Source: Anaerolineae bacterium (GTDB lineage Bacteria > Chloroflexota > Anaerolineae > B4-G1 > DUEL01). From it: a stretch of 55,011 bases of DNA. Under the pieces are notes generated by a model. It saw nothing but the letters and a program-made list of their open reading frames with translations. It had not been told where the DNA came from and searched no databases. Shown here piece after piece: positions 1 to 55,011 of this stretch. Position 1 is the stretch's first letter; each line of letters opens with the position of its first letter. Both the position numbers and the translations under genes were made by a program. The stretch is from assembly GCA_041082215.1 (NCBI GenBank), contig JBDOIF010000138.1, positions 1 to 55,011 of the forward strand, given 5' to 3'.

Positions 1-1
1 C

Positions 2-1060
2 ACCGGTCAGGTGACCTTTGACCCGCTGGTGCTGACGGACACGCTCCCCGCCGACTTCTACTACATCGTCGGCTCTGGCAGCCCGTCCGACCCGGACACC
101 ATCACCGAACCGCTGCTGGTCTGGCAGAATCTGGGGCCGCTGGCCCCGGGCCAGAGCATCACCGTGACCTTTGCGGTGACCGCGACGCCGGGCGTTACCG
201 GCACCTACTGGAACGTGGCGCTGGTCGGCGGCGAGTATCCCGGCGGCGTCCTCACCGACACCGACGATGCGCCCGTCGCTATCGTGGACCCGCTGATCGC
301 ACTGGATAAGCGGTTGGTGGCCGCCGACATGGACGAGGTCCAGCCCAACTACGTCACCTTCACCATCGTCATCACCAATGTGGGCGTCAGCACTATAGAC
401 GTCCTGCCGCTGGTGGACCAGTACGACCCATACTACCTGAGTTTCGTGACCGCTACCACATACCCGGACGAGCCCGCCGACGACGGCCTGCTGACCTGGT
501 ATGACCTGACGGGCCCGGCGCCCAACGGCTTTGGCCAGGACCTGCCCCCCGGCGCATCCTTCCGCATCACTACCGTCTTCAGCGTGGTGCACGACATCAC
601 CACCACAGTGAACACGGCCATCGTGACCGGCCCGATAGATGTCTACAATAACCCGGCCAATGAGCCGCGCGATAGCGAGCCGATCCAGAATGTGCCCACA
701 GCAGTGGAGTTGCTCTACTTCCGGGTGGGCAGTGTGGCGGGCCAGAGCGTCCGGCTGGAGTGGGCGACGGCGGTGGAGATCGGCACCTTTGGTTTCAACC
801 TCTACCGGGCGCCGGTGGCGGACTTCGCCCGGGCGACGGCGGTGGCCTTCGTGCCCTCGGAGGCGCGGGGCAGCGGCGCGACCTACGTCTACACCGACAC
901 GGTGCCCGCTGACGGTGTCTGGTGGTACTGGCTGGCGGAGGTGGACACCAGTGGGCAGGAGACGGTATACGGGCCGGTGAGCGCAGGGGTTGGGGCTGCG
1001 GCATTCCCGTACCGGCTGTACCTGCCGATGGTGATGCGGGATAACTCCGCGGTCCATTAA
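2..1060 (+). CDS. 3' part of a large secreted/surface protein with conserved-repeat (DUF11-like) Ig domains and a Chloroflexota-type C-terminal motif (5'-partial)
   Basis: The frame is open from the window edge. Repeated VTFTIVITNVG / LTDTLP / WxxLG.LAPG.S motifs, a PTAVELLYF domain with FNLYR, and the C-terminus YRLYLPMVMR. Confidence 0.8.
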   Translation, partial: TGQVTFDPLVLTDTLPADFYYIVGSGSPSDPDTITEPLLVWQNLGPLAPGQSITVTFAVTATPGVTGTYWNVALVGGEYPGGVLTDTDDAPVAIVDPLIALDKRLVAADMDEVQPNYVTFTIVITNVGVSTIDVLPLVDQYDPYYLSFVTATTYPDEPADDGLLTWYDLTGPAPNGFGQDLPPGASFRITTVFSVVHDITTTVNTAIVTGPIDVYNNPANEPRDSEPIQNVPTAVELLYFRVGSVAGQSVRLEWATAVEIGTFGFNLYRAPVADFARATAVAFVPSEARGSGATYVYTDTVPADGVWWYWLAEVDTSGQETVYGPVSAGVGAAAFPYRLYLPMVMRDNSAVH

Positions 1061-1074
1061 GGGCAGCGGGGATA

Positions 1075-1128
1075 ACGTAGCGCAGGCCGTCAGCCTGTGA
1101 GAAACAGGTTGGGCGGCCTGCGCTACGT
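1075..1128. repeat. GTAG-family REP doublet (REPIN-like hairpin) between convergent genes
   Basis: acgtagcgcaggccg...cggcctgcgctacgt inverted repeat. The same unit recurs at 9068, 25152, 25482, 27117, 27168 and 45968. Confidence 0.75.
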
Positions 1129-1156
1129 GGGTGGATGACGACAAAAAGCCCTAATC

Positions 1157-1267
1157 AGGTGTATTTCAGTCTGGGGGTGAGATGTCCCTGGCCCGGGCCG
1201 GACCTGGGGCAACACGAATGGCGCGAATGGAAACGAATACCGCTCGCCCCGAAATTGAAATACGCCC
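1157..1267. mobile_element. MITE copy 1 (internally deleted, 111 bp)
   Basis: Ends AGGTGTATTTCAGT... and ...GAAATTGAAATACGCCC. Matches copies 2 and 3 except for an 81-bp internal deletion. Both flanks share cctaatc. Confidence 0.85.
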
Positions 1268-1269
1268 GC

Positions 1270-2514
1270 CTAATCCTCGCGGTAGACCACCGCCAGGCTG
1301 GCAAACCGGATCAGATCGCCATCCCTCAGCAGGGCAGGACAGCCCGGCGAGAGCCGCTCCTCGTTCAGGAAGGTGCCATTGGTGCTCCCCAGGTCCTCCA
1401 GCATCCACCCTTCCGGACAACGGAGGAGCCGGGCGTGCCGCCGGGAGACCCCCGCCGAGGCCCCACCGTAGGGGCTGAGGTCAATATCCGGCGCGGGGAC
1501 CAGGTGGGGGGTCGTCCGCCCGACCGTCACCTCATCCCTGGGAGGGATCGGGAGCACAACCCCGGAGGCGGAGACAAAAAGCCGCGGCCCTCTCACCGAC
1601 ACCGGTCGGGTCAGGCGCGTTGTGACTCCACAGGGAAAGGATTCCGGCGGAGGCGTGGTGTGCCGGCCCAGGGTCTCCACCAGGAGGGTCAGCTCCTCTA
1701 CCAGCGCTCCCATCGTTGGGTAGCGGGCAGCAGGCTCCCGCCTCAGCGCACGCAGGAGGACCTCATCCAGCAGAGGGGGAATCTGGGAATTGAGCCTGCT
1801 GGGGGGAACAGGAGTCTCCTGCAGGCGGCGCAGCAGCGTCTCCGCCGGCGTCGGTCCCCTGAGCGGCACCTGGCCGGTCAGGAGCTCGTACAGCACCGCC
1901 CCCAGGCTGTAAACATCGCAGCGGTGGTCCACCCCCTCCCCGATCGCCTGCTCGGGAGCCAGGTAATCGGGCGTCCCCAGGCTGGTTCCAGGTCGGGTGA
2001 TGCCCGGCTGCGGGCTCAGGAGCTTGGCCAGGCCGAAATCGGCCAGGAGCGGCCAGTCGGGACGGGCCAGGAGGATGTTGGCCGGCTTCACATCCCGATG
2101 GACAATGCCCTGAGAGTGGGCGTATTCGAGGGCCTGCCCCACCGGGATGACGAGTGACACAGCCTGCGCCCATTCCATCGGCTGGCCGGTGAGGCATTTC
2201 TTAAGGGAGCCGCCCGGGACGTACTCCATAGCGATATAGGCGACCCCCTCCTCTTCGCCGTAATCATAGACGGTAAGGATGTTGGGATGGCGAAGGGCCG
2301 CGATCGCCCTGGCCTCCCGACGGAAACGGGCCAGGAACTCTGGCTCCCCCGCTTCGGCAAACGAGAGCACTTTGACGGCAACCCACCGCTCGAGCTGAGG
2401 TTGATAGGCGCGATAGACGACCGCGGCCCCGCCCCGGCCGATCTCCTCGGCAATCTGATACCCGCCGACAGTCCGCCCGATCCACTCGACCATCGCACCT
2501 GCCCACCCGGTCAC
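1270..2514 (-). CDS. Hanks-type Ser/Thr protein kinase with C-terminal FHA domain
   Basis: GRGGAAVVY, VAVK, HRDVKPANI, DFG and APE motifs. FHA motifs GR...SRRHA...DLGSTNGT. GTG start overlaps the upstream TGA; alternative ATG at 2493. Confidence 0.93.
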   Translation of the reverse strand: MTGWAGAMVEWIGRTVGGYQIAEEIGRGGAAVVYRAYQPQLERWVAVKVLSFAEAGEPEFLARFRREARAIAALRHPNILTVYDYGEEEGVAYIAMEYVPGGSLKKCLTGQPMEWAQAVSLVIPVGQALEYAHSQGIVHRDVKPANILLARPDWPLLADFGLAKLLSPQPGITRPGTSLGTPDYLAPEQAIGEGVDHRCDVYSLGAVLYELLTGQVPLRGPTPAETLLRRLQETPVPPSRLNSQIPPLLDEVLLRALRREPAARYPTMGALVEELTLLVETLGRHTTPPPESFPCGVTTRLTRPVSVRGPRLFVSASGVVLPIPPRDEVTVGRTTPHLVPAPDIDLSPYGGASAGVSRRHARLLRCPEGWMLEDLGSTNGTFLNEERLSPGCPALLRDGDLIRFASLAVVYRED

Positions 2515-4760
2515 CTGCTACCGGCGGGCCGCCGGATGACCAGATTGTCGAAAAGGATCTCCGTCGGCTCCGCCTCCAGGGTGCCGGCCACAAGGGCGAT
2601 GTCCCCTTCCGTATACGTCCCGTCCCTTGCCTCCGCCAGCAACTCCCCGTTGACAATCAATGCCAGATAGTCTCCGTTGCAGACCGCCTGAATGTGGTTG
2701 GTCGCGTTCCCCTGCCGGATCACGTCGGAGCGCGACCAGTTCACCAGCGGCTCGTAATCGCCGCCGGTGATGCGCTGAATGGAATAGAAGCCGTCGCCGC
2801 TGATAAGAAACGCATACCCATCTCCTGTCGCCCCCGGCTGGACCCGGCAGAAGATGCCATAGGCATTGTTGTTGTTGGCCGGAGCGGAGACCTGAGTGGC
2901 GTCCACATCAACGACCAGGTCGGCAAAGTTCCGGGAGGCCACCCCCCATATCATGCGATCCTCTGCTGCGCCAACCACGGAATAAGAGCCGTCGGCGTAT
3001 GCCAGCCGGCCCCCATCGTGGTCGGCAACCTCCCAGCCGGAGTCAGGATCGCTGAAATCGTCCTGGAAGAGAATCTCAGCGGTCAGAGGAACGGCGCCGG
3101 GTGGAAGGGTCCTCAGGTTGTCGAAACGGACCTCAGTGGTCTCGCTCTCAAAGGAAGTCACCGTCAGGGCGATGTCCCCCTGCGCGTAGGTTGTGTCCTG
3201 CGCCTCCGCCAATAGCTCCCCGTTGACCTCCAGCAACAGATGGCTCCCATCGCACACCGCCCGGATGTGATTGTCCGCATTCCCCTGCCGAATCACCGAC
3301 GAGCTGGTCCAGTCCACCAGCGGCTCGAAGCGCCCGTCCACAATCCGATGGATGGCGTAGTACCCGTCCCCGCTGATCCGCAGCACGTACCCGTCGTCGT
3401 CCTCCTGCACCCGGCACATCACCCCGTAGGCGTTGTTGTTGTTCGACGGGGCAGAGACCTGAAGGGCATCCACCTCGATGACGACATCGGCGAAGTTCCG
3501 GCGGGCCAGCCCCCACATCATATGGGAGTTTCCGTAGGAGACGACGGAGTAGGTCCCCTGGGCGTACCCCACGCTGCCGGTGTCGTAGTTGCCCACCTCC
3601 CAGCCAGAGTTGGGGTCGCTGAAGTCATCCTGGAAGAAAGCGGAGATGGAGGGAGTGGGTTGGGTGGTAGGGCGAGGAGTCTCGGTTGGCAGGATGGGCC
3701 TTGTCGGCACGGGCGAGGGGGAAGGCACGAAGGCTACCTGCAGAGGAGGGGTCGGTGAAGCTTTCCACGGCCCCCACAGGACCAGGCCGGTCACGCCGCT
3801 CCCCACCGCCGTGACCAGACAAACCACTCCGGCGACTGCCAGGCCGATCCAGAGGCCCCGTCGGCTTTTCCGTGCAGGGGGAGGAGGCTCCGGCCCGACC
3901 CTTGAACGCGGGACGGTCGTGATCCGGCTCGGCAGTGAAATCCCCAGAGCCCCGGCCATATCCACTGCGCTCCGGAACCGGTGCTCCATCACCACTTCCA
4001 TCGCCCGCAGCACCGCTGACTCTGTAAGAGGACTGACGACAGCGTTGACCCGGCGCGGGGGCAAAAAGCAGGAGGGGTTCGCTATCCGCTGGGTGGCCGT
4101 CGGCGGCGCTTTGCCGGTAAGGGCGTGGTAGAGCGTCGCCCCCAGGCTGTAGATGTCGCTGCGGGGGTCGGTATGGCCGAGGCCCAGGTCATACTGCTCC
4201 GGAGGCGCATACTCTGGCGTGCCAGCCCCCCGCATCGCCGTCCGCGTCTCCGGGGCGTTGGGGTCCCAGAGCTTCACCAGCCCGAAGTCAACCAGCACCG
4301 CGTCCCCATCCGGCGTGATGATGATATTCTGCGGCTTGATATCCCGGTGGATCACGCCGTGCCTGTGGCAGTAGGAGAGGGCGTCCAGCAATTGCCCGGC
4401 CCAGCGGAGCACCTCTTCTTCATTCTGGGGACCGAGGCGTTTGATCCGCTGGGCCAGGCTCTCCCCCTCGACGAAATCCATAACCAGGTACTCGTTTCCC
4501 CGCCAGGAGAAATAGTCGGTGACGCGGACCAGATAGGGGTGGACGAGGGTGGCCAGAACCTGGGCCTCATGCTGAAACTGCTGCCGGAGCTGCTCCAGCA
4601 TCCCGGCGTCCAGCCCGGGTTGGGGAATCAGCTCCTTCAGACAGACAGGGCGGTTGAGCCGCAGGTCCCACGCCCGGTACACAGCTCCCATTCCTCCCCG
4701 GGCCAGAAACCCCTCGATCCGGTATCGGTCCTCCACAATTTCGCCGTTCTCGAGTGTCAT
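2511..4760 (-). CDS. Transmembrane Ser/Thr protein kinase with two extracellular ConA-like (DUF1080-like) repeats
   Basis: HRDIKPQN, DFG and GTPEYAPPE motifs, a TM helix (GLWIGLAVAGVVCLV), a Pro/Thr linker and two FQDDFSDP.SGW...FDNL repeats. ATG 4760 follows GGAGAGG. Confidence 0.92.
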   Translation of the reverse strand: MTLENGEIVEDRYRIEGFLARGGMGAVYRAWDLRLNRPVCLKELIPQPGLDAGMLEQLRQQFQHEAQVLATLVHPYLVRVTDYFSWRGNEYLVMDFVEGESLAQRIKRLGPQNEEEVLRWAGQLLDALSYCHRHGVIHRDIKPQNIIITPDGDAVLVDFGLVKLWDPNAPETRTAMRGAGTPEYAPPEQYDLGLGHTDPRSDIYSLGATLYHALTGKAPPTATQRIANPSCFLPPRRVNAVVSPLTESAVLRAMEVVMEHRFRSAVDMAGALGISLPSRITTVPRSRVGPEPPPPARKSRRGLWIGLAVAGVVCLVTAVGSGVTGLVLWGPWKASPTPPLQVAFVPSPSPVPTRPILPTETPRPTTQPTPSISAFFQDDFSDPNSGWEVGNYDTGSVGYAQGTYSVVSYGNSHMMWGLARRNFADVVIEVDALQVSAPSNNNNAYGVMCRVQEDDDGYVLRISGDGYYAIHRIVDGRFEPLVDWTSSSVIRQGNADNHIRAVCDGSHLLLEVNGELLAEAQDTTYAQGDIALTVTSFESETTEVRFDNLRTLPPGAVPLTAEILFQDDFSDPDSGWEVADHDGGRLAYADGSYSVVGAAEDRMIWGVASRNFADLVVDVDATQVSAPANNNNAYGIFCRVQPGATGDGYAFLISGDGFYSIQRITGGDYEPLVNWSRSDVIRQGNATNHIQAVCNGDYLALIVNGELLAEARDGTYTEGDIALVAGTLEAEPTEILFDNLVIRRPAGSR

Positions 4761-4826
4761 CTGCCTCTCCCCCTTTCTTTGCCAAAAACATGTTACTCCG
4801 AGTGGCGATAGAAGGCAAATCAAGTC

Positions 4827-5018
4827 AGGCGTATTTCAGTTTGGGGGCGAGATACCCCTGGCCCGGGCCGGACCTGGGGAAACACGAATGGCGCAAATGG
4901 AGACGAATACCGCGAATGGAGCAGGTATCCCTTCTGTTCGCTGTATTCGGGCCATTCGTGGGATTCGCGATCCACCGGCGAGTGAGAGGACCACTCGCCC
5001 CGAAATTGAAATACGCTC
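4827..5018. mobile_element. MITE copy 2 (192 bp)
   Basis: About 24-bp TIRs GGCGTATTTCAGTTTGGGGGCGAG / CTCGCCCCGAAATTGAAATACGCT. Degenerate 9-bp flanking duplication aatcaagtc / gatcaagcc. Confidence 0.88.
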
Positions 5019-5079
5019 GATCAAGCCCGGGCTGGCTTTGGCTGAGAGGGGCGTGAAAGGGGCGGCAGATTTACTCCCT

Positions 5080-6429
5080 TTACATCTCCACGATCCCGTT
5101 AGCGGCGATCACCCGGCTGTACCAGCGGGCGCTGCTCTTGAGAATGCGACGCCGGGAGGCCCAATCCACGTAGACCAGGCCGAACCGCTTGGCATAGCCA
5201 TAGGACCACTCGAAGTTGTCCAGGAGCGACCAGACAAAGTAACCGCGGACGGGGATCCCCGCTCCGATGGCCCGCGCCACCTGCTCCAGGTGCGCCCGCA
5301 GGAAGGCCACCCGCCCGGGGTCGTGCACCTGCCCATCGGGTCCGACCTCGTCCCGGTAGGCCGCGCCGTTCTCGGTGACGTACAGGACGTGGAAGCCATA
5401 GTCAAAGTAGAGGCGCCCCAGCAACCGGTACAGCCCCTCCGGGTACACCTCCCACCCCATCTCTGTCCGCTCCAGGTCGGGGAAGACCTCCTGGGGCAGG
5501 TTCTGCTCCTCCGGGACCCCCGTATTACGGACGACCTGGCGACTGTAGTAGTTGACGCCGATGAAATCGAGGGGGGTAGCGATGGCCTCAAGGTCGCCCG
5601 CCTGCACGAAATCCATCGGCCGACCATGGTGCTGGACCACATCAGGGGGGTAGCCGCGCGCCGCCAGCGGATCGAGGAACCAGCGGTTAAGGATGCCGTC
5701 CCCCAGCCAGGCGGCGGCCCGGTCAGCAGCACTGCGGGAAGCGGGGATGTAGGGGCTGAGGTTCAGCGCGATCCCCACCTGGGCATCCGGCCGGTTGTGC
5801 CGAATCGCTTCCACTGCCCGGCCGTGGGCCAGGAGCAGGTGGTGGGCCGCCGCCAGCGCCTCGTCCAGGTCGGTGTGGCCAGGGGCATGCCGGCCGTACA
5901 GATAGCCGACAAAGGCGCTGACGAACGGCTCGTTGAGGGTGATCCAGTACCTCACCCGATCCCCCAGAGGGCGGGAGACCCGGTCGGCGTACTCGCCGAA
6001 CGCCTCCACCGTAGCCCGGACCGGCCATCCCCCCCGGTCCTGCAACGCCTGGGGCAGGTCCCAGTGGTAGAGAGTGGCGAAGGGTTCGATGCCGGCCTCC
6101 AGCAGCCCATCCACCAGCCGGTCGTAGAAGGCCAGCCCCGGCGGGTTGAGCCGCCCCCGGCCCTCCGGCAGGATGCGGGGCCAGGAGACGGAGAAGCGAT
6201 AGGCCCTCAGCCCGATCTCCTTCATCAGCCCCACGTCCTCCTGCCAGCGGTGGTAGTGGTCACAGGCCACGTCGCCGGTATCGCCGTTATCAATATTGCC
6301 GGGGGTGTGGCAGAACCGATCCCAGATGCTCTCCCCCTTTCCGTCCTCGTTCCAGGCCCCTTCGATCTGGTAGGCCGACGTGGCCGTGCCCCAGATGAAA
6401 CCAGGTGGAAAAGAAAGTTCTTTCGACAT
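5080..6429 (-). CDS. bglA: GH1 beta-glucosidase
   Basis: FPPGFIWGTATSAYQIEG, acid/base TLNEP, nucleophile VTENG, WSLLDNFEW. AGGAG RBS before ATG 6429. Confidence 0.95.
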   Translation of the reverse strand: MSKELSFPPGFIWGTATSAYQIEGAWNEDGKGESIWDRFCHTPGNIDNGDTGDVACDHYHRWQEDVGLMKEIGLRAYRFSVSWPRILPEGRGRLNPPGLAFYDRLVDGLLEAGIEPFATLYHWDLPQALQDRGGWPVRATVEAFGEYADRVSRPLGDRVRYWITLNEPFVSAFVGYLYGRHAPGHTDLDEALAAAHHLLLAHGRAVEAIRHNRPDAQVGIALNLSPYIPASRSAADRAAAWLGDGILNRWFLDPLAARGYPPDVVQHHGRPMDFVQAGDLEAIATPLDFIGVNYYSRQVVRNTGVPEEQNLPQEVFPDLERTEMGWEVYPEGLYRLLGRLYFDYGFHVLYVTENGAAYRDEVGPDGQVHDPGRVAFLRAHLEQVARAIGAGIPVRGYFVWSLLDNFEWSYGYAKRFGLVYVDWASRRRILKSSARWYSRVIAANGIVEM

Positions 6430-6562
6430 ATGCACTCCTTCTGGCCCTCACCCCACCCCCTGGCCCCTCCCCCTCAGACGGCAGATGAAGCCGGGTGGGG
6501 AAGAAAGCTCTTCCGACATATGGCACTCGTTCTTGCCCTCACCCCACCCCCTGGCCCCTCCC
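6392..6562. repeat. ~90-bp tandem duplication of the bglA 5' end/RBS plus a C-rich REP-like half-site
   Basis: 6392-6471 aligns with 6482-6562. The upstream copy encodes MSEELSSPPGFIC versus bglA MSKELSFPPGFIW. Confidence 0.85.
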
Positions 6563-6586
6563 GGAGGGATGAGGGCTGCCTGCAGG

Positions 6587-9031
6587 TTACGAAAGCATCA
6601 CCCGAACCGCGACCTCCCCCACCCCCTCAGGTGGCAACGGGACCACATCCCCCTCCACCGGCCGGCCGTCTACCTCCAGCCGAACCCGGTTGCCCGGCCC
6701 GGTCCGCTCCACCACAATGTGGTAGACCACACCACGGAACACCCGCCGGGCGATGAAGCCGGACCAGTTCTGGGGGATCACCGGCGCGATCCGCAACCCC
6801 TCGAAGGTGGGACGGATGCCCAGGATCCACTGAGTGATCGCGACACAGTTCCAGGCTGCCGTGCCGGTGAGCCAGGAGTTCTTCGCCTCGCCATAAGTGG
6901 GCGCGTCGGGGCCAGCGATCATCTGAGCGTAAACATACGGCTCGCAACGGTGGAGGTCGCTGATGGCCTCGCGGACGGAGGGGTTGATGCGGGAATAATA
7001 ATCGTGCGCCCGGTCGCCGTTGCCCGTTATCGCTTCGGCGATCATCATCCACGGGTTGGTGTGGCAGAAGACCCCACCGTTCTCCTTGTAACCGGGCGGA
7101 TAGGAGGTGATCTCGCCCAGGTGGGGCCGGTAGCGGGTGTAAGCGGGCTGGACGAGGACGATGCCGTGGTCGGTTGCCAGCCGCTCCCGCACCGCCTCCA
7201 GCGCCTGCCGGGCCCGACCGTCCTCCAGCCCGATGCCGGCCATCACGCACATCCCCTGCGGCTCGACAAAGAGCTGCCCCTCCTCGCACTCGCGGGAGCC
7301 GACCTTGCGACCGAAGGCGTCGTAGGCGCGGAGGAACCACCCGCCGTCCCAGCCGTGCTCCAGCACGCGGGCCGCCATCTCGTCGGCAGCCCGGGTGTAG
7401 TGGGCCGCCTCCTCCTCCCGGCCCCGCCGGAGGGCGATGTCGGCCATCTCCCGCGCCACCAGCACGAACAGCCCGGCGATGAAGACCGACTCGGCCACCT
7501 TCCCTTCCTGCACCGGAGCGGTCTGGAAGGACTCGTCGGGGTCCTCTGAGAACAGGTTCAAGTTCAGGCAGTCGTTCCAGTCGGCCCGGCCGATGAGGGG
7601 TAGTCCGTGCGGCCCCAGCCGCTCCAGTGTGTACCGGATACACCGCTGCAGGTGGCTGTAGAGCAACTCCTCAGAGCCGGGCCGGTTGTCGTAGGGGACC
7701 GGCTCGTCCAGGATGGTTTCGTCGCCGGTTTCTTTAAGGTAGGCGGACACGCTCAGCACCAGCCACAGCGGGTCATCGTTGAAGCCGGAGCCGATGGCGT
7801 CGTTGCCCCGTTTGGTGAGAGGCTGGTACTGATGGTAGGCCCCGCCGCTCTCCAGTTGCGTCGCTGCCAGGTCGAGGATGCGCTGGCGGGCCCGGTCCGG
7901 CACCAGATGGACCGCCCCCAGCAGGTCCTGGTTGGAATCCCGGAAGCCGATCCCCCGCCCGATGCCCGATTCAAACAGGGAGGCGGAACGGGCCAGGTTA
8001 AAGGTGACCATACACTGGTAGGGGTTCCAGATGTTCACCATACGATTGGTGTGGGAATCAGGCGTCTCGACCTGAAAGAGGCCCAGCAGCCGGTCCCAGT
8101 AGTCGCAGAGGTCAGCAAAGGCCCGCTCCACGCTGGGGGGGTCGAGGTAGTGTTCGATGATGGGTCGGACGGTGCGCTTGTTGATCCGCCCCGATCCGGG
8201 CGGGTCAAACTTCTCCTCCGGGGGGTTCTCGTGGTAGCCGAGGAGGAAGACCACCTGACGGCTTTCGCCGGGGGCCAGGGAGAGACGGACGTGATGGGAG
8301 CCCATCGGGGCCCAGCCGTGGGCGATAGAATCAAAAGACCGGCCCCGCTCTACCGCCAGGGGCTGGTCCCATCCCCGGTACGGCCCCAGAAAGGTGTCCC
8401 GCTGCGTGTCAAAACCAGCCAGCTCCTCGGAGCAGGCGAAGAAGGCGAAGTGGTTCCGCCGTTCCCGGTACTCCGTCTTGTGGTAGATCACCCCCTCCTC
8501 CACCTCCACCTCGCCGGTGGAGAAGTTGCGCTGGAAATTGGTGGCGTCGTCCTGGGCATCCCAGAGGCAGAACTCGACGGCGGAGAAGAGGGAGAGGCGG
8601 ACCGGGCCATTGCGGCGGTTGGTGACGGTCAGTTGCCACACCTCGAGGTTCGCCCCCAGGGGGACGAAGTAGCGGGTTTGGGCCTCGATCCCCTGATAGG
8701 TGGAGCCGATGACAGTATAGCCCAGTCCGTGGCGGCAGATGTAGCGCTCAGCCTCGTGGCGGGTGGGCTGCCAGGAGGGAGACCAGAAGAGGCCAGCCCC
8801 GTCGTCGCGGATGTAGATATACCGGCCCGGCTGATCGAGGGGGACGTTGTTGTACCGGTAACGGGTGATCCGGCGAAGGCGGGCATCCCGGTAGAAGGCG
8901 TACCCGCCCGCCGTGTTGGAGATAATGCCGAAGAACTCCTCGCACCCCAGGTAGTTGATCCAGGGAAGGGGGGTGTCGGGTTGGGTGATGACGTACTCCC
9001 GATGTTCGTCGTCGAAGTAGCCGAATCGCAT
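6587..9031 (-). CDS. cbpA: GH94 cellobiose phosphorylase
   Basis: [57 protein letters not shown] and [11 protein letters not shown]; 814 aa. Confidence 0.92.
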
Positions 9032-9067
9032 CTGTGCGCCGTTTCCTCAGGCCGTTCATTATTTGAC

Positions 9068-9093
9068 GTAGCGCAAGATTAATCTTGCGCTAC
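9068..9093. repeat. GTAG-family REP palindrome containing the GH130 stop codon
   Basis: Perfect 26-bp palindrome gtagcgcaagatt-aatcttgcgctac. Confidence 0.75.
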
Positions 9094-10070
9094 ACAAGGG
9101 AGTTTTCTTTCAGAAAGTCCATCACCTCGTGCAGGTAGGCAAAGGCCAGGCAGGTGACGGTGTCCGCCCCGCCGTAGTAGATGGCCATCCGCCCGGTGGG
9201 CGGGTCCAGCAGCGCCGCGCAGGGGAAGACCACGTTGGGCACATCCCCCACACACTCATAGACCTCCCGGGGGTTCAGAAGATAGGGGCGGGTTCGGTAG
9301 ATCACCTTCCACGGCTTCTCCAGGTCCAGCAGCGCCGCGCCGAAGCTGTAGACAAAACCGTTGCACGAGGTCAGCACCCCGTGGTAAATGAGGAGCCAGC
9401 CCTCGTCCGTCTCGATCGGCGTGGGGCCGGCACCGACCTTGGTGGACTGCCAGCCGCCGACGGGGGCCATCACGAACCGGTGGTGGCCCCAGTGGACCAT
9501 ATCGGGGCTTTCACTGTAAAAGATGTCGCCAAATGGCGTATGCCCCCGGTCGCTGGGCCGGCTGAGCATAGCGTATTTGCCGTTGATCCGGCGCGGGAAG
9601 AGGACACCGTTCCGGTTGTAGGGCAGAAAGGCGTTCTCCAACTGGTAGAAGGTGCGGAAATCGAACGTGTAACCCACCCCGATCGTCGGCCCGTAGTAGC
9701 CGTTGCACCAGGTAACGTAGAAGCGGTCCTCCAGCCAGCAGACACGGGGGTCGTAGCCATAGACGAACTGACCCACCTCCGGGTCCTCACAGATGAACCG
9801 GATGCGCTGCGGCTCGATCCGCCAGCGGATGCCGTCGTCGCTGAAGCCGGCGTGGAGCTGCATATCCCGCGCGGTGTTGTCGCAGCGGAAGACGCCGGCG
9901 AACCGACCACCAAAGGGAACCACCGCGCTGTTAAAGATGCTGTTAGCTCCAGGGACGGCCTCCCGGGTGATGATGGGGTTCCGACTGAACCGCCAGACGA
10001 CATCGCTGCATCTCTGGGGGCGGTCCTCCCAGGGGATGTTGGGCAGGTCAGGACCGGCTGCTCGTACCAT
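9090..10070 (-). CDS. GH130 beta-1,4-mannooligosaccharide phosphorylase-like
   Basis: [44 protein letters not shown] and YYGGADT motifs, typical of GH130 subfamily 2. Confidence 0.92.
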
Positions 10071-10103
10071 TACCGCCAGCTCTCCATAGAGGTGACGACC
10101 ACC

Positions 10104-11057
10104 TCAAAGATGACCCTCACCTCTCTTATAGCAGGCGACGAAGTGGCCACTCTCCACCTCCACCAGTTCCGGCTCCTGCCGGATGCAGGACGCTTCGGCC
10201 TCAGGGCAGCGGTCGGCGTAGACGCAGCCCACAACAGGCCCATCCGACACCACCGCCCGCTCCACCCGGACCGCCTCCTCCCACCTCCGGTCCAGCCGGG
10301 GGGCCGACTCCATCAGCATCCGGGTGTACGGGTGGAGCGGGTTCAGATAGACCCTGTCCGTAGGTCCCATCTCCATGACGCGCCCCCGATAGAGGATCAG
10401 CGCCCGTTCACTGATGTAATAACCCAGCGACAGGTCGTGGGTGATGAAGAGGATGGAGAGGCCACGGGCCTTGAGGTCGCTCAGGAGGTTGAGCACGTCA
10501 ATACGGGTGGAGGCGTCCAGCATGCTGATAATCTCGTCGGCGACCAGGAGCCGGATATCCAGAAGCAGCGCGCGGGCGATCAGGAAACGCTGCAACTGCC
10601 CGCCGCTCAGTTGGTGGGGGAACTTGCCCAGCACATCCGGTGGGTTCAGGCCCACAGCGCGCAGGGCTTCCTCCACCTTTTCACCCCATTCCCGCGCCCC
10701 CATATCGGGGAAGAACTCCTCCCGAACCATGGTGAAGATCCGGTCGGCTTTGAAAACGGGGTTGTAGGAAGCGAAGGGGTCCTGAAAGACCCCCTGCACC
10801 TTCCGGTAATACTCCTTGAGGGCGCTACCCTTCAGGGTGGCGATATCCGTACCCTCGAAGCGGATTGTCCCGGAGGTGATCGGGGTGAGGCGGAGGACCA
10901 TCTTCCCGATGGTGCTCTTCCCGCTTCCGCTCTCGCCGATCAGGGAGACGATCTCCGTCTGCCCGATCTCGAAGCTGACATCGCGGATGGCCGTCAGCCG
11001 CCGCAACCCGAACGCGCCAAGACGGTAAACTTTGGAGACCTTTTCCAGAGCGAGCAT
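10104..11057 (-). CDS. Opp/Dpp-type ABC transporter ATP-binding subunit (OppF-like)
   Basis: Walker A GESGSGKST, LSGGQ, ADE, HPYT and a C-terminal Cys cluster. Confidence 0.93.
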   Translation of the reverse strand: MLALEKVSKVYRLGAFGLRRLTAIRDVSFEIGQTEIVSLIGESGSGKSTIGKMVLRLTPITSGTIRFEGTDIATLKGSALKEYYRKVQGVFQDPFASYNPVFKADRIFTMVREEFFPDMGAREWGEKVEEALRAVGLNPPDVLGKFPHQLSGGQLQRFLIARALLLDIRLLVADEIISMLDASTRIDVLNLLSDLKARGLSILFITHDLSLGYYISERALILYRGRVMEMGPTDRVYLNPLHPYTRMLMESAPRLDRRWEEAVRVERAVVSDGPVVGCVYADRCPEAEASCIRQEPELVEVESGHFVACYKRGEGHL

Positions 11058-11059
11058 GC

Positions 11060-12010
11060 TCAGAACTCCCTCCAGCAGGCGACGAAGTGGCCAGGTGAAA
11101 CCTCCAGAAACGGGGGTTCTTCCAGACAACGGTCAAAGGCGACAGGGCACCGCGCTCTGAAGCGACATCCCGCCGGCGGGTCCAGGAGTTGCGGGGGGGT
11201 GCCGGGGATTCCGTACAGCCGCTCCTCACCATAACGCACCCCAACCTTAGGGAGGGAGGCGATCAGCATCTTCGTGTACGGATGACGGGCATTTTTGAAG
11301 ATCACGTCGGCCGGCGCCTTCTCCGATAACTGGCCGGCGTACATCACCAGGATCGTATCGGCGATCTGGTAAAGGATGGAGATGTCGTGGGTGATGATGA
11401 TGGTGCTCCTGACAAAGCCCTGATCCCGGAACCCCACCAGCATCTCGCAGACCGCCTTCTGGGTGGAGACATCCAGCGCCGAGGTGATCTCATCGGCGAT
11501 GAGGAGCGAAGGGTTGAGCAGCGTGGACATAACCATCACCGTCCGCTGCTTCATCCCTCCGGATAGCTCAATCGGGTACATACCCAGCACATCGTGCGAC
11601 AACTGGACCAGGTCCAACCGGCGCTTCAGTTCCGGCAGCATCTGCCCGTAATCTGCCCCCCGGCTGTCCAGCAGCTCGGCGATCATCCTCCCGATCCTGC
11701 GCGTCGGGTTCAGGGCGTTCATCGCGTACTGGGGGATAAGGGAGATGTGCCGGAAGCGGAACTCGCGCATCTTCTCCATATCCCAAACCGGGACCTCCCG
11801 GCCGTCCAGGAGCACCCGTCCCTCAATGAAGTTCATCGGCGGCCGCAGGTAGATCAGGCTGTGGCCGAGGGTGGACTTCCCGCAACCGGATTCCCCGGCC
11901 AACCCCATGATCTCCCCGTCGCCGACGGAAAAAGTCGCCCCCTCCAGGGCGCGGACGTATCCTTTAAGGGTGCGGTAGTAGACCCTGAGGTTTTCCACCT
12001 GGAGGCTCAT
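11060..12010 (-). CDS. Opp/Dpp-type ABC transporter ATP-binding subunit (OppD-like)
   Basis: GESGCGKST, LSGGMKQR, ADEITSALD, HPYT and GCRF..RC. Confidence 0.93.
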   Translation of the reverse strand: MSLQVENLRVYYRTLKGYVRALEGATFSVGDGEIMGLAGESGCGKSTLGHSLIYLRPPMNFIEGRVLLDGREVPVWDMEKMREFRFRHISLIPQYAMNALNPTRRIGRMIAELLDSRGADYGQMLPELKRRLDLVQLSHDVLGMYPIELSGGMKQRTVMVMSTLLNPSLLIADEITSALDVSTQKAVCEMLVGFRDQGFVRSTIIITHDISILYQIADTILVMYAGQLSEKAPADVIFKNARHPYTKMLIASLPKVGVRYGEERLYGIPGTPPQLLDPPAGCRFRARCPVAFDRCLEEPPFLEVSPGHFVACWREF

Positions 12011-12011
12011 C

Positions 12012-12878
12012 CTACATCTCCCGCAGTTTGGGGTTGAAGACCTCGTCCAGGCCGACGTTCATCACGTAGAGCGCCCCGACGATGGCAGCGATGGCCGCGC
12101 CGGGCGGGATCAGCCACCACCACATCCCCAGTTGCAGGGCAGCCCAGAGGACGGCGTTGTTCATCATCAGGCCCAGGGACATCCCCCGGGTGGGGCCCAG
12201 GCCGATGAAGTCCAGCGTCGCTGCGTTGAGGATCGCGCCACCGAACTGGAGGATGAAGACCAGGAGGAGGTAGGACATCATATTCGGCGCGATCTCCGTC
12301 AGCACAATCCGCAGCGAGCTCCGGCCGGTCATCCGGGCCAGGTCCACGAACTCCCGCACGCGCAGGGAAAAGGTCTGGGCACGGATGGCCCGCGCCGCCC
12401 AGGGCCAGGCCGTCAGTCCGATAAAGATGCTCTCGGTGACGATGCCCCGGACAGTAAGGTAGGCGGCGATGATGATGAGGACGGCCAGCGTGGGGATGAT
12501 GAGGATGATATTTGTGAACATGTTGAGGACCTCATCCACTGCGCCGCCGCGATACCCGGCCAGGAGGCCGATCAGCATACCGATTGCAGTGCCGATCATC
12601 CCGCCGATCAGCCCCACGACGAAGGTGGACCGGAGGCCATAGGCAAACTGGCTGTAGACATCCTGACCGAAAGTCGTGGTCCCAAACCAGAACTCCCGCG
12701 AGGGGGGTTGGGCCGGAGGGCCCACGTACGCATTGGGGTCATACTCGGTCAGGAGGGGGCCGACGAGGGCAAAGAGCAGAAAGAAGAGAAGGACCCCCAG
12801 GCCGACCCGCAGTTTACGGTTCCTCAGCGCGAAATAGAGAAACTCGCTTCGGACCTTTTTGGGCTGCTTGCGCTCCAT
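12012..12878 (-). CDS. ABC transporter permease (OppC-like)
   Basis: WFGTTTFGQDV, EAA-like loop REFVDLARMTG and multiple TM helices. Confidence 0.92.
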   Translation of the reverse strand: MERKQPKKVRSEFLYFALRNRKLRVGLGVLLFFLLFALVGPLLTEYDPNAYVGPPAQPPSREFWFGTTTFGQDVYSQFAYGLRSTFVVGLIGGMIGTAIGMLIGLLAGYRGGAVDEVLNMFTNIILIIPTLAVLIIIAAYLTVRGIVTESIFIGLTAWPWAARAIRAQTFSLRVREFVDLARMTGRSSLRIVLTEIAPNMMSYLLLVFILQFGGAILNAATLDFIGLGPTRGMSLGLMMNNAVLWAALQLGMWWWLIPPGAAIAAIVGALYVMNVGLDEVFNPKLREM

Positions 12879-12881
12879 AGG

Positions 12882-13868
12882 CTATTCACCCGTCATCCCT
12901 AATCTTGTCCGTGGGTCCACCAGGACATAGATAATATCAATGATAAAGTTAGCCATCAATACACCGACGATGATGAAAAGAAAACTGCCCTGGATCAGGA
13001 AATAATCCTGGTTCTGGACACCCTGGAGGATCAGGTAGCCGATGCCGGGGTAGGCGAAGACGATCTCCGTGGCCAGTGCGCCGGCGATGATGCCGCCCAG
13101 CTGGAGGGCGAGGCCGGTGATCTGGGGGAGCATGGCATTACGAAAGGCGTATTTGCGGATCAACCGCTGGGGAGCGCCCAGAGATTCCAGGTAGCGGGAG
13201 TACTCCGACTCCAGCTCGTAGATGATCATATTCCGCATGCCGATAGCCCATCCGCCGAACATCACCAGAAACAGTGAGATGAAGGGAAGGAACCAGTGCC
13301 AGAGCAGGTCCTTGATAAACAGCCACGAGAGGTGGGGGCGTAATCCGAAGCTGTAGGCGCCGGCGATGGGGAAGAGGCCGGCCTCGTTGCCCAGCGCCCA
13401 CGCCAGCACGATCGCCAGCCACATGTAGGGAGTCGCGGTCAGGATGTAGCCCAGGGGGAGGATGGTGTTATCCAGCCAGCGCGCCCGTGCAGCAATGGCC
13501 CCCACCCGGTTCCCGGCGATCCAGCTCAGTATAATGGCCGGCAGCAGGAGGAAAAGGTCGTAGGGAACCGCCCGCTTGATGATCTCCAGCACCGGCTGCG
13601 GGAACAGCCAGGTGCTGATCCCCAGGTCTCCCCGGAACAACGCGGTCCAGAAGTTCAGGTACTGCTGCCAGAGAGGAAGGTCCAGCCCGAAGGCCCGAAT
13701 GTAGTAGCTGCGCAACACCTCGGCCGCGTCAGCGCGGAGCGCATAACGGGCCAGCATCGTCTGCACCGGATTACCGGGCATAAAGCGGGGGATCAGCCAG
13801 TCTATGGTCACCGCGAGGAAAAAAGTCAGTATATATATGAGGAGTTTCCGTCCCAGATATCGTCCCAC
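12882..13868 (-). CDS. ABC transporter permease (OppB-like)
   Basis: RFMPGNP, FGLDLPLWQQY, GDLG.S and FAYPGIG. GTG 13868 follows AAGGAG. Confidence 0.92.
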   Translation of the reverse strand: MGRYLGRKLLIYILTFFLAVTIDWLIPRFMPGNPVQTMLARYALRADAAEVLRSYYIRAFGLDLPLWQQYLNFWTALFRGDLGISTWLFPQPVLEIIKRAVPYDLFLLLPAIILSWIAGNRVGAIAARARWLDNTILPLGYILTATPYMWLAIVLAWALGNEAGLFPIAGAYSFGLRPHLSWLFIKDLLWHWFLPFISLFLVMFGGWAIGMRNMIIYELESEYSRYLESLGAPQRLIRKYAFRNAMLPQITGLALQLGGIIAGALATEIVFAYPGIGYLILQGVQNQDYFLIQGSFLFIIVGVLMANFIIDIIYVLVDPRTRLGMTGE

Positions 13869-13892
13869 CGGCAGCTCCTTTGCGGAACGATA

Positions 13893-13973
13893 CCACGGAG
13901 ACACGGAGGGCACGGGGAAACGCCGGGAACCCGGAGGGGTTGGCGAAGCTCCGCGACCTCCGTGCCTCCGTGG
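13893..13973. repeat. CACGGAG/CTCCGTG-type palindromic repeat
   Basis: ccacggagacacggagggcacgggg...ctccgcgacctccgtgcctccgtgg. A second copy lies at 54333-54404. Confidence 0.75.
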
Positions 13974-14011
13974 CGCGAACAGAGCAAACGACAGCGATGG
14001 TGCAGGATTGT

Positions 14012-14055
14012 TAAATTGAAAGGTCGCCCCTCCCTCGGAGGAAGGAGGGGCGACC
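14012..14055 (-). terminator. Stem-loop after the solute-binding protein gene (terminator or mRNA stabiliser)
   Basis: ggtcgcccctcc...ggaggggcgacc hairpin followed on the minus strand by tttcaattt. Confidence 0.7.
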
Positions 14056-14064
14056 CACAGGCGA

Positions 14065-15855
14065 CTACTGCTGTGCCGGCTGGAGTTCGGTGAGCATGAG
14101 GATAGCGGTCATGTTCCAGTAGCCGTTCCAGGTGCACGGCAGGTACTTGGGCGCACCCTCCGCAGCCGATGGCCAGTTGGTCCAGTAGTTGGAGTTCCAC
14201 TGGGCCCACAGACCATTATACCACAAAGGAACGGCGGGCATATCGGTCAGATGGATCCGCTGGATCTGGGACATAACCGCCTTCATGCCCTCGGTATCCT
14301 CGACGGGGGTCTGGTCCAGTTGCACCACCAGGTCGAAGACCTCGGGGTTCTCATACCGGCCGAAGTTCCCGTTGGACATGTTGTCGGTGATGGGGTTGCG
14401 GAAGAGCCAGAAGTAGAAGGTCCAGGGGGTATCGCTCATGTTGGAGCCGAAGTTGTTGATGGCCATGTCGAAGGTGCCGCCGGTGAGCTGGTCCCAGTAC
14501 CCGCCGAAGTCCGGGAAGTCCGGCTGGAGGTTGATCCCCACTGCCTGGGCGCCGTTGGCGATGACGTTGATGGACTCCATCCAGTCCGTCCAGCCGAAGG
14601 GGACGATGATCTTCAGCTCGATCTTGGAGCCGTCGGGGGCCTCCACGAAGCCGTCACCGTCCACATCGGCGTAGCCGGCATCGGCCAGGATAGAGCGGGC
14701 CATATCGGGATCGTAGGAGAAGCCCAGCTCGTCCACAACCGCCTGATCCACGTACTGCTCCCAGGTCGGCAGCAGCCCCGTCGGGTTGGCCTTCTGGACG
14801 ATGTTACCGTAGACGCGGGTGACGATCTCATCCACGTTGACGGCGTAGGCCATCGCCCGACGGAAGGCCGGGTCGTCCATCGGCTTCTTGGTGGTGTTCA
14901 TGAAGAGGAAGGCGGTGTTGGCAGAGAGCATATAGGGCGGATCGGCGTACCAGGTCTGGATCCCATAGCCGCCCTCCACCAGGGTGGCGATGCCGGGCAG
15001 GAAGTTGTTGCTCAGGTCCAGCTCCCCCTTGAGCACCAGGCCGAGGGCGACGTTGTTGCTGGGGTTGACGACATCCACAATGTACTTGGGGCCGACGGAG
15101 AGGCCCAGCAGCTCCGTTGCCCACCAGTTGTCGTTCCGCTTCCAGACCATGCGGTCTTCGGAGTGGGTTTCGTAGAGGTAGGCCCCCGTGCCCACTGGCG
15201 GGAGATTGGCTCCGGTGACGATCTCCTCCTCAGAGCGGCCCTCCCACAGGTGCTTGGGGACGATAGCGACAGAGTAGAGGGTGTTGCCCCACTCCTGGTA
15301 GCGGACCTCGGAGAAGGTGAACTGGACGGTGTAGTCGTCAACCGCCTCGACGCTCTGCAGCCAGTCCCAGAGCGGCTTGTAGTAGACGCCTTCCAGTTGC
15401 CCCAGCTCGAAGGTGTAGACGACGTCCTCGGCCGTCAGAGGCTCACCGTCGCTCCAATTGATGCCCTGGCGGAGCTTTACCTGGTAGACGTTGTCGCCCA
15501 CCCACTCACCGCTCTCCGCCAGCCAGGGGATGTACTCGTTCTGCAGGGGGTCGTAGAGGAAGAGGGTCTCGTAGCACAGGCCGATCACCCCCATGGCATA
15601 GGAGCCGGGCTGGATGGGGTTCCACGAGGTGGGCGGCCCCCACTGCTTGCCGCTGGTATAGAGGGTTTCGCTGCGCTCGTAGACCACAGCGGTGGGGGTG
15701 GCCTCTTCGGTCGGAGCCGCCGTGGGCGCTTCCGTCGGGGCCTCGGTGGGGGCCTCGGTGGGAGGCGCGGTGGGGGTCGGGCTTGGCGCGCAGGCGGCCA
15801 GGAGCATCGCGGCGATCGCGAGCACACCCATAATCAAGAAGCTTAAGCGTTTCAT
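14065..15855 (-). CDS. Family 5 ABC solute-binding lipoprotein, probably binding cello-/manno-oligosaccharides
   Basis: Lipobox LLAAC, APTE repeat linker, WSDGEPLTAEDVVYTF and VPFGWTDW. AGGAGG RBS. Located in a glycoside hydrolase cluster. Confidence 0.9.
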   Translation of the reverse strand: MKRLSFLIMGVLAIAAMLLAACAPSPTPTAPPTEAPTEAPTEAPTAAPTEEATPTAVVYERSETLYTSGKQWGPPTSWNPIQPGSYAMGVIGLCYETLFLYDPLQNEYIPWLAESGEWVGDNVYQVKLRQGINWSDGEPLTAEDVVYTFELGQLEGVYYKPLWDWLQSVEAVDDYTVQFTFSEVRYQEWGNTLYSVAIVPKHLWEGRSEEEIVTGANLPPVGTGAYLYETHSEDRMVWKRNDNWWATELLGLSVGPKYIVDVVNPSNNVALGLVLKGELDLSNNFLPGIATLVEGGYGIQTWYADPPYMLSANTAFLFMNTTKKPMDDPAFRRAMAYAVNVDEIVTRVYGNIVQKANPTGLLPTWEQYVDQAVVDELGFSYDPDMARSILADAGYADVDGDGFVEAPDGSKIELKIIVPFGWTDWMESINVIANGAQAVGINLQPDFPDFGGYWDQLTGGTFDMAINNFGSNMSDTPWTFYFWLFRNPITDNMSNGNFGRYENPEVFDLVVQLDQTPVEDTEGMKAVMSQIQRIHLTDMPAVPLWYNGLWAQWNSNYWTNWPSAAEGAPKYLPCTWNGYWNMTAILMLTELQPAQQ

Positions 15856-16024
15856 CTTTCTCCTCCTAAAACACTGAGACACTGAAACACTGAGACACTT
15901 GTTAAGAGTTGACCTGTGGAACAGCGATCAGATTTAGACATCGTGCCCGTTTCACCTCCTTAAAACAAGTCGTGGTGGATGGGCTTTCTCGGCCCAATCG
16001 CTCTGGCAATCCTCCCGCTCTGTT

Positions 16025-16038
16025 TGGGAGCGCTCTCA
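16025..16038. promoter_or_regulatory. LacI-family (CelR-like) operator
   Basis: TGGGAGCGCTCTCA upstream of the SBP gene, identical to 17180-17193. Confidence 0.85.
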
Positions 16039-16094
16039 CAACTGCCCCCACAGCCTTTTCGGTTGGAACTTGGGACCTCCAGGGCGGACAGTTT

Positions 16095-17102
16095 CTACAG
16101 GGAGCCGCAGGACGCGCGCAGGATCAACTGGACGGGTAGAACTACGTGTTGAGGAGAGGTGATGGTCCCTTCCAAAAGGCCGATCAGCATTTCTACAGCC
16201 ATCACACCCAGACGGCCCACCGGCTGGCGGATAGTGGTCAGCGGGGGCTCTACCAGACTGGCCACAGAGAGGTCGTCAAAGCCGACAACAGCGATGTCGT
16301 CCGGGACGCGCAGGCCAGCCTCCCGGATGGCTTTCATCGCCCCCATAGCCATCATATCGCTGGCGACAAAGACAGCGGTCGGCCGGGCGGGCAACAGGCG
16401 TTCCATAGCGATCCGACCTCCCTCTTCGGAGAAATCCCCCTCCGCGATCAGCTCCGGACTGACCGGGATACCGTGGGCCTCCAGCGTCTGTCGGTATCCC
16501 TCCAGGCGGCTTTGCCCGGCGGTCATGTCCATCCGGCCGGTGATGGTGGCGATGCGCCGGTGGCCCAGCCGGATAAGGTGCTCCACGGCCATCCGCGCCC
16601 CACCGACGTTATCCACGTCCACATAATGAACCCGATGGTCGGGGTGCCTTCCGACAGAGACGAAGGGGATGCCATCGTGCAGGAGGCGGGGGATCAGGGG
16701 ATCGCTCGACGACGCCGAGGCGACGACCACGCCGTCCAGATACCCGTTGCCCAGGACACGGGCGTACATCTCATCCCGCGAGGCGGGGTCGTTGAAGAGG
16801 GAAAGCATCAGATGGTACTTGTGAGCATTGCAGGCCTCGGTAGCGCCGCGCAGCAGGAGGGGGAAAAAGGGGTCGGTAAAGAGCGTGGTGACCATTTCGG
16901 GAATGAGGACGCCCAGGATGTGGGTGCGGTTGGTGACCAGGCTGCGGGCGACGGCGTGAGGCTGATAGCCAGATTCGCGGACAGCCCGCCACACCCGTTC
17001 GCGGACCTCCGGGCGGACACTGGGGTGGTTGTTGACGACGCGGGAAACGGTCGAGCGGGAAACCCCGGCAATTCTGGCCACATCCTCCAGCGTAGGGGAC
17101 AC
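16095..17102 (-). CDS. LacI-family transcriptional regulator
   Basis: TLEDVARIAGVSRSTVSRVVN HTH, hinge ARSL, VVGFDD and PPLTTIRQP. GTG 17102 follows AGGAG. Confidence 0.95.
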   Translation of the reverse strand: MSPTLEDVARIAGVSRSTVSRVVNNHPSVRPEVRERVWRAVRESGYQPHAVARSLVTNRTHILGVLIPEMVTTLFTDPFFPLLLRGATEACNAHKYHLMLSLFNDPASRDEMYARVLGNGYLDGVVVASASSSDPLIPRLLHDGIPFVSVGRHPDHRVHYVDVDNVGGARMAVEHLIRLGHRRIATITGRMDMTAGQSRLEGYRQTLEAHGIPVSPELIAEGDFSEEGGRIAMERLLPARPTAVFVASDMMAMGAMKAIREAGLRVPDDIAVVGFDDLSVASLVEPPLTTIRQPVGRLGVMAVEMLIGLLEGTITSPQHVVLPVQLILRASCGSL

Positions 17103-17117
17103 GGCTCCGCTCCTGCT

Positions 17118-17193
17118 TGAGAGCGCTCTCGAAACGAACGCACAAAAAACTCCAATTCGCAAAGACAACGGCCGCTTTTTGGGAGCGCTCTCA
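17118..17193. promoter_or_regulatory. Two LacI-family operators in the regulator leader (autoregulation)
   Basis: TGAGAGCGCTCTCG at 17118-17131 and TGGGAGCGCTCTCA at 17180-17193. Confidence 0.85.
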
Positions 17194-17199
17194 AAAACT

Positions 17200-17227
17200 A
17201 TTATACCACGGAAATCGAATTTGTCAA
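17200..17227 (-). promoter_or_regulatory. Sigma70-type promoter of the lacI-ABC-GH operon
   Basis: Minus strand TTGACA-16 nt-TATAAT with extended TG, directly upstream of the operator. Confidence 0.85.
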
Positions 17228-17243
17228 TACCCAACCTGAGGTT

Positions 17244-17435
17244 AGGTGTATTTCAGCCTGCGGGCAGGGTGTCCCTGGCCCGGGCCGGACCTGGGGAAAC
17301 ACGAATGGCGCGAATGGAAACGAATGCCGCGAATGGGGCAGGTATCCCTCCTGTTCGCGGTATTCGGGCCATTCATGGGATTCGCGATCCACCGGCGAGC
17401 AAGAGGATCACTCACCCCGAAATTGAAATACACCC
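17244..17435. mobile_element. MITE copy 3 (192 bp) with perfect 9-bp target-site duplication
   Basis: AGGTGTATTTCA...TGAAATACACCC flanked by cctgaggtt at 17235-17243 and 17436-17444. Confidence 0.9.
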
Positions 17436-17493
17436 CCTGAGGTTCGGACGCGAGAAGAGCCCACCCTCCTGCGTTGGGTGAGCAACACAGGAC

Positions 17494-17532
17494 TTGTACA
17501 GCCGTCTTTCTTATGGCATAATGTCTGCACAA
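17494..17532 (+). promoter_or_regulatory. Putative aor promoter with overlapping GntR/HutC-type site
   Basis: TTGTAC...TGGCATAAT followed by overlapping ATGTCTGCACAA, the same layout as 19612-19649. Confidence 0.55.
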
Positions 17533-17579
17533 GATATGTCGAGGAATGATATGGCCTTGCATACAGATGGAGGTGACCG

Positions 17580-19520
17580 TTGGCTTACGGTTTCTGGGGC
17601 AAAATACTCTGGGTCAACCTGAGCACCCGCGAGGTCCGCGAGGAAGCGCTCCCAGAGGCCGTTTACCGCCGTTTCCTGGGCGGGTATGGCCTGGGTATCT
17701 CTCTCCTCTATGAGCGGATGCCGGCTGGCGCCGATCCCCTCGGGCCGGAAAACATCCTGGCCTTCCTGCCGGGCCTGCTCACCGGAAGCGGCGCCCCTTT
17801 CAGCGGCCGCTTTATGGCGGTGGCCCGCTCGCCGCTTACTGGCGGCTGGGGCGAGGCCAACTGTGGAGGACGCTTCGGCCCGGCCCTCCGGGGGGCTGGC
17901 TACGACGGCCTCTTCGTCACCGGCGTATCCGACCGGCCGGTCTACCTCTACCTGAACGGCCAGCAGGCAGAGGTGCGGGAGGCCGGGGCCCTCTGGGGGC
18001 TGGACACGGTGCAGACCGAGGAGGCCATCCGGGAAGCCACTTCCCCCGAAGTGCAGGTGGCCTGTATCGGGCCGGCTGGCGAACGGATTTCCCTCATCTC
18101 CGGCGTCGTCAACGACGGCGGCCGCATCGCCGCCCGCTGCGGGCTGGGGGCGGTCATGGGGGCCAAGCGCCTCAAAGCGGTCGCTGTGCGGGGCAAGGAG
18201 CGTCCGCCCCTGGCCGACCCGGAGGCCTTTCGTGCCGCCGTGGCTGCCTACCGGCATCTCTTCCGCCGTCAACCCTCCCGCTGGGCCGCCCTGATCCCGG
18301 CCTTCCTCCTCCGGCTTCTTCCCCTGGCCCGCCGCCTGCGCACCCGGCTGAGCGGGGGACCGACCCAGTTTGTGATTGACTCCTTCCGACGTTACGGCAC
18401 CGCCGCCGGGACGGCCGCCCTCGTCGAACTGGGCGACACGCCGGTGCGAAACTGGCTGGGCATCGGCTTTCGCGACTTTCCCCTCCACCGCTCCGGCCAG
18501 TTGAGCGACGAGGCCGTTATCCGCCACAACATCCGGCCCTATGCATGCCACTCCTGCCCGGTGGCCTGCGGGGCCATCGTCCGCCTGCCCGACGGCGAAA
18601 GCGGCCACAAGCCCGAGTACGAGACGCTGGCTGCCTTCGGCCCGCTCCTCCTGAACGACGACCTGGAGGCAGTGATGCGCTGCGCCGAAATCTGCAACCG
18701 GGCCGGTCTGGATACCATCTCGACCGGCGTGGCCATCGCTTTCGCTCTGGAGGCAGCTGAGCGGGGCTGGCTTCCCCCAGAACTGGCCGGAGAACTCCCG
18801 CTGCGCTGGGGTGACGGCGCAGCCGTCGTCGAGCTGGTCCGACGAATAGGCCATCGCACCCCCGGCCTGGGGGAATGGCTGGCCGACGGCGTCCGTCGGG
18901 CGGCAGAACGTCTGGGGCCAGAAGCGCAGGAGGCAGCTATCCACGCCGGCGGGCAGGAACTCCCCATGCACCGGGGCCTCTACGAGCCGGGCGTGGCCCT
19001 GGGCTACGCACTGGACCCGGCACCGGGGCGACATACCTCCACCCAGTCCGGTACGGCCGAACTCCGGGCCTTCGCTCCTTACTTCGCCCTCTGCGGCCTT
19101 CAGCCGGCGGGCCGTTACGACTACGCGGCCAAAGGCCCCACTTTTGCCACCGTCATCCCCATCCTGCGGGCCTACGATTCCCTCGGCCTCTGCCAGTTCG
19201 CCCTCCAGATGGGGGAGCCCCCCTTTCTGGCCTGGCTCAACGCCGCCACCGGATGGGGGGTGGACGAAGCCGAGTTCCTGCGCATCGGCCGGCGGATTCA
19301 GGTACTCCGTCACGCCTTCAACGCCCGGGAGGGGCTGCCGCCGCGCTTCGACCTGCCCGCCCGCGAGCGCGGCGAACCGCCCCAGGAGGCCGGTCCGGTG
19401 GCCGGCGTGACCCTCGATATGGAGGCGATGGCCGCCGGCTACTTTGCCGCCCTCGGGGTGGACCCGGATACCGGCCGGCCCCTGCCGGAGACGGCAACAG
19501 AACTGGAACTGGAGGTGTGA
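17580..19520 (+). CDS. aor: Tungsten-type aldehyde:ferredoxin oxidoreductase family protein
   Basis: G..GKILWVNLS, FLGGYGLG, RSPLTGG.GEANCGG, CIGPAGE, GLGAVMGAKRLKA, CHSCPVAC, PEYET, GLDTIS and DSLGLC. TTG start after GGAGGTG. Confidence 0.92.
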   Translation: MAYGFWGKILWVNLSTREVREEALPEAVYRRFLGGYGLGISLLYERMPAGADPLGPENILAFLPGLLTGSGAPFSGRFMAVARSPLTGGWGEANCGGRFGPALRGAGYDGLFVTGVSDRPVYLYLNGQQAEVREAGALWGLDTVQTEEAIREATSPEVQVACIGPAGERISLISGVVNDGGRIAARCGLGAVMGAKRLKAVAVRGKERPPLADPEAFRAAVAAYRHLFRRQPSRWAALIPAFLLRLLPLARRLRTRLSGGPTQFVIDSFRRYGTAAGTAALVELGDTPVRNWLGIGFRDFPLHRSGQLSDEAVIRHNIRPYACHSCPVACGAIVRLPDGESGHKPEYETLAAFGPLLLNDDLEAVMRCAEICNRAGLDTISTGVAIAFALEAAERGWLPPELAGELPLRWGDGAAVVELVRRIGHRTPGLGEWLADGVRRAAERLGPEAQEAAIHAGGQELPMHRGLYEPGVALGYALDPAPGRHTSTQSGTAELRAFAPYFALCGLQPAGRYDYAAKGPTFATVIPILRAYDSLGLCQFALQMGEPPFLAWLNAATGWGVDEAEFLRIGRRIQVLRHAFNAREGLPPRFDLPARERGEPPQEAGPVAGVTLDMEAMAAGYFAALGVDPDTGRPLPETATELELEV

Positions 19521-19611
19521 GAGGCAGGGAGGGGTTGTCAAGGCCGGGTGTTATCTGCTTCCCTCCCCCCACCCCTGGCCCCGCGGCGGCGGAGGAGGGG
19601 TGAGCCCATGC

Positions 19612-19649
19612 TTGACAGTTTCTCTAATAATGGTATAATGTCTATACAT
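19612..19649 (+). promoter_or_regulatory. gntR operon promoter with overlapping palindromic operator
   Basis: TTGACA-16-TATAAT (extended TG), with ATGTCTATACAT at 19638-19649. Confidence 0.8.
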
Positions 19650-19662
19650 TTCGGAGGGCGGG

Positions 19663-20418
19663 ATGAACCTGAAGGTAGACCCCGAGAGCCCTCTCCCCAT
19701 CTACTATCAGATTCGTGAGCAGTTGCGCCAGCAGATTCTCAGCGGCCATCTGAAACCCGGCGATCCTCTCCCGTCGGAGGCACAGCTATGCACCCAGTGC
19801 GGCGTCTCCCGGATGACGGCCCGAATGGCCCTTTCCCAACTGGCCCTTGAGGGGCTGGTCGTCCGCCGCAAGGGGAAAGGCACGTTCGTAGCTTCCCCAA
19901 AAGCCACCCTGCCGAAAGATTTCATCCCGATGAGTTATACCACCCTGATAGACCACCTCGGTATGCGGGCTGGAGCGACGATTCGCAGTCAGGAACTCCT
20001 TCCTGCCCCGCCGCAGGTGGCAGAGGTCCTGCGGATTCCGGAGGGAGAGCCCGTTATCCGCATCGTCCGTCTCCGGCATGCCGATAACCAGCGGATGGCT
20101 CTGGAAACCTCTTTTCTCCCCTATCGCCTTTTCCCCACTCTCCTTGAACTGGACCTGAGCGATCGGAGTCTCTACAAAGTGATGGAGCAGACGTTTTCCC
20201 TGGCCCCGGACTGCGCTGAGGATACGATAGAACTTTCCACCGCTGGCCCCTACGAAGCGGCCGAACTGGGCATCCCGGAAGGCACTCCCATTGTGCTCAG
20301 TACCCGCATCGGGTACTCAGAACAGGGAGTCCCCCTGATTTTCACGCGCACGGTCCACCGGGGAGACCGTTTCCGGGCCACCGTGCGCTGCCAGCGTCCG
20401 CAACTGGAAGGCATGTAA
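19663..20418 (+). CDS. GntR-family (HutC subfamily, UTRA domain) regulator
   Basis: PIYYQI, LPSE..L....GVSRMTAR.AL and GKGTFV, with a UTRA C-terminus (SLY, HRGDRF). Confidence 0.93.
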   Translation: MNLKVDPESPLPIYYQIREQLRQQILSGHLKPGDPLPSEAQLCTQCGVSRMTARMALSQLALEGLVVRRKGKGTFVASPKATLPKDFIPMSYTTLIDHLGMRAGATIRSQELLPAPPQVAEVLRIPEGEPVIRIVRLRHADNQRMALETSFLPYRLFPTLLELDLSDRSLYKVMEQTFSLAPDCAEDTIELSTAGPYEAAELGIPEGTPIVLSTRIGYSEQGVPLIFTRTVHRGDRFRATVRCQRPQLEGM

Positions 20419-20433
20419 GAGAGGAGGAAACAG

Positions 20434-21813
20434 ATGTCCTTTTCGCTGGTCCGGTTGATTGAACAACGGCAGGGTGACCAGTATGACCTGCATTTGAAGT
20501 ATATCAACCCCTCTATGGTGCGCGTCCTCCAGATTATCGGCTTTGATCAACCCTACGTTCGCGGCGAGGGTGCGTACCTGTGGGATACGGAGGGCAACCG
20601 GTATCTGGACCTGCTCTCCGGCTACAGTGTCTTTAACCTGGGGCGCAATCACCCGGCCATCAAACAGGCGATGATGGAGTTCCTCGCCCTTGACCGGCCG
20701 TCCCTGGTCAAGATGGATTGCCCCCTTCTGGCGGGGCTCCTGGCCGAGGAACTGGCCAAGCGGATGCCCCCAGGTCTGGAGGCGGTCTTCTTCGGCAATT
20801 CCGGCGCCGACGCGGTGGACACCGCCATCAAGTTCGCCCGCTATGCGACAGGACGCCCGCGCGTGCTCTACCTCAATCATGCTTTCCACGGGTTGACCCT
20901 GGGCACCCTCTCCATCAACGGCGGGGAGGTCTTCAAGAAGGGGTTTGAGCCTCTGATCCCGAGCGCTGTGATGGTGGAGATGAACGACCTGGCCGCCCTG
21001 GAGCGGGAACTGCGGAAAAAGGACGTGGCGGCCTTCATCGTGGAGCCGATTCAGGGCAAGGGCGTCTATATCCCGAACGACGACTATCTGCCCGAAGCGC
21101 AGCGGCTGTGCCGCAAGTACGGTACGCTCTTCATTTGCGACGAGGTACAGGTGGGGCTGGGGCGGGCCGGAAAGCTCCTGTGTTGCGAATACTGGAACCT
21201 GGAGCCCGATATGGTGACCCTGGCCAAGTCGCTGGGCGGGGGATACGTTCCGGTCAGCGCGGTCCTCATGCGGCGGGACATCCACGACAAAGTCTTCGGC
21301 TCCCTCAAGCGGGCCCAGGTCCACTCCACCACCTTCGGCCAGAACGATATGGGGATGGCCGCCGGGCTGGCCACCCTGTACGTGATGGACCAGGAGAACA
21401 TTGTGGAGCGCTCAGCGACGGTGGGCGCGAAGCTGCTGGCCCGGCTGGCTGCGCTCAAAGATCGGTATGAAATGGTTGCCGATGTGAGGGGCAAAGGGCT
21501 CATCATCGGCATAGAATTCCGCCCCCCATCCAATCTGGCCCTCCGGGCCGCGTGGACAGCCCTGGAGGCCGCCGAGAAGGGGCTCTTCGCTCAACTGGTC
21601 GTGATGGCCCTGATGCGGGACCATCGGATACTGACTCAGGTGGGCGGTCCGGGGGTCAACATCATCAAACTGCTGCCGCCGCTCATCATCGGTGATGAAG
21701 AGGTGGAGGCCATCGTCTCCGCCTTTGAAGCGGTGATGGCCGAAACGACCCATGCCCGGGGGCGAGTGTGGAGCCTGAGCGCGGAACTGATCCGGCATGC
21801 TGTGGCCTCATAG
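20434..21813 (+). CDS. Class III PLP aminotransferase, HpnO-like
   Basis: GAYLWD.EGNRYLDLLSGYSVFNLGRNHP, EPIQGKG, DEVQVGLGR, AKSLGGG and VHSTTFG. The N-terminus H..YINP.MVRVL..IGFD resembles HpnO. Confidence 0.85.
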   Translation: MSFSLVRLIEQRQGDQYDLHLKYINPSMVRVLQIIGFDQPYVRGEGAYLWDTEGNRYLDLLSGYSVFNLGRNHPAIKQAMMEFLALDRPSLVKMDCPLLAGLLAEELAKRMPPGLEAVFFGNSGADAVDTAIKFARYATGRPRVLYLNHAFHGLTLGTLSINGGEVFKKGFEPLIPSAVMVEMNDLAALERELRKKDVAAFIVEPIQGKGVYIPNDDYLPEAQRLCRKYGTLFICDEVQVGLGRAGKLLCCEYWNLEPDMVTLAKSLGGGYVPVSAVLMRRDIHDKVFGSLKRAQVHSTTFGQNDMGMAAGLATLYVMDQENIVERSATVGAKLLARLAALKDRYEMVADVRGKGLIIGIEFRPPSNLALRAAWTALEAAEKGLFAQLVVMALMRDHRILTQVGGPGVNIIKLLPPLIIGDEEVEAIVSAFEAVMAETTHARGRVWSLSAELIRHAVAS

Positions 21814-22967
21814 AGGATGTGCGTGTCCTGGCCGGGGAAATCGGCCCACGCGGCACCGGCACGGCTGGCGAGACTGCGGCAGCCGATTATGTGGCCGGCC
21901 GGCTGGCCGGATTGGGGCTGCCGGTGGAGCGACACGAATTTCGGGCCGTTGCCAGCCAGAACGCCTTCCCGCTGGCTGCGGACATGGTAGCCCTGCTGGC
22001 TGTCGCCCTCTACCCGCTGGGCGGCGCGCCCACGCGCTGGATCGCGGCGGCGCTGGCCCTGGCCGCCCCCTCTCTTCTGTGGTGGGCGATCACCCGCTCC
22101 GATAGCCCGCTGCGTCCGCTCCTGCCCCAGGTCGTCAGCCGAAATGTAGTTGCACGCCTGAAGCCGACGGATATCCCGCATCGGCACGCCGTCATCCTGG
22201 CCCACCTGGACACCAACCGCTGCCGCCTGGCCTGGCAATCGGCAGCGGTGCACCTGCTGGAACCGCTGACCTGGCTCACCCTGACCGTGCTGGCCGCCCT
22301 GGGCCTGCTCTACTTATCCGGGGTGCTTTTGGACGGGCCGGCCTGGACCTGGTGGGTTTCCCTCCTTCCGGCCGGCTATGTCCTGGGGACGGTCGTCACA
22401 CTATGGCGGGATGAGCGCACCCTCTTCTCTCCCGGCGCCCACGACAACGCCAGCAGCGTGGCGGTAGCGCTGGAGATCGCGGCCCGGCTGTCCGTTCACC
22501 CTCTCCGGCATACCGAGGTCTGGCTGGCCTTTACCGGGGCAGAAGAAACGGACCATCAAGGACTGAAGACACTCCTTCGCCGATACACCACACCTCTCCG
22601 GGATGCCGCTTTCTTTGACCTGGAAGGGGTGGGCAGTGGGGACATCGTCTATCTCACCCGGCAGGGGCTGTGCTGGCCCTATCGGCCCGACCCGGAGCTG
22701 CTGTCGCTGGCCGAGTGTGTCGCCGCCCGGCGGCCCGATCTGGGCGTTGGCCCGGCGCAGATGACTGTGGAAGATGAGGTACGCACCCTTCGCAATCGGG
22801 GCTATCGCGCCCTCTGCATCGCCGGCCGCGACCCGATGACAGGCGCGCTGCCCCGATGGCATCGGCCCGATGACACGGCGGAGGCCGTCTCCCCCCAGGC
22901 CCTGGGGCGAGCAGCCGATTTCCTGATGGCCCTGTTATGTGAACTCGACAAAGGAGGAAATGGATGA
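21768..22967 (+). CDS. Membrane-embedded M28 metallopeptidase/amidase (start uncertain)
   Basis: Metal-ligand motifs AHLD, GAHDNAS, GAEE and WHRPDD, with about four hydrophobic helices. Confidence 0.85.
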   Translation: MEPERGTDPACCGLIEDVRVLAGEIGPRGTGTAGETAAADYVAGRLAGLGLPVERHEFRAVASQNAFPLAADMVALLAVALYPLGGAPTRWIAAALALAAPSLLWWAITRSDSPLRPLLPQVVSRNVVARLKPTDIPHRHAVILAHLDTNRCRLAWQSAAVHLLEPLTWLTLTVLAALGLLYLSGVLLDGPAWTWWVSLLPAGYVLGTVVTLWRDERTLFSPGAHDNASSVAVALEIAARLSVHPLRHTEVWLAFTGAEETDHQGLKTLLRRYTTPLRDAAFFDLEGVGSGDIVYLTRQGLCWPYRPDPELLSLAECVAARRPDLGVGPAQMTVEDEVRTLRNRGYRALCIAGRDPMTGALPRWHRPDDTAEAVSPQALGRAADFLMALLCELDKGGNG

Positions 22968-23953
22968 AAGCCTTTGTAACCGGAGGAACCGGCTTCATCG
23001 GCGGGGCGGTCGTCCGTAAGTTGCTGGAGGCTGGCCACACAGTGCGAGCCCTGGTCCGCCCCGGGGCCGACACCCGGCAACTGGACGGCCTGCCTGTGGA
23101 GCGGGTCGAGGGCAGCCTGGAGGATGTGGGGAGCCTCCGAAAAGGCATGGAGGGCTGCGATTGGGTCTTCCATCTGGCCGCGCTTTACGCCTTCTGGGGC
23201 TACCGCTGGGAGGATTTCTACCGTACCAACGTCGAGGGCACCCGCCGCGTCCTGAAGGTCGCCCGTGAACTGGATATCCCACGTATCGTCCACACCAGTT
23301 CCATCGCTACCCTGGGCATCCCCCGGGGAGACGTCCCGGCCAACGAGGACACCCCCGTCACCCTGGACGAAAAAATCGGCCACTACAAGCGGTCCAAGTT
23401 TCTGGCCGAGGAGGTGGCCCGTGACTTGGCCCGGCAGGGCGCTCCTGTCGTCATCGTCAATCCGGCCGCGCCAGTGGGTGTGGGCGATTACAAGCCCACG
23501 CCCACCGGACAGATGATTGTGGATTTCCTCAACGGTCGGATGTTCGGCTACGTGGATACCGGGATGAACATCGTGGATGTGGAGGATGTCGCCATCGGCC
23601 ACCTGCTGGCGGCGGAGCGGGGGCGGGTGGGCGAGCGGTACATTCTGGGCGGCGAAAACCTCCCCCTGAAGCAGGTCCTGGATATTCTGGCAGAGGTCTC
23701 TGGTCGCCCCCGGGTCCGTCTGCGCATCCCCCACAGCGTGGCCCTCGCCTGGTCGTATGTGGACGTCGCGATCGCCCGCCTGAATCCCCGGCATATCCCA
23801 GCCGCCACGCCGGAAAAGGTCCGCATCTCACGCCAGAAGGAGTATTACGATTCCAGCAAGGCGATGCGAGAACTCGGATACACTTACCGTCCGGCGCGGG
23901 AGGCGCTGCGCAAGGCGGTGGAATGGTATCGCGCCCACGGCTACGCGTCGTAG
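22964..23953 (+). CDS. Extended SDR, HpnA-like (hopanoid-associated sugar epimerase / dihydroflavonol reductase-like)
   Basis: VTGGTGFIG, HLAALY, YKRSK and KPTPTG.MIVDFLNGRM..YVDTG.N. ATGA coupling to the upstream gene. Confidence 0.88.
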   Translation: MKAFVTGGTGFIGGAVVRKLLEAGHTVRALVRPGADTRQLDGLPVERVEGSLEDVGSLRKGMEGCDWVFHLAALYAFWGYRWEDFYRTNVEGTRRVLKVARELDIPRIVHTSSIATLGIPRGDVPANEDTPVTLDEKIGHYKRSKFLAEEVARDLARQGAPVVIVNPAAPVGVGDYKPTPTGQMIVDFLNGRMFGYVDTGMNIVDVEDVAIGHLLAAERGRVGERYILGGENLPLKQVLDILAEVSGRPRVRLRIPHSVALAWSYVDVAIARLNPRHIPAATPEKVRISRQKEYYDSSKAMRELGYTYRPAREALRKAVEWYRAHGYAS

Positions 23954-23963
23954 GAGGAACAGG

Positions 23964-26900
23964 ATGGCCAGATACCTTTCAGGACTGGATGCTGGCTCCG
24001 GCTCTGTCCGGGCCCTGCTGGTGGATATGGAGAGCGGGCGGACGACCGTCGCCGTCCGCCGGTGGGAACACCCTCCTGCGGGCGACGGCGGCTGGGCGTA
24101 CGACTTTGACACCGAACGCAACTGGGCCCTGCTGGCGGAGGCGGTCCGGGAGGCGCTGGCCCGCGCTGGCGCCGCACCCGCCGAGGTCGCGGGCATCGCC
24201 GCCGCCTCCATGCGCCACAGCCTGGTCCTAGTCCGGGACGGACGGGTCCTCTTCGCCGTCCCCAACCGGGACGCCCGCGCGGCTGCCGAGGGAATGGAGA
24301 TGGCCGCCGGACCGGGCGCGCGGGTCTGCACCCGCACCGGCTGCTGGCCTGCGCCGATGTTGATGGCCCCCCGTCTGGTCTGGCTGGCCCGGAATCATCC
24401 CCGGTGGCTGGAGGGCGCGGCCGCGCTGACCGTGGGCGACTGGGTCGCCTATCGCCTCTGCGGAGAGATAGCAACGGACCTCTCCCACGCCGGGGAGACG
24501 ATGCTCTTTGACGTCGTCCGGCGGGAGTGGATGAGGGACTGGCTGGCGGAACTGGGGCTTCCGGCGTCGCTCTTTCCGCCCGTCCGCCTGGCGGGGACGC
24601 TCCTGGGCCGCCTGACGGCCTCCGCCGCCGCCGACCTGGGGCTGATGCCGGGGATTCCGGTGGCCGTCGGCGGGGCCGATACCCAGTGCGCGCTGCTGGC
24701 CCTGGGCGCGGTCAGCCCGGGCGACGTGGGCATCGCTGCCGGAACGACGGGGCCCGTCCAGGGGGTGGCCGACCGCCCCGTCTTGGACCCGGAGGGCCGG
24801 CTCTGGACCCGCCCCCACCTCCTGCCCGATCGCTGGGTCGTGGAGAGCAACGCCGGACCGCTGGGAGAGGCGCTGGACTGGCTGGCGGAGCTGCTCTTCC
24901 CGGAGTCGCCCCGGCCGGCGGCCCGGCTGATCGGAGAGGCGGCACAGGCCCGGCCCGGCGCCGGAGGCGTCCTCTCCACATTTGGCGGGCAGGTCTTCAA
25001 CGCCCGCGCGATGGCCTTCCCGGTGGGAAGCCTCACCCTCTCCCCCTTCCTGGGCGGCGACGGCCCCTCCCGCCGGGCAGACCTGGCCCGGGCCGTCCTG
25101 GAGGGGCTGGCCTTCGTCCTGCGGGCCAACGTGGAGCAGGTCGCGGCGCTGGTAGCGCAGGCTGTTAGCCTGCGCATGACCGGTGGCCTCACCCGTAGCC
25201 TCTTCTGGTCCCAACTGGTCGCCGACGTCCTGGGGCGGCCTGTGCGGGTCTCCGAAATCCCGGAGGGGACGGCCCTGGGCGCGGCGGTCTGCGCGGGGGT
25301 CGGCGCCGGGCTCTTCGCGGACCCGGCGGAGGGAGCGGCGCGTCTGGCGCACATCCGCACCGTCCACCCGAACGAAGAGAACGCCCGCACCTACGAGGCC
25401 CTCTACGCCGAATGGCGGGACCTGCGCGCGGCGCTGGCCGACGGCCACGACCGGGCCGCCGCGCGGATGATCGAATCCGCCGTAGGGCAGGCCGCCAGGC
25501 CTGTAAAGATTGCGTTCCGCCCCAAAATCCTGGTCACCGCCCAGATGGATGAAGAGAGCCTTGCCGAACTGCGCCGCCTGGGGGAGGTGGAGTACGCCAA
25601 CTACCGGGAGACGCTCCGGGTGCTCACCGGGGAGGACCTGGTGGAGGCGCTGCAGGGGGTCCACGTCTTCATCACCGAGGTGGACATCGTGGACCTGGAG
25701 GCGCTGCGGTCCCTGCCCGATCTGCGAGTCGTCGTCGCCTGCCGGGGGCAGGCGGTGAACGTGGACGTGGCGGCCTGCACCGCGCTGGGCATCCCCGTCC
25801 TCCACGCGCCGGGGCGCAACGCTGACGCTGTCGCCGACCTGACGGTGGCTTTTATGCTGGCGCTGGCCCGCAAACTCGTCCCCGCGGATGAGTTTCTCCG
25901 CCAGCCGGGCGGCGAGGCGGGGGACATGGGCCGGATGGGGCAGGCGTACGAGACCTTCCTGGGCCGGGAGCTCTGGGGGAAGACGGTGGGGCTGGTCGGG
26001 CTGGGCGCGGTCGGGCGGGAGGTCGCCCGGCGGTTGATTCCCTTCGGGGTCCGGCTCCTGGTCCACGACCCATACGTCCGCCCGGAGGAGGCCGCACGGT
26101 ACGACGCGGAACCCGCCTCCCTGGAGACGCTGCTTTCTGAAAGCGATTTCGTGAGTCTGCACGCGCCGGTCACCGACGAGACGCGGGGACTCATCGGGCG
26201 CGAGGCGCTGGCCCGGATGAAACGGGGGGCGTTTCTGGTCAACACGGCCCGCGCCGCGCTGGTGGACGAGGAGGCGCTGGCCGAAGCGCTGCGAAGCGGG
26301 CACCTGGCCGGAGCGGCGGTGGACGTCTTCTCCGTGGAGCCGCCTGCCCCGGATCACCCGCTCCTGCAACTCCCCAACGTCATCGCCACGCCGCACATCG
26401 GGGGAAACACGGAGGAGGTGGCCGCGCATCAGGGCCGCATCGTTGTGGAGGACCTGAAGCGGATGCTGGCCGGGGAGCGGCCGCGCCACATCCTTAATCC
26501 GCAGGTGCTGGAGGGCTTCTCCTGGACGGGGCCACGCCGGGGAGCGGATGAACGGATACTGGAGACGCTGGAAGGGCGGCCCGGCCCGGCGATTGTGGAC
26601 CTGCAGGTCGCAGGGCACCCCCACCCCCCAGCCCCCTCCCCCGTTTACGAGGGAGGGGGAGTAGGGGTGGGGGTCCCTGCTTCCCCGCTTCCAATGAAGC
26701 AGGTCGCAAGGAGAGAGGTCGCAATGAACACGGAACACGCAGTACGCAATACGGTTGAGGAACTCCTGCGCCGGTTCTGCGAGAAGGCCGTCGCCGACCC
26801 GGCGCTCGTGGCCTTTGCCGCGAAGCGACGGGTGACCACCCACTACACGATGACCGACCTGGGGCTGGAGTTTCATATCGGCTTTCGGGACGGGGAGGTA

Positions 26901-27824
26901 TTCGCCGGGCTGGGCGCGCCGCCTGCCCCGGCGGAAGTCCGCATGAAGGCGACGGCGGAGGTGCTGGACGGCATCCTGACGGGCCGCATCAGCGGGCAGA
27001 AGGCAGCGATGAGCGGCAAACTCTCCTTCAGCGGGGACGTCCGGACCGCGATGGGTGTCCAGCGGGTCCAGGGCGACCTGATCCGCCTCTACACGGCGGC
27101 ACGGGAGGAGGTGGGCGTAGGGCAGGCTGAGAGCCTGCCCTATACTCCGGTGGCCGCGCCGGCCCGCGCAGCGCAGGCTGACAGCCTGCGCCACATCCAG
27201 GAAGACCCGCGCGCGGAGATGGTCCGGGCGATCAACGAACTCTACCAGTTGGGGCTTATCACCGCTACCGGCGGGAATGTGAGCGTGCGGATAGAGGGCC
27301 TGGAGGAGTGCTGGATCACGCCCAGTCAACTCTATAAGGGCGACCTGCGGCCCGAACTGATGGTGCGGATAGACCTGACGGGAAACGTCCTGGACGAGGG
27401 GGTCCCGGCCCCCTCGTCGGAGTGGCCAATGCACACGGCGATTTACCGGGCCCGCCCGGATGTGCAGGCAATCGTTCATGCCCACGCGCCCTATGCAACG
27501 ATTCTGGCCCTGAGCGGGCTGCCGTTCCTGCCCGTCACCACCGAAGCGGCCTTCTTCCGGGAGGTGCCGGTCGTCCCGTTCATTATGCCGGGAACGAAGG
27601 AACTGGCGGAGGCGGTGGTGAAGGCGATGGGCCGGAATCCCGTCTGCCTGCTGCAGAACCACGGCGTGGTGGTGGCGGCGACAGGCCTGCGGCGGGCCTG
27701 CAACATCCTGGAGGTGGTGGAGCGGACGGCGCAACTGATCTGGGGCTGCTACGCTGTGGGAAAGAAGCCAGCCGCTCTGCCCAGGGAAGTGGTCCGGATG
27801 CTGGGGGAGATAGGGGTTTCGTAA
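23964..27824 (+). CDS. Four-domain fusion: FGGY (LsrK-like) kinase + D-2-hydroxyacid dehydrogenase + SCP2 + class II aldolase
   Basis: Kinase: LDAGSGSVRA, SMRH, DARA, GGADTQ, VLEG, GTALGAA. Dehydrogenase: GRNADAVA, GLGAVG, NTARA, VEP, TPHIGG. SCP2: AAMSGKLSFSGD. Aldolase: GGNVS, PSSEWPMH, HAH, NHG. Confidence 0.9.
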   Translation: MARYLSGLDAGSGSVRALLVDMESGRTTVAVRRWEHPPAGDGGWAYDFDTERNWALLAEAVREALARAGAAPAEVAGIAAASMRHSLVLVRDGRVLFAVPNRDARAAAEGMEMAAGPGARVCTRTGCWPAPMLMAPRLVWLARNHPRWLEGAAALTVGDWVAYRLCGEIATDLSHAGETMLFDVVRREWMRDWLAELGLPASLFPPVRLAGTLLGRLTASAAADLGLMPGIPVAVGGADTQCALLALGAVSPGDVGIAAGTTGPVQGVADRPVLDPEGRLWTRPHLLPDRWVVESNAGPLGEALDWLAELLFPESPRPAARLIGEAAQARPGAGGVLSTFGGQVFNARAMAFPVGSLTLSPFLGGDGPSRRADLARAVLEGLAFVLRANVEQVAALVAQAVSLRMTGGLTRSLFWSQLVADVLGRPVRVSEIPEGTALGAAVCAGVGAGLFADPAEGAARLAHIRTVHPNEENARTYEALYAEWRDLRAALADGHDRAAARMIESAVGQAARPVKIAFRPKILVTAQMDEESLAELRRLGEVEYANYRETLRVLTGEDLVEALQGVHVFITEVDIVDLEALRSLPDLRVVVACRGQAVNVDVAACTALGIPVLHAPGRNADAVADLTVAFMLALARKLVPADEFLRQPGGEAGDMGRMGQAYETFLGRELWGKTVGLVGLGAVGREVARRLIPFGVRLLVHDPYVRPEEAARYDAEPASLETLLSESDFVSLHAPVTDETRGLIGREALARMKRGAFLVNTARAALVDEEALAEALRSGHLAGAAVDVFSVEPPAPDHPLLQLPNVIATPHIGGNTEEVAAHQGRIVVEDLKRMLAGERPRHILNPQVLEGFSWTGPRRGADERILETLEGRPGPAIVDLQVAGHPHPPAPSPVYEGGGVGVGVPASPLPMKQVARREVAMNTEHAVRNTVEELLRRFCEKAVADPALVAFAAKRRVTTHYTMTDLGLEFHIGFRDGEVFAGLGAPPAPAEVRMKATAEVLDGILTGRISGQKAAMSGKLSFSGDVRTAMGVQRVQGDLIRLYTAAREEVGVGQAESLPYTPVAAPARAAQADSLRHIQEDPRAEMVRAINELYQLGLITATGGNVSVRIEGLEECWITPSQLYKGDLRPELMVRIDLTGNVLDEGVPAPSSEWPMHTAIYRARPDVQAIVHAHAPYATILALSGLPFLPVTTEAAFFREVPVVPFIMPGTKELAEAVVKAMGRNPVCLLQNHGVVVAATGLRRACNILEVVERTAQLIWGCYAVGKKPAALPREVVRMLGEIGVS
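26617..26674. repeat. C-rich/G-rich REP-like palindrome inside the fusion gene
   Basis: acccccacccc...ggggtggggg t. Related half-sites occur at 6445-6471, 6536-6562 and 19561-19600. Confidence 0.7.
27117..27194. repeat. Two GTAG-family REP hairpins in the SCP2-aldolase linker
   Basis: gtagggcaggctgagagcctgccctat and gcagcgcaggctgacagcctgcgccac. Confidence 0.8.
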
Positions 27825-27885
27825 CCGCCCATACAATTCCCCTCCGATTCGTCTTCCGCCCCGTCCTGTGCTAAAATGCTCCCCC

Positions 27886-29088
27886 ATGAACAACCAGGGG
27901 AAGGCTTATAGCTTCACCATCTCCGTCCACGGCCGGACGCTCACCCTCGTCGGACAGCCCGGGGTCTGGTCGTGGGACCGGCTCAACCCCGGCACGGCCG
28001 CCCTGCTGGAGGTGGCCGAGTTCGCTGAGACAGACCACGTGCTGGACCTGGGATGCGGGACCGGGGTGATGGGGGCTGTAGCAGCAATGGAGGCCCGTCG
28101 CGGCAGGGCGGTGCTGGTGGATTGCAATGTGGCCGCAGTGGCCTGCGCCCGCCAGACGCTGGCCGCCAACAACATCACCAACGCCGAAGTCCGCCTGGCC
28201 GACGGCTGCGCTGGCCTCGAGCCGGCCTCCTTCGACCGGGTCCTCTGCCACCTCCCCAGGGAACGGGCCGTGCAGGAGGAACTGCTCGCCGGCGCAGCAG
28301 CCGTCCTGCGGCCCGGCGGCACCCTCTACTTTGTCGCCCACCGACAGGCAGGGGTCCGCTCCGCCATCGCCGCCGCCCAGAAGCTCTTCGGCCACTGCGG
28401 CGTGGTCCGCCAGAAGAAGGGCTACCACGTCGCCCTGGCGGTCCGCTCCACGGGCCGCAGCTATGCCATCCCCCAGCCTGTATACCAGACCCACACGGTC
28501 CGGCTGGACGGGCTGGAGACGCCTGTGGTGGGCAAGCCGGGGGTCTTCGCCTGGGACCGGCTGGATGAGGGGACGTGGGCGCTGGTGGAGGCGATGAAAA
28601 TCGGCCCCGCCGACCGGGTGGTGGACCTGGGGTGCGGGACGGGGCTGGTGGGGGTGGCGGCGGCGCGACGGGCCGTCGGGGGATGGGTGACGCTGGTGGA
28701 TGTGGACCTGCGGGCGGTGGAGGCGGCACGGCGCACACTGACGGCCAACGGAATTGCCAATGCTGAGGTCCGCCTCTCCGATTGCGGAGCGGACCTGCCA
28801 GGCTATTCCCACGATGTCGTCGTCACCAACCCGCCCTTCCATCAGGATATAGGGACGGAGCCGGGCCTTGCCCGCCACTTCATCACCGCCGCCGCCCGGC
28901 TCCTGCGGCCAGGAGGACGCCTTTACCTGGTCGCCAACCGCTTCCTCCCCTACGGGCCCTGGTTGAAGGAAGCCTTCGGCCCGGTGCGGGTGGTCTGGGA
29001 GAACCGCCGGTTCCGCGTGTGGGAAGCTCTGAAAGGCCGAGCAGTGGATCACGAATCCCACCAATCAGGCAAATGGCGCGAATCGTGA
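27886..29088 (+). CDS. RsmC/RlmG-like two-domain class I SAM methyltransferase
   Basis: Duplicated PGV(W/F).WDRL..GT..L and DLGCGTG motifs, C-terminal NPPFH and LYLVANRFLPY. Confidence 0.85.
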   Translation: MNNQGKAYSFTISVHGRTLTLVGQPGVWSWDRLNPGTAALLEVAEFAETDHVLDLGCGTGVMGAVAAMEARRGRAVLVDCNVAAVACARQTLAANNITNAEVRLADGCAGLEPASFDRVLCHLPRERAVQEELLAGAAAVLRPGGTLYFVAHRQAGVRSAIAAAQKLFGHCGVVRQKKGYHVALAVRSTGRSYAIPQPVYQTHTVRLDGLETPVVGKPGVFAWDRLDEGTWALVEAMKIGPADRVVDLGCGTGLVGVAAARRAVGGWVTLVDVDLRAVEAARRTLTANGIANAEVRLSDCGADLPGYSHDVVVTNPPFHQDIGTEPGLARHFITAAARLLRPGGRLYLVANRFLPYGPWLKEAFGPVRVVWENRRFRVWEALKGRAVDHESHQSGKWRES

Positions 29089-29157
29089 GAAAAAGGCTCA
29101 AATAAGTCGGAACCACCCGGAACCATTCGTGGGATTCGGCCTGTTCGTGTCATTCGT
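29048..29157. repeat. CGAAT/ATTCG-type palindromic repeat
   Basis: cacgaat...aatggcgcgaat...ccattcgtgggattcg...cattcgt. The same words occur inside the MITE. Confidence 0.7.
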
Positions 29158-29190
29158 AAGGATAGAACCGCGCAAATCCGATCTGGAGGA

Positions 29191-30597
29191 ATGATGAGCG
29201 AACAAGCGGAGAAACTGCCCTTCTGGACCAAGGTCGCCTACGCCGTCGGCGAGGTCGGCTATGCCTCCGGACCGGGGACGATCATCCCCTTCTGGTACAC
29301 CATCTTCCTCACCGACATCGCCCGGCTCGACCTGCGGCTGGTGAGCCTCTTCTGGCTCGTCGCTACTATCTGGGATGCGCTGAACGACCCCCTCTTCGGC
29401 TTCCTCTCCGACCGGACCCGGACCCGTTGGGGGCGGCGGCGGCCCTACCTGCTCTTCGGCGCGGTCCCCTTCGGCACCGCTTTCGCCCTCCTCTGGCTGA
29501 TCCCCCCCTTCAAAAGCCAGGCGCTCCTCTTCGCCTACTACACCCTCGCCTACATCCTGTTCGAGGCCGCCTTCACCGCCGTGAGCTGCCCCTACCTGGC
29601 CCTCACACCGGAGCTGACGCTGGACCACGACGAACGGACCTCGCTGGTGACCTACCGTATGGCCTTCAACATCGGCGCCTCGCTGGCCGTGCCGCTCCTG
29701 CTGGGCCTGGTCATCTTCCCGGCGTTCCCCGAGCGGGACCCCCGCGCCTTCCTGATCGTCGGGTTGCTCTTCGGCGCGCTCTCCGTTCCTCCATTTCTGG
29801 CGGTCTTCTTCGGCACAAAGGAGCGGCCGGAGTTCCAGGTGGAAAGCCCGCCGCCGTTGTGGGAATCCTTCCGCTTCGTACTGCGCAACTACGCCTTCCG
29901 CTACACCCTCTCCATCCGCATCCTGAGCTGGATGCCGGTGGTCGTCGCCCAGGGAGTGTTCGCCTATTTCCTCATCTACTGGACCGGGATGACGGAGGAT
30001 GAGACCTCGCTGGTCCAGGGGACGATCATGCTGGTGGCCTTCCTCTGCCTGCCGCTGGTGCTCTGGCTCTCCCGTCGCTTTGAAAAGAAGACGGCCTACA
30101 TCATCGCCGCCTCTACCTGGGCGGCAGTGATGCTTTCCATCCTGCTTGTTCCCCAGCAGACCAAATGGCCAGCCTACGTGATCGCCGCGCTGGCCGGCTT
30201 CGGAGTCTCCGCCGCTCACCTGATGCCCAGGGCGATGGATCCGGACGTCCTGGAGGTGGACGAGCTGATGAGCGGGCTGCGGCAGGAGGGGGCCTACACC
30301 GGCGTGGCGGTCTTCGTGGATAAGCTGGCCCGTGCGGCAGTGCTGGCGCTTATGCCGGCCGTGCTCCGCTGGACCGGCTACGTCCAGCCGACAGCCGCCA
30401 ACCCGACCCCCATCCAGCCGATCTCGGCGCTGACCGGCCTGCGGCTGCTCATCTCCGTCCTCCCGGCCGTATTGCTGATCGTCTCGATCCTGGTGGCCTG
30501 GCGCTATCCCATCACCCGGAGCCGGTTCGCCAGGATACGGCGGGAGCTGGCGCGGCGGCGACGAGCAAGGGAAAGCGCTGCCACCGCTGGTCAGTGA
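29191..30597 (+). CDS. GPH-family (MelB-like) MFS symporter
   Basis: WDALNDPLFGFLSDRTRTRWGRRRPY, ERTSL..YR, G.RQEG.Y and WRYPITR. Confidence 0.92.
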   Translation: MMSEQAEKLPFWTKVAYAVGEVGYASGPGTIIPFWYTIFLTDIARLDLRLVSLFWLVATIWDALNDPLFGFLSDRTRTRWGRRRPYLLFGAVPFGTAFALLWLIPPFKSQALLFAYYTLAYILFEAAFTAVSCPYLALTPELTLDHDERTSLVTYRMAFNIGASLAVPLLLGLVIFPAFPERDPRAFLIVGLLFGALSVPPFLAVFFGTKERPEFQVESPPPLWESFRFVLRNYAFRYTLSIRILSWMPVVVAQGVFAYFLIYWTGMTEDETSLVQGTIMLVAFLCLPLVLWLSRRFEKKTAYIIAASTWAAVMLSILLVPQQTKWPAYVIAALAGFGVSAAHLMPRAMDPDVLEVDELMSGLRQEGAYTGVAVFVDKLARAAVLALMPAVLRWTGYVQPTAANPTPIQPISALTGLRLLISVLPAVLLIVSILVAWRYPITRSRFARIRRELARRRRARESAATAGQ

Positions 30598-30633
30598 GGG
30601 AGCGGGAGGATAAAGGGACGCGGGGACACAGGA

Positions 30634-31839
30634 ATGGGGGGAATGGATTGGGAGGACAGGCGACAGCGCCGCAACGTCCCTGTGCTGGCCCTCACCGTTA
30701 CTGCGATGCTGGGGGCCCGGCTGACGTGGGAGCGGCTGCTGCCCACCCATTATGCCGACCTGGGGGCCAGCGACACCCAGATCGGCACCGCTTTCTCCCT
30801 TTTCGCCGCTGCCTTTGCCCTCTTCCAGCTTCTCGGCGGGCTGCTGGCCGACCGGGTGGGGCGGAAGCCGGTGGCGGTGCTGCCGGTCTTCGGGGTGGTG
30901 GTAGCCGTGGCGGGGATGGCCGGGGCGGGGAGCTGGCAGCAGTTGCTGGTCGGCCACCTGGCCCTGGCCGCCTTTGCCTCCCTGCAATCCCCCGGCTTCA
31001 ACGCCCTGCTGGCCGAATCGGTCCCACCGGAGGAGCGGGGACGGGCCTTCGGCACAGTCTCCTTCGGCTCCCAGATCGCCAGCGCCGCCGGTCCCGCCCT
31101 GGGGGCCTGGCTCCTTACCTTCACCAGGCTGCCCGCCCTCCTCTGGAGCACTGTAACGGTGGGCATCCTCGTCAGCCTGGTCCGGCTCATTTTGCTGCGC
31201 GAAACCCTGCGGCCAGTCCCTTCCCCCACCCTATCCCCCGTGGCCGGGCAGGCAGCAGGCCGACGGACAGCAGCCCGGTTCCTGCTCATCGGCACACTTT
31301 ACGCCCTCTTCCTCAACCTCCTCCACGGCGGCCCCTTCATCGCCCTCCACGCCCGACAGGTCCTGGGACTGGATAACGTCCGCCTCAACCTCCTGTTCGC
31401 CCTCGGGAGCGGCTCGGCGATCCTGTCCGCGCCGCTCGCCGGATGGCTGGGGGACCGGATGGGGCATCGTCGGATGCTGGCAGCGGCGGGGCTGATCATG
31501 GGAGGCGGCCTCCTGGCCTGGGCGCTTCTGCCCACCGGGTGGTTCTCCACCGCCTGCTTCGTGCTGTCCACCGGCGCCGGACCCGCTGCCTCGATCGCCT
31601 ACAGCGCCCTGCTGATGGGCGCAGTCGAAGACCGGCGGCGAGGGGCGTTTGTGGGACTGATGGGCACCCTCGCCGGACTCCTGGGCTCGCCGGCAGGACG
31701 GATAGGGGCCGAGCTGCGGGTATGGGGAGGCAGTCCGGCCCCCTTCTGCGCAGCCCTGGCGCTGGCCGGACTGCTGGCCGCTGCGCTGTGGGCAGACGCC
31801 GCCGCTCAGGGCCAGGAACGCAGCACGACGGGAAGGTAG
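30634..31839 (+). CDS. MFS transporter
   Basis: Motif A GGLLADRVGRK and GWLGDRMGHRR, ERGRAFG and about 12 TM helices. Confidence 0.88.
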   Translation: MGGMDWEDRRQRRNVPVLALTVTAMLGARLTWERLLPTHYADLGASDTQIGTAFSLFAAAFALFQLLGGLLADRVGRKPVAVLPVFGVVVAVAGMAGAGSWQQLLVGHLALAAFASLQSPGFNALLAESVPPEERGRAFGTVSFGSQIASAAGPALGAWLLTFTRLPALLWSTVTVGILVSLVRLILLRETLRPVPSPTLSPVAGQAAGRRTAARFLLIGTLYALFLNLLHGGPFIALHARQVLGLDNVRLNLLFALGSGSAILSAPLAGWLGDRMGHRRMLAAAGLIMGGGLLAWALLPTGWFSTACFVLSTGAGPAASIAYSALLMGAVEDRRRGAFVGLMGTLAGLLGSPAGRIGAELRVWGGSPAPFCAALALAGLLAAALWADAAAQGQERSTTGR

Positions 31840-33089
31840 AGTTTGTGCGTCAGGGACTCGATTCCCACGGGCACGGCGGAGACCTCGCTGGAGAGCTGGT
31901 GGGGGTTCCCGGCGCTGTCCCGACTGCAGAGCACGTAGGAGTAGACCTGCCCGGCCGTCAGCCCCCTGTCCAGGTAGCTGGAGACCCGCCCGACCTTGAC
32001 CTGGGGGGCCGGCGGATACGCACCTCCGGCGGAGCGGCGGTAGATATTGTAACCGGCGATGATGGGATGGCCGTACAGCTCCCAGGTCAGCTCAACGGCC
32101 CCCACCAGGGCCGTGGCGGCAACCCTCCGCGGCGCCGTGTCCACCCGCCGCTCCTCGATCACCCCGCCGGAAAGGTCCGCCGACGCCTCTGCACCGTAGA
32201 GATAGGTGTAGAAGTCCGTATCCAGATGGAGGTAGTAGTTAAACCAGGCCGTCATGTACTTCTGGATCAGGTCGGTGATCTCAGCATCCTGCGCCCCACC
32301 GCCGCAGAAGAAATAACAGAGGGAAAGGGAGTCTCCCGGATCCATAAAGTGGCAGTGGCTGGCGCCCGCCACAAGGAAGGAGGCTTTATGCGTCGCGCCG
32401 ACGTGGGGGTAGATCTCCGCGTAGTCCGCATTCGAGTTGCACTCCTGGGCCGGAGCTCCCAGGATAGCGGCAGGCACCTCGATCTGTGGACCCTCGGCCT
32501 CCGGGTCCCAGATCACCGGCCCCTCTCCTGAGCCGAACCCTCCCTGGTGATACACCGGGTCCAGCGCCACCACAGCCTTCACCCGATCGTCGTGGGCCGC
32601 CAGTTGCAGGACCGTCTGCCCGCCGAAGGAGTGGCCAGCGGCGCCGATCCGGTTCGTATCCACTTTCTGATACAGATAGGAACCCGGCGTGCCGTTCTCC
32701 GTCTCCAGGTAGGAGAGCAGGGCCTGCATAGCCGTCAACCGGTCCTCCACATCGTCCGGCAGCCTTGGGATCGCCACCACATACCCCCAGCTTGCCAGAT
32801 GCCTCCCATTCCCCGCGTTGTCCGTCGCTCCGTTGGTCAGCCCGAACATAGTGAAGCCGTGGGCGAAGAGGATAGCCGGGTAGGGGGCGGCCAGCCCCTC
32901 TCCACAGCTACTGCCAGAGGGATAGTAAACATAAGTCGGCAGGTCACCCACCGTCACCTGCTGGCTGGTCACCGCACAGGGACCGGGCTGACCGGGGTCG
33001 CCCGCCTGGGGAACAACGCCAGCCCCTCCACCCCAGACCAGCAGAGCCACCACAAGCAACTGAACTACCCTGCGTTTCCCGATATTCAC
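31806..33089 (-). CDS. Secreted chlorophyllase/cutinase-like alpha/beta hydrolase with FN3-like domain and LYLP C-terminal motif
   Basis: Signal peptide, FAHGF, LASWGYVV, GHSFGG, LDPV and ASHCHFMD. FN3-like domain GYNIYR...YLD.GL..GQ.YSY. C-terminus HKLYLPVVLR. Confidence 0.85.
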   Translation of the reverse strand: MNIGKRRVVQLLVVALLVWGGGAGVVPQAGDPGQPGPCAVTSQQVTVGDLPTYVYYPSGSSCGEGLAAPYPAILFAHGFTMFGLTNGATDNAGNGRHLASWGYVVAIPRLPDDVEDRLTAMQALLSYLETENGTPGSYLYQKVDTNRIGAAGHSFGGQTVLQLAAHDDRVKAVVALDPVYHQGGFGSGEGPVIWDPEAEGPQIEVPAAILGAPAQECNSNADYAEIYPHVGATHKASFLVAGASHCHFMDPGDSLSLCYFFCGGGAQDAEITDLIQKYMTAWFNYYLHLDTDFYTYLYGAEASADLSGGVIEERRVDTAPRRVAATALVGAVELTWELYGHPIIAGYNIYRRSAGGAYPPAPQVKVGRVSSYLDRGLTAGQVYSYVLCSRDSAGNPHQLSSEVSAVPVGIESLTHKLYLPVVLRSWP

Positions 33090-33122
33090 CTGTCCTCCAT
33101 TCGCCTCCATCCACAAGCGGGT

Positions 33123-33860
33123 CTATTCCCGGGTGGCGGCCTGCTCCGAAGACTCCTTGAGCACCCCCAGCCGGCTCGCCATCTTCAGCAGCCCACGCCC
33201 CATATCGGAGGACTGCATCGCGGCCGAGAGGGTGACCTTCCCTTCCCGCTTGAAGCGGACGTACTGCCGGATCTCGGGGGACATAGCCAGCGCAAACATG
33301 ATGTTGACGGCAAGGGCATACGCCAGATGGGCCAGATCGTGGGTGCGGAACCAGAGCCAGGGGATCATCAGCCAGAGCCCGGCCATGTACGCCACCAGCA
33401 CGTCCCGGAAGAGGAGCAACCCGAGGAACATGCCGACCAGAGAGGTCACGGGGATGGCGATCCAGTCAATGACGAACATGCCTCCGAAGACCGCCGAAAA
33501 GCCCCGCCCACCCTTGAAGCGGTAGTAGGCTGGCCAGTTATGTCCCAGCACCCCTGCGGCGGCAGCGATGAGGAAATAGGGCGCCTCCGGGCGCCAGAGC
33601 CGGAAGGCCAGGGTGGGCACGGCAACCTTGACCATATCCATCACACTGGTCAGACAGCCGTACCGGGCCCCGACCCGCATGGAGATGCTCGTGGCGCTGA
33701 CGGCGGTCATCTCCAGCTTCTCGCCCGTGCCGGGGACAGCGAACTCCGTCCGGGTGATATCCTCCTGCGGCGCGACGATCCGGCCGACCAGCCGGGCAAA
33801 GGAGATCGAGCCACAGAGATACCCGATAACGGCCGCCAGGAGCGCAAGTGTCCAATCCAT
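33123..33860 (-). CDS. PlsY-like membrane acyltransferase, paralog 2
   Basis: GYLCGSISFA, DMVK and GHNWPAYYRFKGGRG. Confidence 0.8.
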   Translation of the reverse strand: MDWTLALLAAVIGYLCGSISFARLVGRIVAPQEDITRTEFAVPGTGEKLEMTAVSATSISMRVGARYGCLTSVMDMVKVAVPTLAFRLWRPEAPYFLIAAAAGVLGHNWPAYYRFKGGRGFSAVFGGMFVIDWIAIPVTSLVGMFLGLLLFRDVLVAYMAGLWLMIPWLWFRTHDLAHLAYALAVNIMFALAMSPEIRQYVRFKREGKVTLSAAMQSSDMGRGLLKMASRLGVLKESSEQAATRE

Positions 33861-33881
33861 GCTCCCCTCCTGATCCGAGAC

Positions 33882-34619
33882 CTACGACGGGCGCGCGCCT
33901 CCGGCCCTGTCCTCGAACAGGCCGAGCCGCTTCCCCATTTTGTAGATACCCCGCCCCATGCCGGTGAGCTGCATCACCTCGGAGAGGTCTCCCCCTTTCC
34001 CTTCCCGTCGGAACCGGATGTACTGCCGGATCTCGGGGAGGATCCCCAGGACGAAGAGGATGTTGACGATGACACCGTAGGCCAGGTGGGCCGGATCGTG
34101 GGTGCGGAACCAGAGCCATGGGATAAGAAGCCACAGCCCGGCCATATAGGCGACGAGGAAATCCCGCAGGATGAAGAGGCCGAGGAGCATTCCCCCCAGA
34201 GAGGTGGCGAAGACCCCAATCCAGTCTATGGCGAACATCCCGCCGTAGACCGCCGAAAGGCCCCGCCCACCCTGAAAACGATGGTATACCGGCCAGATGT
34301 GGCCGATCATACCGGCGGTCGCCGCGATGAGGAAATAGGGGGCTTCGGGAAACAGCCGTTTGAAGGCCAGGGTGGGGAGGGCGATCTTGAGCATATCCAT
34401 CACCACTGTGAGGAAGCCATACCGGGCGCCGACGCGCATGGAGACGGTGGTGGCGCTCACCGCCCGCATCTCAAGCTTCTCCCCTGTCTCCGGCACGCCG
34501 ATCTCCGTCCTGGTCAGGTCCTCCTGCGGCGCGACGATCCGGCCGACCAGCCGGGCGAAGGAGATCGAGCCCAGGAGATAGCCAGCAAGGACAGCCAGCA
34601 ACGCGGTCAACAGGTTCAT
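33882..34619 (-). CDS. PlsY-like membrane acyltransferase, paralog 1
   Basis: GYLLGSISFA, DMLK and GHIWPVYHRFQGGRG. ATG overlaps the upstream stop. Same 738-bp length as paralog 2. Confidence 0.8.
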   Translation of the reverse strand: MNLLTALLAVLAGYLLGSISFARLVGRIVAPQEDLTRTEIGVPETGEKLEMRAVSATTVSMRVGARYGFLTVVMDMLKIALPTLAFKRLFPEAPYFLIAATAGMIGHIWPVYHRFQGGRGLSAVYGGMFAIDWIGVFATSLGGMLLGLFILRDFLVAYMAGLWLLIPWLWFRTHDPAHLAYGVIVNILFVLGILPEIRQYIRFRREGKGGDLSEVMQLTGMGRGIYKMGKRLGLFEDRAGGARPS

Positions 34620-37147
34620 AGAGCCGCCTCCTTCCGATCCGCCACCCATTGCAGATACACCCGCCCGTGGTCTCCGTCCACAACGACGGACTGGCCGTCC
34701 CGGATGAGCTGCGTCGCCTGCTTGACGTTGACCACGGCGGGCAGGCCGTACTCGCGGGCCACGATAGCGCTGTGGGAAAGCTGCCCGCCGGTCTCCGCGA
34801 TCAGCCCACCGATCCCCGAAAACAGCGGCGTCCACCCGACATCGGTGAAGGGGACGACCAGGATATCCTCCTGGGTCAGGGTGACCGGCGCCTCGGAGGG
34901 GTCAAGCACGATGCGGGCGTAGCCCTGAGCCCAGCCGGAACTCCCGCCGATGCCCACCAGGCACTCCTGCCCGGCCGCCAGCATGACGGGGCAGGTGGGC
35001 ACCACATCGCCGCAGATCGTCTCCGGCAGCTCGATGTGGGCGTCGGCCTCCATCCTCTCCCGCTCCCGCGCCACCAGCCCCCGAGCTGTCGCTCCATCCA
35101 GTTCCCCCTCCACCAATTGCCGCAGCTCATCATAAGTCAGATAAAAGATGTCATCCCGCTGCTCCAGGTCGCCCCGCGCCACCAGCCGGTCGGCCAGGGC
35201 CAGAAGGACACGGCGCATCTGGTAGGTGTCCTGGGACATCAGGAGGCTGACCCGCTCCCGCAGGTCAATGTATTTGATCGTGGAAGCCAGCAGACGGTCG
35301 AAGAACCAGCGCTGCACCCGGTTGAGGCTGGCCCGCACCCGCTGCCGCGCAGCCTCCCGTATCGCCCCGACGTCCTCCAGCGAAGGCCGGGCAGGGCTGG
35401 CCGCGCTCCGGCCAATGGCATGCCAGATCAGAGCGGGGTTCTCGATCCACGGGATGCGGGAGAAATCGGTGCCGTTGGTGCTGAGAAAGCCATACTGCTC
35501 CAGGAAGGCGTCCACCCTCCGGATCAGCGCCCGCCCCTCTTCGGAACCGGCGAGGGCGGCACGGATGGCCTGGTCGTTCTCCTCAACCAATATGCGCTGG
35601 AGCCCTTTATCCAGTCTGCGGGCCTGGTCCGCCAGCGCCTGCAGTTCGTCGTTCGGCTCCAGCGCCTTCAGACCCACCAGCCCCCGGATCAGGTCGCCCG
35701 GCACCACGTCCGGCGCCCACCGCTGCACAAGCCAGCCCAACAGGCGGTTGCGGATCTGCATGTTGAGCGGGCCGATGAACGTGACCCACTGGGTCTTGCC
35801 GTGGAGGCGGGCCAGCTCGTCGAACTTTGTCAACAGTTCCCGGGGGCTTCCGGACGACCAGTCGGCCTGGCGGTAGGCCTCCAGCTCCTGATCATGCCGC
35901 TCAACAAAGTCCAGGGTCTCGTCGGCGACCCGCGAATAGCGCCAGGCGAATCGAAGCAGGCGAAACATCGCCCGCATCATCCGGGGAGAGAAGGAAGGAT
36001 GGGCATGACGCCTGGCCCGCTCGTCCCGGGACATCATCTCAAAGAAGTTTCCTGGCATCCCCACCCGTTCGAACAGCTCCCCCAGCATTGTGTTATCAGC
36101 GTAGATACGGGAATGGATACGCCGGACCAGCAACCTGAAGTCAATATCGTTGGGTCCGATCAGCTCGGTGAACATCCGCCTGAACACGTTTTCTGTCATC
36201 GCCTGGACGTTCGTGGACCAGAGAAGGGGCTTGATGAGGCCGGGGACCATCTCTGAGACCATTTTGCTGGAGTAGACCCTCCGCCCGATCAGGGAGGTGA
36301 CGGGACGGCTCTGGAGAAGGTAGAAATCCACCCCATCCCATACCCACTCCACGTCCTGGGGGGCGCCCATCCGCGAGGCGACTCTGTGCACCAGATCGGC
36401 CAGGGCCAGGACCTGAGGCTCCTGCATGATCGGGGCCCCCGGAGCGGCCGGGACGGCTTCGGCCAGGACCCCCCGCGCGTCCACCACGTACCGATCCGGC
36501 GTGACCCGCCCCTGAACCAGCTCCTCCCCCAGCCCCGGCACTGCCTCGATCACGACGCAGGGTTGCCCGGTCACAGGGTCGGCGCTGAAGGCCACCCCTG
36601 CCGCCTGAGCGTCCACCATCCGCTGCACCACCACCGCGATCGAGAAGCTCTCCAGCAGAGTGCCCAGCGAGCTGGCCTCCCGGTTGGAAAGATAGCTCAG
36701 GAGGCGCCAGTTGAAGAGCGATGCCCAGCACCTTTTCACCGCTTCCAGGAGCTGCTCCTCCCCTTCCACGTTCAAAAACGTGTCCAGTTGCCCGGCAAAG
36801 GAGGTGGCTTCCGTATCTTCACCCACCATAGAAGAGCGGACGGCCACCCGTCCGCTCAGCTTCCGATAGGCTTCCGCAATGATGCGCACCAGTTTATCCG
36901 GGATGGGACAGGCCTCCAGCAGCTCGCGGATCCGCTCCAGGTCGGCCCGGTTCCAGTCCCTGCGCTGGCCCAGGACCTCGATGCCAAGCCCGGCCAGGAA
37001 ATCCTGAAACGCCGTTGAGGTGATGACGAATCCGGGAGGGACCCTGCATCCGAACCGGCACAGACGGGCAAGGGAGGCCCCCTTCCCCCCCACCCATCCC
37101 TCCTCGAGAGCCTGCTTGCTGTTCAAAGAGACAATATACCGCCCCAT
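34616..37147 (-). CDS. PEP-synthase/rifampicin-phosphotransferase-like small-molecule dikinase
   Basis: ATP-grasp motifs GGKGASL, VPPGF, AVRSS..GED...SFAG, QDVEW and LQSRPVT. Central helical domain. C-terminal swivel TD.GWTPLF...GG.LSHSAIVAREYGLP. Confidence 0.9.
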   Translation of the reverse strand: MGRYIVSLNSKQALEEGWVGGKGASLARLCRFGCRVPPGFVITSTAFQDFLAGLGIEVLGQRRDWNRADLERIRELLEACPIPDKLVRIIAEAYRKLSGRVAVRSSMVGEDTEATSFAGQLDTFLNVEGEEQLLEAVKRCWASLFNWRLLSYLSNREASSLGTLLESFSIAVVVQRMVDAQAAGVAFSADPVTGQPCVVIEAVPGLGEELVQGRVTPDRYVVDARGVLAEAVPAAPGAPIMQEPQVLALADLVHRVASRMGAPQDVEWVWDGVDFYLLQSRPVTSLIGRRVYSSKMVSEMVPGLIKPLLWSTNVQAMTENVFRRMFTELIGPNDIDFRLLVRRIHSRIYADNTMLGELFERVGMPGNFFEMMSRDERARRHAHPSFSPRMMRAMFRLLRFAWRYSRVADETLDFVERHDQELEAYRQADWSSGSPRELLTKFDELARLHGKTQWVTFIGPLNMQIRNRLLGWLVQRWAPDVVPGDLIRGLVGLKALEPNDELQALADQARRLDKGLQRILVEENDQAIRAALAGSEEGRALIRRVDAFLEQYGFLSTNGTDFSRIPWIENPALIWHAIGRSAASPARPSLEDVGAIREAARQRVRASLNRVQRWFFDRLLASTIKYIDLRERVSLLMSQDTYQMRRVLLALADRLVARGDLEQRDDIFYLTYDELRQLVEGELDGATARGLVARERERMEADAHIELPETICGDVVPTCPVMLAAGQECLVGIGGSSGWAQGYARIVLDPSEAPVTLTQEDILVVPFTDVGWTPLFSGIGGLIAETGGQLSHSAIVAREYGLPAVVNVKQATQLIRDGQSVVVDGDHGRVYLQWVADRKEAAL

Positions 37148-37196
37148 GAGAACCCTCCTTCCACAAAAACCGCCCTGCTCAATAATTGATGAAGCT

Positions 37197-38459
37197 CTAC
37201 TCGTACCGGAGCGCGTCAATCGGGTTGAGCCTCGCCGCCCGCATAGCCGGATAGATGCCGAAAAAGGTGCCCACCAGAATGGAAAAGCCGGTCGCCATCA
37301 GGATCGTGCCCGGGGAGATATGCGTCTTCAGGTCCTCGATCATGCCGGAGGCGGTCAGTGTGCCGATGACCCCGATAGCGATGCCGATGGCCCCCCCGAC
37401 CAGGCTCAACACGATCGCCTCGATCAGAAACTGGCCCAGAATGTCCCGCCGCCTGGCCCCCACCGCTTTGCGAATGCCGATCTCCCGCGTCCGTTCGGTC
37501 ACAGAGACCAGCATGATGTTCATAATCCCAATGCCCCCTACGATCAGGGAGACGGTGGCGATCAACCCCAGGAAGGCCGTCAGCACCGCCGTCAGACTTC
37601 CCAGCACAGAGGAGATGTCCTCCTGGGTCAGCACAGAGAAGTCATCCTTATCGGTGCTGTAGATCAGCCCGTGCCGCTGCCGCAGGAGCCGCGTGATCTG
37701 GGCGCGGGCCGCCTCCATCCGTTTCCCCTCCCCCACCTGAGCGTAGATCACCGAGACGCTGTAATCTCCGGAGACGCTTCGCACCCCGAAGAGCCGCGTC
37801 TGCGCCGTCGTGAGGGGGATGAAGACCACGTCGTCCTCGTCACTGAAGGCCGTGCCCCCCTTCTTCTCCATCACACCGATGACGCGGAAGGGCACCCGGT
37901 TGACCTTGATCGTCTGGCCGATGGGGTTAACACCGGGGGAGAAGACATCCTGCAATACCGTCTGCCCGATCACCGCCACCCGCGCGCCGGTACGCACGTC
38001 TTCCTCGTCTATGAACCGCCCCGCTACCGGATAGAAGTTGCGGACCACGGCATAGCCCGGCGTCACCCCGCTGACGTTAGTCTGCGTGTCCTTATTGCCG
38101 TAGACAACGGTCCCGGAGCCGACGAATTCGGCGGCGACGGCGACCACATCGGGCACGTTGGCCGGGTCCTCTATCGCCCTTGCATCCCCCAGGGTCAGGC
38201 TGGAGACGTTGGCACTGCGCAGGAAGTTGCTCTTCATACTCGTGCTGCTCTCCTCGATCTCCCCGGGGATGACAAAGATGAGGTCAGAGCCGATCCCCTT
38301 CATCTGATCAGCCACCATTGTCTGGACCCCCTGACCGACGGAGACCAGGATGATGACGGCGCTGATCCCGATGATGATGCCCAGCATCGTCAGCCCGGAG
38401 CGCATCTTGTTGGCCGCCAGGGCCCGGAACGCGACCTCGAGGCTTGCCATCAGGTTCAT
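37197..38459 (-). CDS. MacB/FtsX-type ABC permease
   Basis: RSGLTMLGIIIG, VGGIGIMNIMLVSVTERTREIGIRKAVGA and PA.RAARLNPIDALRYE. Confidence 0.95.
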   Translation of the reverse strand: MNLMASLEVAFRALAANKMRSGLTMLGIIIGISAVIILVSVGQGVQTMVADQMKGIGSDLIFVIPGEIEESSTSMKSNFLRSANVSSLTLGDARAIEDPANVPDVVAVAAEFVGSGTVVYGNKDTQTNVSGVTPGYAVVRNFYPVAGRFIDEEDVRTGARVAVIGQTVLQDVFSPGVNPIGQTIKVNRVPFRVIGVMEKKGGTAFSDEDDVVFIPLTTAQTRLFGVRSVSGDYSVSVIYAQVGEGKRMEAARAQITRLLRQRHGLIYSTDKDDFSVLTQEDISSVLGSLTAVLTAFLGLIATVSLIVGGIGIMNIMLVSVTERTREIGIRKAVGARRRDILGQFLIEAIVLSLVGGAIGIAIGVIGTLTASGMIEDLKTHISPGTILMATGFSILVGTFFGIYPAMRAARLNPIDALRYE

Positions 38460-39943
38460 TCCGACCCACCTCCCAGCATCGGCATCGTCACCGCCTCCCG
38501 GAATCGCTCGCGGACGGAGGCGGAGCGGACCAGCAGCTGGTCGCCCGCCTGGAGGCCGTCCAGCACCTCGCTGAACTGCTCGTTGGCCATCCCCTGCTTG
38601 ATAACGGTCACGACCGGCTCGCCGTTCACCAGCTTCTCCACGAACGGCTGGCCCGTTTCCGAGTCAATCCAGATCGCCCGGTTGGGCACCAGCAGCACCC
38701 CTTCCCGTCGCTCCCGGACGATCTCGACATTCGCCGTCATGCCCCCCCGAAGGGGGAGGTCGGTCGGGCCGATCTCAATCGTCACCCGGTACGATACCAC
38801 GCCCATATCGAGCGTCGCCGAGGGGGCGATCACGGCCACCCGGCCCACCAGGCCGCGCCCTGGAAATGCGTCCAGGGTGATCTGCGCTTCCTGGCCGACC
38901 TCCACCATGCCGATGTCCGCCTCATCCACATCCGCCTCAATGGTGAACTGGCTGTCGTCCACCAGCAGTATCACCGGCATCTGCGGCCCGACGAACTCCC
39001 CCGGCTCGACGTTCACCCTGGCAACGACGCCGTCGAAGGGCGCTACCAGGGTAGCCTTTGCCAGCGCCAGGAGAGCCGCATCCATTGCGGCCTGTGCCTG
39101 CTTCACATTCGCCTCCGCCGCGGCAAGCTCTGCCTCCGTAGGCCCCGCCAGCAGCATATCCAGTTGGGCTTTGGCGATATCCCGCTGGGCCATAGCTGCC
39201 AGGACGGCAGCCTCTGCCGCCCGGATTCGGTCGCCCGTCCCCGCCCTCAGCGCATCCAGCTGCTTCTGGGCGGCCGCCAGCGCCTCGTTGGCGGCGTGGA
39301 GGCTGTAGCGGGCCTCCTCCTCCAGCGGCCCCAGCGTCGGGCAGACCTCCTCCTCCTCACCACTGGGGAGCGGGACCGTGTAGCACCGCACCATCCGGTC
39401 ATACGTATCCTGAGCGACCTTCTGCTGGGCTATCGCCGAGGCCACCTGCGCTTCTGCCGCCGCGATGTCCGCCTCCGCCAGCCCCGCCTTCAACTGGTCC
39501 CGCTGGGCGATCGCCTGGGACAGGGAGGCCTCGGCGGCCCGCACCTGAGCCTCCGCAGCGGCGATCTCCTCGGGGCGCGGGCCGGCCCTGAGCTGTTCGA
39601 ACTGGGCCTGCGCCGCAGCCAGCGCCGCTTCCGCGCTCTCCACCTTCAACTCCAGGTCCGCCGTCTCCAGCCGGGCCAGCAGTTGTCCCTGCCGCACCCG
39701 CTCCCCCTCCCCGACCAGCACCTGGCTCACCTGCCCGCTGACTTCAAAGGTCAGGTTCACCTCCGCCCGGGGGCGGACGACGCCGGTGGCGGCCGTACTG
39801 GCGACAAGAGACCCCACCTCTACGGTTACGATCTCAACTTCTTCCCCTCCACTGCTTCCTCCGCTGGAAGCACAACCGCCCAGCAGGCCCAGCAGCAGCA
39901 CAAGGGATACAGCGCACGATAGACATCGGAAGTGGATCTCCAT
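38456..39943 (-). CDS. MacA/HlyD-type membrane fusion (adaptor) lipoprotein
   Basis: Lipobox LLGGC, biotinyl-lipoyl halves (V.EGERV..GQLLA / LVAPFDGVV), long coiled coil and GMTANVEI. Confidence 0.9.
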   Translation of the reverse strand: MEIHFRCLSCAVSLVLLLGLLGGCASSGGSSGGEEVEIVTVEVGSLVASTAATGVVRPRAEVNLTFEVSGQVSQVLVGEGERVRQGQLLARLETADLELKVESAEAALAAAQAQFEQLRAGPRPEEIAAAEAQVRAAEASLSQAIAQRDQLKAGLAEADIAAAEAQVASAIAQQKVAQDTYDRMVRCYTVPLPSGEEEEVCPTLGPLEEEARYSLHAANEALAAAQKQLDALRAGTGDRIRAAEAAVLAAMAQRDIAKAQLDMLLAGPTEAELAAAEANVKQAQAAMDAALLALAKATLVAPFDGVVARVNVEPGEFVGPQMPVILLVDDSQFTIEADVDEADIGMVEVGQEAQITLDAFPGRGLVGRVAVIAPSATLDMGVVSYRVTIEIGPTDLPLRGGMTANVEIVRERREGVLLVPNRAIWIDSETGQPFVEKLVNGEPVVTVIKQGMANEQFSEVLDGLQAGDQLLVRSASVRERFREAVTMPMLGGGSE

Positions 39944-40237
39944 AGTTAGCTCGCTCCTCTCTCTGAAACAGGGGGAAGTAGAACAGCCACACTGGCAGAG
40001 GTGAGGGAACCCTGACATAACAGGCTCACCCTCCCCGAGCCTGGACCGCTGAACGCCGGTATTGTCCGGTCCTCAACTGACGCCACAAAAGCCCGCCCTT
40101 AGGGACAAAGATTCCCCAATCTCTGTGGCAAAGGAGGAAAAAAACGCAGAAGAAGAAGTAGGAATTGGCTTTTGGAATAAATTAACAGAATGAGGTCAAT
40201 TTCAGGTGAAAAATCCTTTAAAACTTTATTTTCGCCT

Positions 40238-41344
40238 TCACCTTAAGACCAGGCGCCGCAGGCGGACGGAGGCAAGCCGGTCGGGGAAGACCTGCACCCC
40301 CAGCCCCGGACCGAAAGGGACGGAGAGGGTTGAATCCTCGTTAAGGACGAAATCAGGCCCGGCGATGTCCTCCCGGTAATAGCGGGCGGAGGCGGAGATG
40401 TCGCCAGGGAGGGTGAAATTGGGCAGCGCCGCCAGGGCGACGTTGGCCGCCCGACCGACGTTGGTCTCCAGCATCCCCCCACACCAGACCGGCACCCCCC
40501 GCTCCGCGCAGAGGTCGTGGACCTGACGGGCGGCTGTCAGCACGCCCACCCGCCCCACCTTGATATTGATCACCCGGCAGGCCCCGATCTCCAGCGCCCA
40601 GCGGGCGTGCTCGGGGGAGTGGATGGACTCATCCAGGCAGACTGGCGTACAGAGCTGCGCCTGCAGTCGGGCATGGTCCACGATGTCGTCGTAATGAAAC
40701 GGCTGCTCGATCAGGAGCAGGTCGAACCGATCCAGCTCCCGGAAGACCGGCGTGTCGGCGGGAGTGTAGGCTGCGTTGGCATCCACCTGGAGGGGCAGGT
40801 CGGGCCACCGCTCCCGCACAGCACGGACCACCGTCACATCCCACCCCGGCCTGATCTTCAACTTGACCCGGCCATACCCTTCGGCCACATACTGCTCCAC
40901 CCGTTCGAGCAGCGCCTCCGGCGTCGGTTCGATGCCCACGCTTACCCCCACCTTTACCCGCTCCCTCTCCCCGCCCAGCAGGCGGGCCAGTCCCACCCCT
41001 TCCGCCTGCGCCCACAGGTCCCACACCGCCATCTCCAGCGCGGCGCGGGCCATCGGGTGGCCCCGCACTCCCCTGAACCGGGCCGCCACATCGGCGGGGG
41101 AGGCGATCTCCTGCCCCAGCACGGCGGGGACGAGGAAATCGCGCAGCACGTGCCAGGCGGTCTCGATTGTCTCGCAGGAGTACCAGGGGCCGGCGCCAGC
41201 GACGCATTCCCCCCATCCGGTCAGTCCATCGCCGTGGGCCGAGACCAGGATGCAGGGTCGCGTTACCTCCCGCCCAAAGCTGGTCTCAAAGGGATGGACC
41301 AGCGGCAGGTCAATGTGATGCAGCTCTACCTGCTCGATCTTCAT
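40238..41344 (-). CDS. menC: o-succinylbenzoate synthase / N-acylamino acid racemase (enolase superfamily)
   Basis: PFETSFG, KLKI.PGWD, DAN, IEQP, LDESI, INIKVGRVG, WCGGMLE and PGDISAS. Confidence 0.88.
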   Translation of the reverse strand: MKIEQVELHHIDLPLVHPFETSFGREVTRPCILVSAHGDGLTGWGECVAGAGPWYSCETIETAWHVLRDFLVPAVLGQEIASPADVAARFRGVRGHPMARAALEMAVWDLWAQAEGVGLARLLGGERERVKVGVSVGIEPTPEALLERVEQYVAEGYGRVKLKIRPGWDVTVVRAVRERWPDLPLQVDANAAYTPADTPVFRELDRFDLLLIEQPFHYDDIVDHARLQAQLCTPVCLDESIHSPEHARWALEIGACRVINIKVGRVGVLTAARQVHDLCAERGVPVWCGGMLETNVGRAANVALAALPNFTLPGDISASARYYREDIAGPDFVLNEDSTLSVPFGPGLGVQVFPDRLASVRLRRLVLR

Positions 41345-41361
41345 CCCCTTCTCATCCCTCC

Positions 41362-42081
41362 TCACCCCGCCACGGACTCGCCCCTTTTCCCTGCCAGCTC
41401 CCCCTCCAATCGCCTTCGCACCTCGCCCGGCAGCGCTTTCCCTGCCCCCGTCCCCCTCAGCCACGCCTTCACCTTCTTGCCGTAGAAAACCGGGACCGGC
41501 GGATCCTTCACGTCCAGATGGACCTCCGGATGGACAAAGAGGACCACCCCCTGCACCGGCACCTCCAGCCCCGGCAGTCGCTTTTCCAGGTAGCGGTTCA
41601 GCCGGCCCACCTCTTGCTCCACGTCCGCCTCCGGCAGCCCCAGCCCTTCCTGGCCGGCCAGTTGCCGCAGGAACTTGGCCCGCTGCCGGTGCTGCCATCG
41701 GCCATCCGCATACCGGATCTCCCCCGGCTGCGACCGGACGACGAACACCGTCAATCCATCCGGCCCCAGAAGGACGTGCGGGACCGGCAGGACGTACTGG
41801 AAGAGCACGTACCGGTCGTCCAGCCCCTTCAGGGCGTTCCGCACCCCGATATGATGGGCCGCCGGGCCGACGAACCGCTCGGCATAGTACCCCCCCACAA
41901 ACGAGAGCAACACCCCCACCAGCAGCGCCCCCAGCAGCGCTCCCTGCATCAACAGGGGCGATTCCGTCCGGGTAAACGAGAAGACAAAGGCTGCCAGCAA
42001 CACACCCAGCCCGCCCAGGCTGGCATACCGGCCCACAAATGCCCGTCGGGCGATATACCGTTCGTCCGTTATAATCCTCAT
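41362..42081 (-). CDS. Hypothetical membrane protein with NERD-like domain
   Basis: Two N-terminal TM helices, then ALKGLDDRY.L...HVLLGPDG. Tight operon spacing. Confidence 0.65.
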   Translation of the reverse strand: MRIITDERYIARRAFVGRYASLGGLGVLLAAFVFSFTRTESPLLMQGALLGALLVGVLLSFVGGYYAERFVGPAAHHIGVRNALKGLDDRYVLFQYVLPVPHVLLGPDGLTVFVVRSQPGEIRYADGRWQHRQRAKFLRQLAGQEGLGLPEADVEQEVGRLNRYLEKRLPGLEVPVQGVVLFVHPEVHLDVKDPPVPVFYGKKVKAWLRGTGAGKALPGEVRRRLEGELAGKRGESVAG

Positions 42082-42082
42082 G

Positions 42083-43321
42083 TCACTCCTCGAAGGCTCC
42101 CAGCACCAGGCAGGCGTTCTGCCCCCCCAGGCCGAAGGAATTGGAAAGGGCGACCCGCACCTCAGCCCGCCTTGCCGTCCCCGGCACGTAATCCAGGTCG
42201 CACTCCGGGTCCGGCTCCTCCAGGTTGGTCGTCGGATGGACGATCTGATCCCGCAGGGTCAGCACGCAGGCCACCGCCTCGATCGCCCCTGCCCCTCCCA
42301 TCGCGTGGCCGATCATGGACTTGGTGGAACTGACGGGGATCCGATAGGCGTGGTGGCCGAAGACCTCTTTGATCGCCCGTGTCTCGATGACATCGTTGAT
42401 GGGGGTGCCGGTACCGTGGGCGTTAATGTAATCCACATCCTCCGGCCTGACACCTGCGTCGGCCAGTGCCCAGGCCATCGCCCGCACCGCCCCCCGCCCT
42501 TCCGGGTCCGGCTGGGCCACATGGAAGCCATCGGATGAGGAGGCGTGGCCCAGCACCTCTGCCAGGATCCGCGCGCCCCGCGCCCGGGCATGTTCCAGGC
42601 TTTCCAGCACCAGCACCCCACACCCTTCCGAAAGGACAAAGCCGTCCCGCCGGGCGTCGAAGGGACGGCTGGCCCGCTCCGGCTCGTCGTTCCGGGTGGA
42701 AAGGGCCCGCATGGCGCAGAAGCCGGCAATGGCGATCTCGTGCACAAACCCCTCCACCCCGCCGGCGATCATCACATCCGCCACGCCGCGCCGGATGAAC
42801 TCCGCTGCTTCCCCCACCGACTGCGTCCCGGTCGCGCACGCGGTGCACACAGCGGAAATGGGGCCCAGCGCCTGCGCCCACCGGCTGACATGGTGGGCCG
42901 GCATATTGGGCAGCGACGCGGTGACACCAAAGGGGCTGACGCGGCTCAGCCCCTCCTCCCAGAAAGCCCGCGCCTGGGCAAAGGCCCACTCCAGGCCGCC
43001 GACGGCTGTCCCGATCAGGACCCCCGCTCTATCTCCCAGGGGAGGCTCCAGCCCCGCACCTGTCAGCGCCTCCTGGGCGGCGGCGATGGCAAACCAAGAG
43101 GCGCGGGCCATGCGACGGGCCTCTTTGAAGGGGATGTACCGCCCCGGATCGAATCCCTTGACCTCCCCGGCGATGCGGGAAGGGAAGGGAGAGGCGTCAA
43201 ACTGGGTGATGGGGCCGATGCCGGATTGTCCCTCCAGCAGTCCCCGCCAGGTCTCTTCGGCGGTGAGGGCCAGCGGCGTGACCGCCCCCACGCCGGTCAC
43301 GACCACCCGTCGCCGGTCCAT
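42083..43321 (-). CDS. fabF: Beta-ketoacyl-ACP synthase II
   Basis: RRVVVTG, TACATG, YINAHGTGT, KSMIGH and SNSFGLGGQN. Confidence 0.93.
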   Translation of the reverse strand: MDRRRVVVTGVGAVTPLALTAEETWRGLLEGQSGIGPITQFDASPFPSRIAGEVKGFDPGRYIPFKEARRMARASWFAIAAAQEALTGAGLEPPLGDRAGVLIGTAVGGLEWAFAQARAFWEEGLSRVSPFGVTASLPNMPAHHVSRWAQALGPISAVCTACATGTQSVGEAAEFIRRGVADVMIAGGVEGFVHEIAIAGFCAMRALSTRNDEPERASRPFDARRDGFVLSEGCGVLVLESLEHARARGARILAEVLGHASSSDGFHVAQPDPEGRGAVRAMAWALADAGVRPEDVDYINAHGTGTPINDVIETRAIKEVFGHHAYRIPVSSTKSMIGHAMGGAGAIEAVACVLTLRDQIVHPTTNLEEPDPECDLDYVPGTARRAEVRVALSNSFGLGGQNACLVLGAFEE

Positions 43322-43322
43322 C

Positions 43323-44375
43323 TCATCCCTCCCCGCCTTCCTGCACCAGCCCGGCGCGGATGACCTCCACAATTCCCCCCTCCACCGCCCGGCGGGCCTG
43401 CCGGATAGCGTTCTTGACCGCCTTGGCGTTGGAACGGCCGTGGCCGATCACCACCACCCCGTCCACCCCCATCAGCAGCGCCCCGCCGTATTCGGCGTAG
43501 TCCAGCCGCCGGGCCACCCGCTTGAGCGAAGGCAGGAGCAGGGCCAGGCCAGGTAGGGCCAGCACCAGCCCCGGCGCTATCAAAACCAGCGCGGCTTTGT
43601 TGAGTCCTCCACCCCCCAGCTCCTTCCTGAGATACCGGAAGAGAAACGAGGCGATCGCTTCGGTGGTCTTGATCATCACATTGCCGGTAAAGCCGTCCGC
43701 AAGGACCACGTCCGCCACCCCCCGCGTGATCTCCTTCGGCTCCACGTTGCCCACAAAATTCAGGTCGCTTTCAGAAAGCACCACGAAGGCCTCCCGTACC
43801 AGTATGCTGCCCTTATCCGGCTCTTCACCGTTGGAGATCAGGCCGACACGGGGGTTGGAAACTCCCCACACCTTTTCCACGTAGGCCACCCCCATCCGGG
43901 CAAACTGGAGGAGGTCCTCCGGCCGACAATCGGTGGTGGCGCCGTTGTCCAGGAGGAGGACGGGGTGATCGGCCACCGGGTAGATCGTTGCCAGCGCCGG
44001 CCGCCGGACGCGCATCCCCCCCGCCCGAATACGCCCCAGATCGAAGAGGGCGGCGGCAAGCACGGCAGCGGTGTTCCCGGCCGAAACGAAGGCATCGGCC
44101 TTCCCTTCCTTCACCAGCCGCATCCCCACCCGGATGGAGGAATCGTGCTTCCGCTTGACCGCATCGGTATGCTCATGCATCTCGATGATCTCTGGTGCGT
44201 GGACGATAGAGATGGGAAGCCCCTCCGTCTCATGCCTGGCCAGCTCCGCCCGCACCACCGGCTCGGGACCCACCAGGAGGATCTCGTCCCCCCACTCCCG
44301 CGCTGCCATCACCGCGCCTGCCACATCCGGCACCGGCCGGTTATCCGACCCCATTGCATCCAGCACAATCCGCAT
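43323..44375 (-). CDS. plsX: Phosphate acyltransferase PlsX
   Basis: IVLDAMGSD, SAGNT, RPAL, GEE..KG, FVGNVE, DGFTGNV and HGRS. Confidence 0.95.
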   Translation of the reverse strand: MRIVLDAMGSDNRPVPDVAGAVMAAREWGDEILLVGPEPVVRAELARHETEGLPISIVHAPEIIEMHEHTDAVKRKHDSSIRVGMRLVKEGKADAFVSAGNTAAVLAAALFDLGRIRAGGMRVRRPALATIYPVADHPVLLLDNGATTDCRPEDLLQFARMGVAYVEKVWGVSNPRVGLISNGEEPDKGSILVREAFVVLSESDLNFVGNVEPKEITRGVADVVLADGFTGNVMIKTTEAIASFLFRYLRKELGGGGLNKAALVLIAPGLVLALPGLALLLPSLKRVARRLDYAEYGGALLMGVDGVVVIGHGRSNAKAVKNAIRQARRAVEGGIVEVIRAGLVQEGGEG

Positions 44376-44443
44376 CTTCCCTCCTCCTGCCTCTTGTTTC
44401 TTGCCTCTCGCTCGATTCGCCATTGTACTCTGCCTGGGACGGG

Positions 44444-44471
44444 TTGACAAGTGGGCAACCACAGGTATAAT
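44444..44471 (+). promoter_or_regulatory. Consensus promoter of tRNA-Leu
   Basis: TTGACA-16-TATAAT, 10 nt before the tRNA. Confidence 0.9.
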
Positions 44472-44481
44472 ATGCTTGGAT

Positions 44482-44567
44482 GCCCCGGTGGCGGAATAGG
44501 CATACGCAGCAGGTTGAGGGCCTGTGCCCGGAAGGGCGTGGAGGTTCGAATCCTCTCCGGGGCACCA
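44482..44567 (+). tRNA. tRNA-Leu(GAG)
   Basis: Acceptor stem GCCCCGG/CCGGGGC, anticodon loop TTGAGGG, long variable arm, GTTCGAATC T-loop and encoded CCA. Confidence 0.96.
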
Positions 44568-44569
44568 GA

Positions 44570-44601
44570 AGCGCTGCCCATTCGGGCAGCGCTCTGATTT
44601 T
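44570..44601. terminator. Hairpin terminator between tRNA-Leu and convergent pdp
   Basis: agcgctgccc-attc-gggcagcgct followed by ctgatttt. Confidence 0.65.
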
Positions 44602-44639
44602 GCCAAGATCTGTGCCTTTGTGGCAAGAAAGCTGAGGCC

Positions 44640-45944
44640 CTAGCCAATCCGCCGGTAGAAAAGCGGCAGCGGCTCCACCGGCTCCGGTCCGATGGTGTGG
44701 GCTGCCAGGAGCCGCGCCCGGGCCATCTCCAGCCGGGCCTCATCGCTGGCGTGGATCGTGAAGAGCGGCGTTCCCTCCTGCACCTCATCGCCCACTTTGT
44801 AATGGGTTACCACCCCCACCGCATGGTCAATCGGCTCCCCCTTCTTCTCCCGCCCACCGCCCAGGTCCACCACCGCCATCCCCACCTCGGCGGCGTTCAC
44901 CTTCTGGAGATAGCCGCCGACGGGGGCAGGGACCGGTTCGATCAATCGGGCCTGGGGGAGCCGGTCAGGATCCTCAATGGTCGCCACATCTCCCCCCTGG
45001 GCCTCGACTATGGCACAGAACTTCTCCCAGGCGCGGCCGGAGGAGATCGCCCAGGCGGCCATCTCCATCCCCACGGCCGGGTCGGCCGCCATGCCTCCCA
45101 GGGCCAGCATCTCCCCTGCCACTACCAGGCAGTGTCTCCACAGATCGGCCGGCCCCCCCTCATGGAGCGTGCTGATCGCCTCCCTCACCTCCAGCGCATT
45201 GCCGATCGCCCAGCCGAGGGGCTGGTTCATATCGGAGACGAGCGCACACATACGGCGACCCAACCGGGTACCGATACGAACCATCGCCTCGGCCAGCTCG
45301 ACCGCCTCTTCCACTGTCTTCATAAACGCGCCGCTGCCGACCTTGACATCCAGCAGGATCGCGTCGGCGCCGGCGGCGATCTTCTTGCTCATGATCGAGC
45401 TGACGATAAGGGGGAGGGAGGGAACAGTGCCGGTGACGTCGCGGAGGGCATAGAACTTCCGGTCGGCAGGGGCCAGATCGGCCGACTGGCCGGTGAGGAC
45501 GGCGCCGATGCGTGCCAGTTGCTCCTTGAACTCCTGGACGGAGAGATCGGCCCGGTAGCCGGGGATGGATTCCAGCTTGTCCACTGTGCCGCCGGAGAAG
45601 CCCAGCCCCCGGCCAGTCATCTTTCCCACGGGCAGGCCGCAGGCAGCCACAGTGGGAACGACGACCAGGCTGACCTTATCGCCGACACCGCCGCTGGAGT
45701 GCTTGTCCACCACCACTGGCGCCACGTCTTTCAGGTCGAGCACCTCGCCGGACCGGGCCATCGCCATGGTCAGATCCTGTGTCTCCCGGTCGCTCATCCC
45801 CCGCAGGAAGACCGCCATCAGCCAGGCAGCAGCCTGGTAGTCGGGGATCTCGCCGCGGACGTAGCCCTGGACAAAGAATTCGATCTCCTCGGCGCTCAAC
45901 TCGCCGCCATCTCGTTTCTTGATGATGATGTCAACTGCACGCAT
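44640..45944 (-). CDS. pdp: Pyrimidine-nucleoside (thymidine) phosphorylase
   Basis: [42 protein letters not shown] and SIMSKK. Confidence 0.95.
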
Positions 45945-45967
45945 CCTTCTCCACCCCAGGTTTTTCT

Positions 45968-45990
45968 GTAGGACAAGCTTTAGCTTGTCC
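45968..45990. repeat. GTAG-family REP variant in the pdp leader
   Basis: gtaggacaagct-tt-agcttgtcc. Confidence 0.55.
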
Positions 45991-46047
45991 ATAGAGAAGT
46001 AAAGTATACCACGCCCCACCACGGACGACAACCACCGGCCCCCGCCG

Positions 46048-47169
46048 TCAGCCCTTCCCGCGCCGCCCTTCCAGGACCTCCAGGAGCGCCATCAGCCCTC
46101 CGTTGACCACCGACTGTCCCCCCATCAGGATCGGGATGGGGGCCTGCGCCCCAGCGCGGGCAAAACGGCGCAGGAACGGGTCCTGGACCTCTCTCCAGCG
46201 AAAGAGGTCGGCGTTGAACCGGTCGGCGGCGGGGGGCCAGAGCCCGAGGGCCGCCAGGATCACCCGGTTATCAAGGAGGGCCGCGTCGGCCAGGGCGGAG
46301 AGGGTGGCGAAGAAGCCCTCCTCCCCCACCCGCTGGAGGAACTCGGCCAGCAGGCTGCGCACCTCTTTTCGCCTCAGCCGGCCGCTGGCCACCATCCCCC
46401 GCTCCTCAACAAAGAGCCGCACCCAGCACTGAGTGGCCTGCTCCAGGGCGGACCAGGCCGCCGAAGAGGAACGGCCGATCACCGTCAGATGGCCCCCCTC
46501 CCGTTCCATCACCTCCAGCACCCCTTCCACCGGCCTGGCGGGCCAGTCGAGGCCCTCCAGGAAAGCACGCAGGCTGGCGCCTATGCCGGGATGAGCACGG
46601 GCGATGAGGAGATCGGCCGGGGTATCCAGGTCGAAGCGGCTGGCAGCAAAGGAGGGGAGCAGCCGGGCAGGAAGACCTGCCTCCCGGGCCAGCACCCAGG
46701 CCAGCCCGTTATCCCGCTCCTGTGCCTCCACCACAGAGGCCAGCTCTTCTGCCGGCGAGAAGGCGACCCAGTCGGAGGAGTGGAGGTTGTTGGTCACCAT
46801 CGCCGGTCCGGACGTGGCGAACCCTTCCAGCGCCGCCCGCCACGCCGCCTCCCCCATCAGGGGGGCGGAGCCGCCGCCGGCGTAGAGCGCCTTTTTGACC
46901 CGATACCGGCGGATCAGGTCGGCCAGCCGCCTGCCGAAGTGGAACGGCTCGCCCGGCGGGTCGAGGGCCACCTCCACCGGCAGCCCCTCCAGCCCTGCAA
47001 GCCATTCCAGCCGATCCGTCCCGACCAGAACCCGTCGCACCAGACCGGCCCCCAACAGCCGCTCCACCAGGTCGCATGCGGCTGCCTCCCGGGCCTGCCG
47101 GACCGCCTCCTCGACGGGGCTGGTCCCTCCCCCACCGACCAGGAGCAGGAGGTCAATTCCCTCTCCCAC
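46048..47169 (-). CDS. Hypothetical protein, possibly with a CofC/nucleotidyltransferase-like N-terminal fold
   Basis: Coding-like 373-aa ORF in an operon-like position. FDLDTPADL resembles the CofC-like D.DTP.DL motif. Confidence 0.6.
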
Positions 47170-47179
47170 AGTCTTCCCC

Positions 47180-47211
47180 CGACAACAAGGGGCCCGGCTG
47201 AGCCGGGCCCT
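47180..47211 (-). terminator. Hairpin after hpf
   Basis: gggcccggct-agccgggccc stem followed by ttgttg on the minus strand. Confidence 0.55.
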
Positions 47212-47239
47212 CTGAAACGAACAGGGCGCACAGCCCGCC

Positions 47240-47773
47240 TTACTGAACGCGGGGGACGATCAGGCCGTAATTGCCGTCCCGCCGCCGATAGAGGACGCTG
47301 ATCCCTCCCTCATCGGGGTCGAAGAACACGAAGAACTGGTGGCCCAGAAGCTCCATCTGCTCAATGGCCTCCTCCCGCGTCATGGGAACCACCTCAAAAC
47401 GCTTCACGCGGACAACCTCGCCTCCTGGGGTTTCCTCCGCTTCCTCCGGCGGAACGATCTCCTCCCCTCGCTTGCGCCGGTCCTCCCGCCGGGATTTGTA
47501 GCGGGTGATCTGGCGGCGCATCTTATCCAGCGCCGTATCAATGGCAGTGAACATATCGGAGGCCCGCTCCTCAGCCCGCAGGATCGTGCCCCGCGACCGG
47601 ATCGTCAGTTGCGCGACCTGCCGATGGGCGCTGGAGCGGGTGTTCTCCACCGCCAGGTCCACGCGGGCCTCCTCAATATCGAGATACCGGTCGAGCTTAG
47701 CGACCTTTTTCTCCACATACTCCCGCAGGCGCGGGGTGACTTCCAGATTCCGAGAGTAAAGTTGAATTTCCAT
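47240..47773 (-). CDS. hpf: Ribosome hibernation promoting factor, long form
   Basis: RNLEVTP.LREYVEKK, LRAEE...DM..AID, and C-terminal PM..EEAIEQMELLGH.FFVF...Y.R.DG.YGLI. Confidence 0.95.
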   Translation of the reverse strand: MEIQLYSRNLEVTPRLREYVEKKVAKLDRYLDIEEARVDLAVENTRSSAHRQVAQLTIRSRGTILRAEERASDMFTAIDTALDKMRRQITRYKSRREDRRKRGEEIVPPEEAEETPGGEVVRVKRFEVVPMTREEAIEQMELLGHQFFVFFDPDEGGISVLYRRRDGNYGLIVPRVQ

Positions 47774-47806
47774 AGTCTTCCACCTCCAGTAACAGAAATG
47801 ACATCC

Positions 47807-48529
47807 TTATGGCAGAGGAGCTCGCGCCAGCGTCAACCCCCACACCGCCTGGGCCCCTCCGGCCCGAAGGGCATCGGCGCAGGCCTCGAGCGTCGCGCCG
47901 GTGGTGCATACATCGTCAACCACCAGCACCCGTTGTCCCCTCACCCGTCCGTCGGGGCAACGGAAGGCCTCCGCTACGTTGCGTCGCCGCTCGGCCGCGC
48001 CGAGCCGCATCTGGGAGCCGGTGGACCGGGTCCGCCGGAGGGCCGTTTCGTCCACCGGCAGCCCCACCCTCGTGCCCAGCTCATATGCCAGGAGCGCGGC
48101 CTGGTTATAGCCCCGCCGCCACAGGCGGGAGGGGTGGAGGGGAACCGGAACGATCAGGTCCACAGGAAAGGGGTGGTGCTTCCACCAAGCCGCCATCAGC
48201 TCTCCCAGCGGCCCTGCCAGCTCCCGGACATGGCGGTACTTCAGCAGGTGCACCGCCCGGCGCAGGGGGCCTTCGTAAAGAAACACCGAGCGGACCCCCT
48301 CCAGGCGGAGCGGGGCCTCCCGGCAGTGGGGGCAGAGTCCCTTCTGCCGGAGAGGCACGCCGCATCGCCCACAGACCGGCCCCTCGATCCAGGGGAGCTT
48401 TGCGAAACAGCCCGGGCACAGCCAGGCATCCACGCGGCCGCAGACGACGCAGCGAGGAGGAAAAAGGAGGGCAAGCAGAGAACCCACCGCTGCCTCCCAG
48501 GGGAGGACCCGGGGTTTGGTGAGGGACAC
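47807..48529 (-). CDS. comF: ComF family protein (zinc ribbon + PRTase)
   Basis: FPPRCVVC and further CxxC pairs, PVPLH..R...RGYNQA, and VVDDVCTTGATL. Confidence 0.93.
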   Translation of the reverse strand: MSLTKPRVLPWEAAVGSLLALLFPPRCVVCGRVDAWLCPGCFAKLPWIEGPVCGRCGVPLRQKGLCPHCREAPLRLEGVRSVFLYEGPLRRAVHLLKYRHVRELAGPLGELMAAWWKHHPFPVDLIVPVPLHPSRLWRRGYNQAALLAYELGTRVGLPVDETALRRTRSTGSQMRLGAAERRRNVAEAFRCPDGRVRGQRVLVVDDVCTTGATLEACADALRAGGAQAVWGLTLARAPLP

Positions 48530-48549
48530 GCCTTGCTCCTTGGAAGCCC

Positions 48550-49491
48550 TCAGCGGAACAACCCTCCGAGGGCGCTGTTTTTGAGCGTGATCACCGCCGG
48601 CCCCAGCAGCACGATGAAGAGGGCGGGGAAGATCAGGAAGGCCGTTGGAATCATAATCTTGATCGGCGCCTGCCGGGCCAGCTCCTCCGCCCGCTGCCGC
48701 CGTCGTACCCGCATCTCGTCCGCCTGGATGCGCAACACCTTGGCGATGCTCACGCCCAACTGCTCCGCCTGAATCACGGCAGCCACAAAGGTGGAGACCT
48801 CAGGGACCTCCATGCTATCGGCCATGTTCCGCAGTGCTTCCCGGCGGAGTTTGCCCAGCTGGATCTCCTGGAGGACCTTTGCAAACGCCCGGCTGAGCTG
48901 GTTATCCCACTTCTCGACCACCTTGGCCATGGCCGCGTCGAACCCCAGCCCCGCCTCCACACAGATGGTCAACAGGTCCAGCGCATCAGGCAGGGAGCGG
49001 AAGATCTCCGTCTGCCGGCGGCGGATCTGTGACCCCAGCCAGACCACCGGCATGAAGAAGCCGAGCAACGCCACGACAGGGACGAGGAGCAGTTTCTGGA
49101 GCAAAGGCAAGCCCGCCGGCCCCACGAGGAACAGGATCGCCCCGCCAAAGACTGCGCCCAGGATATAGCGGGCGGCGAGGAACTCGCCCGGCCCGATCCG
49201 GTACGGGAACCCGGCCAGCTCGAGCTTATGGCGGGTGCGCTCGATCGTCTGCGCCGGCGTCAGGCGGGTCACAAACTCTGCCACCTGCCGCAGGATCGGC
49301 GCGACAACCCGCTCCGTAAACGGCATGGAGAGTTCGATCTCCTCCAGCGAGGGAGGACGTTCCATCGCCCCCAGCTCGGCCAGGCGGGCCTCCAGCGTGT
49401 CCTGCTCACCCGGGGCCCGCATGCCGATGACGATCAACACCATCCCCAAAAGCAAAATCACACCGACACCGATCCCCAAGATGGCCGTCAT
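48550..49491 (-). CDS. tadC: Tad pilus assembly protein TadC (T2SS F family)
   Basis: LPDALDLLTICVEAGLGFD.A, RRQRAEE.A and IFPALFIVLLGPA. Confidence 0.92.
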   Translation of the reverse strand: MTAILGIGVGVILLLGMVLIVIGMRAPGEQDTLEARLAELGAMERPPSLEEIELSMPFTERVVAPILRQVAEFVTRLTPAQTIERTRHKLELAGFPYRIGPGEFLAARYILGAVFGGAILFLVGPAGLPLLQKLLLVPVVALLGFFMPVVWLGSQIRRRQTEIFRSLPDALDLLTICVEAGLGFDAAMAKVVEKWDNQLSRAFAKVLQEIQLGKLRREALRNMADSMEVPEVSTFVAAVIQAEQLGVSIAKVLRIQADEMRVRRRQRAEELARQAPIKIMIPTAFLIFPALFIVLLGPAVITLKNSALGGLFR

Positions 49492-49511
49492 CCTGCCCCC
49501 CCTCCGCAGCC

Positions 49512-50465
49512 TCAAATCTCTATGTTCACAATCTTGCGGATGACCAGGAACCCGGAGATGATGCCCAGCACTGCGATCCCGATCATGATCCAGCCACACG
49601 GATCTTCGACCAGTTGCGTGATAAAGGTGGGGTTGACGAAGTAGATGAACAGGGTAACACCGATGGGCAGGAAGCTGATGACGTAGCCGGACATCCGGCC
49701 CGTGGCTGTGAGGGCGCGGATCTCGCCTTTGATTCGGACCCGCTCCCGGATCGTGAAGCTGATTGCGTCCAGCACCTCGGCCAGGTTACCGCCCACCTCC
49801 CGCTGCACCTTGATGGCGGTGATCATCAGATCCAGGTCGTCGGAGGTGACACGCCGCAGGAGATTGTCCAGCGCGTCTTCCATAGAGAGGCCGAGCTGGA
49901 CCTCCCGCACCACCCGGTCGAACTCCTCTGCGACCGGTGGGCCCATCTCCCGGGCCACGGCCTCCATAGCCTGCAGTACACTGTAGCCGGAGCGGATGGA
50001 GTTCACCAGCAGGTTGATGGTATCCCCGAGCTGGTTATTGAACGCTGTGAGCCGCTTCCGCTGGAGGTAGGAGACATACCAGCGGGGAGCGAAAAAGCCC
50101 ACCACCGCAGCCAGCAATGTGAACACCGGGTTGTGCTTGAGGACGTAGGCGAACCCGGCGAAAAGGACGACGGAGATCACCGTGCCGGCCAGGAACTCAC
50201 CTGCCGTCAGCTTGAGGTTGGCCCGCGCCAACTGCGTGCGGATGTTTTCCGCAATTCCCCTCCGGGCCAGCTCCCGGTCCAGCCGTTCCGCGAACGGGGA
50301 GATCCGCTCGGCCGGCGCCTCTCTCGCCGCGGCAGCCTCGCCGACAACGAAGGTATCCATCCGCTCCTTGACCGCGTCCCGCCGCCCCCGAACGAGGACG
50401 ACCACCCCATAGACGATCCCCCCTCCGAGGAGGAGGATCGCCAAGAGCGTCAAGAGCGTGTTCAT
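49512..50465 (-). CDS. tadB: Tad pilus assembly protein TadB
   Basis: FNNQL.D...L.VNS.RSGYS, QREVGGNLAEVL and IRER.RIKGEIRALTA.GR.SG. Confidence 0.92.
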   Translation of the reverse strand: MNTLLTLLAILLLGGGIVYGVVVLVRGRRDAVKERMDTFVVGEAAAAREAPAERISPFAERLDRELARRGIAENIRTQLARANLKLTAGEFLAGTVISVVLFAGFAYVLKHNPVFTLLAAVVGFFAPRWYVSYLQRKRLTAFNNQLGDTINLLVNSIRSGYSVLQAMEAVAREMGPPVAEEFDRVVREVQLGLSMEDALDNLLRRVTSDDLDLMITAIKVQREVGGNLAEVLDAISFTIRERVRIKGEIRALTATGRMSGYVISFLPIGVTLFIYFVNPTFITQLVEDPCGWIMIGIAVLGIISGFLVIRKIVNIEI

Positions 50466-50510
50466 CTCACCCCCCCCACACCCTTTATGAACAGAATTGA
50501 ACCAATCCCA

Positions 50511-51884
50511 TCAGAACCGCCTGCGGTCCCCCACTCCGAAGATCGTCGGAGGCAGGTGGATACCTGCGGCCTCGATCTTCTCCATGAACCGGGGACGCAC
50601 GCCGGTCGGTCGCAGCCGGCCGATCACCCGCCCGTCCTCGTAGCCCGCTCTCTCGAACTTGAAGATCTCGGACATGACGATGGTATCCCCCTCCATCCCC
50701 TCCACCGCCATGATACTGACCACCTTCCGGGTGCCATCCCGCATCCGCTCCAACTGGATGATCAGGTCCAGTGCGCTGGCGATCTGCTCCCGGATGGCCC
50801 GGTGCGGCAGGTCCATCCCTGCCATCAGGATCATGTTTTCCAGGCGGGCGAGGGCGTCCCGTGGGCTGTTGGCGTGGATCGTCGTCATCGAGCCTTCGTG
50901 GCCGGTGTTCATCGCCTGAAGCATATCGAAAGCCTCCGGCCCACGGCACTCCCCGACGACGATCCGGTCGGGCCTCATCCGCAGCGAGTTGATCACCAGG
51001 TCGCGGATCGTCACCTCACCCCGGCCCTCGATGTTGGGTGGGCGGGACTCGAGCGTCACCACGTGCTCCTGCTGGAGCTGAAGCTCGGCCGCGTTCTCGA
51101 TGGTGATGATCCGCTCGTCGTTGGGAATGTATCCGGAGAGGATGTTGAGGAAGGTGGTCTTGCCAGTACCCGTTCCTCCGGAAACGACGATGTTGAGCTT
51201 GGCCTGAACGCAGGCCTTGAGGAACTCGATCGCCTCCGGCGTGATGGACCCCAGTTCGATCAGTCGCTGGGCTGTGAGGGGAATCTTGTAGAACTTCCGG
51301 ATGGTCAATACCGGCCCGACGAGGGAAAGGGGCGGGATGATCGCGTTGACGCGGGAGCCGTCCGGGAGGCGAGCATCCTGGTAGGGGACGCTTTCGTCAA
51401 TGCGTCGGCCGAGCGGAGCCACGATGCGCTCGATGATCCGCATCAGATGCTCCTCCGACTCGAACGTGGCGTTCGTCCGCTCGATCTTGCCGTTGCGCTC
51501 AATGTAGATGTTCTTGGGGCCGTTGACCATGACCTCGGTGACGCTGGGGTCGGCCAGGAAAGGCTCCAGCGGTCCCAGCCCCAGGATCTCCGCCACGATC
51601 TGCTCGAAAAGCCGCTCCCGCTCGGCCCGGCTCAGGACGATGCGCTCCTCCGCCAGCACAGAGTCAAACATCTCCCGGATCGTGCGACGAAGCTCATCCT
51701 GCTGGGAAACGTCCAGAGTGGGGTCCAGCTCCTCGATCAGCTTATTCTGAATCCGCGTCTTCAGGTCCCGGAGGGCGTCGCGTACTGGCGAAGGGGCCGG
51801 GCGGCGGAGACGGGCATCGGGTGCTGCCGGCTGCTGTTGCTGCTGCTGCTGTTGCCCTTGCTCGATCCTTCTTAACAGTGACAT
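50511..51884 (-). CDS. cpaF: Tad pilus ATPase CpaF/TadA
   Basis: [42 protein letters not shown] and AMNTGHEG. Confidence 0.95.
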
Positions 51885-51910
51885 GGGTTCCTCCTCATCC
51901 TACCTTGACC

Positions 51911-53218
51911 TCAAGCCCCGAAAATACGGCCCAGCATACGCCGGCTGTCTTCCACAGAGGCCCACTCGTCGGCCTGCTCCTCCTCCGCTTCCAGTGCGGC
52001 CAGCCGATCGAGGACCGCCGTCGCCAGGCCCTCGAAGGCCTGAGCGATCGGCTTTCCCGCCTCCTCAACAACGATCGGCACCCCCCGATTGGCTGCCGAC
52101 ACGCCAGCACGTTCGTCGTAGGGGATGCGGCCTATAGCAGGCAGCAGGGCCTTTTCGATCTGCTCCAGTCGGATCCCCGTCCGCCAGTCGGCATGGTTGA
52201 TCACCAGGGCCAGCTTATCCTGCGGGTAGCCGAGCCGGTCGGCCAGCTCCATAAAGTGACGAGCGCCTTTGATCGCGGGGATGAGAGGGGTAGTGACGAT
52301 CAGAATCAGCTTCGCCTCGTCCAGCAGGGCCAGGGTGACATCCTCCATCCATCCCCAGGTATCAGCTACCACCACGTCGAATTCGCGCAGCATCTCTTTG
52401 AGGACGGCGCGCATCTTTCGACCCCCGCCCGCATCGCTCCCCCCCTCACCGGCCAGGAAAGCCTCCGCCGCCTCCGGGTGGGGCGGAGCCAGCAGCGCCT
52501 TGAGTCCGGAGGAATGGGGGGTCAGAACGCTGGTCAACAGGTCGGCGTCCAGCTCATCTATGTGGTCGGTCAGGTCGGCAATGCTGCGGCTGGGTTGCAG
52601 GTTGAGCATCACCCCCACATCCCCGAACTGGAGGTTGCCGTCCATCACGGCGACCCTCTGGTTTGCGCCCAGACGGCGCTGGAGGGCCACTGCCAGGTTG
52701 ACAGCTATGGTGGTGCAGCCCACCCCTCCCTTGGGGGAAAAGACCACGATCAGCCGGCCCTGCCTGGCGGCGGGATGTCTCCCCGGTCCCACTCCGAAAC
52801 CGCCCGGAGGGGTGACAATACGGGCAGCCTGGGCCCGTCCGATCTCGTAGGCGCGGCGGATCGTGCTCATCAGCTCGTCGCCGCTGGGCGGTTTGACCAG
52901 GAAATCCCTGGCCCCGGCCGCCATCGCCCGGCGCATATACCCGGTCTCCCCCTGCACCGAAAGGATGACGATCTGGGCCGTCGGCACGTCCCGGACGATC
53001 TGCTCGGTCGCGGTGATGCCATCTATACCGGGCAGGTTGATGTCCATCAGGACGACATGCGGCCGGGTCTCCCGGGCCAGCGCAACCCCCTCCTCGCCGG
53101 TGGCGGCGGCCCCTACTACCTCGATGTCGGGGTCGAAGGAGAGCAGCTTGCGCAGGTTCTCCCGCGTCTCCGCTATATCGTCAACGATCAGAACCCGGAT
53201 CCTCTCTCGACTTTCCAC
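51911..53218 (-). CDS. cpaE: CpaE/TadZ: receiver domain + MinD-like ATPase
   Basis: Receiver motifs VLIVDD, MDINLP and KP. SPKGGVGCTT and D.NLQFGDV. Confidence 0.9.
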   Translation of the reverse strand: MESRERIRVLIVDDIAETRENLRKLLSFDPDIEVVGAAATGEEGVALARETRPHVVLMDINLPGIDGITATEQIVRDVPTAQIVILSVQGETGYMRRAMAAGARDFLVKPPSGDELMSTIRRAYEIGRAQAARIVTPPGGFGVGPGRHPAARQGRLIVVFSPKGGVGCTTIAVNLAVALQRRLGANQRVAVMDGNLQFGDVGVMLNLQPSRSIADLTDHIDELDADLLTSVLTPHSSGLKALLAPPHPEAAEAFLAGEGGSDAGGGRKMRAVLKEMLREFDVVVADTWGWMEDVTLALLDEAKLILIVTTPLIPAIKGARHFMELADRLGYPQDKLALVINHADWRTGIRLEQIEKALLPAIGRIPYDERAGVSAANRGVPIVVEEAGKPIAQAFEGLATAVLDRLAALEAEEEQADEWASVEDSRRMLGRIFGA

Positions 53219-53236
53219 AGCTTTTCCTCAAACTCA

Positions 53237-54295
53237 TCACTGCGGCGGACGGGTGGTAGCCTCCGCTCCAGACTCAACCTGCTGCTGCAGCGGGTTCATC
53301 GCAGGCGGGATCACCCCATAGGGCAGCTTTGGCGGCAGGGAGACGCCATACCGGGTGAGGATGTATTCCATTGAAACCGGGTCCGTCGTCACAATATCGT
53401 GATCGCCAGCCGGCCGGAGCGCCAGGTCAATGTCGGCCTGAAGCTCCACCAGCGCCTTCAACACCAGCGCATCCTGGGGGTCCACGACCAGGATCACCGC
53501 CTGGGCCGTCGGGGCAGATGGGGTCGGAGTCGCCTCGGGCTGGGCCGCTTCGGCTTCACCTCTCCCCCCCTCGGCGGGCCGGACCGTCTCCCCGGTGATC
53601 GGCGTCACCTCGAACCTGCCCACGCCCAGGACCATCACGTTCTGAATGGTGAGCTGGGCCACATACCGCTGCTCGGCTTCCTGGCTCGGGTAAACCATGA
53701 TCACCTGGCCGGTAGGCAACACCTCCAGCCGGCCATAGGTGCCAGAACACTGCGCCTCCCCACCTATGCACATATACAGGTTGGGCAGGAGGGACTGGAA
53801 CTCCTCATCCAGCTCGGTAATATACCAGGAGGCCAGCACGTCCACATAGTCCCCCGGCTTGACCGTCCACGCGACGGCCCCGAGCAAGTCCATGGGAATC
53901 GCATAAGCCCGCTTCCCCTTCGGGAGCAGAGTGGCCGCTTCGGACCCGGCCGCCCCGATCCCCTCCAGGCTGGGCGTGAGCATGCTGGGCATCAGAGGCA
54001 TACCCTGGGCGATATCCACCCGGACGATGTAGCCCAGGACCTCTTCGATATCGGTGTAATACGCTGGCGGCAACTGATCAATGGGCCAGGGCTGTAACTG
54101 CACCCGATCCCTGGTGATTTCCATACCACGGGTCAAATTGTTGGCGGAGATCAGGATCTCGGTCGTCTGCGGCGTCGCCTCCTCTGGCACTCCCGTTGTG
54201 GGAGCCGGGGCTCTCCTCAGGAAGAGCAAGCCAACGCCGATGGCAATGGCGATGATGATCAGACCCACCAGCACGAGAACCCGCCTGCTACCCAT
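53237..54295 (-). CDS. cpaB: Flp pilus assembly protein CpaB/RcpC (SAF domain)
   Basis: N-terminal TM, SAF domain, G.RA.AI, VKPGD.VDV, IQNVMVL.VG and LALRP.GD. Confidence 0.88.
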   Translation of the reverse strand: MGSRRVLVLVGLIIIAIAIGVGLLFLRRAPAPTTGVPEEATPQTTEILISANNLTRGMEITRDRVQLQPWPIDQLPPAYYTDIEEVLGYIVRVDIAQGMPLMPSMLTPSLEGIGAAGSEAATLLPKGKRAYAIPMDLLGAVAWTVKPGDYVDVLASWYITELDEEFQSLLPNLYMCIGGEAQCSGTYGRLEVLPTGQVIMVYPSQEAEQRYVAQLTIQNVMVLGVGRFEVTPITGETVRPAEGGRGEAEAAQPEATPTPSAPTAQAVILVVDPQDALVLKALVELQADIDLALRPAGDHDIVTTDPVSMEYILTRYGVSLPPKLPYGVIPPAMNPLQQQVESGAEATTRPPQ

Positions 54296-54332
54296 CAGGC
54301 TGCCTCCTCAGGTTTTGTAGAAAAGCTATTCG

Positions 54333-54404
54333 CTACGAAGACACAGAGGGCACGGAGTTCCCAAAAGTTTTCACCTCTTCTTTATGTCCTCCGTGCCTCT
54401 GTGG
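54333..54404. repeat. CACGGAG/CTCCGTG-type palindromic repeat, copy 2
   Basis: acacagagggcacggag...tcctccgtgcctctgtgg. Confidence 0.7.
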
Positions 54405-54432
54405 TCAACTCCTTCGCTCCGCTTTCAGTTCT

Positions 54433-54460
54433 ATGATACCGACTTCTGTCCAGATGTCAA
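54433..54460 (-). promoter_or_regulatory. Putative cpaB operon promoter
   Basis: Minus strand TTGACA-16-TATCAT. Confidence 0.7.
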
Positions 54461-54496
54461 GGCCGAGACGTGATATAAGGAAACGGATAGAGCCGG

Positions 54497-54544
54497 TTTT
54501 AGCTACGCCCTTTCCGGCCTTCTCGGGACCGAAAAGGGCGTAGC
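54497..54544 (-). terminator. Hairpin after the VWA gene
   Basis: gctacgcccttt...aaagggcgtagc inverted repeat. Confidence 0.55.
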
Positions 54545-54571
54545 AGATGGACGGGATGCCTGCTGGAGGAT

Positions 54572-55009
54572 TCATTCGACCAGGCGAAGGAAGATCCGCT
54601 CGTACAACTCGTCGAAGATCGCGTTGAGCTTCTCCGGCCGATCGGCGTTGCGGTGGACGCCTCCGGTGATGTCCGCTACCGCCTCCATCAGCTCAAAGTC
54701 AGCCGTTCCGCCCAGGGTGATCGTATAGACCACGATGCTGTTGTCGCGGGCCTGTCGGGCATAGTAGATGACGCAATCCCGGCCCCGCACCTCGCTGATT
54801 TCGCCCGAGTTGTCCGGCCAGAGGTCCTCCTTCCAGCACGTGTCGTTGGGGTACCGGTTGGCCCGCCCATCGGTCATCACGATCATCACGTGGGCGGCAC
54901 CAGGGCGGCCATAATGGCCGGACTGGGTGCTGAGCACCTGGATCCCCCGCAGCATACCATCAGCAATGTTGGTAGCACCGCCAGCGTAGGTGGCGTCCAG
55001 CGCGGCGAT
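54572..55009 (-). CDS. VWA-domain protein, TadG-like (5'-partial)
   Basis: The frame is open to the window edge. GGATNIADG, VMTDGRAN and VYTITLG motifs; adjacent to the tad genes. Confidence 0.82.
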   Translation of the reverse strand: MAALDATYAGGATNIADGMLRGIQVLSTQSGHYGRPGAAHVMIVMTDGRANRYPNDTCWKEDLWPDNSGEISEVRGRDCVIYYARQARDNSIVVYTITLGGTADFELMEAVADITGGVHRNADRPEKLNAIFDELYERIFLRLVE

Positions 55010-55011
55010 GA

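Follow-up and report, generated by a model that had tools for sequence, protein, structure and literature searches.

The locus described here raises the question of why two genes of hopanoid-cluster type stand beside a fusion of a kinase, a dehydrogenase, a lipid-binding domain and an aldolase, and on what substrate such a set would act. Within the window, the whole stretch of 55,011 nucleotides of Anaerolineae DNA that was analysed, ORFs and Pfam matches placed six genes on the + strand between 17580 and 27824, co-directional and tightly spaced, as the initial annotation of this DNA had reported when it proposed catabolism of a lipid-linked (amino)polyol; the successive genes are separated, in order, by 142, 15, -46, -4 and 10 bases. 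The six genes are:

17580..19520, +, tungsten-type aldehyde:ferredoxin oxidoreductase (AOR; Pfam AFOR_N 249 bits, AFOR_C 299 bits)
19663..20418, +, GntR regulator of the HutC/UTRA type (Pfam GntR and UTRA domains)
20434..21813, +, HpnO-type class-III aminotransferase (Pfam Aminotran_3, 300 bits)
21768..22967, +, M28 metallohydrolase with inserted hydrophobic helices (Pfam Peptidase_M28)
22964..23953, +, HpnA-family extended SDR, NAD(P)-dependent (TIGR03466 HpnA)
23964-27824, +, fusion of 1286 aa: FGGY kinase / 2-hydroxyacid dehydrogenase / SCP2 / class II aldolase

Since the upstream LacI gene and sugar ABC/GH locus lie on the opposite strand, the co-directional block begins at the AOR. A minus-strand ORF overlapping the AOR (17511-19541) was rejected as a shadow frame, the AOR domains sitting in the + frame. 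Past the fusion the block runs on to 31839, with gaps of 43, 102 and 36 bases leading into three further genes (Pfam/NCBIfam):

27868-29088, +, tandem MTS methyltransferase
29191-30597, +, GPH/MFS_2 symporter
30634-31839, +, MFS_1 transporter

It is uncertain whether these belong to the unit, and none of the three recurred near the fusion in 80 related loci at the thresholds of the neighbour survey. A different MFS gene (cluster c47) separates the AOR from the aminotransferase in L019 and L022, and in L007 it follows the AOR.

The fusion, a widespread and unstudied four-domain enzyme (Pfam positions in aa: FGGY_N/C 4-447, 2-Hacid_dh 522-845, SCP2 935-1035, Aldolase_II 1085-1258), is divided as follows:

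23964..25448, +, domain 1, LsrK-like FGGY kinase (FGGY_N/C)
25506..26513, +, domain 2, D-2-hydroxyacid-dehydrogenase family, phosphoglycerate-dehydrogenase-like (2-Hacid_dh, 2-Hacid_dh_C)
26688..27125, +, domain 3, SCP2 fold of the lipid-binding type (Pfam SCP2)
27186..27824, +, domain 4, class II (Zn) aldolase of the FucA / 5-deoxyribulose-1-phosphate aldolase type (Aldolase_II, 176 bits)

The closest solved relative of the kinase domain is LsrK (5ya0, 260.6 bits), followed by glycerol kinases (138 bits), and the domain falls under the curated LsrK cut-off (287.7 vs 528). The dehydrogenase domain is closest to D-3-phosphoglycerate dehydrogenase (193.5 bits), and its R763, E792 and H811 are invariant among 16 fusions. 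Against solved relatives the aldolase domain scored 107 bits with FucA, 44 with AraD and 36 with MtnB; Foldseek returned 6btg/6btd as best match (TMt 0.93) and then FucA, and a 5-deoxyribose-disposal aldolase whose structure has DHAP bound is among the nearest solved relatives. The phosphate-binding and Zn motifs of this domain (S1151-S1152-E1153, H1172, H1174 and H1233) are likewise invariant in 16 fusions. None of the fusion domains reaches a curated equivalog cut-off of NCBIfam.

The third domain scored 39.9 bits with Pfam SCP2 (cut-off 21.3). Foldseek analysis of its AlphaFold2 model (pLDDT 92.7) retrieved alkylsulfatase SCP2-like domains, UbiJ-SCP2, MFE-2 SCP2L and SCP2 proteins, all of the PDB matches listed to E = 1.1e-3 being SCP2 proteins or SCP2-like domains, which bears out the SCP2 assignment of the initial annotation. 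The domain is present in 50 of 50 four-domain loci, is doubled in fusion variants of about 1475 aa and is missing from a two-domain clade of 25 loci; in 13 loci a separate aldolase gene lies directly 3′ of a kinase-dehydrogenase gene. Judged from its domains, the fusion appears suited to cutting a three-carbon sugar-phosphate piece from a lipid-bound polyol.

The aminotransferase aligned over its full length with an hpn-cluster aminotransferase of Streptomyces fungicidicus (52% identity, 457 bits), the last gene of an hpnCDE-shc-hpnH cluster, and the best 3 of its 141 matches in a plasmid collection were the three shc-bearing Streptomyces records, with the next best at 40.8%. Both proteins share an NCBIfam fingerprint whose best match is the PigE aminotransferase domain, and the aminotransferase did not reach the ArgD and OAT cut-offs of NCBIfam. 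The SDR exceeded the NCBI model TIGR03466 for HpnA (430.7 bits, cut-off 367.65), as did the SDRs of L005, L019 and L022, and among its 30 best matches in the plasmid collection 28 lie on replicons that carry shc, nine being annotated hpnA. These data show that the aminotransferase and the SDR are orthologues of hpn-cluster genes and uphold the labels HpnO-like and HpnA-like, on both of which the earlier proposal had been staked in advance. Anaerolineae carry this aminotransferase family very commonly and in highly conserved form (at least 120 clusters, 76-95% identity), which could mean that its substrate is a more general amine.

As had been noted before, the window holds no shc, hpnH or hpnG: Pfam matched none among its 41 ORFs, and tblastn with SHC, HpnG and HpnH, taken from L031 and from the Streptomyces cluster, gave zero matches. 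Because the sequence at hand spans only 55 kb, this absence says little about the genome. A link that the initial annotation could not have seen was provided by two MAG loci of one clade, L031 and L033, in which the same four-domain fusion is embedded in a hopanoid cluster. In L031 the fusion is flanked by shc, an hpnG-like gene and hpnB on one side and by hpnA and hpnH on the other, the SHC, HpnB, HpnA and HpnH all scoring over curated cut-offs, and the HpnA of this cluster is 48% identical to the SDR; in L033 the order is shc, hpnG-like, hpnB and then the fusion. Core hopanoid genes lie at most 10 kb from the fusion in these 2 of the 80 loci only.

The M28 protein scored 59.5 bits with Peptidase_M28 (cut-off 21.3), and translation may in fact begin at 21768 or at 21819. 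Three hydrophobic windows of 19 residues (66-84, 91-109 and 163-192) interrupt the catalytic domain between the conserved metal-ligand motifs, so that its description as a membrane M28 hydrolase holds, and H146, D148, D226, E259, E260 and H365 are invariant among 8 homologues. Relatives from this mainly Chloroflexota family adjoin the fusion in L005, L006, L011, L019, L022, L039 and L051. We propose that the enzyme is an N-deacylase acting on a membrane lipid.

Among solved relatives the AOR is closest to that of P. furiosus (1aor, 335 bits, vs 235 for FOR). It adjoins the fusion in seven Chloroflexota loci of the 80 (L007, L008, L009, L011, L012, L019 and L022), and L016 holds a partial copy at a contig end. 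The GntR regulator, which scored under all curated NCBIfam cut-offs, has homologues adjoining the fusion in L005, L007, L009, L011, L012, L016, L019 and L022 of the 80 loci and a 45-residue remnant immediately before the fusion of L001. Conservation of the cluster as a whole was not borne out: of the 80 related loci only 4 hold the complete set of aminotransferase, M28, SDR and fusion, which is missing from the closest relatives (L001-L004, 79-85% identity). Remnants of accessory genes in L001, L007 and L009 show that the accessory set was repeatedly lost while the fusion was retained. The fusion was also found in Spirochaetota and in Mycobacterium, where an Aldedh-like gene directly follows it in 4 of 4 loci. 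Two lineages, Chloroflexota with AOR and Mycobacterium with the Aldedh-like gene, combine the fusion with an aldehyde oxidiser. In other phyla its neighbours include AMP-binding ligases (13 loci), an acyl-CoA dehydrogenase, a 3-hydroxyacyl-CoA dehydrogenase, acyltransferases, WS/DGAT, P450, a geranylgeranyl-reductase-family protein and a B12/radical-SAM protein nearest a 'lipid biosynthesis' model.

From the domain families we infer a core chain that runs from polyol through polyol-1-P and ketose-1-P to DHAP plus aldehyde, and the reaction order proposed earlier agrees with the nearest solved relative of each fusion domain. The LsrK-like kinase would place a phosphate on the terminal primary hydroxyl, the phosphoglycerate-dehydrogenase-like domain would oxidise the adjacent secondary alcohol to give a ketose-1-phosphate-type head, and the FucA/5-deoxyribulose-1-P-type aldolase would release DHAP and a lipid aldehyde, with the hydrophobic body held by the SCP2 domain. 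The AOR would then oxidise the aldehyde set free to an acid, converting bacteriohopanetetrol in sum to C32 hopanoic acid. Feeder steps, confined to some lineages, may precede this chain: the membrane M28 hydrolase would release an N-substituted amine, the HpnO-type aminotransferase would turn the terminal amine into an aldehyde and the HpnA-type SDR would reduce that aldehyde to an alcohol, with the GntR regulator controlling the unit. All seven catalytic units could in this way be assigned to a 1-amino-2,3,4-triol lipid.

The best single reading, which we hold tentatively, is hopanoid side-chain cleavage, in which the cluster would dismantle, step by step, a lipid-anchored (amino)polyol at its polar end, most plausibly the C32-C35 end of bacteriohopanepolyols; substrates, step order and direction are all putative. 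It is favoured by the domain logic of LsrK, D-3-phosphoglycerate dehydrogenase and FucA with the invariant motifs, by the lipid handle formed by the SCP2 fold, its duplication and the membrane-embedded M28 protein, by HpnA/HpnO orthology and the placement of the fusion in L031 and L033, and by the adjacent aldehyde oxidisers and lipid-type neighbours. Against it stand the presence of the full set in only 4 of 80 loci, the repeated loss of accessory genes, the scarcity of core hopanoid genes near the fusion, the commonness of the aminotransferase family, the lack of any equivalog-level domain match in the fusion, and HpnA itself, whose function is described as not established (PMC12583986). The occurrence of the fusion in Mycobacterium and in Spirochaetota, in which SHC is stated to be absent or extremely rare (preprint 10.1101/2025.07.29.667474), weighs the same way.

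The unfused homologues point elsewhere. The nearest kinase/dehydrogenase/aldolase trios (~33% identity) keep the gene order of the fusion and lack SCP2; that of Sinorhizobium meliloti lies in an erythritol/adonitol/L-arabitol region with a sugar ABC transporter, that of Paracoccus adjoins sulfatases and an ABC transporter, that of Streptomyces stands with a sugar-binding regulator and an MFS, and that of Enterococcus is also in a sugar/polyol locus. The Sinorhizobium lalA-rbtB-rbtC suboperon is reported to be required for pentitol use (PMC3599248), the gene-by-gene match to the trio being assigned by position only. With the HutC-type GntR and the GPH and MFS transporters, which usually accompany soluble substrates, the two-domain clade lacking SCP2 and the loci with a separate aldolase, these trios speak for catabolism of a free pentitol, tetritol, hexitol or 1-amino-1-deoxy-alditol: uptake by MFS/GPH, phosphorylation, oxidation to ketose-1-phosphate, cleavage to DHAP and glycolaldehyde or glyceraldehyde, and oxidation by AOR, with a structural or regulatory SCP2 domain. 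We consider this unlikely, as SCP2 is constant in four-domain loci and duplicated in some relatives and its structural relatives are all lipid binders, and as the hpn orthologues, the membrane-embedded M28 protein, the hpn clusters of L031 and L033 and the lipid-type neighbours argue against it. The earlier proposal of lipid-polyol catabolism is therefore supported in part, by the Hpn labels, the reaction order and SCP2, and weakened by poor conservation and these soluble-sugar loci.

If hopanoids are the substrate, they could be the producer's own, and cleavage to C32 hopanoids, or kinase/dehydrogenase/aldolase-type epimerisation or reduction between ribosylhopane and tetrol and amino forms, would then be tailoring or turnover of membrane lipids made by the cell itself instead of growth on foreign lipid. 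The biosynthetic setting of L031 and L033 fits this, as do orthologues typical of producers (in Alphaproteobacteria, genomes without hpnH are said also to lack hpnA; PMC12583986), the description in the same source of the enzyme converting ribosylhopane to bacteriohopanetetrol as not established, and SHC at low levels in Chloroflexota according to the same preprint. We regard it as unlikely, since shc, hpnH and hpnG are lacking from the window, the GntR repressor and tightly linked AOR better suit a catabolic operon, feeder genes are repeatedly lost and the fusion occurs in Spirochaetota. Distinctly improbable is another lipid, such as phytosphingosine-type sphingoid bases or long-chain tetrols, yielding DHAP and a fatty aldehyde. 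SCP2 domains take fatty acyl/alkyl ligands besides sterols, AMP-binding ligases, beta-oxidation genes and WS/DGAT occur among the neighbours, the Mycobacterium loci pair the fusion with fatty-acid-type genes, and Anaerolineae are described as correlated with Black Sea ceramides and proposed as sphingolipid producers (PMC11334938). However, the nearest relatives of the SDR and of the aminotransferase are specifically genes of hpn clusters, a 2-amino-1,3,4-triol would probably require no dehydrogenase domain and no SDR, and the window ORFs and scanned locus neighbours showed no sphingolipid gene. Least probable is the reverse direction, in which kinase and dehydrogenase would make DHAP from glycerol and the aldolase would condense it with an SCP2-held lipid aldehyde, supplied by the AOR or an acyl reductase, to a polyol-headed lipid later aminated and modified; we know of no such lipid. 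AORs are able to reduce acids, glycerol kinases rank second for the kinase domain, the dehydrogenase resembles enzymes acting beside CH2-O-phosphate, and the Mycobacterium loci are biosynthetic in flavour (FadD-type ligase, acyltransferase, WS/DGAT); against this, the cluster holds a GntR/HutC regulator, the Sinorhizobium homologues are, as described, catabolic, and the kinase is much nearer to LsrK.

Six genes lie together on the + strand at 17580-27824, as the initial annotation had proposed, and Pfam bore out all of its domain calls. The genes, together with a methyltransferase gene directly 3' of them that was assigned with Pfam/NCBIfam, are as follows.

17580-19520, + strand: AOR
19663-20418, + strand: GntR/UTRA regulator
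20434-21813, + strand: class-III aminotransferase
21768-22967, + strand: M28 hydrolase
22964-23953, + strand: extended SDR
23964-27824, + strand: fusion protein of 1286 residues with FGGY kinase, D-2-hydroxyacid dehydrogenase, SCP2 and class II aldolase domains
27868-29088, + strand: tandem MTS methyltransferase of 406 aa, directly 3' of the fusion, RsmC-like below cut-off

From AOR to the fusion the intergenic spacings are, in order, 142, 15, -46, -4 and 10 bases. Such spacing makes the stretch from the regulator through the fusion look like a single operon, preceded immediately by AOR; the genes that come before AOR are encoded on the opposite strand. The MTS methyltransferase, which did not recur in the related loci, is followed on the same strand by a GPH symporter and then an MFS transporter. 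A different small methyltransferase (neighbour-gene cluster c21), encoded on the opposite strand, was found after the fusion in loci L001, L002, L005 and L079.

The kinase domain of the fusion has LsrK as its best solved relative (260.6 bits, against 138 for glycerol kinase), and its best NCBIfam match was the AI-2 kinase model NF008187 (287.7 bits, below the curated cut-off of 528). An AI-2 (Lsr) system was rejected, since the LsrK cut-off was missed and Pfam/NCBIfam detected no other lsr-type domains in or beside the cluster; unlike LsrK, the fusion kinase is joined to dehydrogenase, SCP2 and aldolase domains. The dehydrogenase (Pfam 2-Hacid_dh_C, 205.6 bits; 2-Hacid_dh, 67.8 bits) is closest among solved proteins to D-3-phosphoglycerate dehydrogenase (193.5 bits), with glyoxylate/glycerate reductases next, and missed the PGDH equivalog cut-off (240 vs 454). 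Its residues R763, E792 and H811, invariant in 16 fusions, are presumably the catalytic set of the D-2-hydroxyacid dehydrogenase family.

The aldolase domain matched Aldolase_II at 176 bits and FucA at 107 bits; L-ribulose-5-P 4-epimerase (44 bits) and MtnB (36 bits) were much weaker than FucA and were set aside. Residues 851-1286 of the fusion were modelled with AlphaFold2 (pLDDT 85.2), and the best fold match was the 5-deoxyribose-disposal aldolase of B. thuringiensis with DHAP (6btg, TMt 0.93), the Foldseek TMt to FucA being 0.89-0.90. S1151-S1152-E1153, H1172, H1174 and H1233 show no variation among 16 fusions and aligned with the FucA motifs, from which we take the Ser-Ser-Glu to be phosphate-binding and the three His to be Zn-binding. 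The curated cut-offs for FucA (115.5 vs 264), ribulose-1-P aldolase (107.4 vs 300) and 3-oxo-tetronate-4-P decarboxylase (106.2 vs 250) were all missed. As every domain of the fusion stays below the curated equivalog cut-offs, none of them can be given the name of a known enzyme.

SCP2 was called at 39.9 bits against a Pfam gathering threshold of 21.3, and a fold search was needed because its sequence matches in the PDB were marginal (E 0.019 and worse). Modelled alone with AlphaFold2 (pLDDT 92.7, pTM 0.85), this part gave 45 PDB matches at E <= 1e-3, and the matches listed to E = 1.1e-3 were all SCP2 proteins or SCP2-like domains, weaker matches to Eis acetyltransferase coming next. Among them were the alkyl-binding C-terminal domains of alkylsulfatases, UbiJ-SCP2, the SCP2-like domain of human MFE-2, and bacterial and animal SCP2. 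The same fold is joined to catalytic domains for hydrophobic substrates in the alkylsulfatases SdsA1/Pisa1, in MFE-2 and in UbiJ, whereas the partners in the fusion are new, namely a sugar-type kinase, a dehydrogenase and an aldolase.

A protein search with the fusion returned 342 matches at E <= 1e-3, and the precomputed Pfam column gave the same domain set in nearly all of the 120 listed, two lacking one domain. The relatives listed share 60-87% identity in Thermoflexales and Anaerolineae and 53-54% in Mycobacterium kansasii and M. persicum. Scanning one genome per species yielded 80 loci in Chloroflexota, four Mycobacterium species, Myxococcota, other 'delta' lineages, Thermodesulfobacteriota, Spirochaetota and Actinomycetota, with single MAGs from Margulisiibacteriota and Gammaproteobacteria. 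Domain HMMs built from the alignment told two architectures apart: all four domains (50 loci), and kinase plus dehydrogenase only (29 loci); in 13 of the latter the next gene downstream encodes a free-standing aldolase, and SCP2 is missing. In the kinase-dehydrogenase tree, 25 of the 29 two-domain genes form one clade with full support and the remaining four fall among four-domain genes; at least one of these four (L009) is cut by a contig end, and the other strays may be broken or miscalled. Three relatives of about 1475 aa (P0046, P0090 and P0115) carry two tandem SCP2 domains between dehydrogenase and aldolase. The long N-terminal extensions of the L042 and L054 proteins, which contain no Pfam domain, may be ORF-calling artefacts. 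We found no paper describing the kinase-dehydrogenase-SCP2-aldolase architecture in open-access text; whatever its substrate proves to be, the fusion represents a large uncharacterised family.

In the plasmid collection, kinase, dehydrogenase and aldolase also occur unfused, as neighbouring genes that keep this order (about 33% identity across 66% of the fusion) and lack SCP2. They lie in the erythritol/adonitol/L-arabitol region of Sinorhizobium meliloti together with a sugar ABC transporter, in Paracoccus seriniphilus next to sulfatase and ABC transporter genes, in Streptomyces atratus with a sugar-binding regulator and an MFS gene, and also in Enterococcus raffinosus. Judged by position, the Sinorhizobium trio is probably lalA-rbtB-rbtC, a suboperon reported in PMC3599248 to be needed genetically for pentitol use. 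Because such separate homologues occur in polyol and sugar loci, the catalytic trio is best regarded as an ordinary polyol-cleaving module. The Sinorhizobium genes are, however, separate and accompanied by a sugar ABC transporter and SorC/DeoR regulators, with none of the SCP2, HpnA, HpnO, M28 or AOR of the window cluster, and the window does not show the pentitol-module pattern, in which three separate genes, none with a lipid domain, accompany a sugar transporter and a regulator. DrdK-DrdI-DrdA (5-deoxyribose disposal/DHAP shunt) and FucK-FucA follow the same product logic, DHAP plus an aldehyde. These pathways use a kinase and an isomerase on an aldose, whereas the fusion would use a kinase and a dehydrogenase on a polyol to give a ketose-1-phosphate; its domains are moreover joined with SCP2, and its aldolase falls below the FucA cut-off. 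The pathway described in PMC12583986 makes the hopanoid side chain a 5-substituted ribose derivative.

As HpnO has no curated model, the hpn cluster of Streptomyces fungicidicus (in order hpnC-hpnD-hpnE, shc, hpnH, ispG, dxs and an aminotransferase gene) was fetched as comparator. The window aminotransferase is 52% identical to the one in this cluster over its full length (457 bits), and the best 3 of its 141 matches in the plasmid collection (51.7-53.1%) came from the three shc-bearing Streptomyces records, where the gene lies 2-7 kb downstream of shc; the fourth-best match falls to 40.8%. The window and Streptomyces enzymes have in common an unusual NCBIfam fingerprint, in which the model for the PigE aminotransferase domain outscores the ArgD-type models by far. 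ArgD (283 bits vs a cut-off of 410) and OAT (263 vs 378) were rejected as identities. These data agree with the HpnO-like call of the initial annotation, the closest enzyme being that of an hpn cluster and the window protein standing apart from ArgD and OAT. In hpn clusters HpnO serves biosynthetic amination, whereas the window enzyme is proposed to work in the reverse direction. The Streptomyces comparator is named HpnO on the strength of synteny and of work that PMC12583986 cites, and a preprint (10.1101/2025.07.29.667474) describes the available InterPro entry as unspecific for HpnO.

The SDR scored 430.7 bits on TIGR03466 (HpnA, hopanoid-associated SDR), above the curated NCBIfam cut-off of 367.65 and nearly equal to the HpnA inside the hopanoid cluster of L031 (446.4 bits), to which it is 48% identical; the copies in L005, L019 and L022 reached 425-441 bits, and Mycobacterium SDRs merely 130-153. 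In a protein-level search with the SDR over 72,556 plasmid and chromid records, shc was also present on the records of 28 of the 30 best matches, and nine of those matches were annotated hpnA and lay a few kb from shc. The HpnA-like call is thereby upheld, as the SDR passes TIGR03466 and its best matches are hpnA genes beside shc. Placement of both enzymes outside the HpnO and HpnA groups had been named beforehand as evidence against a hopanoid reading, and the comparisons did not place them there. In contrast to the HpnA and HpnO of hpn clusters, however, the window pair stands with GntR, AOR, M28 and the four-domain fusion, and no shc, hpnH or hpnG occurs within the 55-kb window, an absence that had been noticed correctly at the outset and that says little on the whole genome.

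The M28 protein matched Peptidase_M28 at 59.5 bits (Pfam gathering 21.3). H146, D148, D226, E259, E260 and H365 are invariant across 8 M28 homologues, and after the Aeromonas aminopeptidase we take them to be the metal ligands. A tblastn search with it against plasmids gave one weak match, and the ESM Atlas returned Chloroflexota M28 clusters alone. An M28 relative directly follows the fusion in L006, and others lie near a two-domain form in two Actinomycetota MAGs (L039 and L051). The latter two loci combine M28 with a B12/radical-SAM protein, a YihY/BrkB membrane protein, a geranylgeranyl-reductase-family flavoprotein and the two-domain kinase-dehydrogenase; their B12/radical-SAM protein scored 302-313 bits on TIGR04072 ('lipid biosynthesis'), below the cut-off of 360.

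Conservation of the cluster, which the initial annotation had put forward for testing, proved limited. The aminotransferase-M28-SDR set (the feeder genes, proposed to bring amino- or N-acyl lipids to the core enzymes) stands beside the fusion in 4 of the 80 loci (L005, L011, L019 and L022), in two gene orders, and the closest relatives, L001-L004, had no aminotransferase, M28, SDR, GntR or AOR at the thresholds used. AOR (7 loci and a partial copy in L016) and GntR (8 loci) accompany the fusion oftener than this set. Remnants were detected in L007 at 9105-9984 (the initial 96 residues of the aminotransferase, joined directly to the final 202 of the SDR), in L009 at 3779-3856 (a 26-residue SDR tail) and in L001 at 9900-10028 (a 45-residue GntR head just before the fusion), and these show that the feeder genes were lost several times with the fusion kept. 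An alpha/beta hydrolase gene lies between M28 and SDR in L005.

The fusion of L031, a locus from a 'delta proteobacterium' MAG, is flanked by shc, an HpnG-like gene and hpnB to one side and by hpnA and hpnH to the other; SHC, HpnB, HpnA and HpnH scored above curated cut-offs and HpnG just below. In L033 (Thermodesulfobacteriota), shc, an HpnG-like gene, hpnB, an unknown gene, a B12/radical-SAM gene and an S9 hydrolase gene precede the fusion. L031 and L033 belong to one clade of four and so count as one evolutionary observation; no shc or hpnH was found within 10 kb of the fusion in the other loci of the 80. The hopanoid cluster of L031 also contains at 7782-8798 a 338-aa ORF with FGGY_N alone; it shares 79% identity with the N-terminal part of the fusion, which lies 1.2 kb further downstream, and is a partial duplicate or relic. 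All four loci of the clade (L023, L027, L031 and L033) have a conserved upstream pair, a 290-300-aa protein of unknown function (c25), with no Pfam or NCBIfam match, and an S9/alpha-beta hydrolase; an MsbA-like ABC exporter is present in L023 and L027. The unfamiliar neighbours (c25, the 301-, 373- and 156-aa ORFs of L031, c44 of Mycobacterium and others) gave almost nothing by Pfam at E <= 0.01.

AMP-binding ligases occur near the fusion in 13 loci, and TetR regulators, P450, acyl-CoA dehydrogenase, 3-hydroxyacyl-CoA dehydrogenase and PlsC-type acyltransferases are further lipid-flavoured neighbours. In each of the four Mycobacterium loci the fusion is followed immediately by an Aldedh-like gene, and the locus also has WS/DGAT and SDRs distantly related to HpnA. 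An aldehyde product of the fusion would fit, because an aldehyde oxidiser adjoins the fusion in two unrelated lineages. The set found in the M. kansasii group (L015, L020, L021 and L024), which comprises a FadD-type ligase, the Aldedh-like protein of 573 aa, two HpnA-distant SDRs, an acyltransferase and WS/DGAT, looks like a lipid gene set.

Read from the N-to-C domain order, the kinase domain would phosphorylate a terminal primary alcohol; the dehydrogenase would oxidise the neighbouring secondary alcohol beside the CH2-O-phosphate, the aldolase would split the ketose-1-phosphate so formed into DHAP and an aldehyde, and the SCP2 domain would hold the hydrophobic tail. The initial annotation had assigned the cluster to catabolism of a lipid-linked (amino)polyol, possibly the bacteriohopanepolyol side chain. 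That scheme is chemically coherent, with each gene placed on a 1-amino-2,3,4-triol lipid, and is backed by three independent tests (HpnA membership, HpnO best-hit orthology and the fusion inside hpn clusters), but it is unproven. Cleavage of the hopanoid side chain by the cluster, in scavenging or self-turnover, strikes us as a real possibility that stops short of probable. We propose the detailed version with more reserve and consider it rather unlikely as it stands: the fusion would be the first known bacteriohopanepolyol side-chain cutter, giving DHAP and a C32 hopanoid aldehyde that AOR would convert to the C32 hopanoic acid, with the HpnO and HpnA types working in reverse and the membrane M28 deacylase helping to feed in amino- and N-acyl-hopanoids. 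Three points call for caution towards hopanoid cleavage. Members of the aminotransferase family abound in Anaerolineae (at least 120 clusters at 76-95% identity); the fusion is also present in Spirochaetota, a phylum in which SHC is absent or very rare according to a preprint (10.1101/2025.07.29.667474); and PMC12583986 gives neither an established function for HpnA nor a known enzyme leading from ribosylhopane to tetrol.

The same genes might instead serve turnover or tailoring of the cell's own hopanoids, which we judge improbable. About equally improbable is a soluble polyol pathway; homologues of the trio without SCP2 in carbohydrate loci speak for it, and what is special to the window cluster is precisely its SCP2 insert and its gene company. 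Other lipid polyols, or an anabolic reading of the cluster, take up what likelihood is left.

Hopanoids are among the most abundant sediment lipids, and their shortened products serve as molecular fossils. In open-access text we found no enzyme that degrades or shortens the hopanoid polar side chain and no papers on this gene system. If the detailed version of hopanoid cleavage were true, a large share of the sedimentary C32 hopanoic acids and shortened hopanoids would be enzymatic, from anaerobes such as Anaerolineae, and not abiotic diagenesis. A defined, widespread gene for the cleavage would give geochemists a marker of biological hopanoid alteration. HpnA could gain an assigned job, and anaerobes would be shown to draw carbon and nitrogen from membrane lipids with a ring system that they may be unable to attack. 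The predicted reaction scheme is clear and testable, and the fusion family reaches Chloroflexota, Myxococcota, Spirochaetota and the Mycobacterium kansasii group.

Elsewhere in the window, a divergent oligosaccharide locus occupies 5080-17234 on the - strand, with a LacI regulator (16095-17234), an ABC transporter and glycosidases/phosphorylases; it encodes an SBP_bac_5 binding protein, two Opp-type permeases with an ATPase, a GH130 phosphorylase, a GH94 of the cellobiose/cellodextrin phosphorylase type and a GH1. In this DNA of 65% GC, long shadow ORFs lie over AOR (17511-19541, - strand, 676 aa) and over the SBP gene (14251-15846, + strand, 531 aa), the latter with no Pfam match. On the - strand are also two Ser/Thr kinases at 1270-4823, one with FHA and one with a 3-keto-disaccharide-hydrolase-like domain, a PETase/dienelactone-hydrolase-like protein adjoining PlsY at 31806-33860, and FabF with PlsX at 42083-44606.
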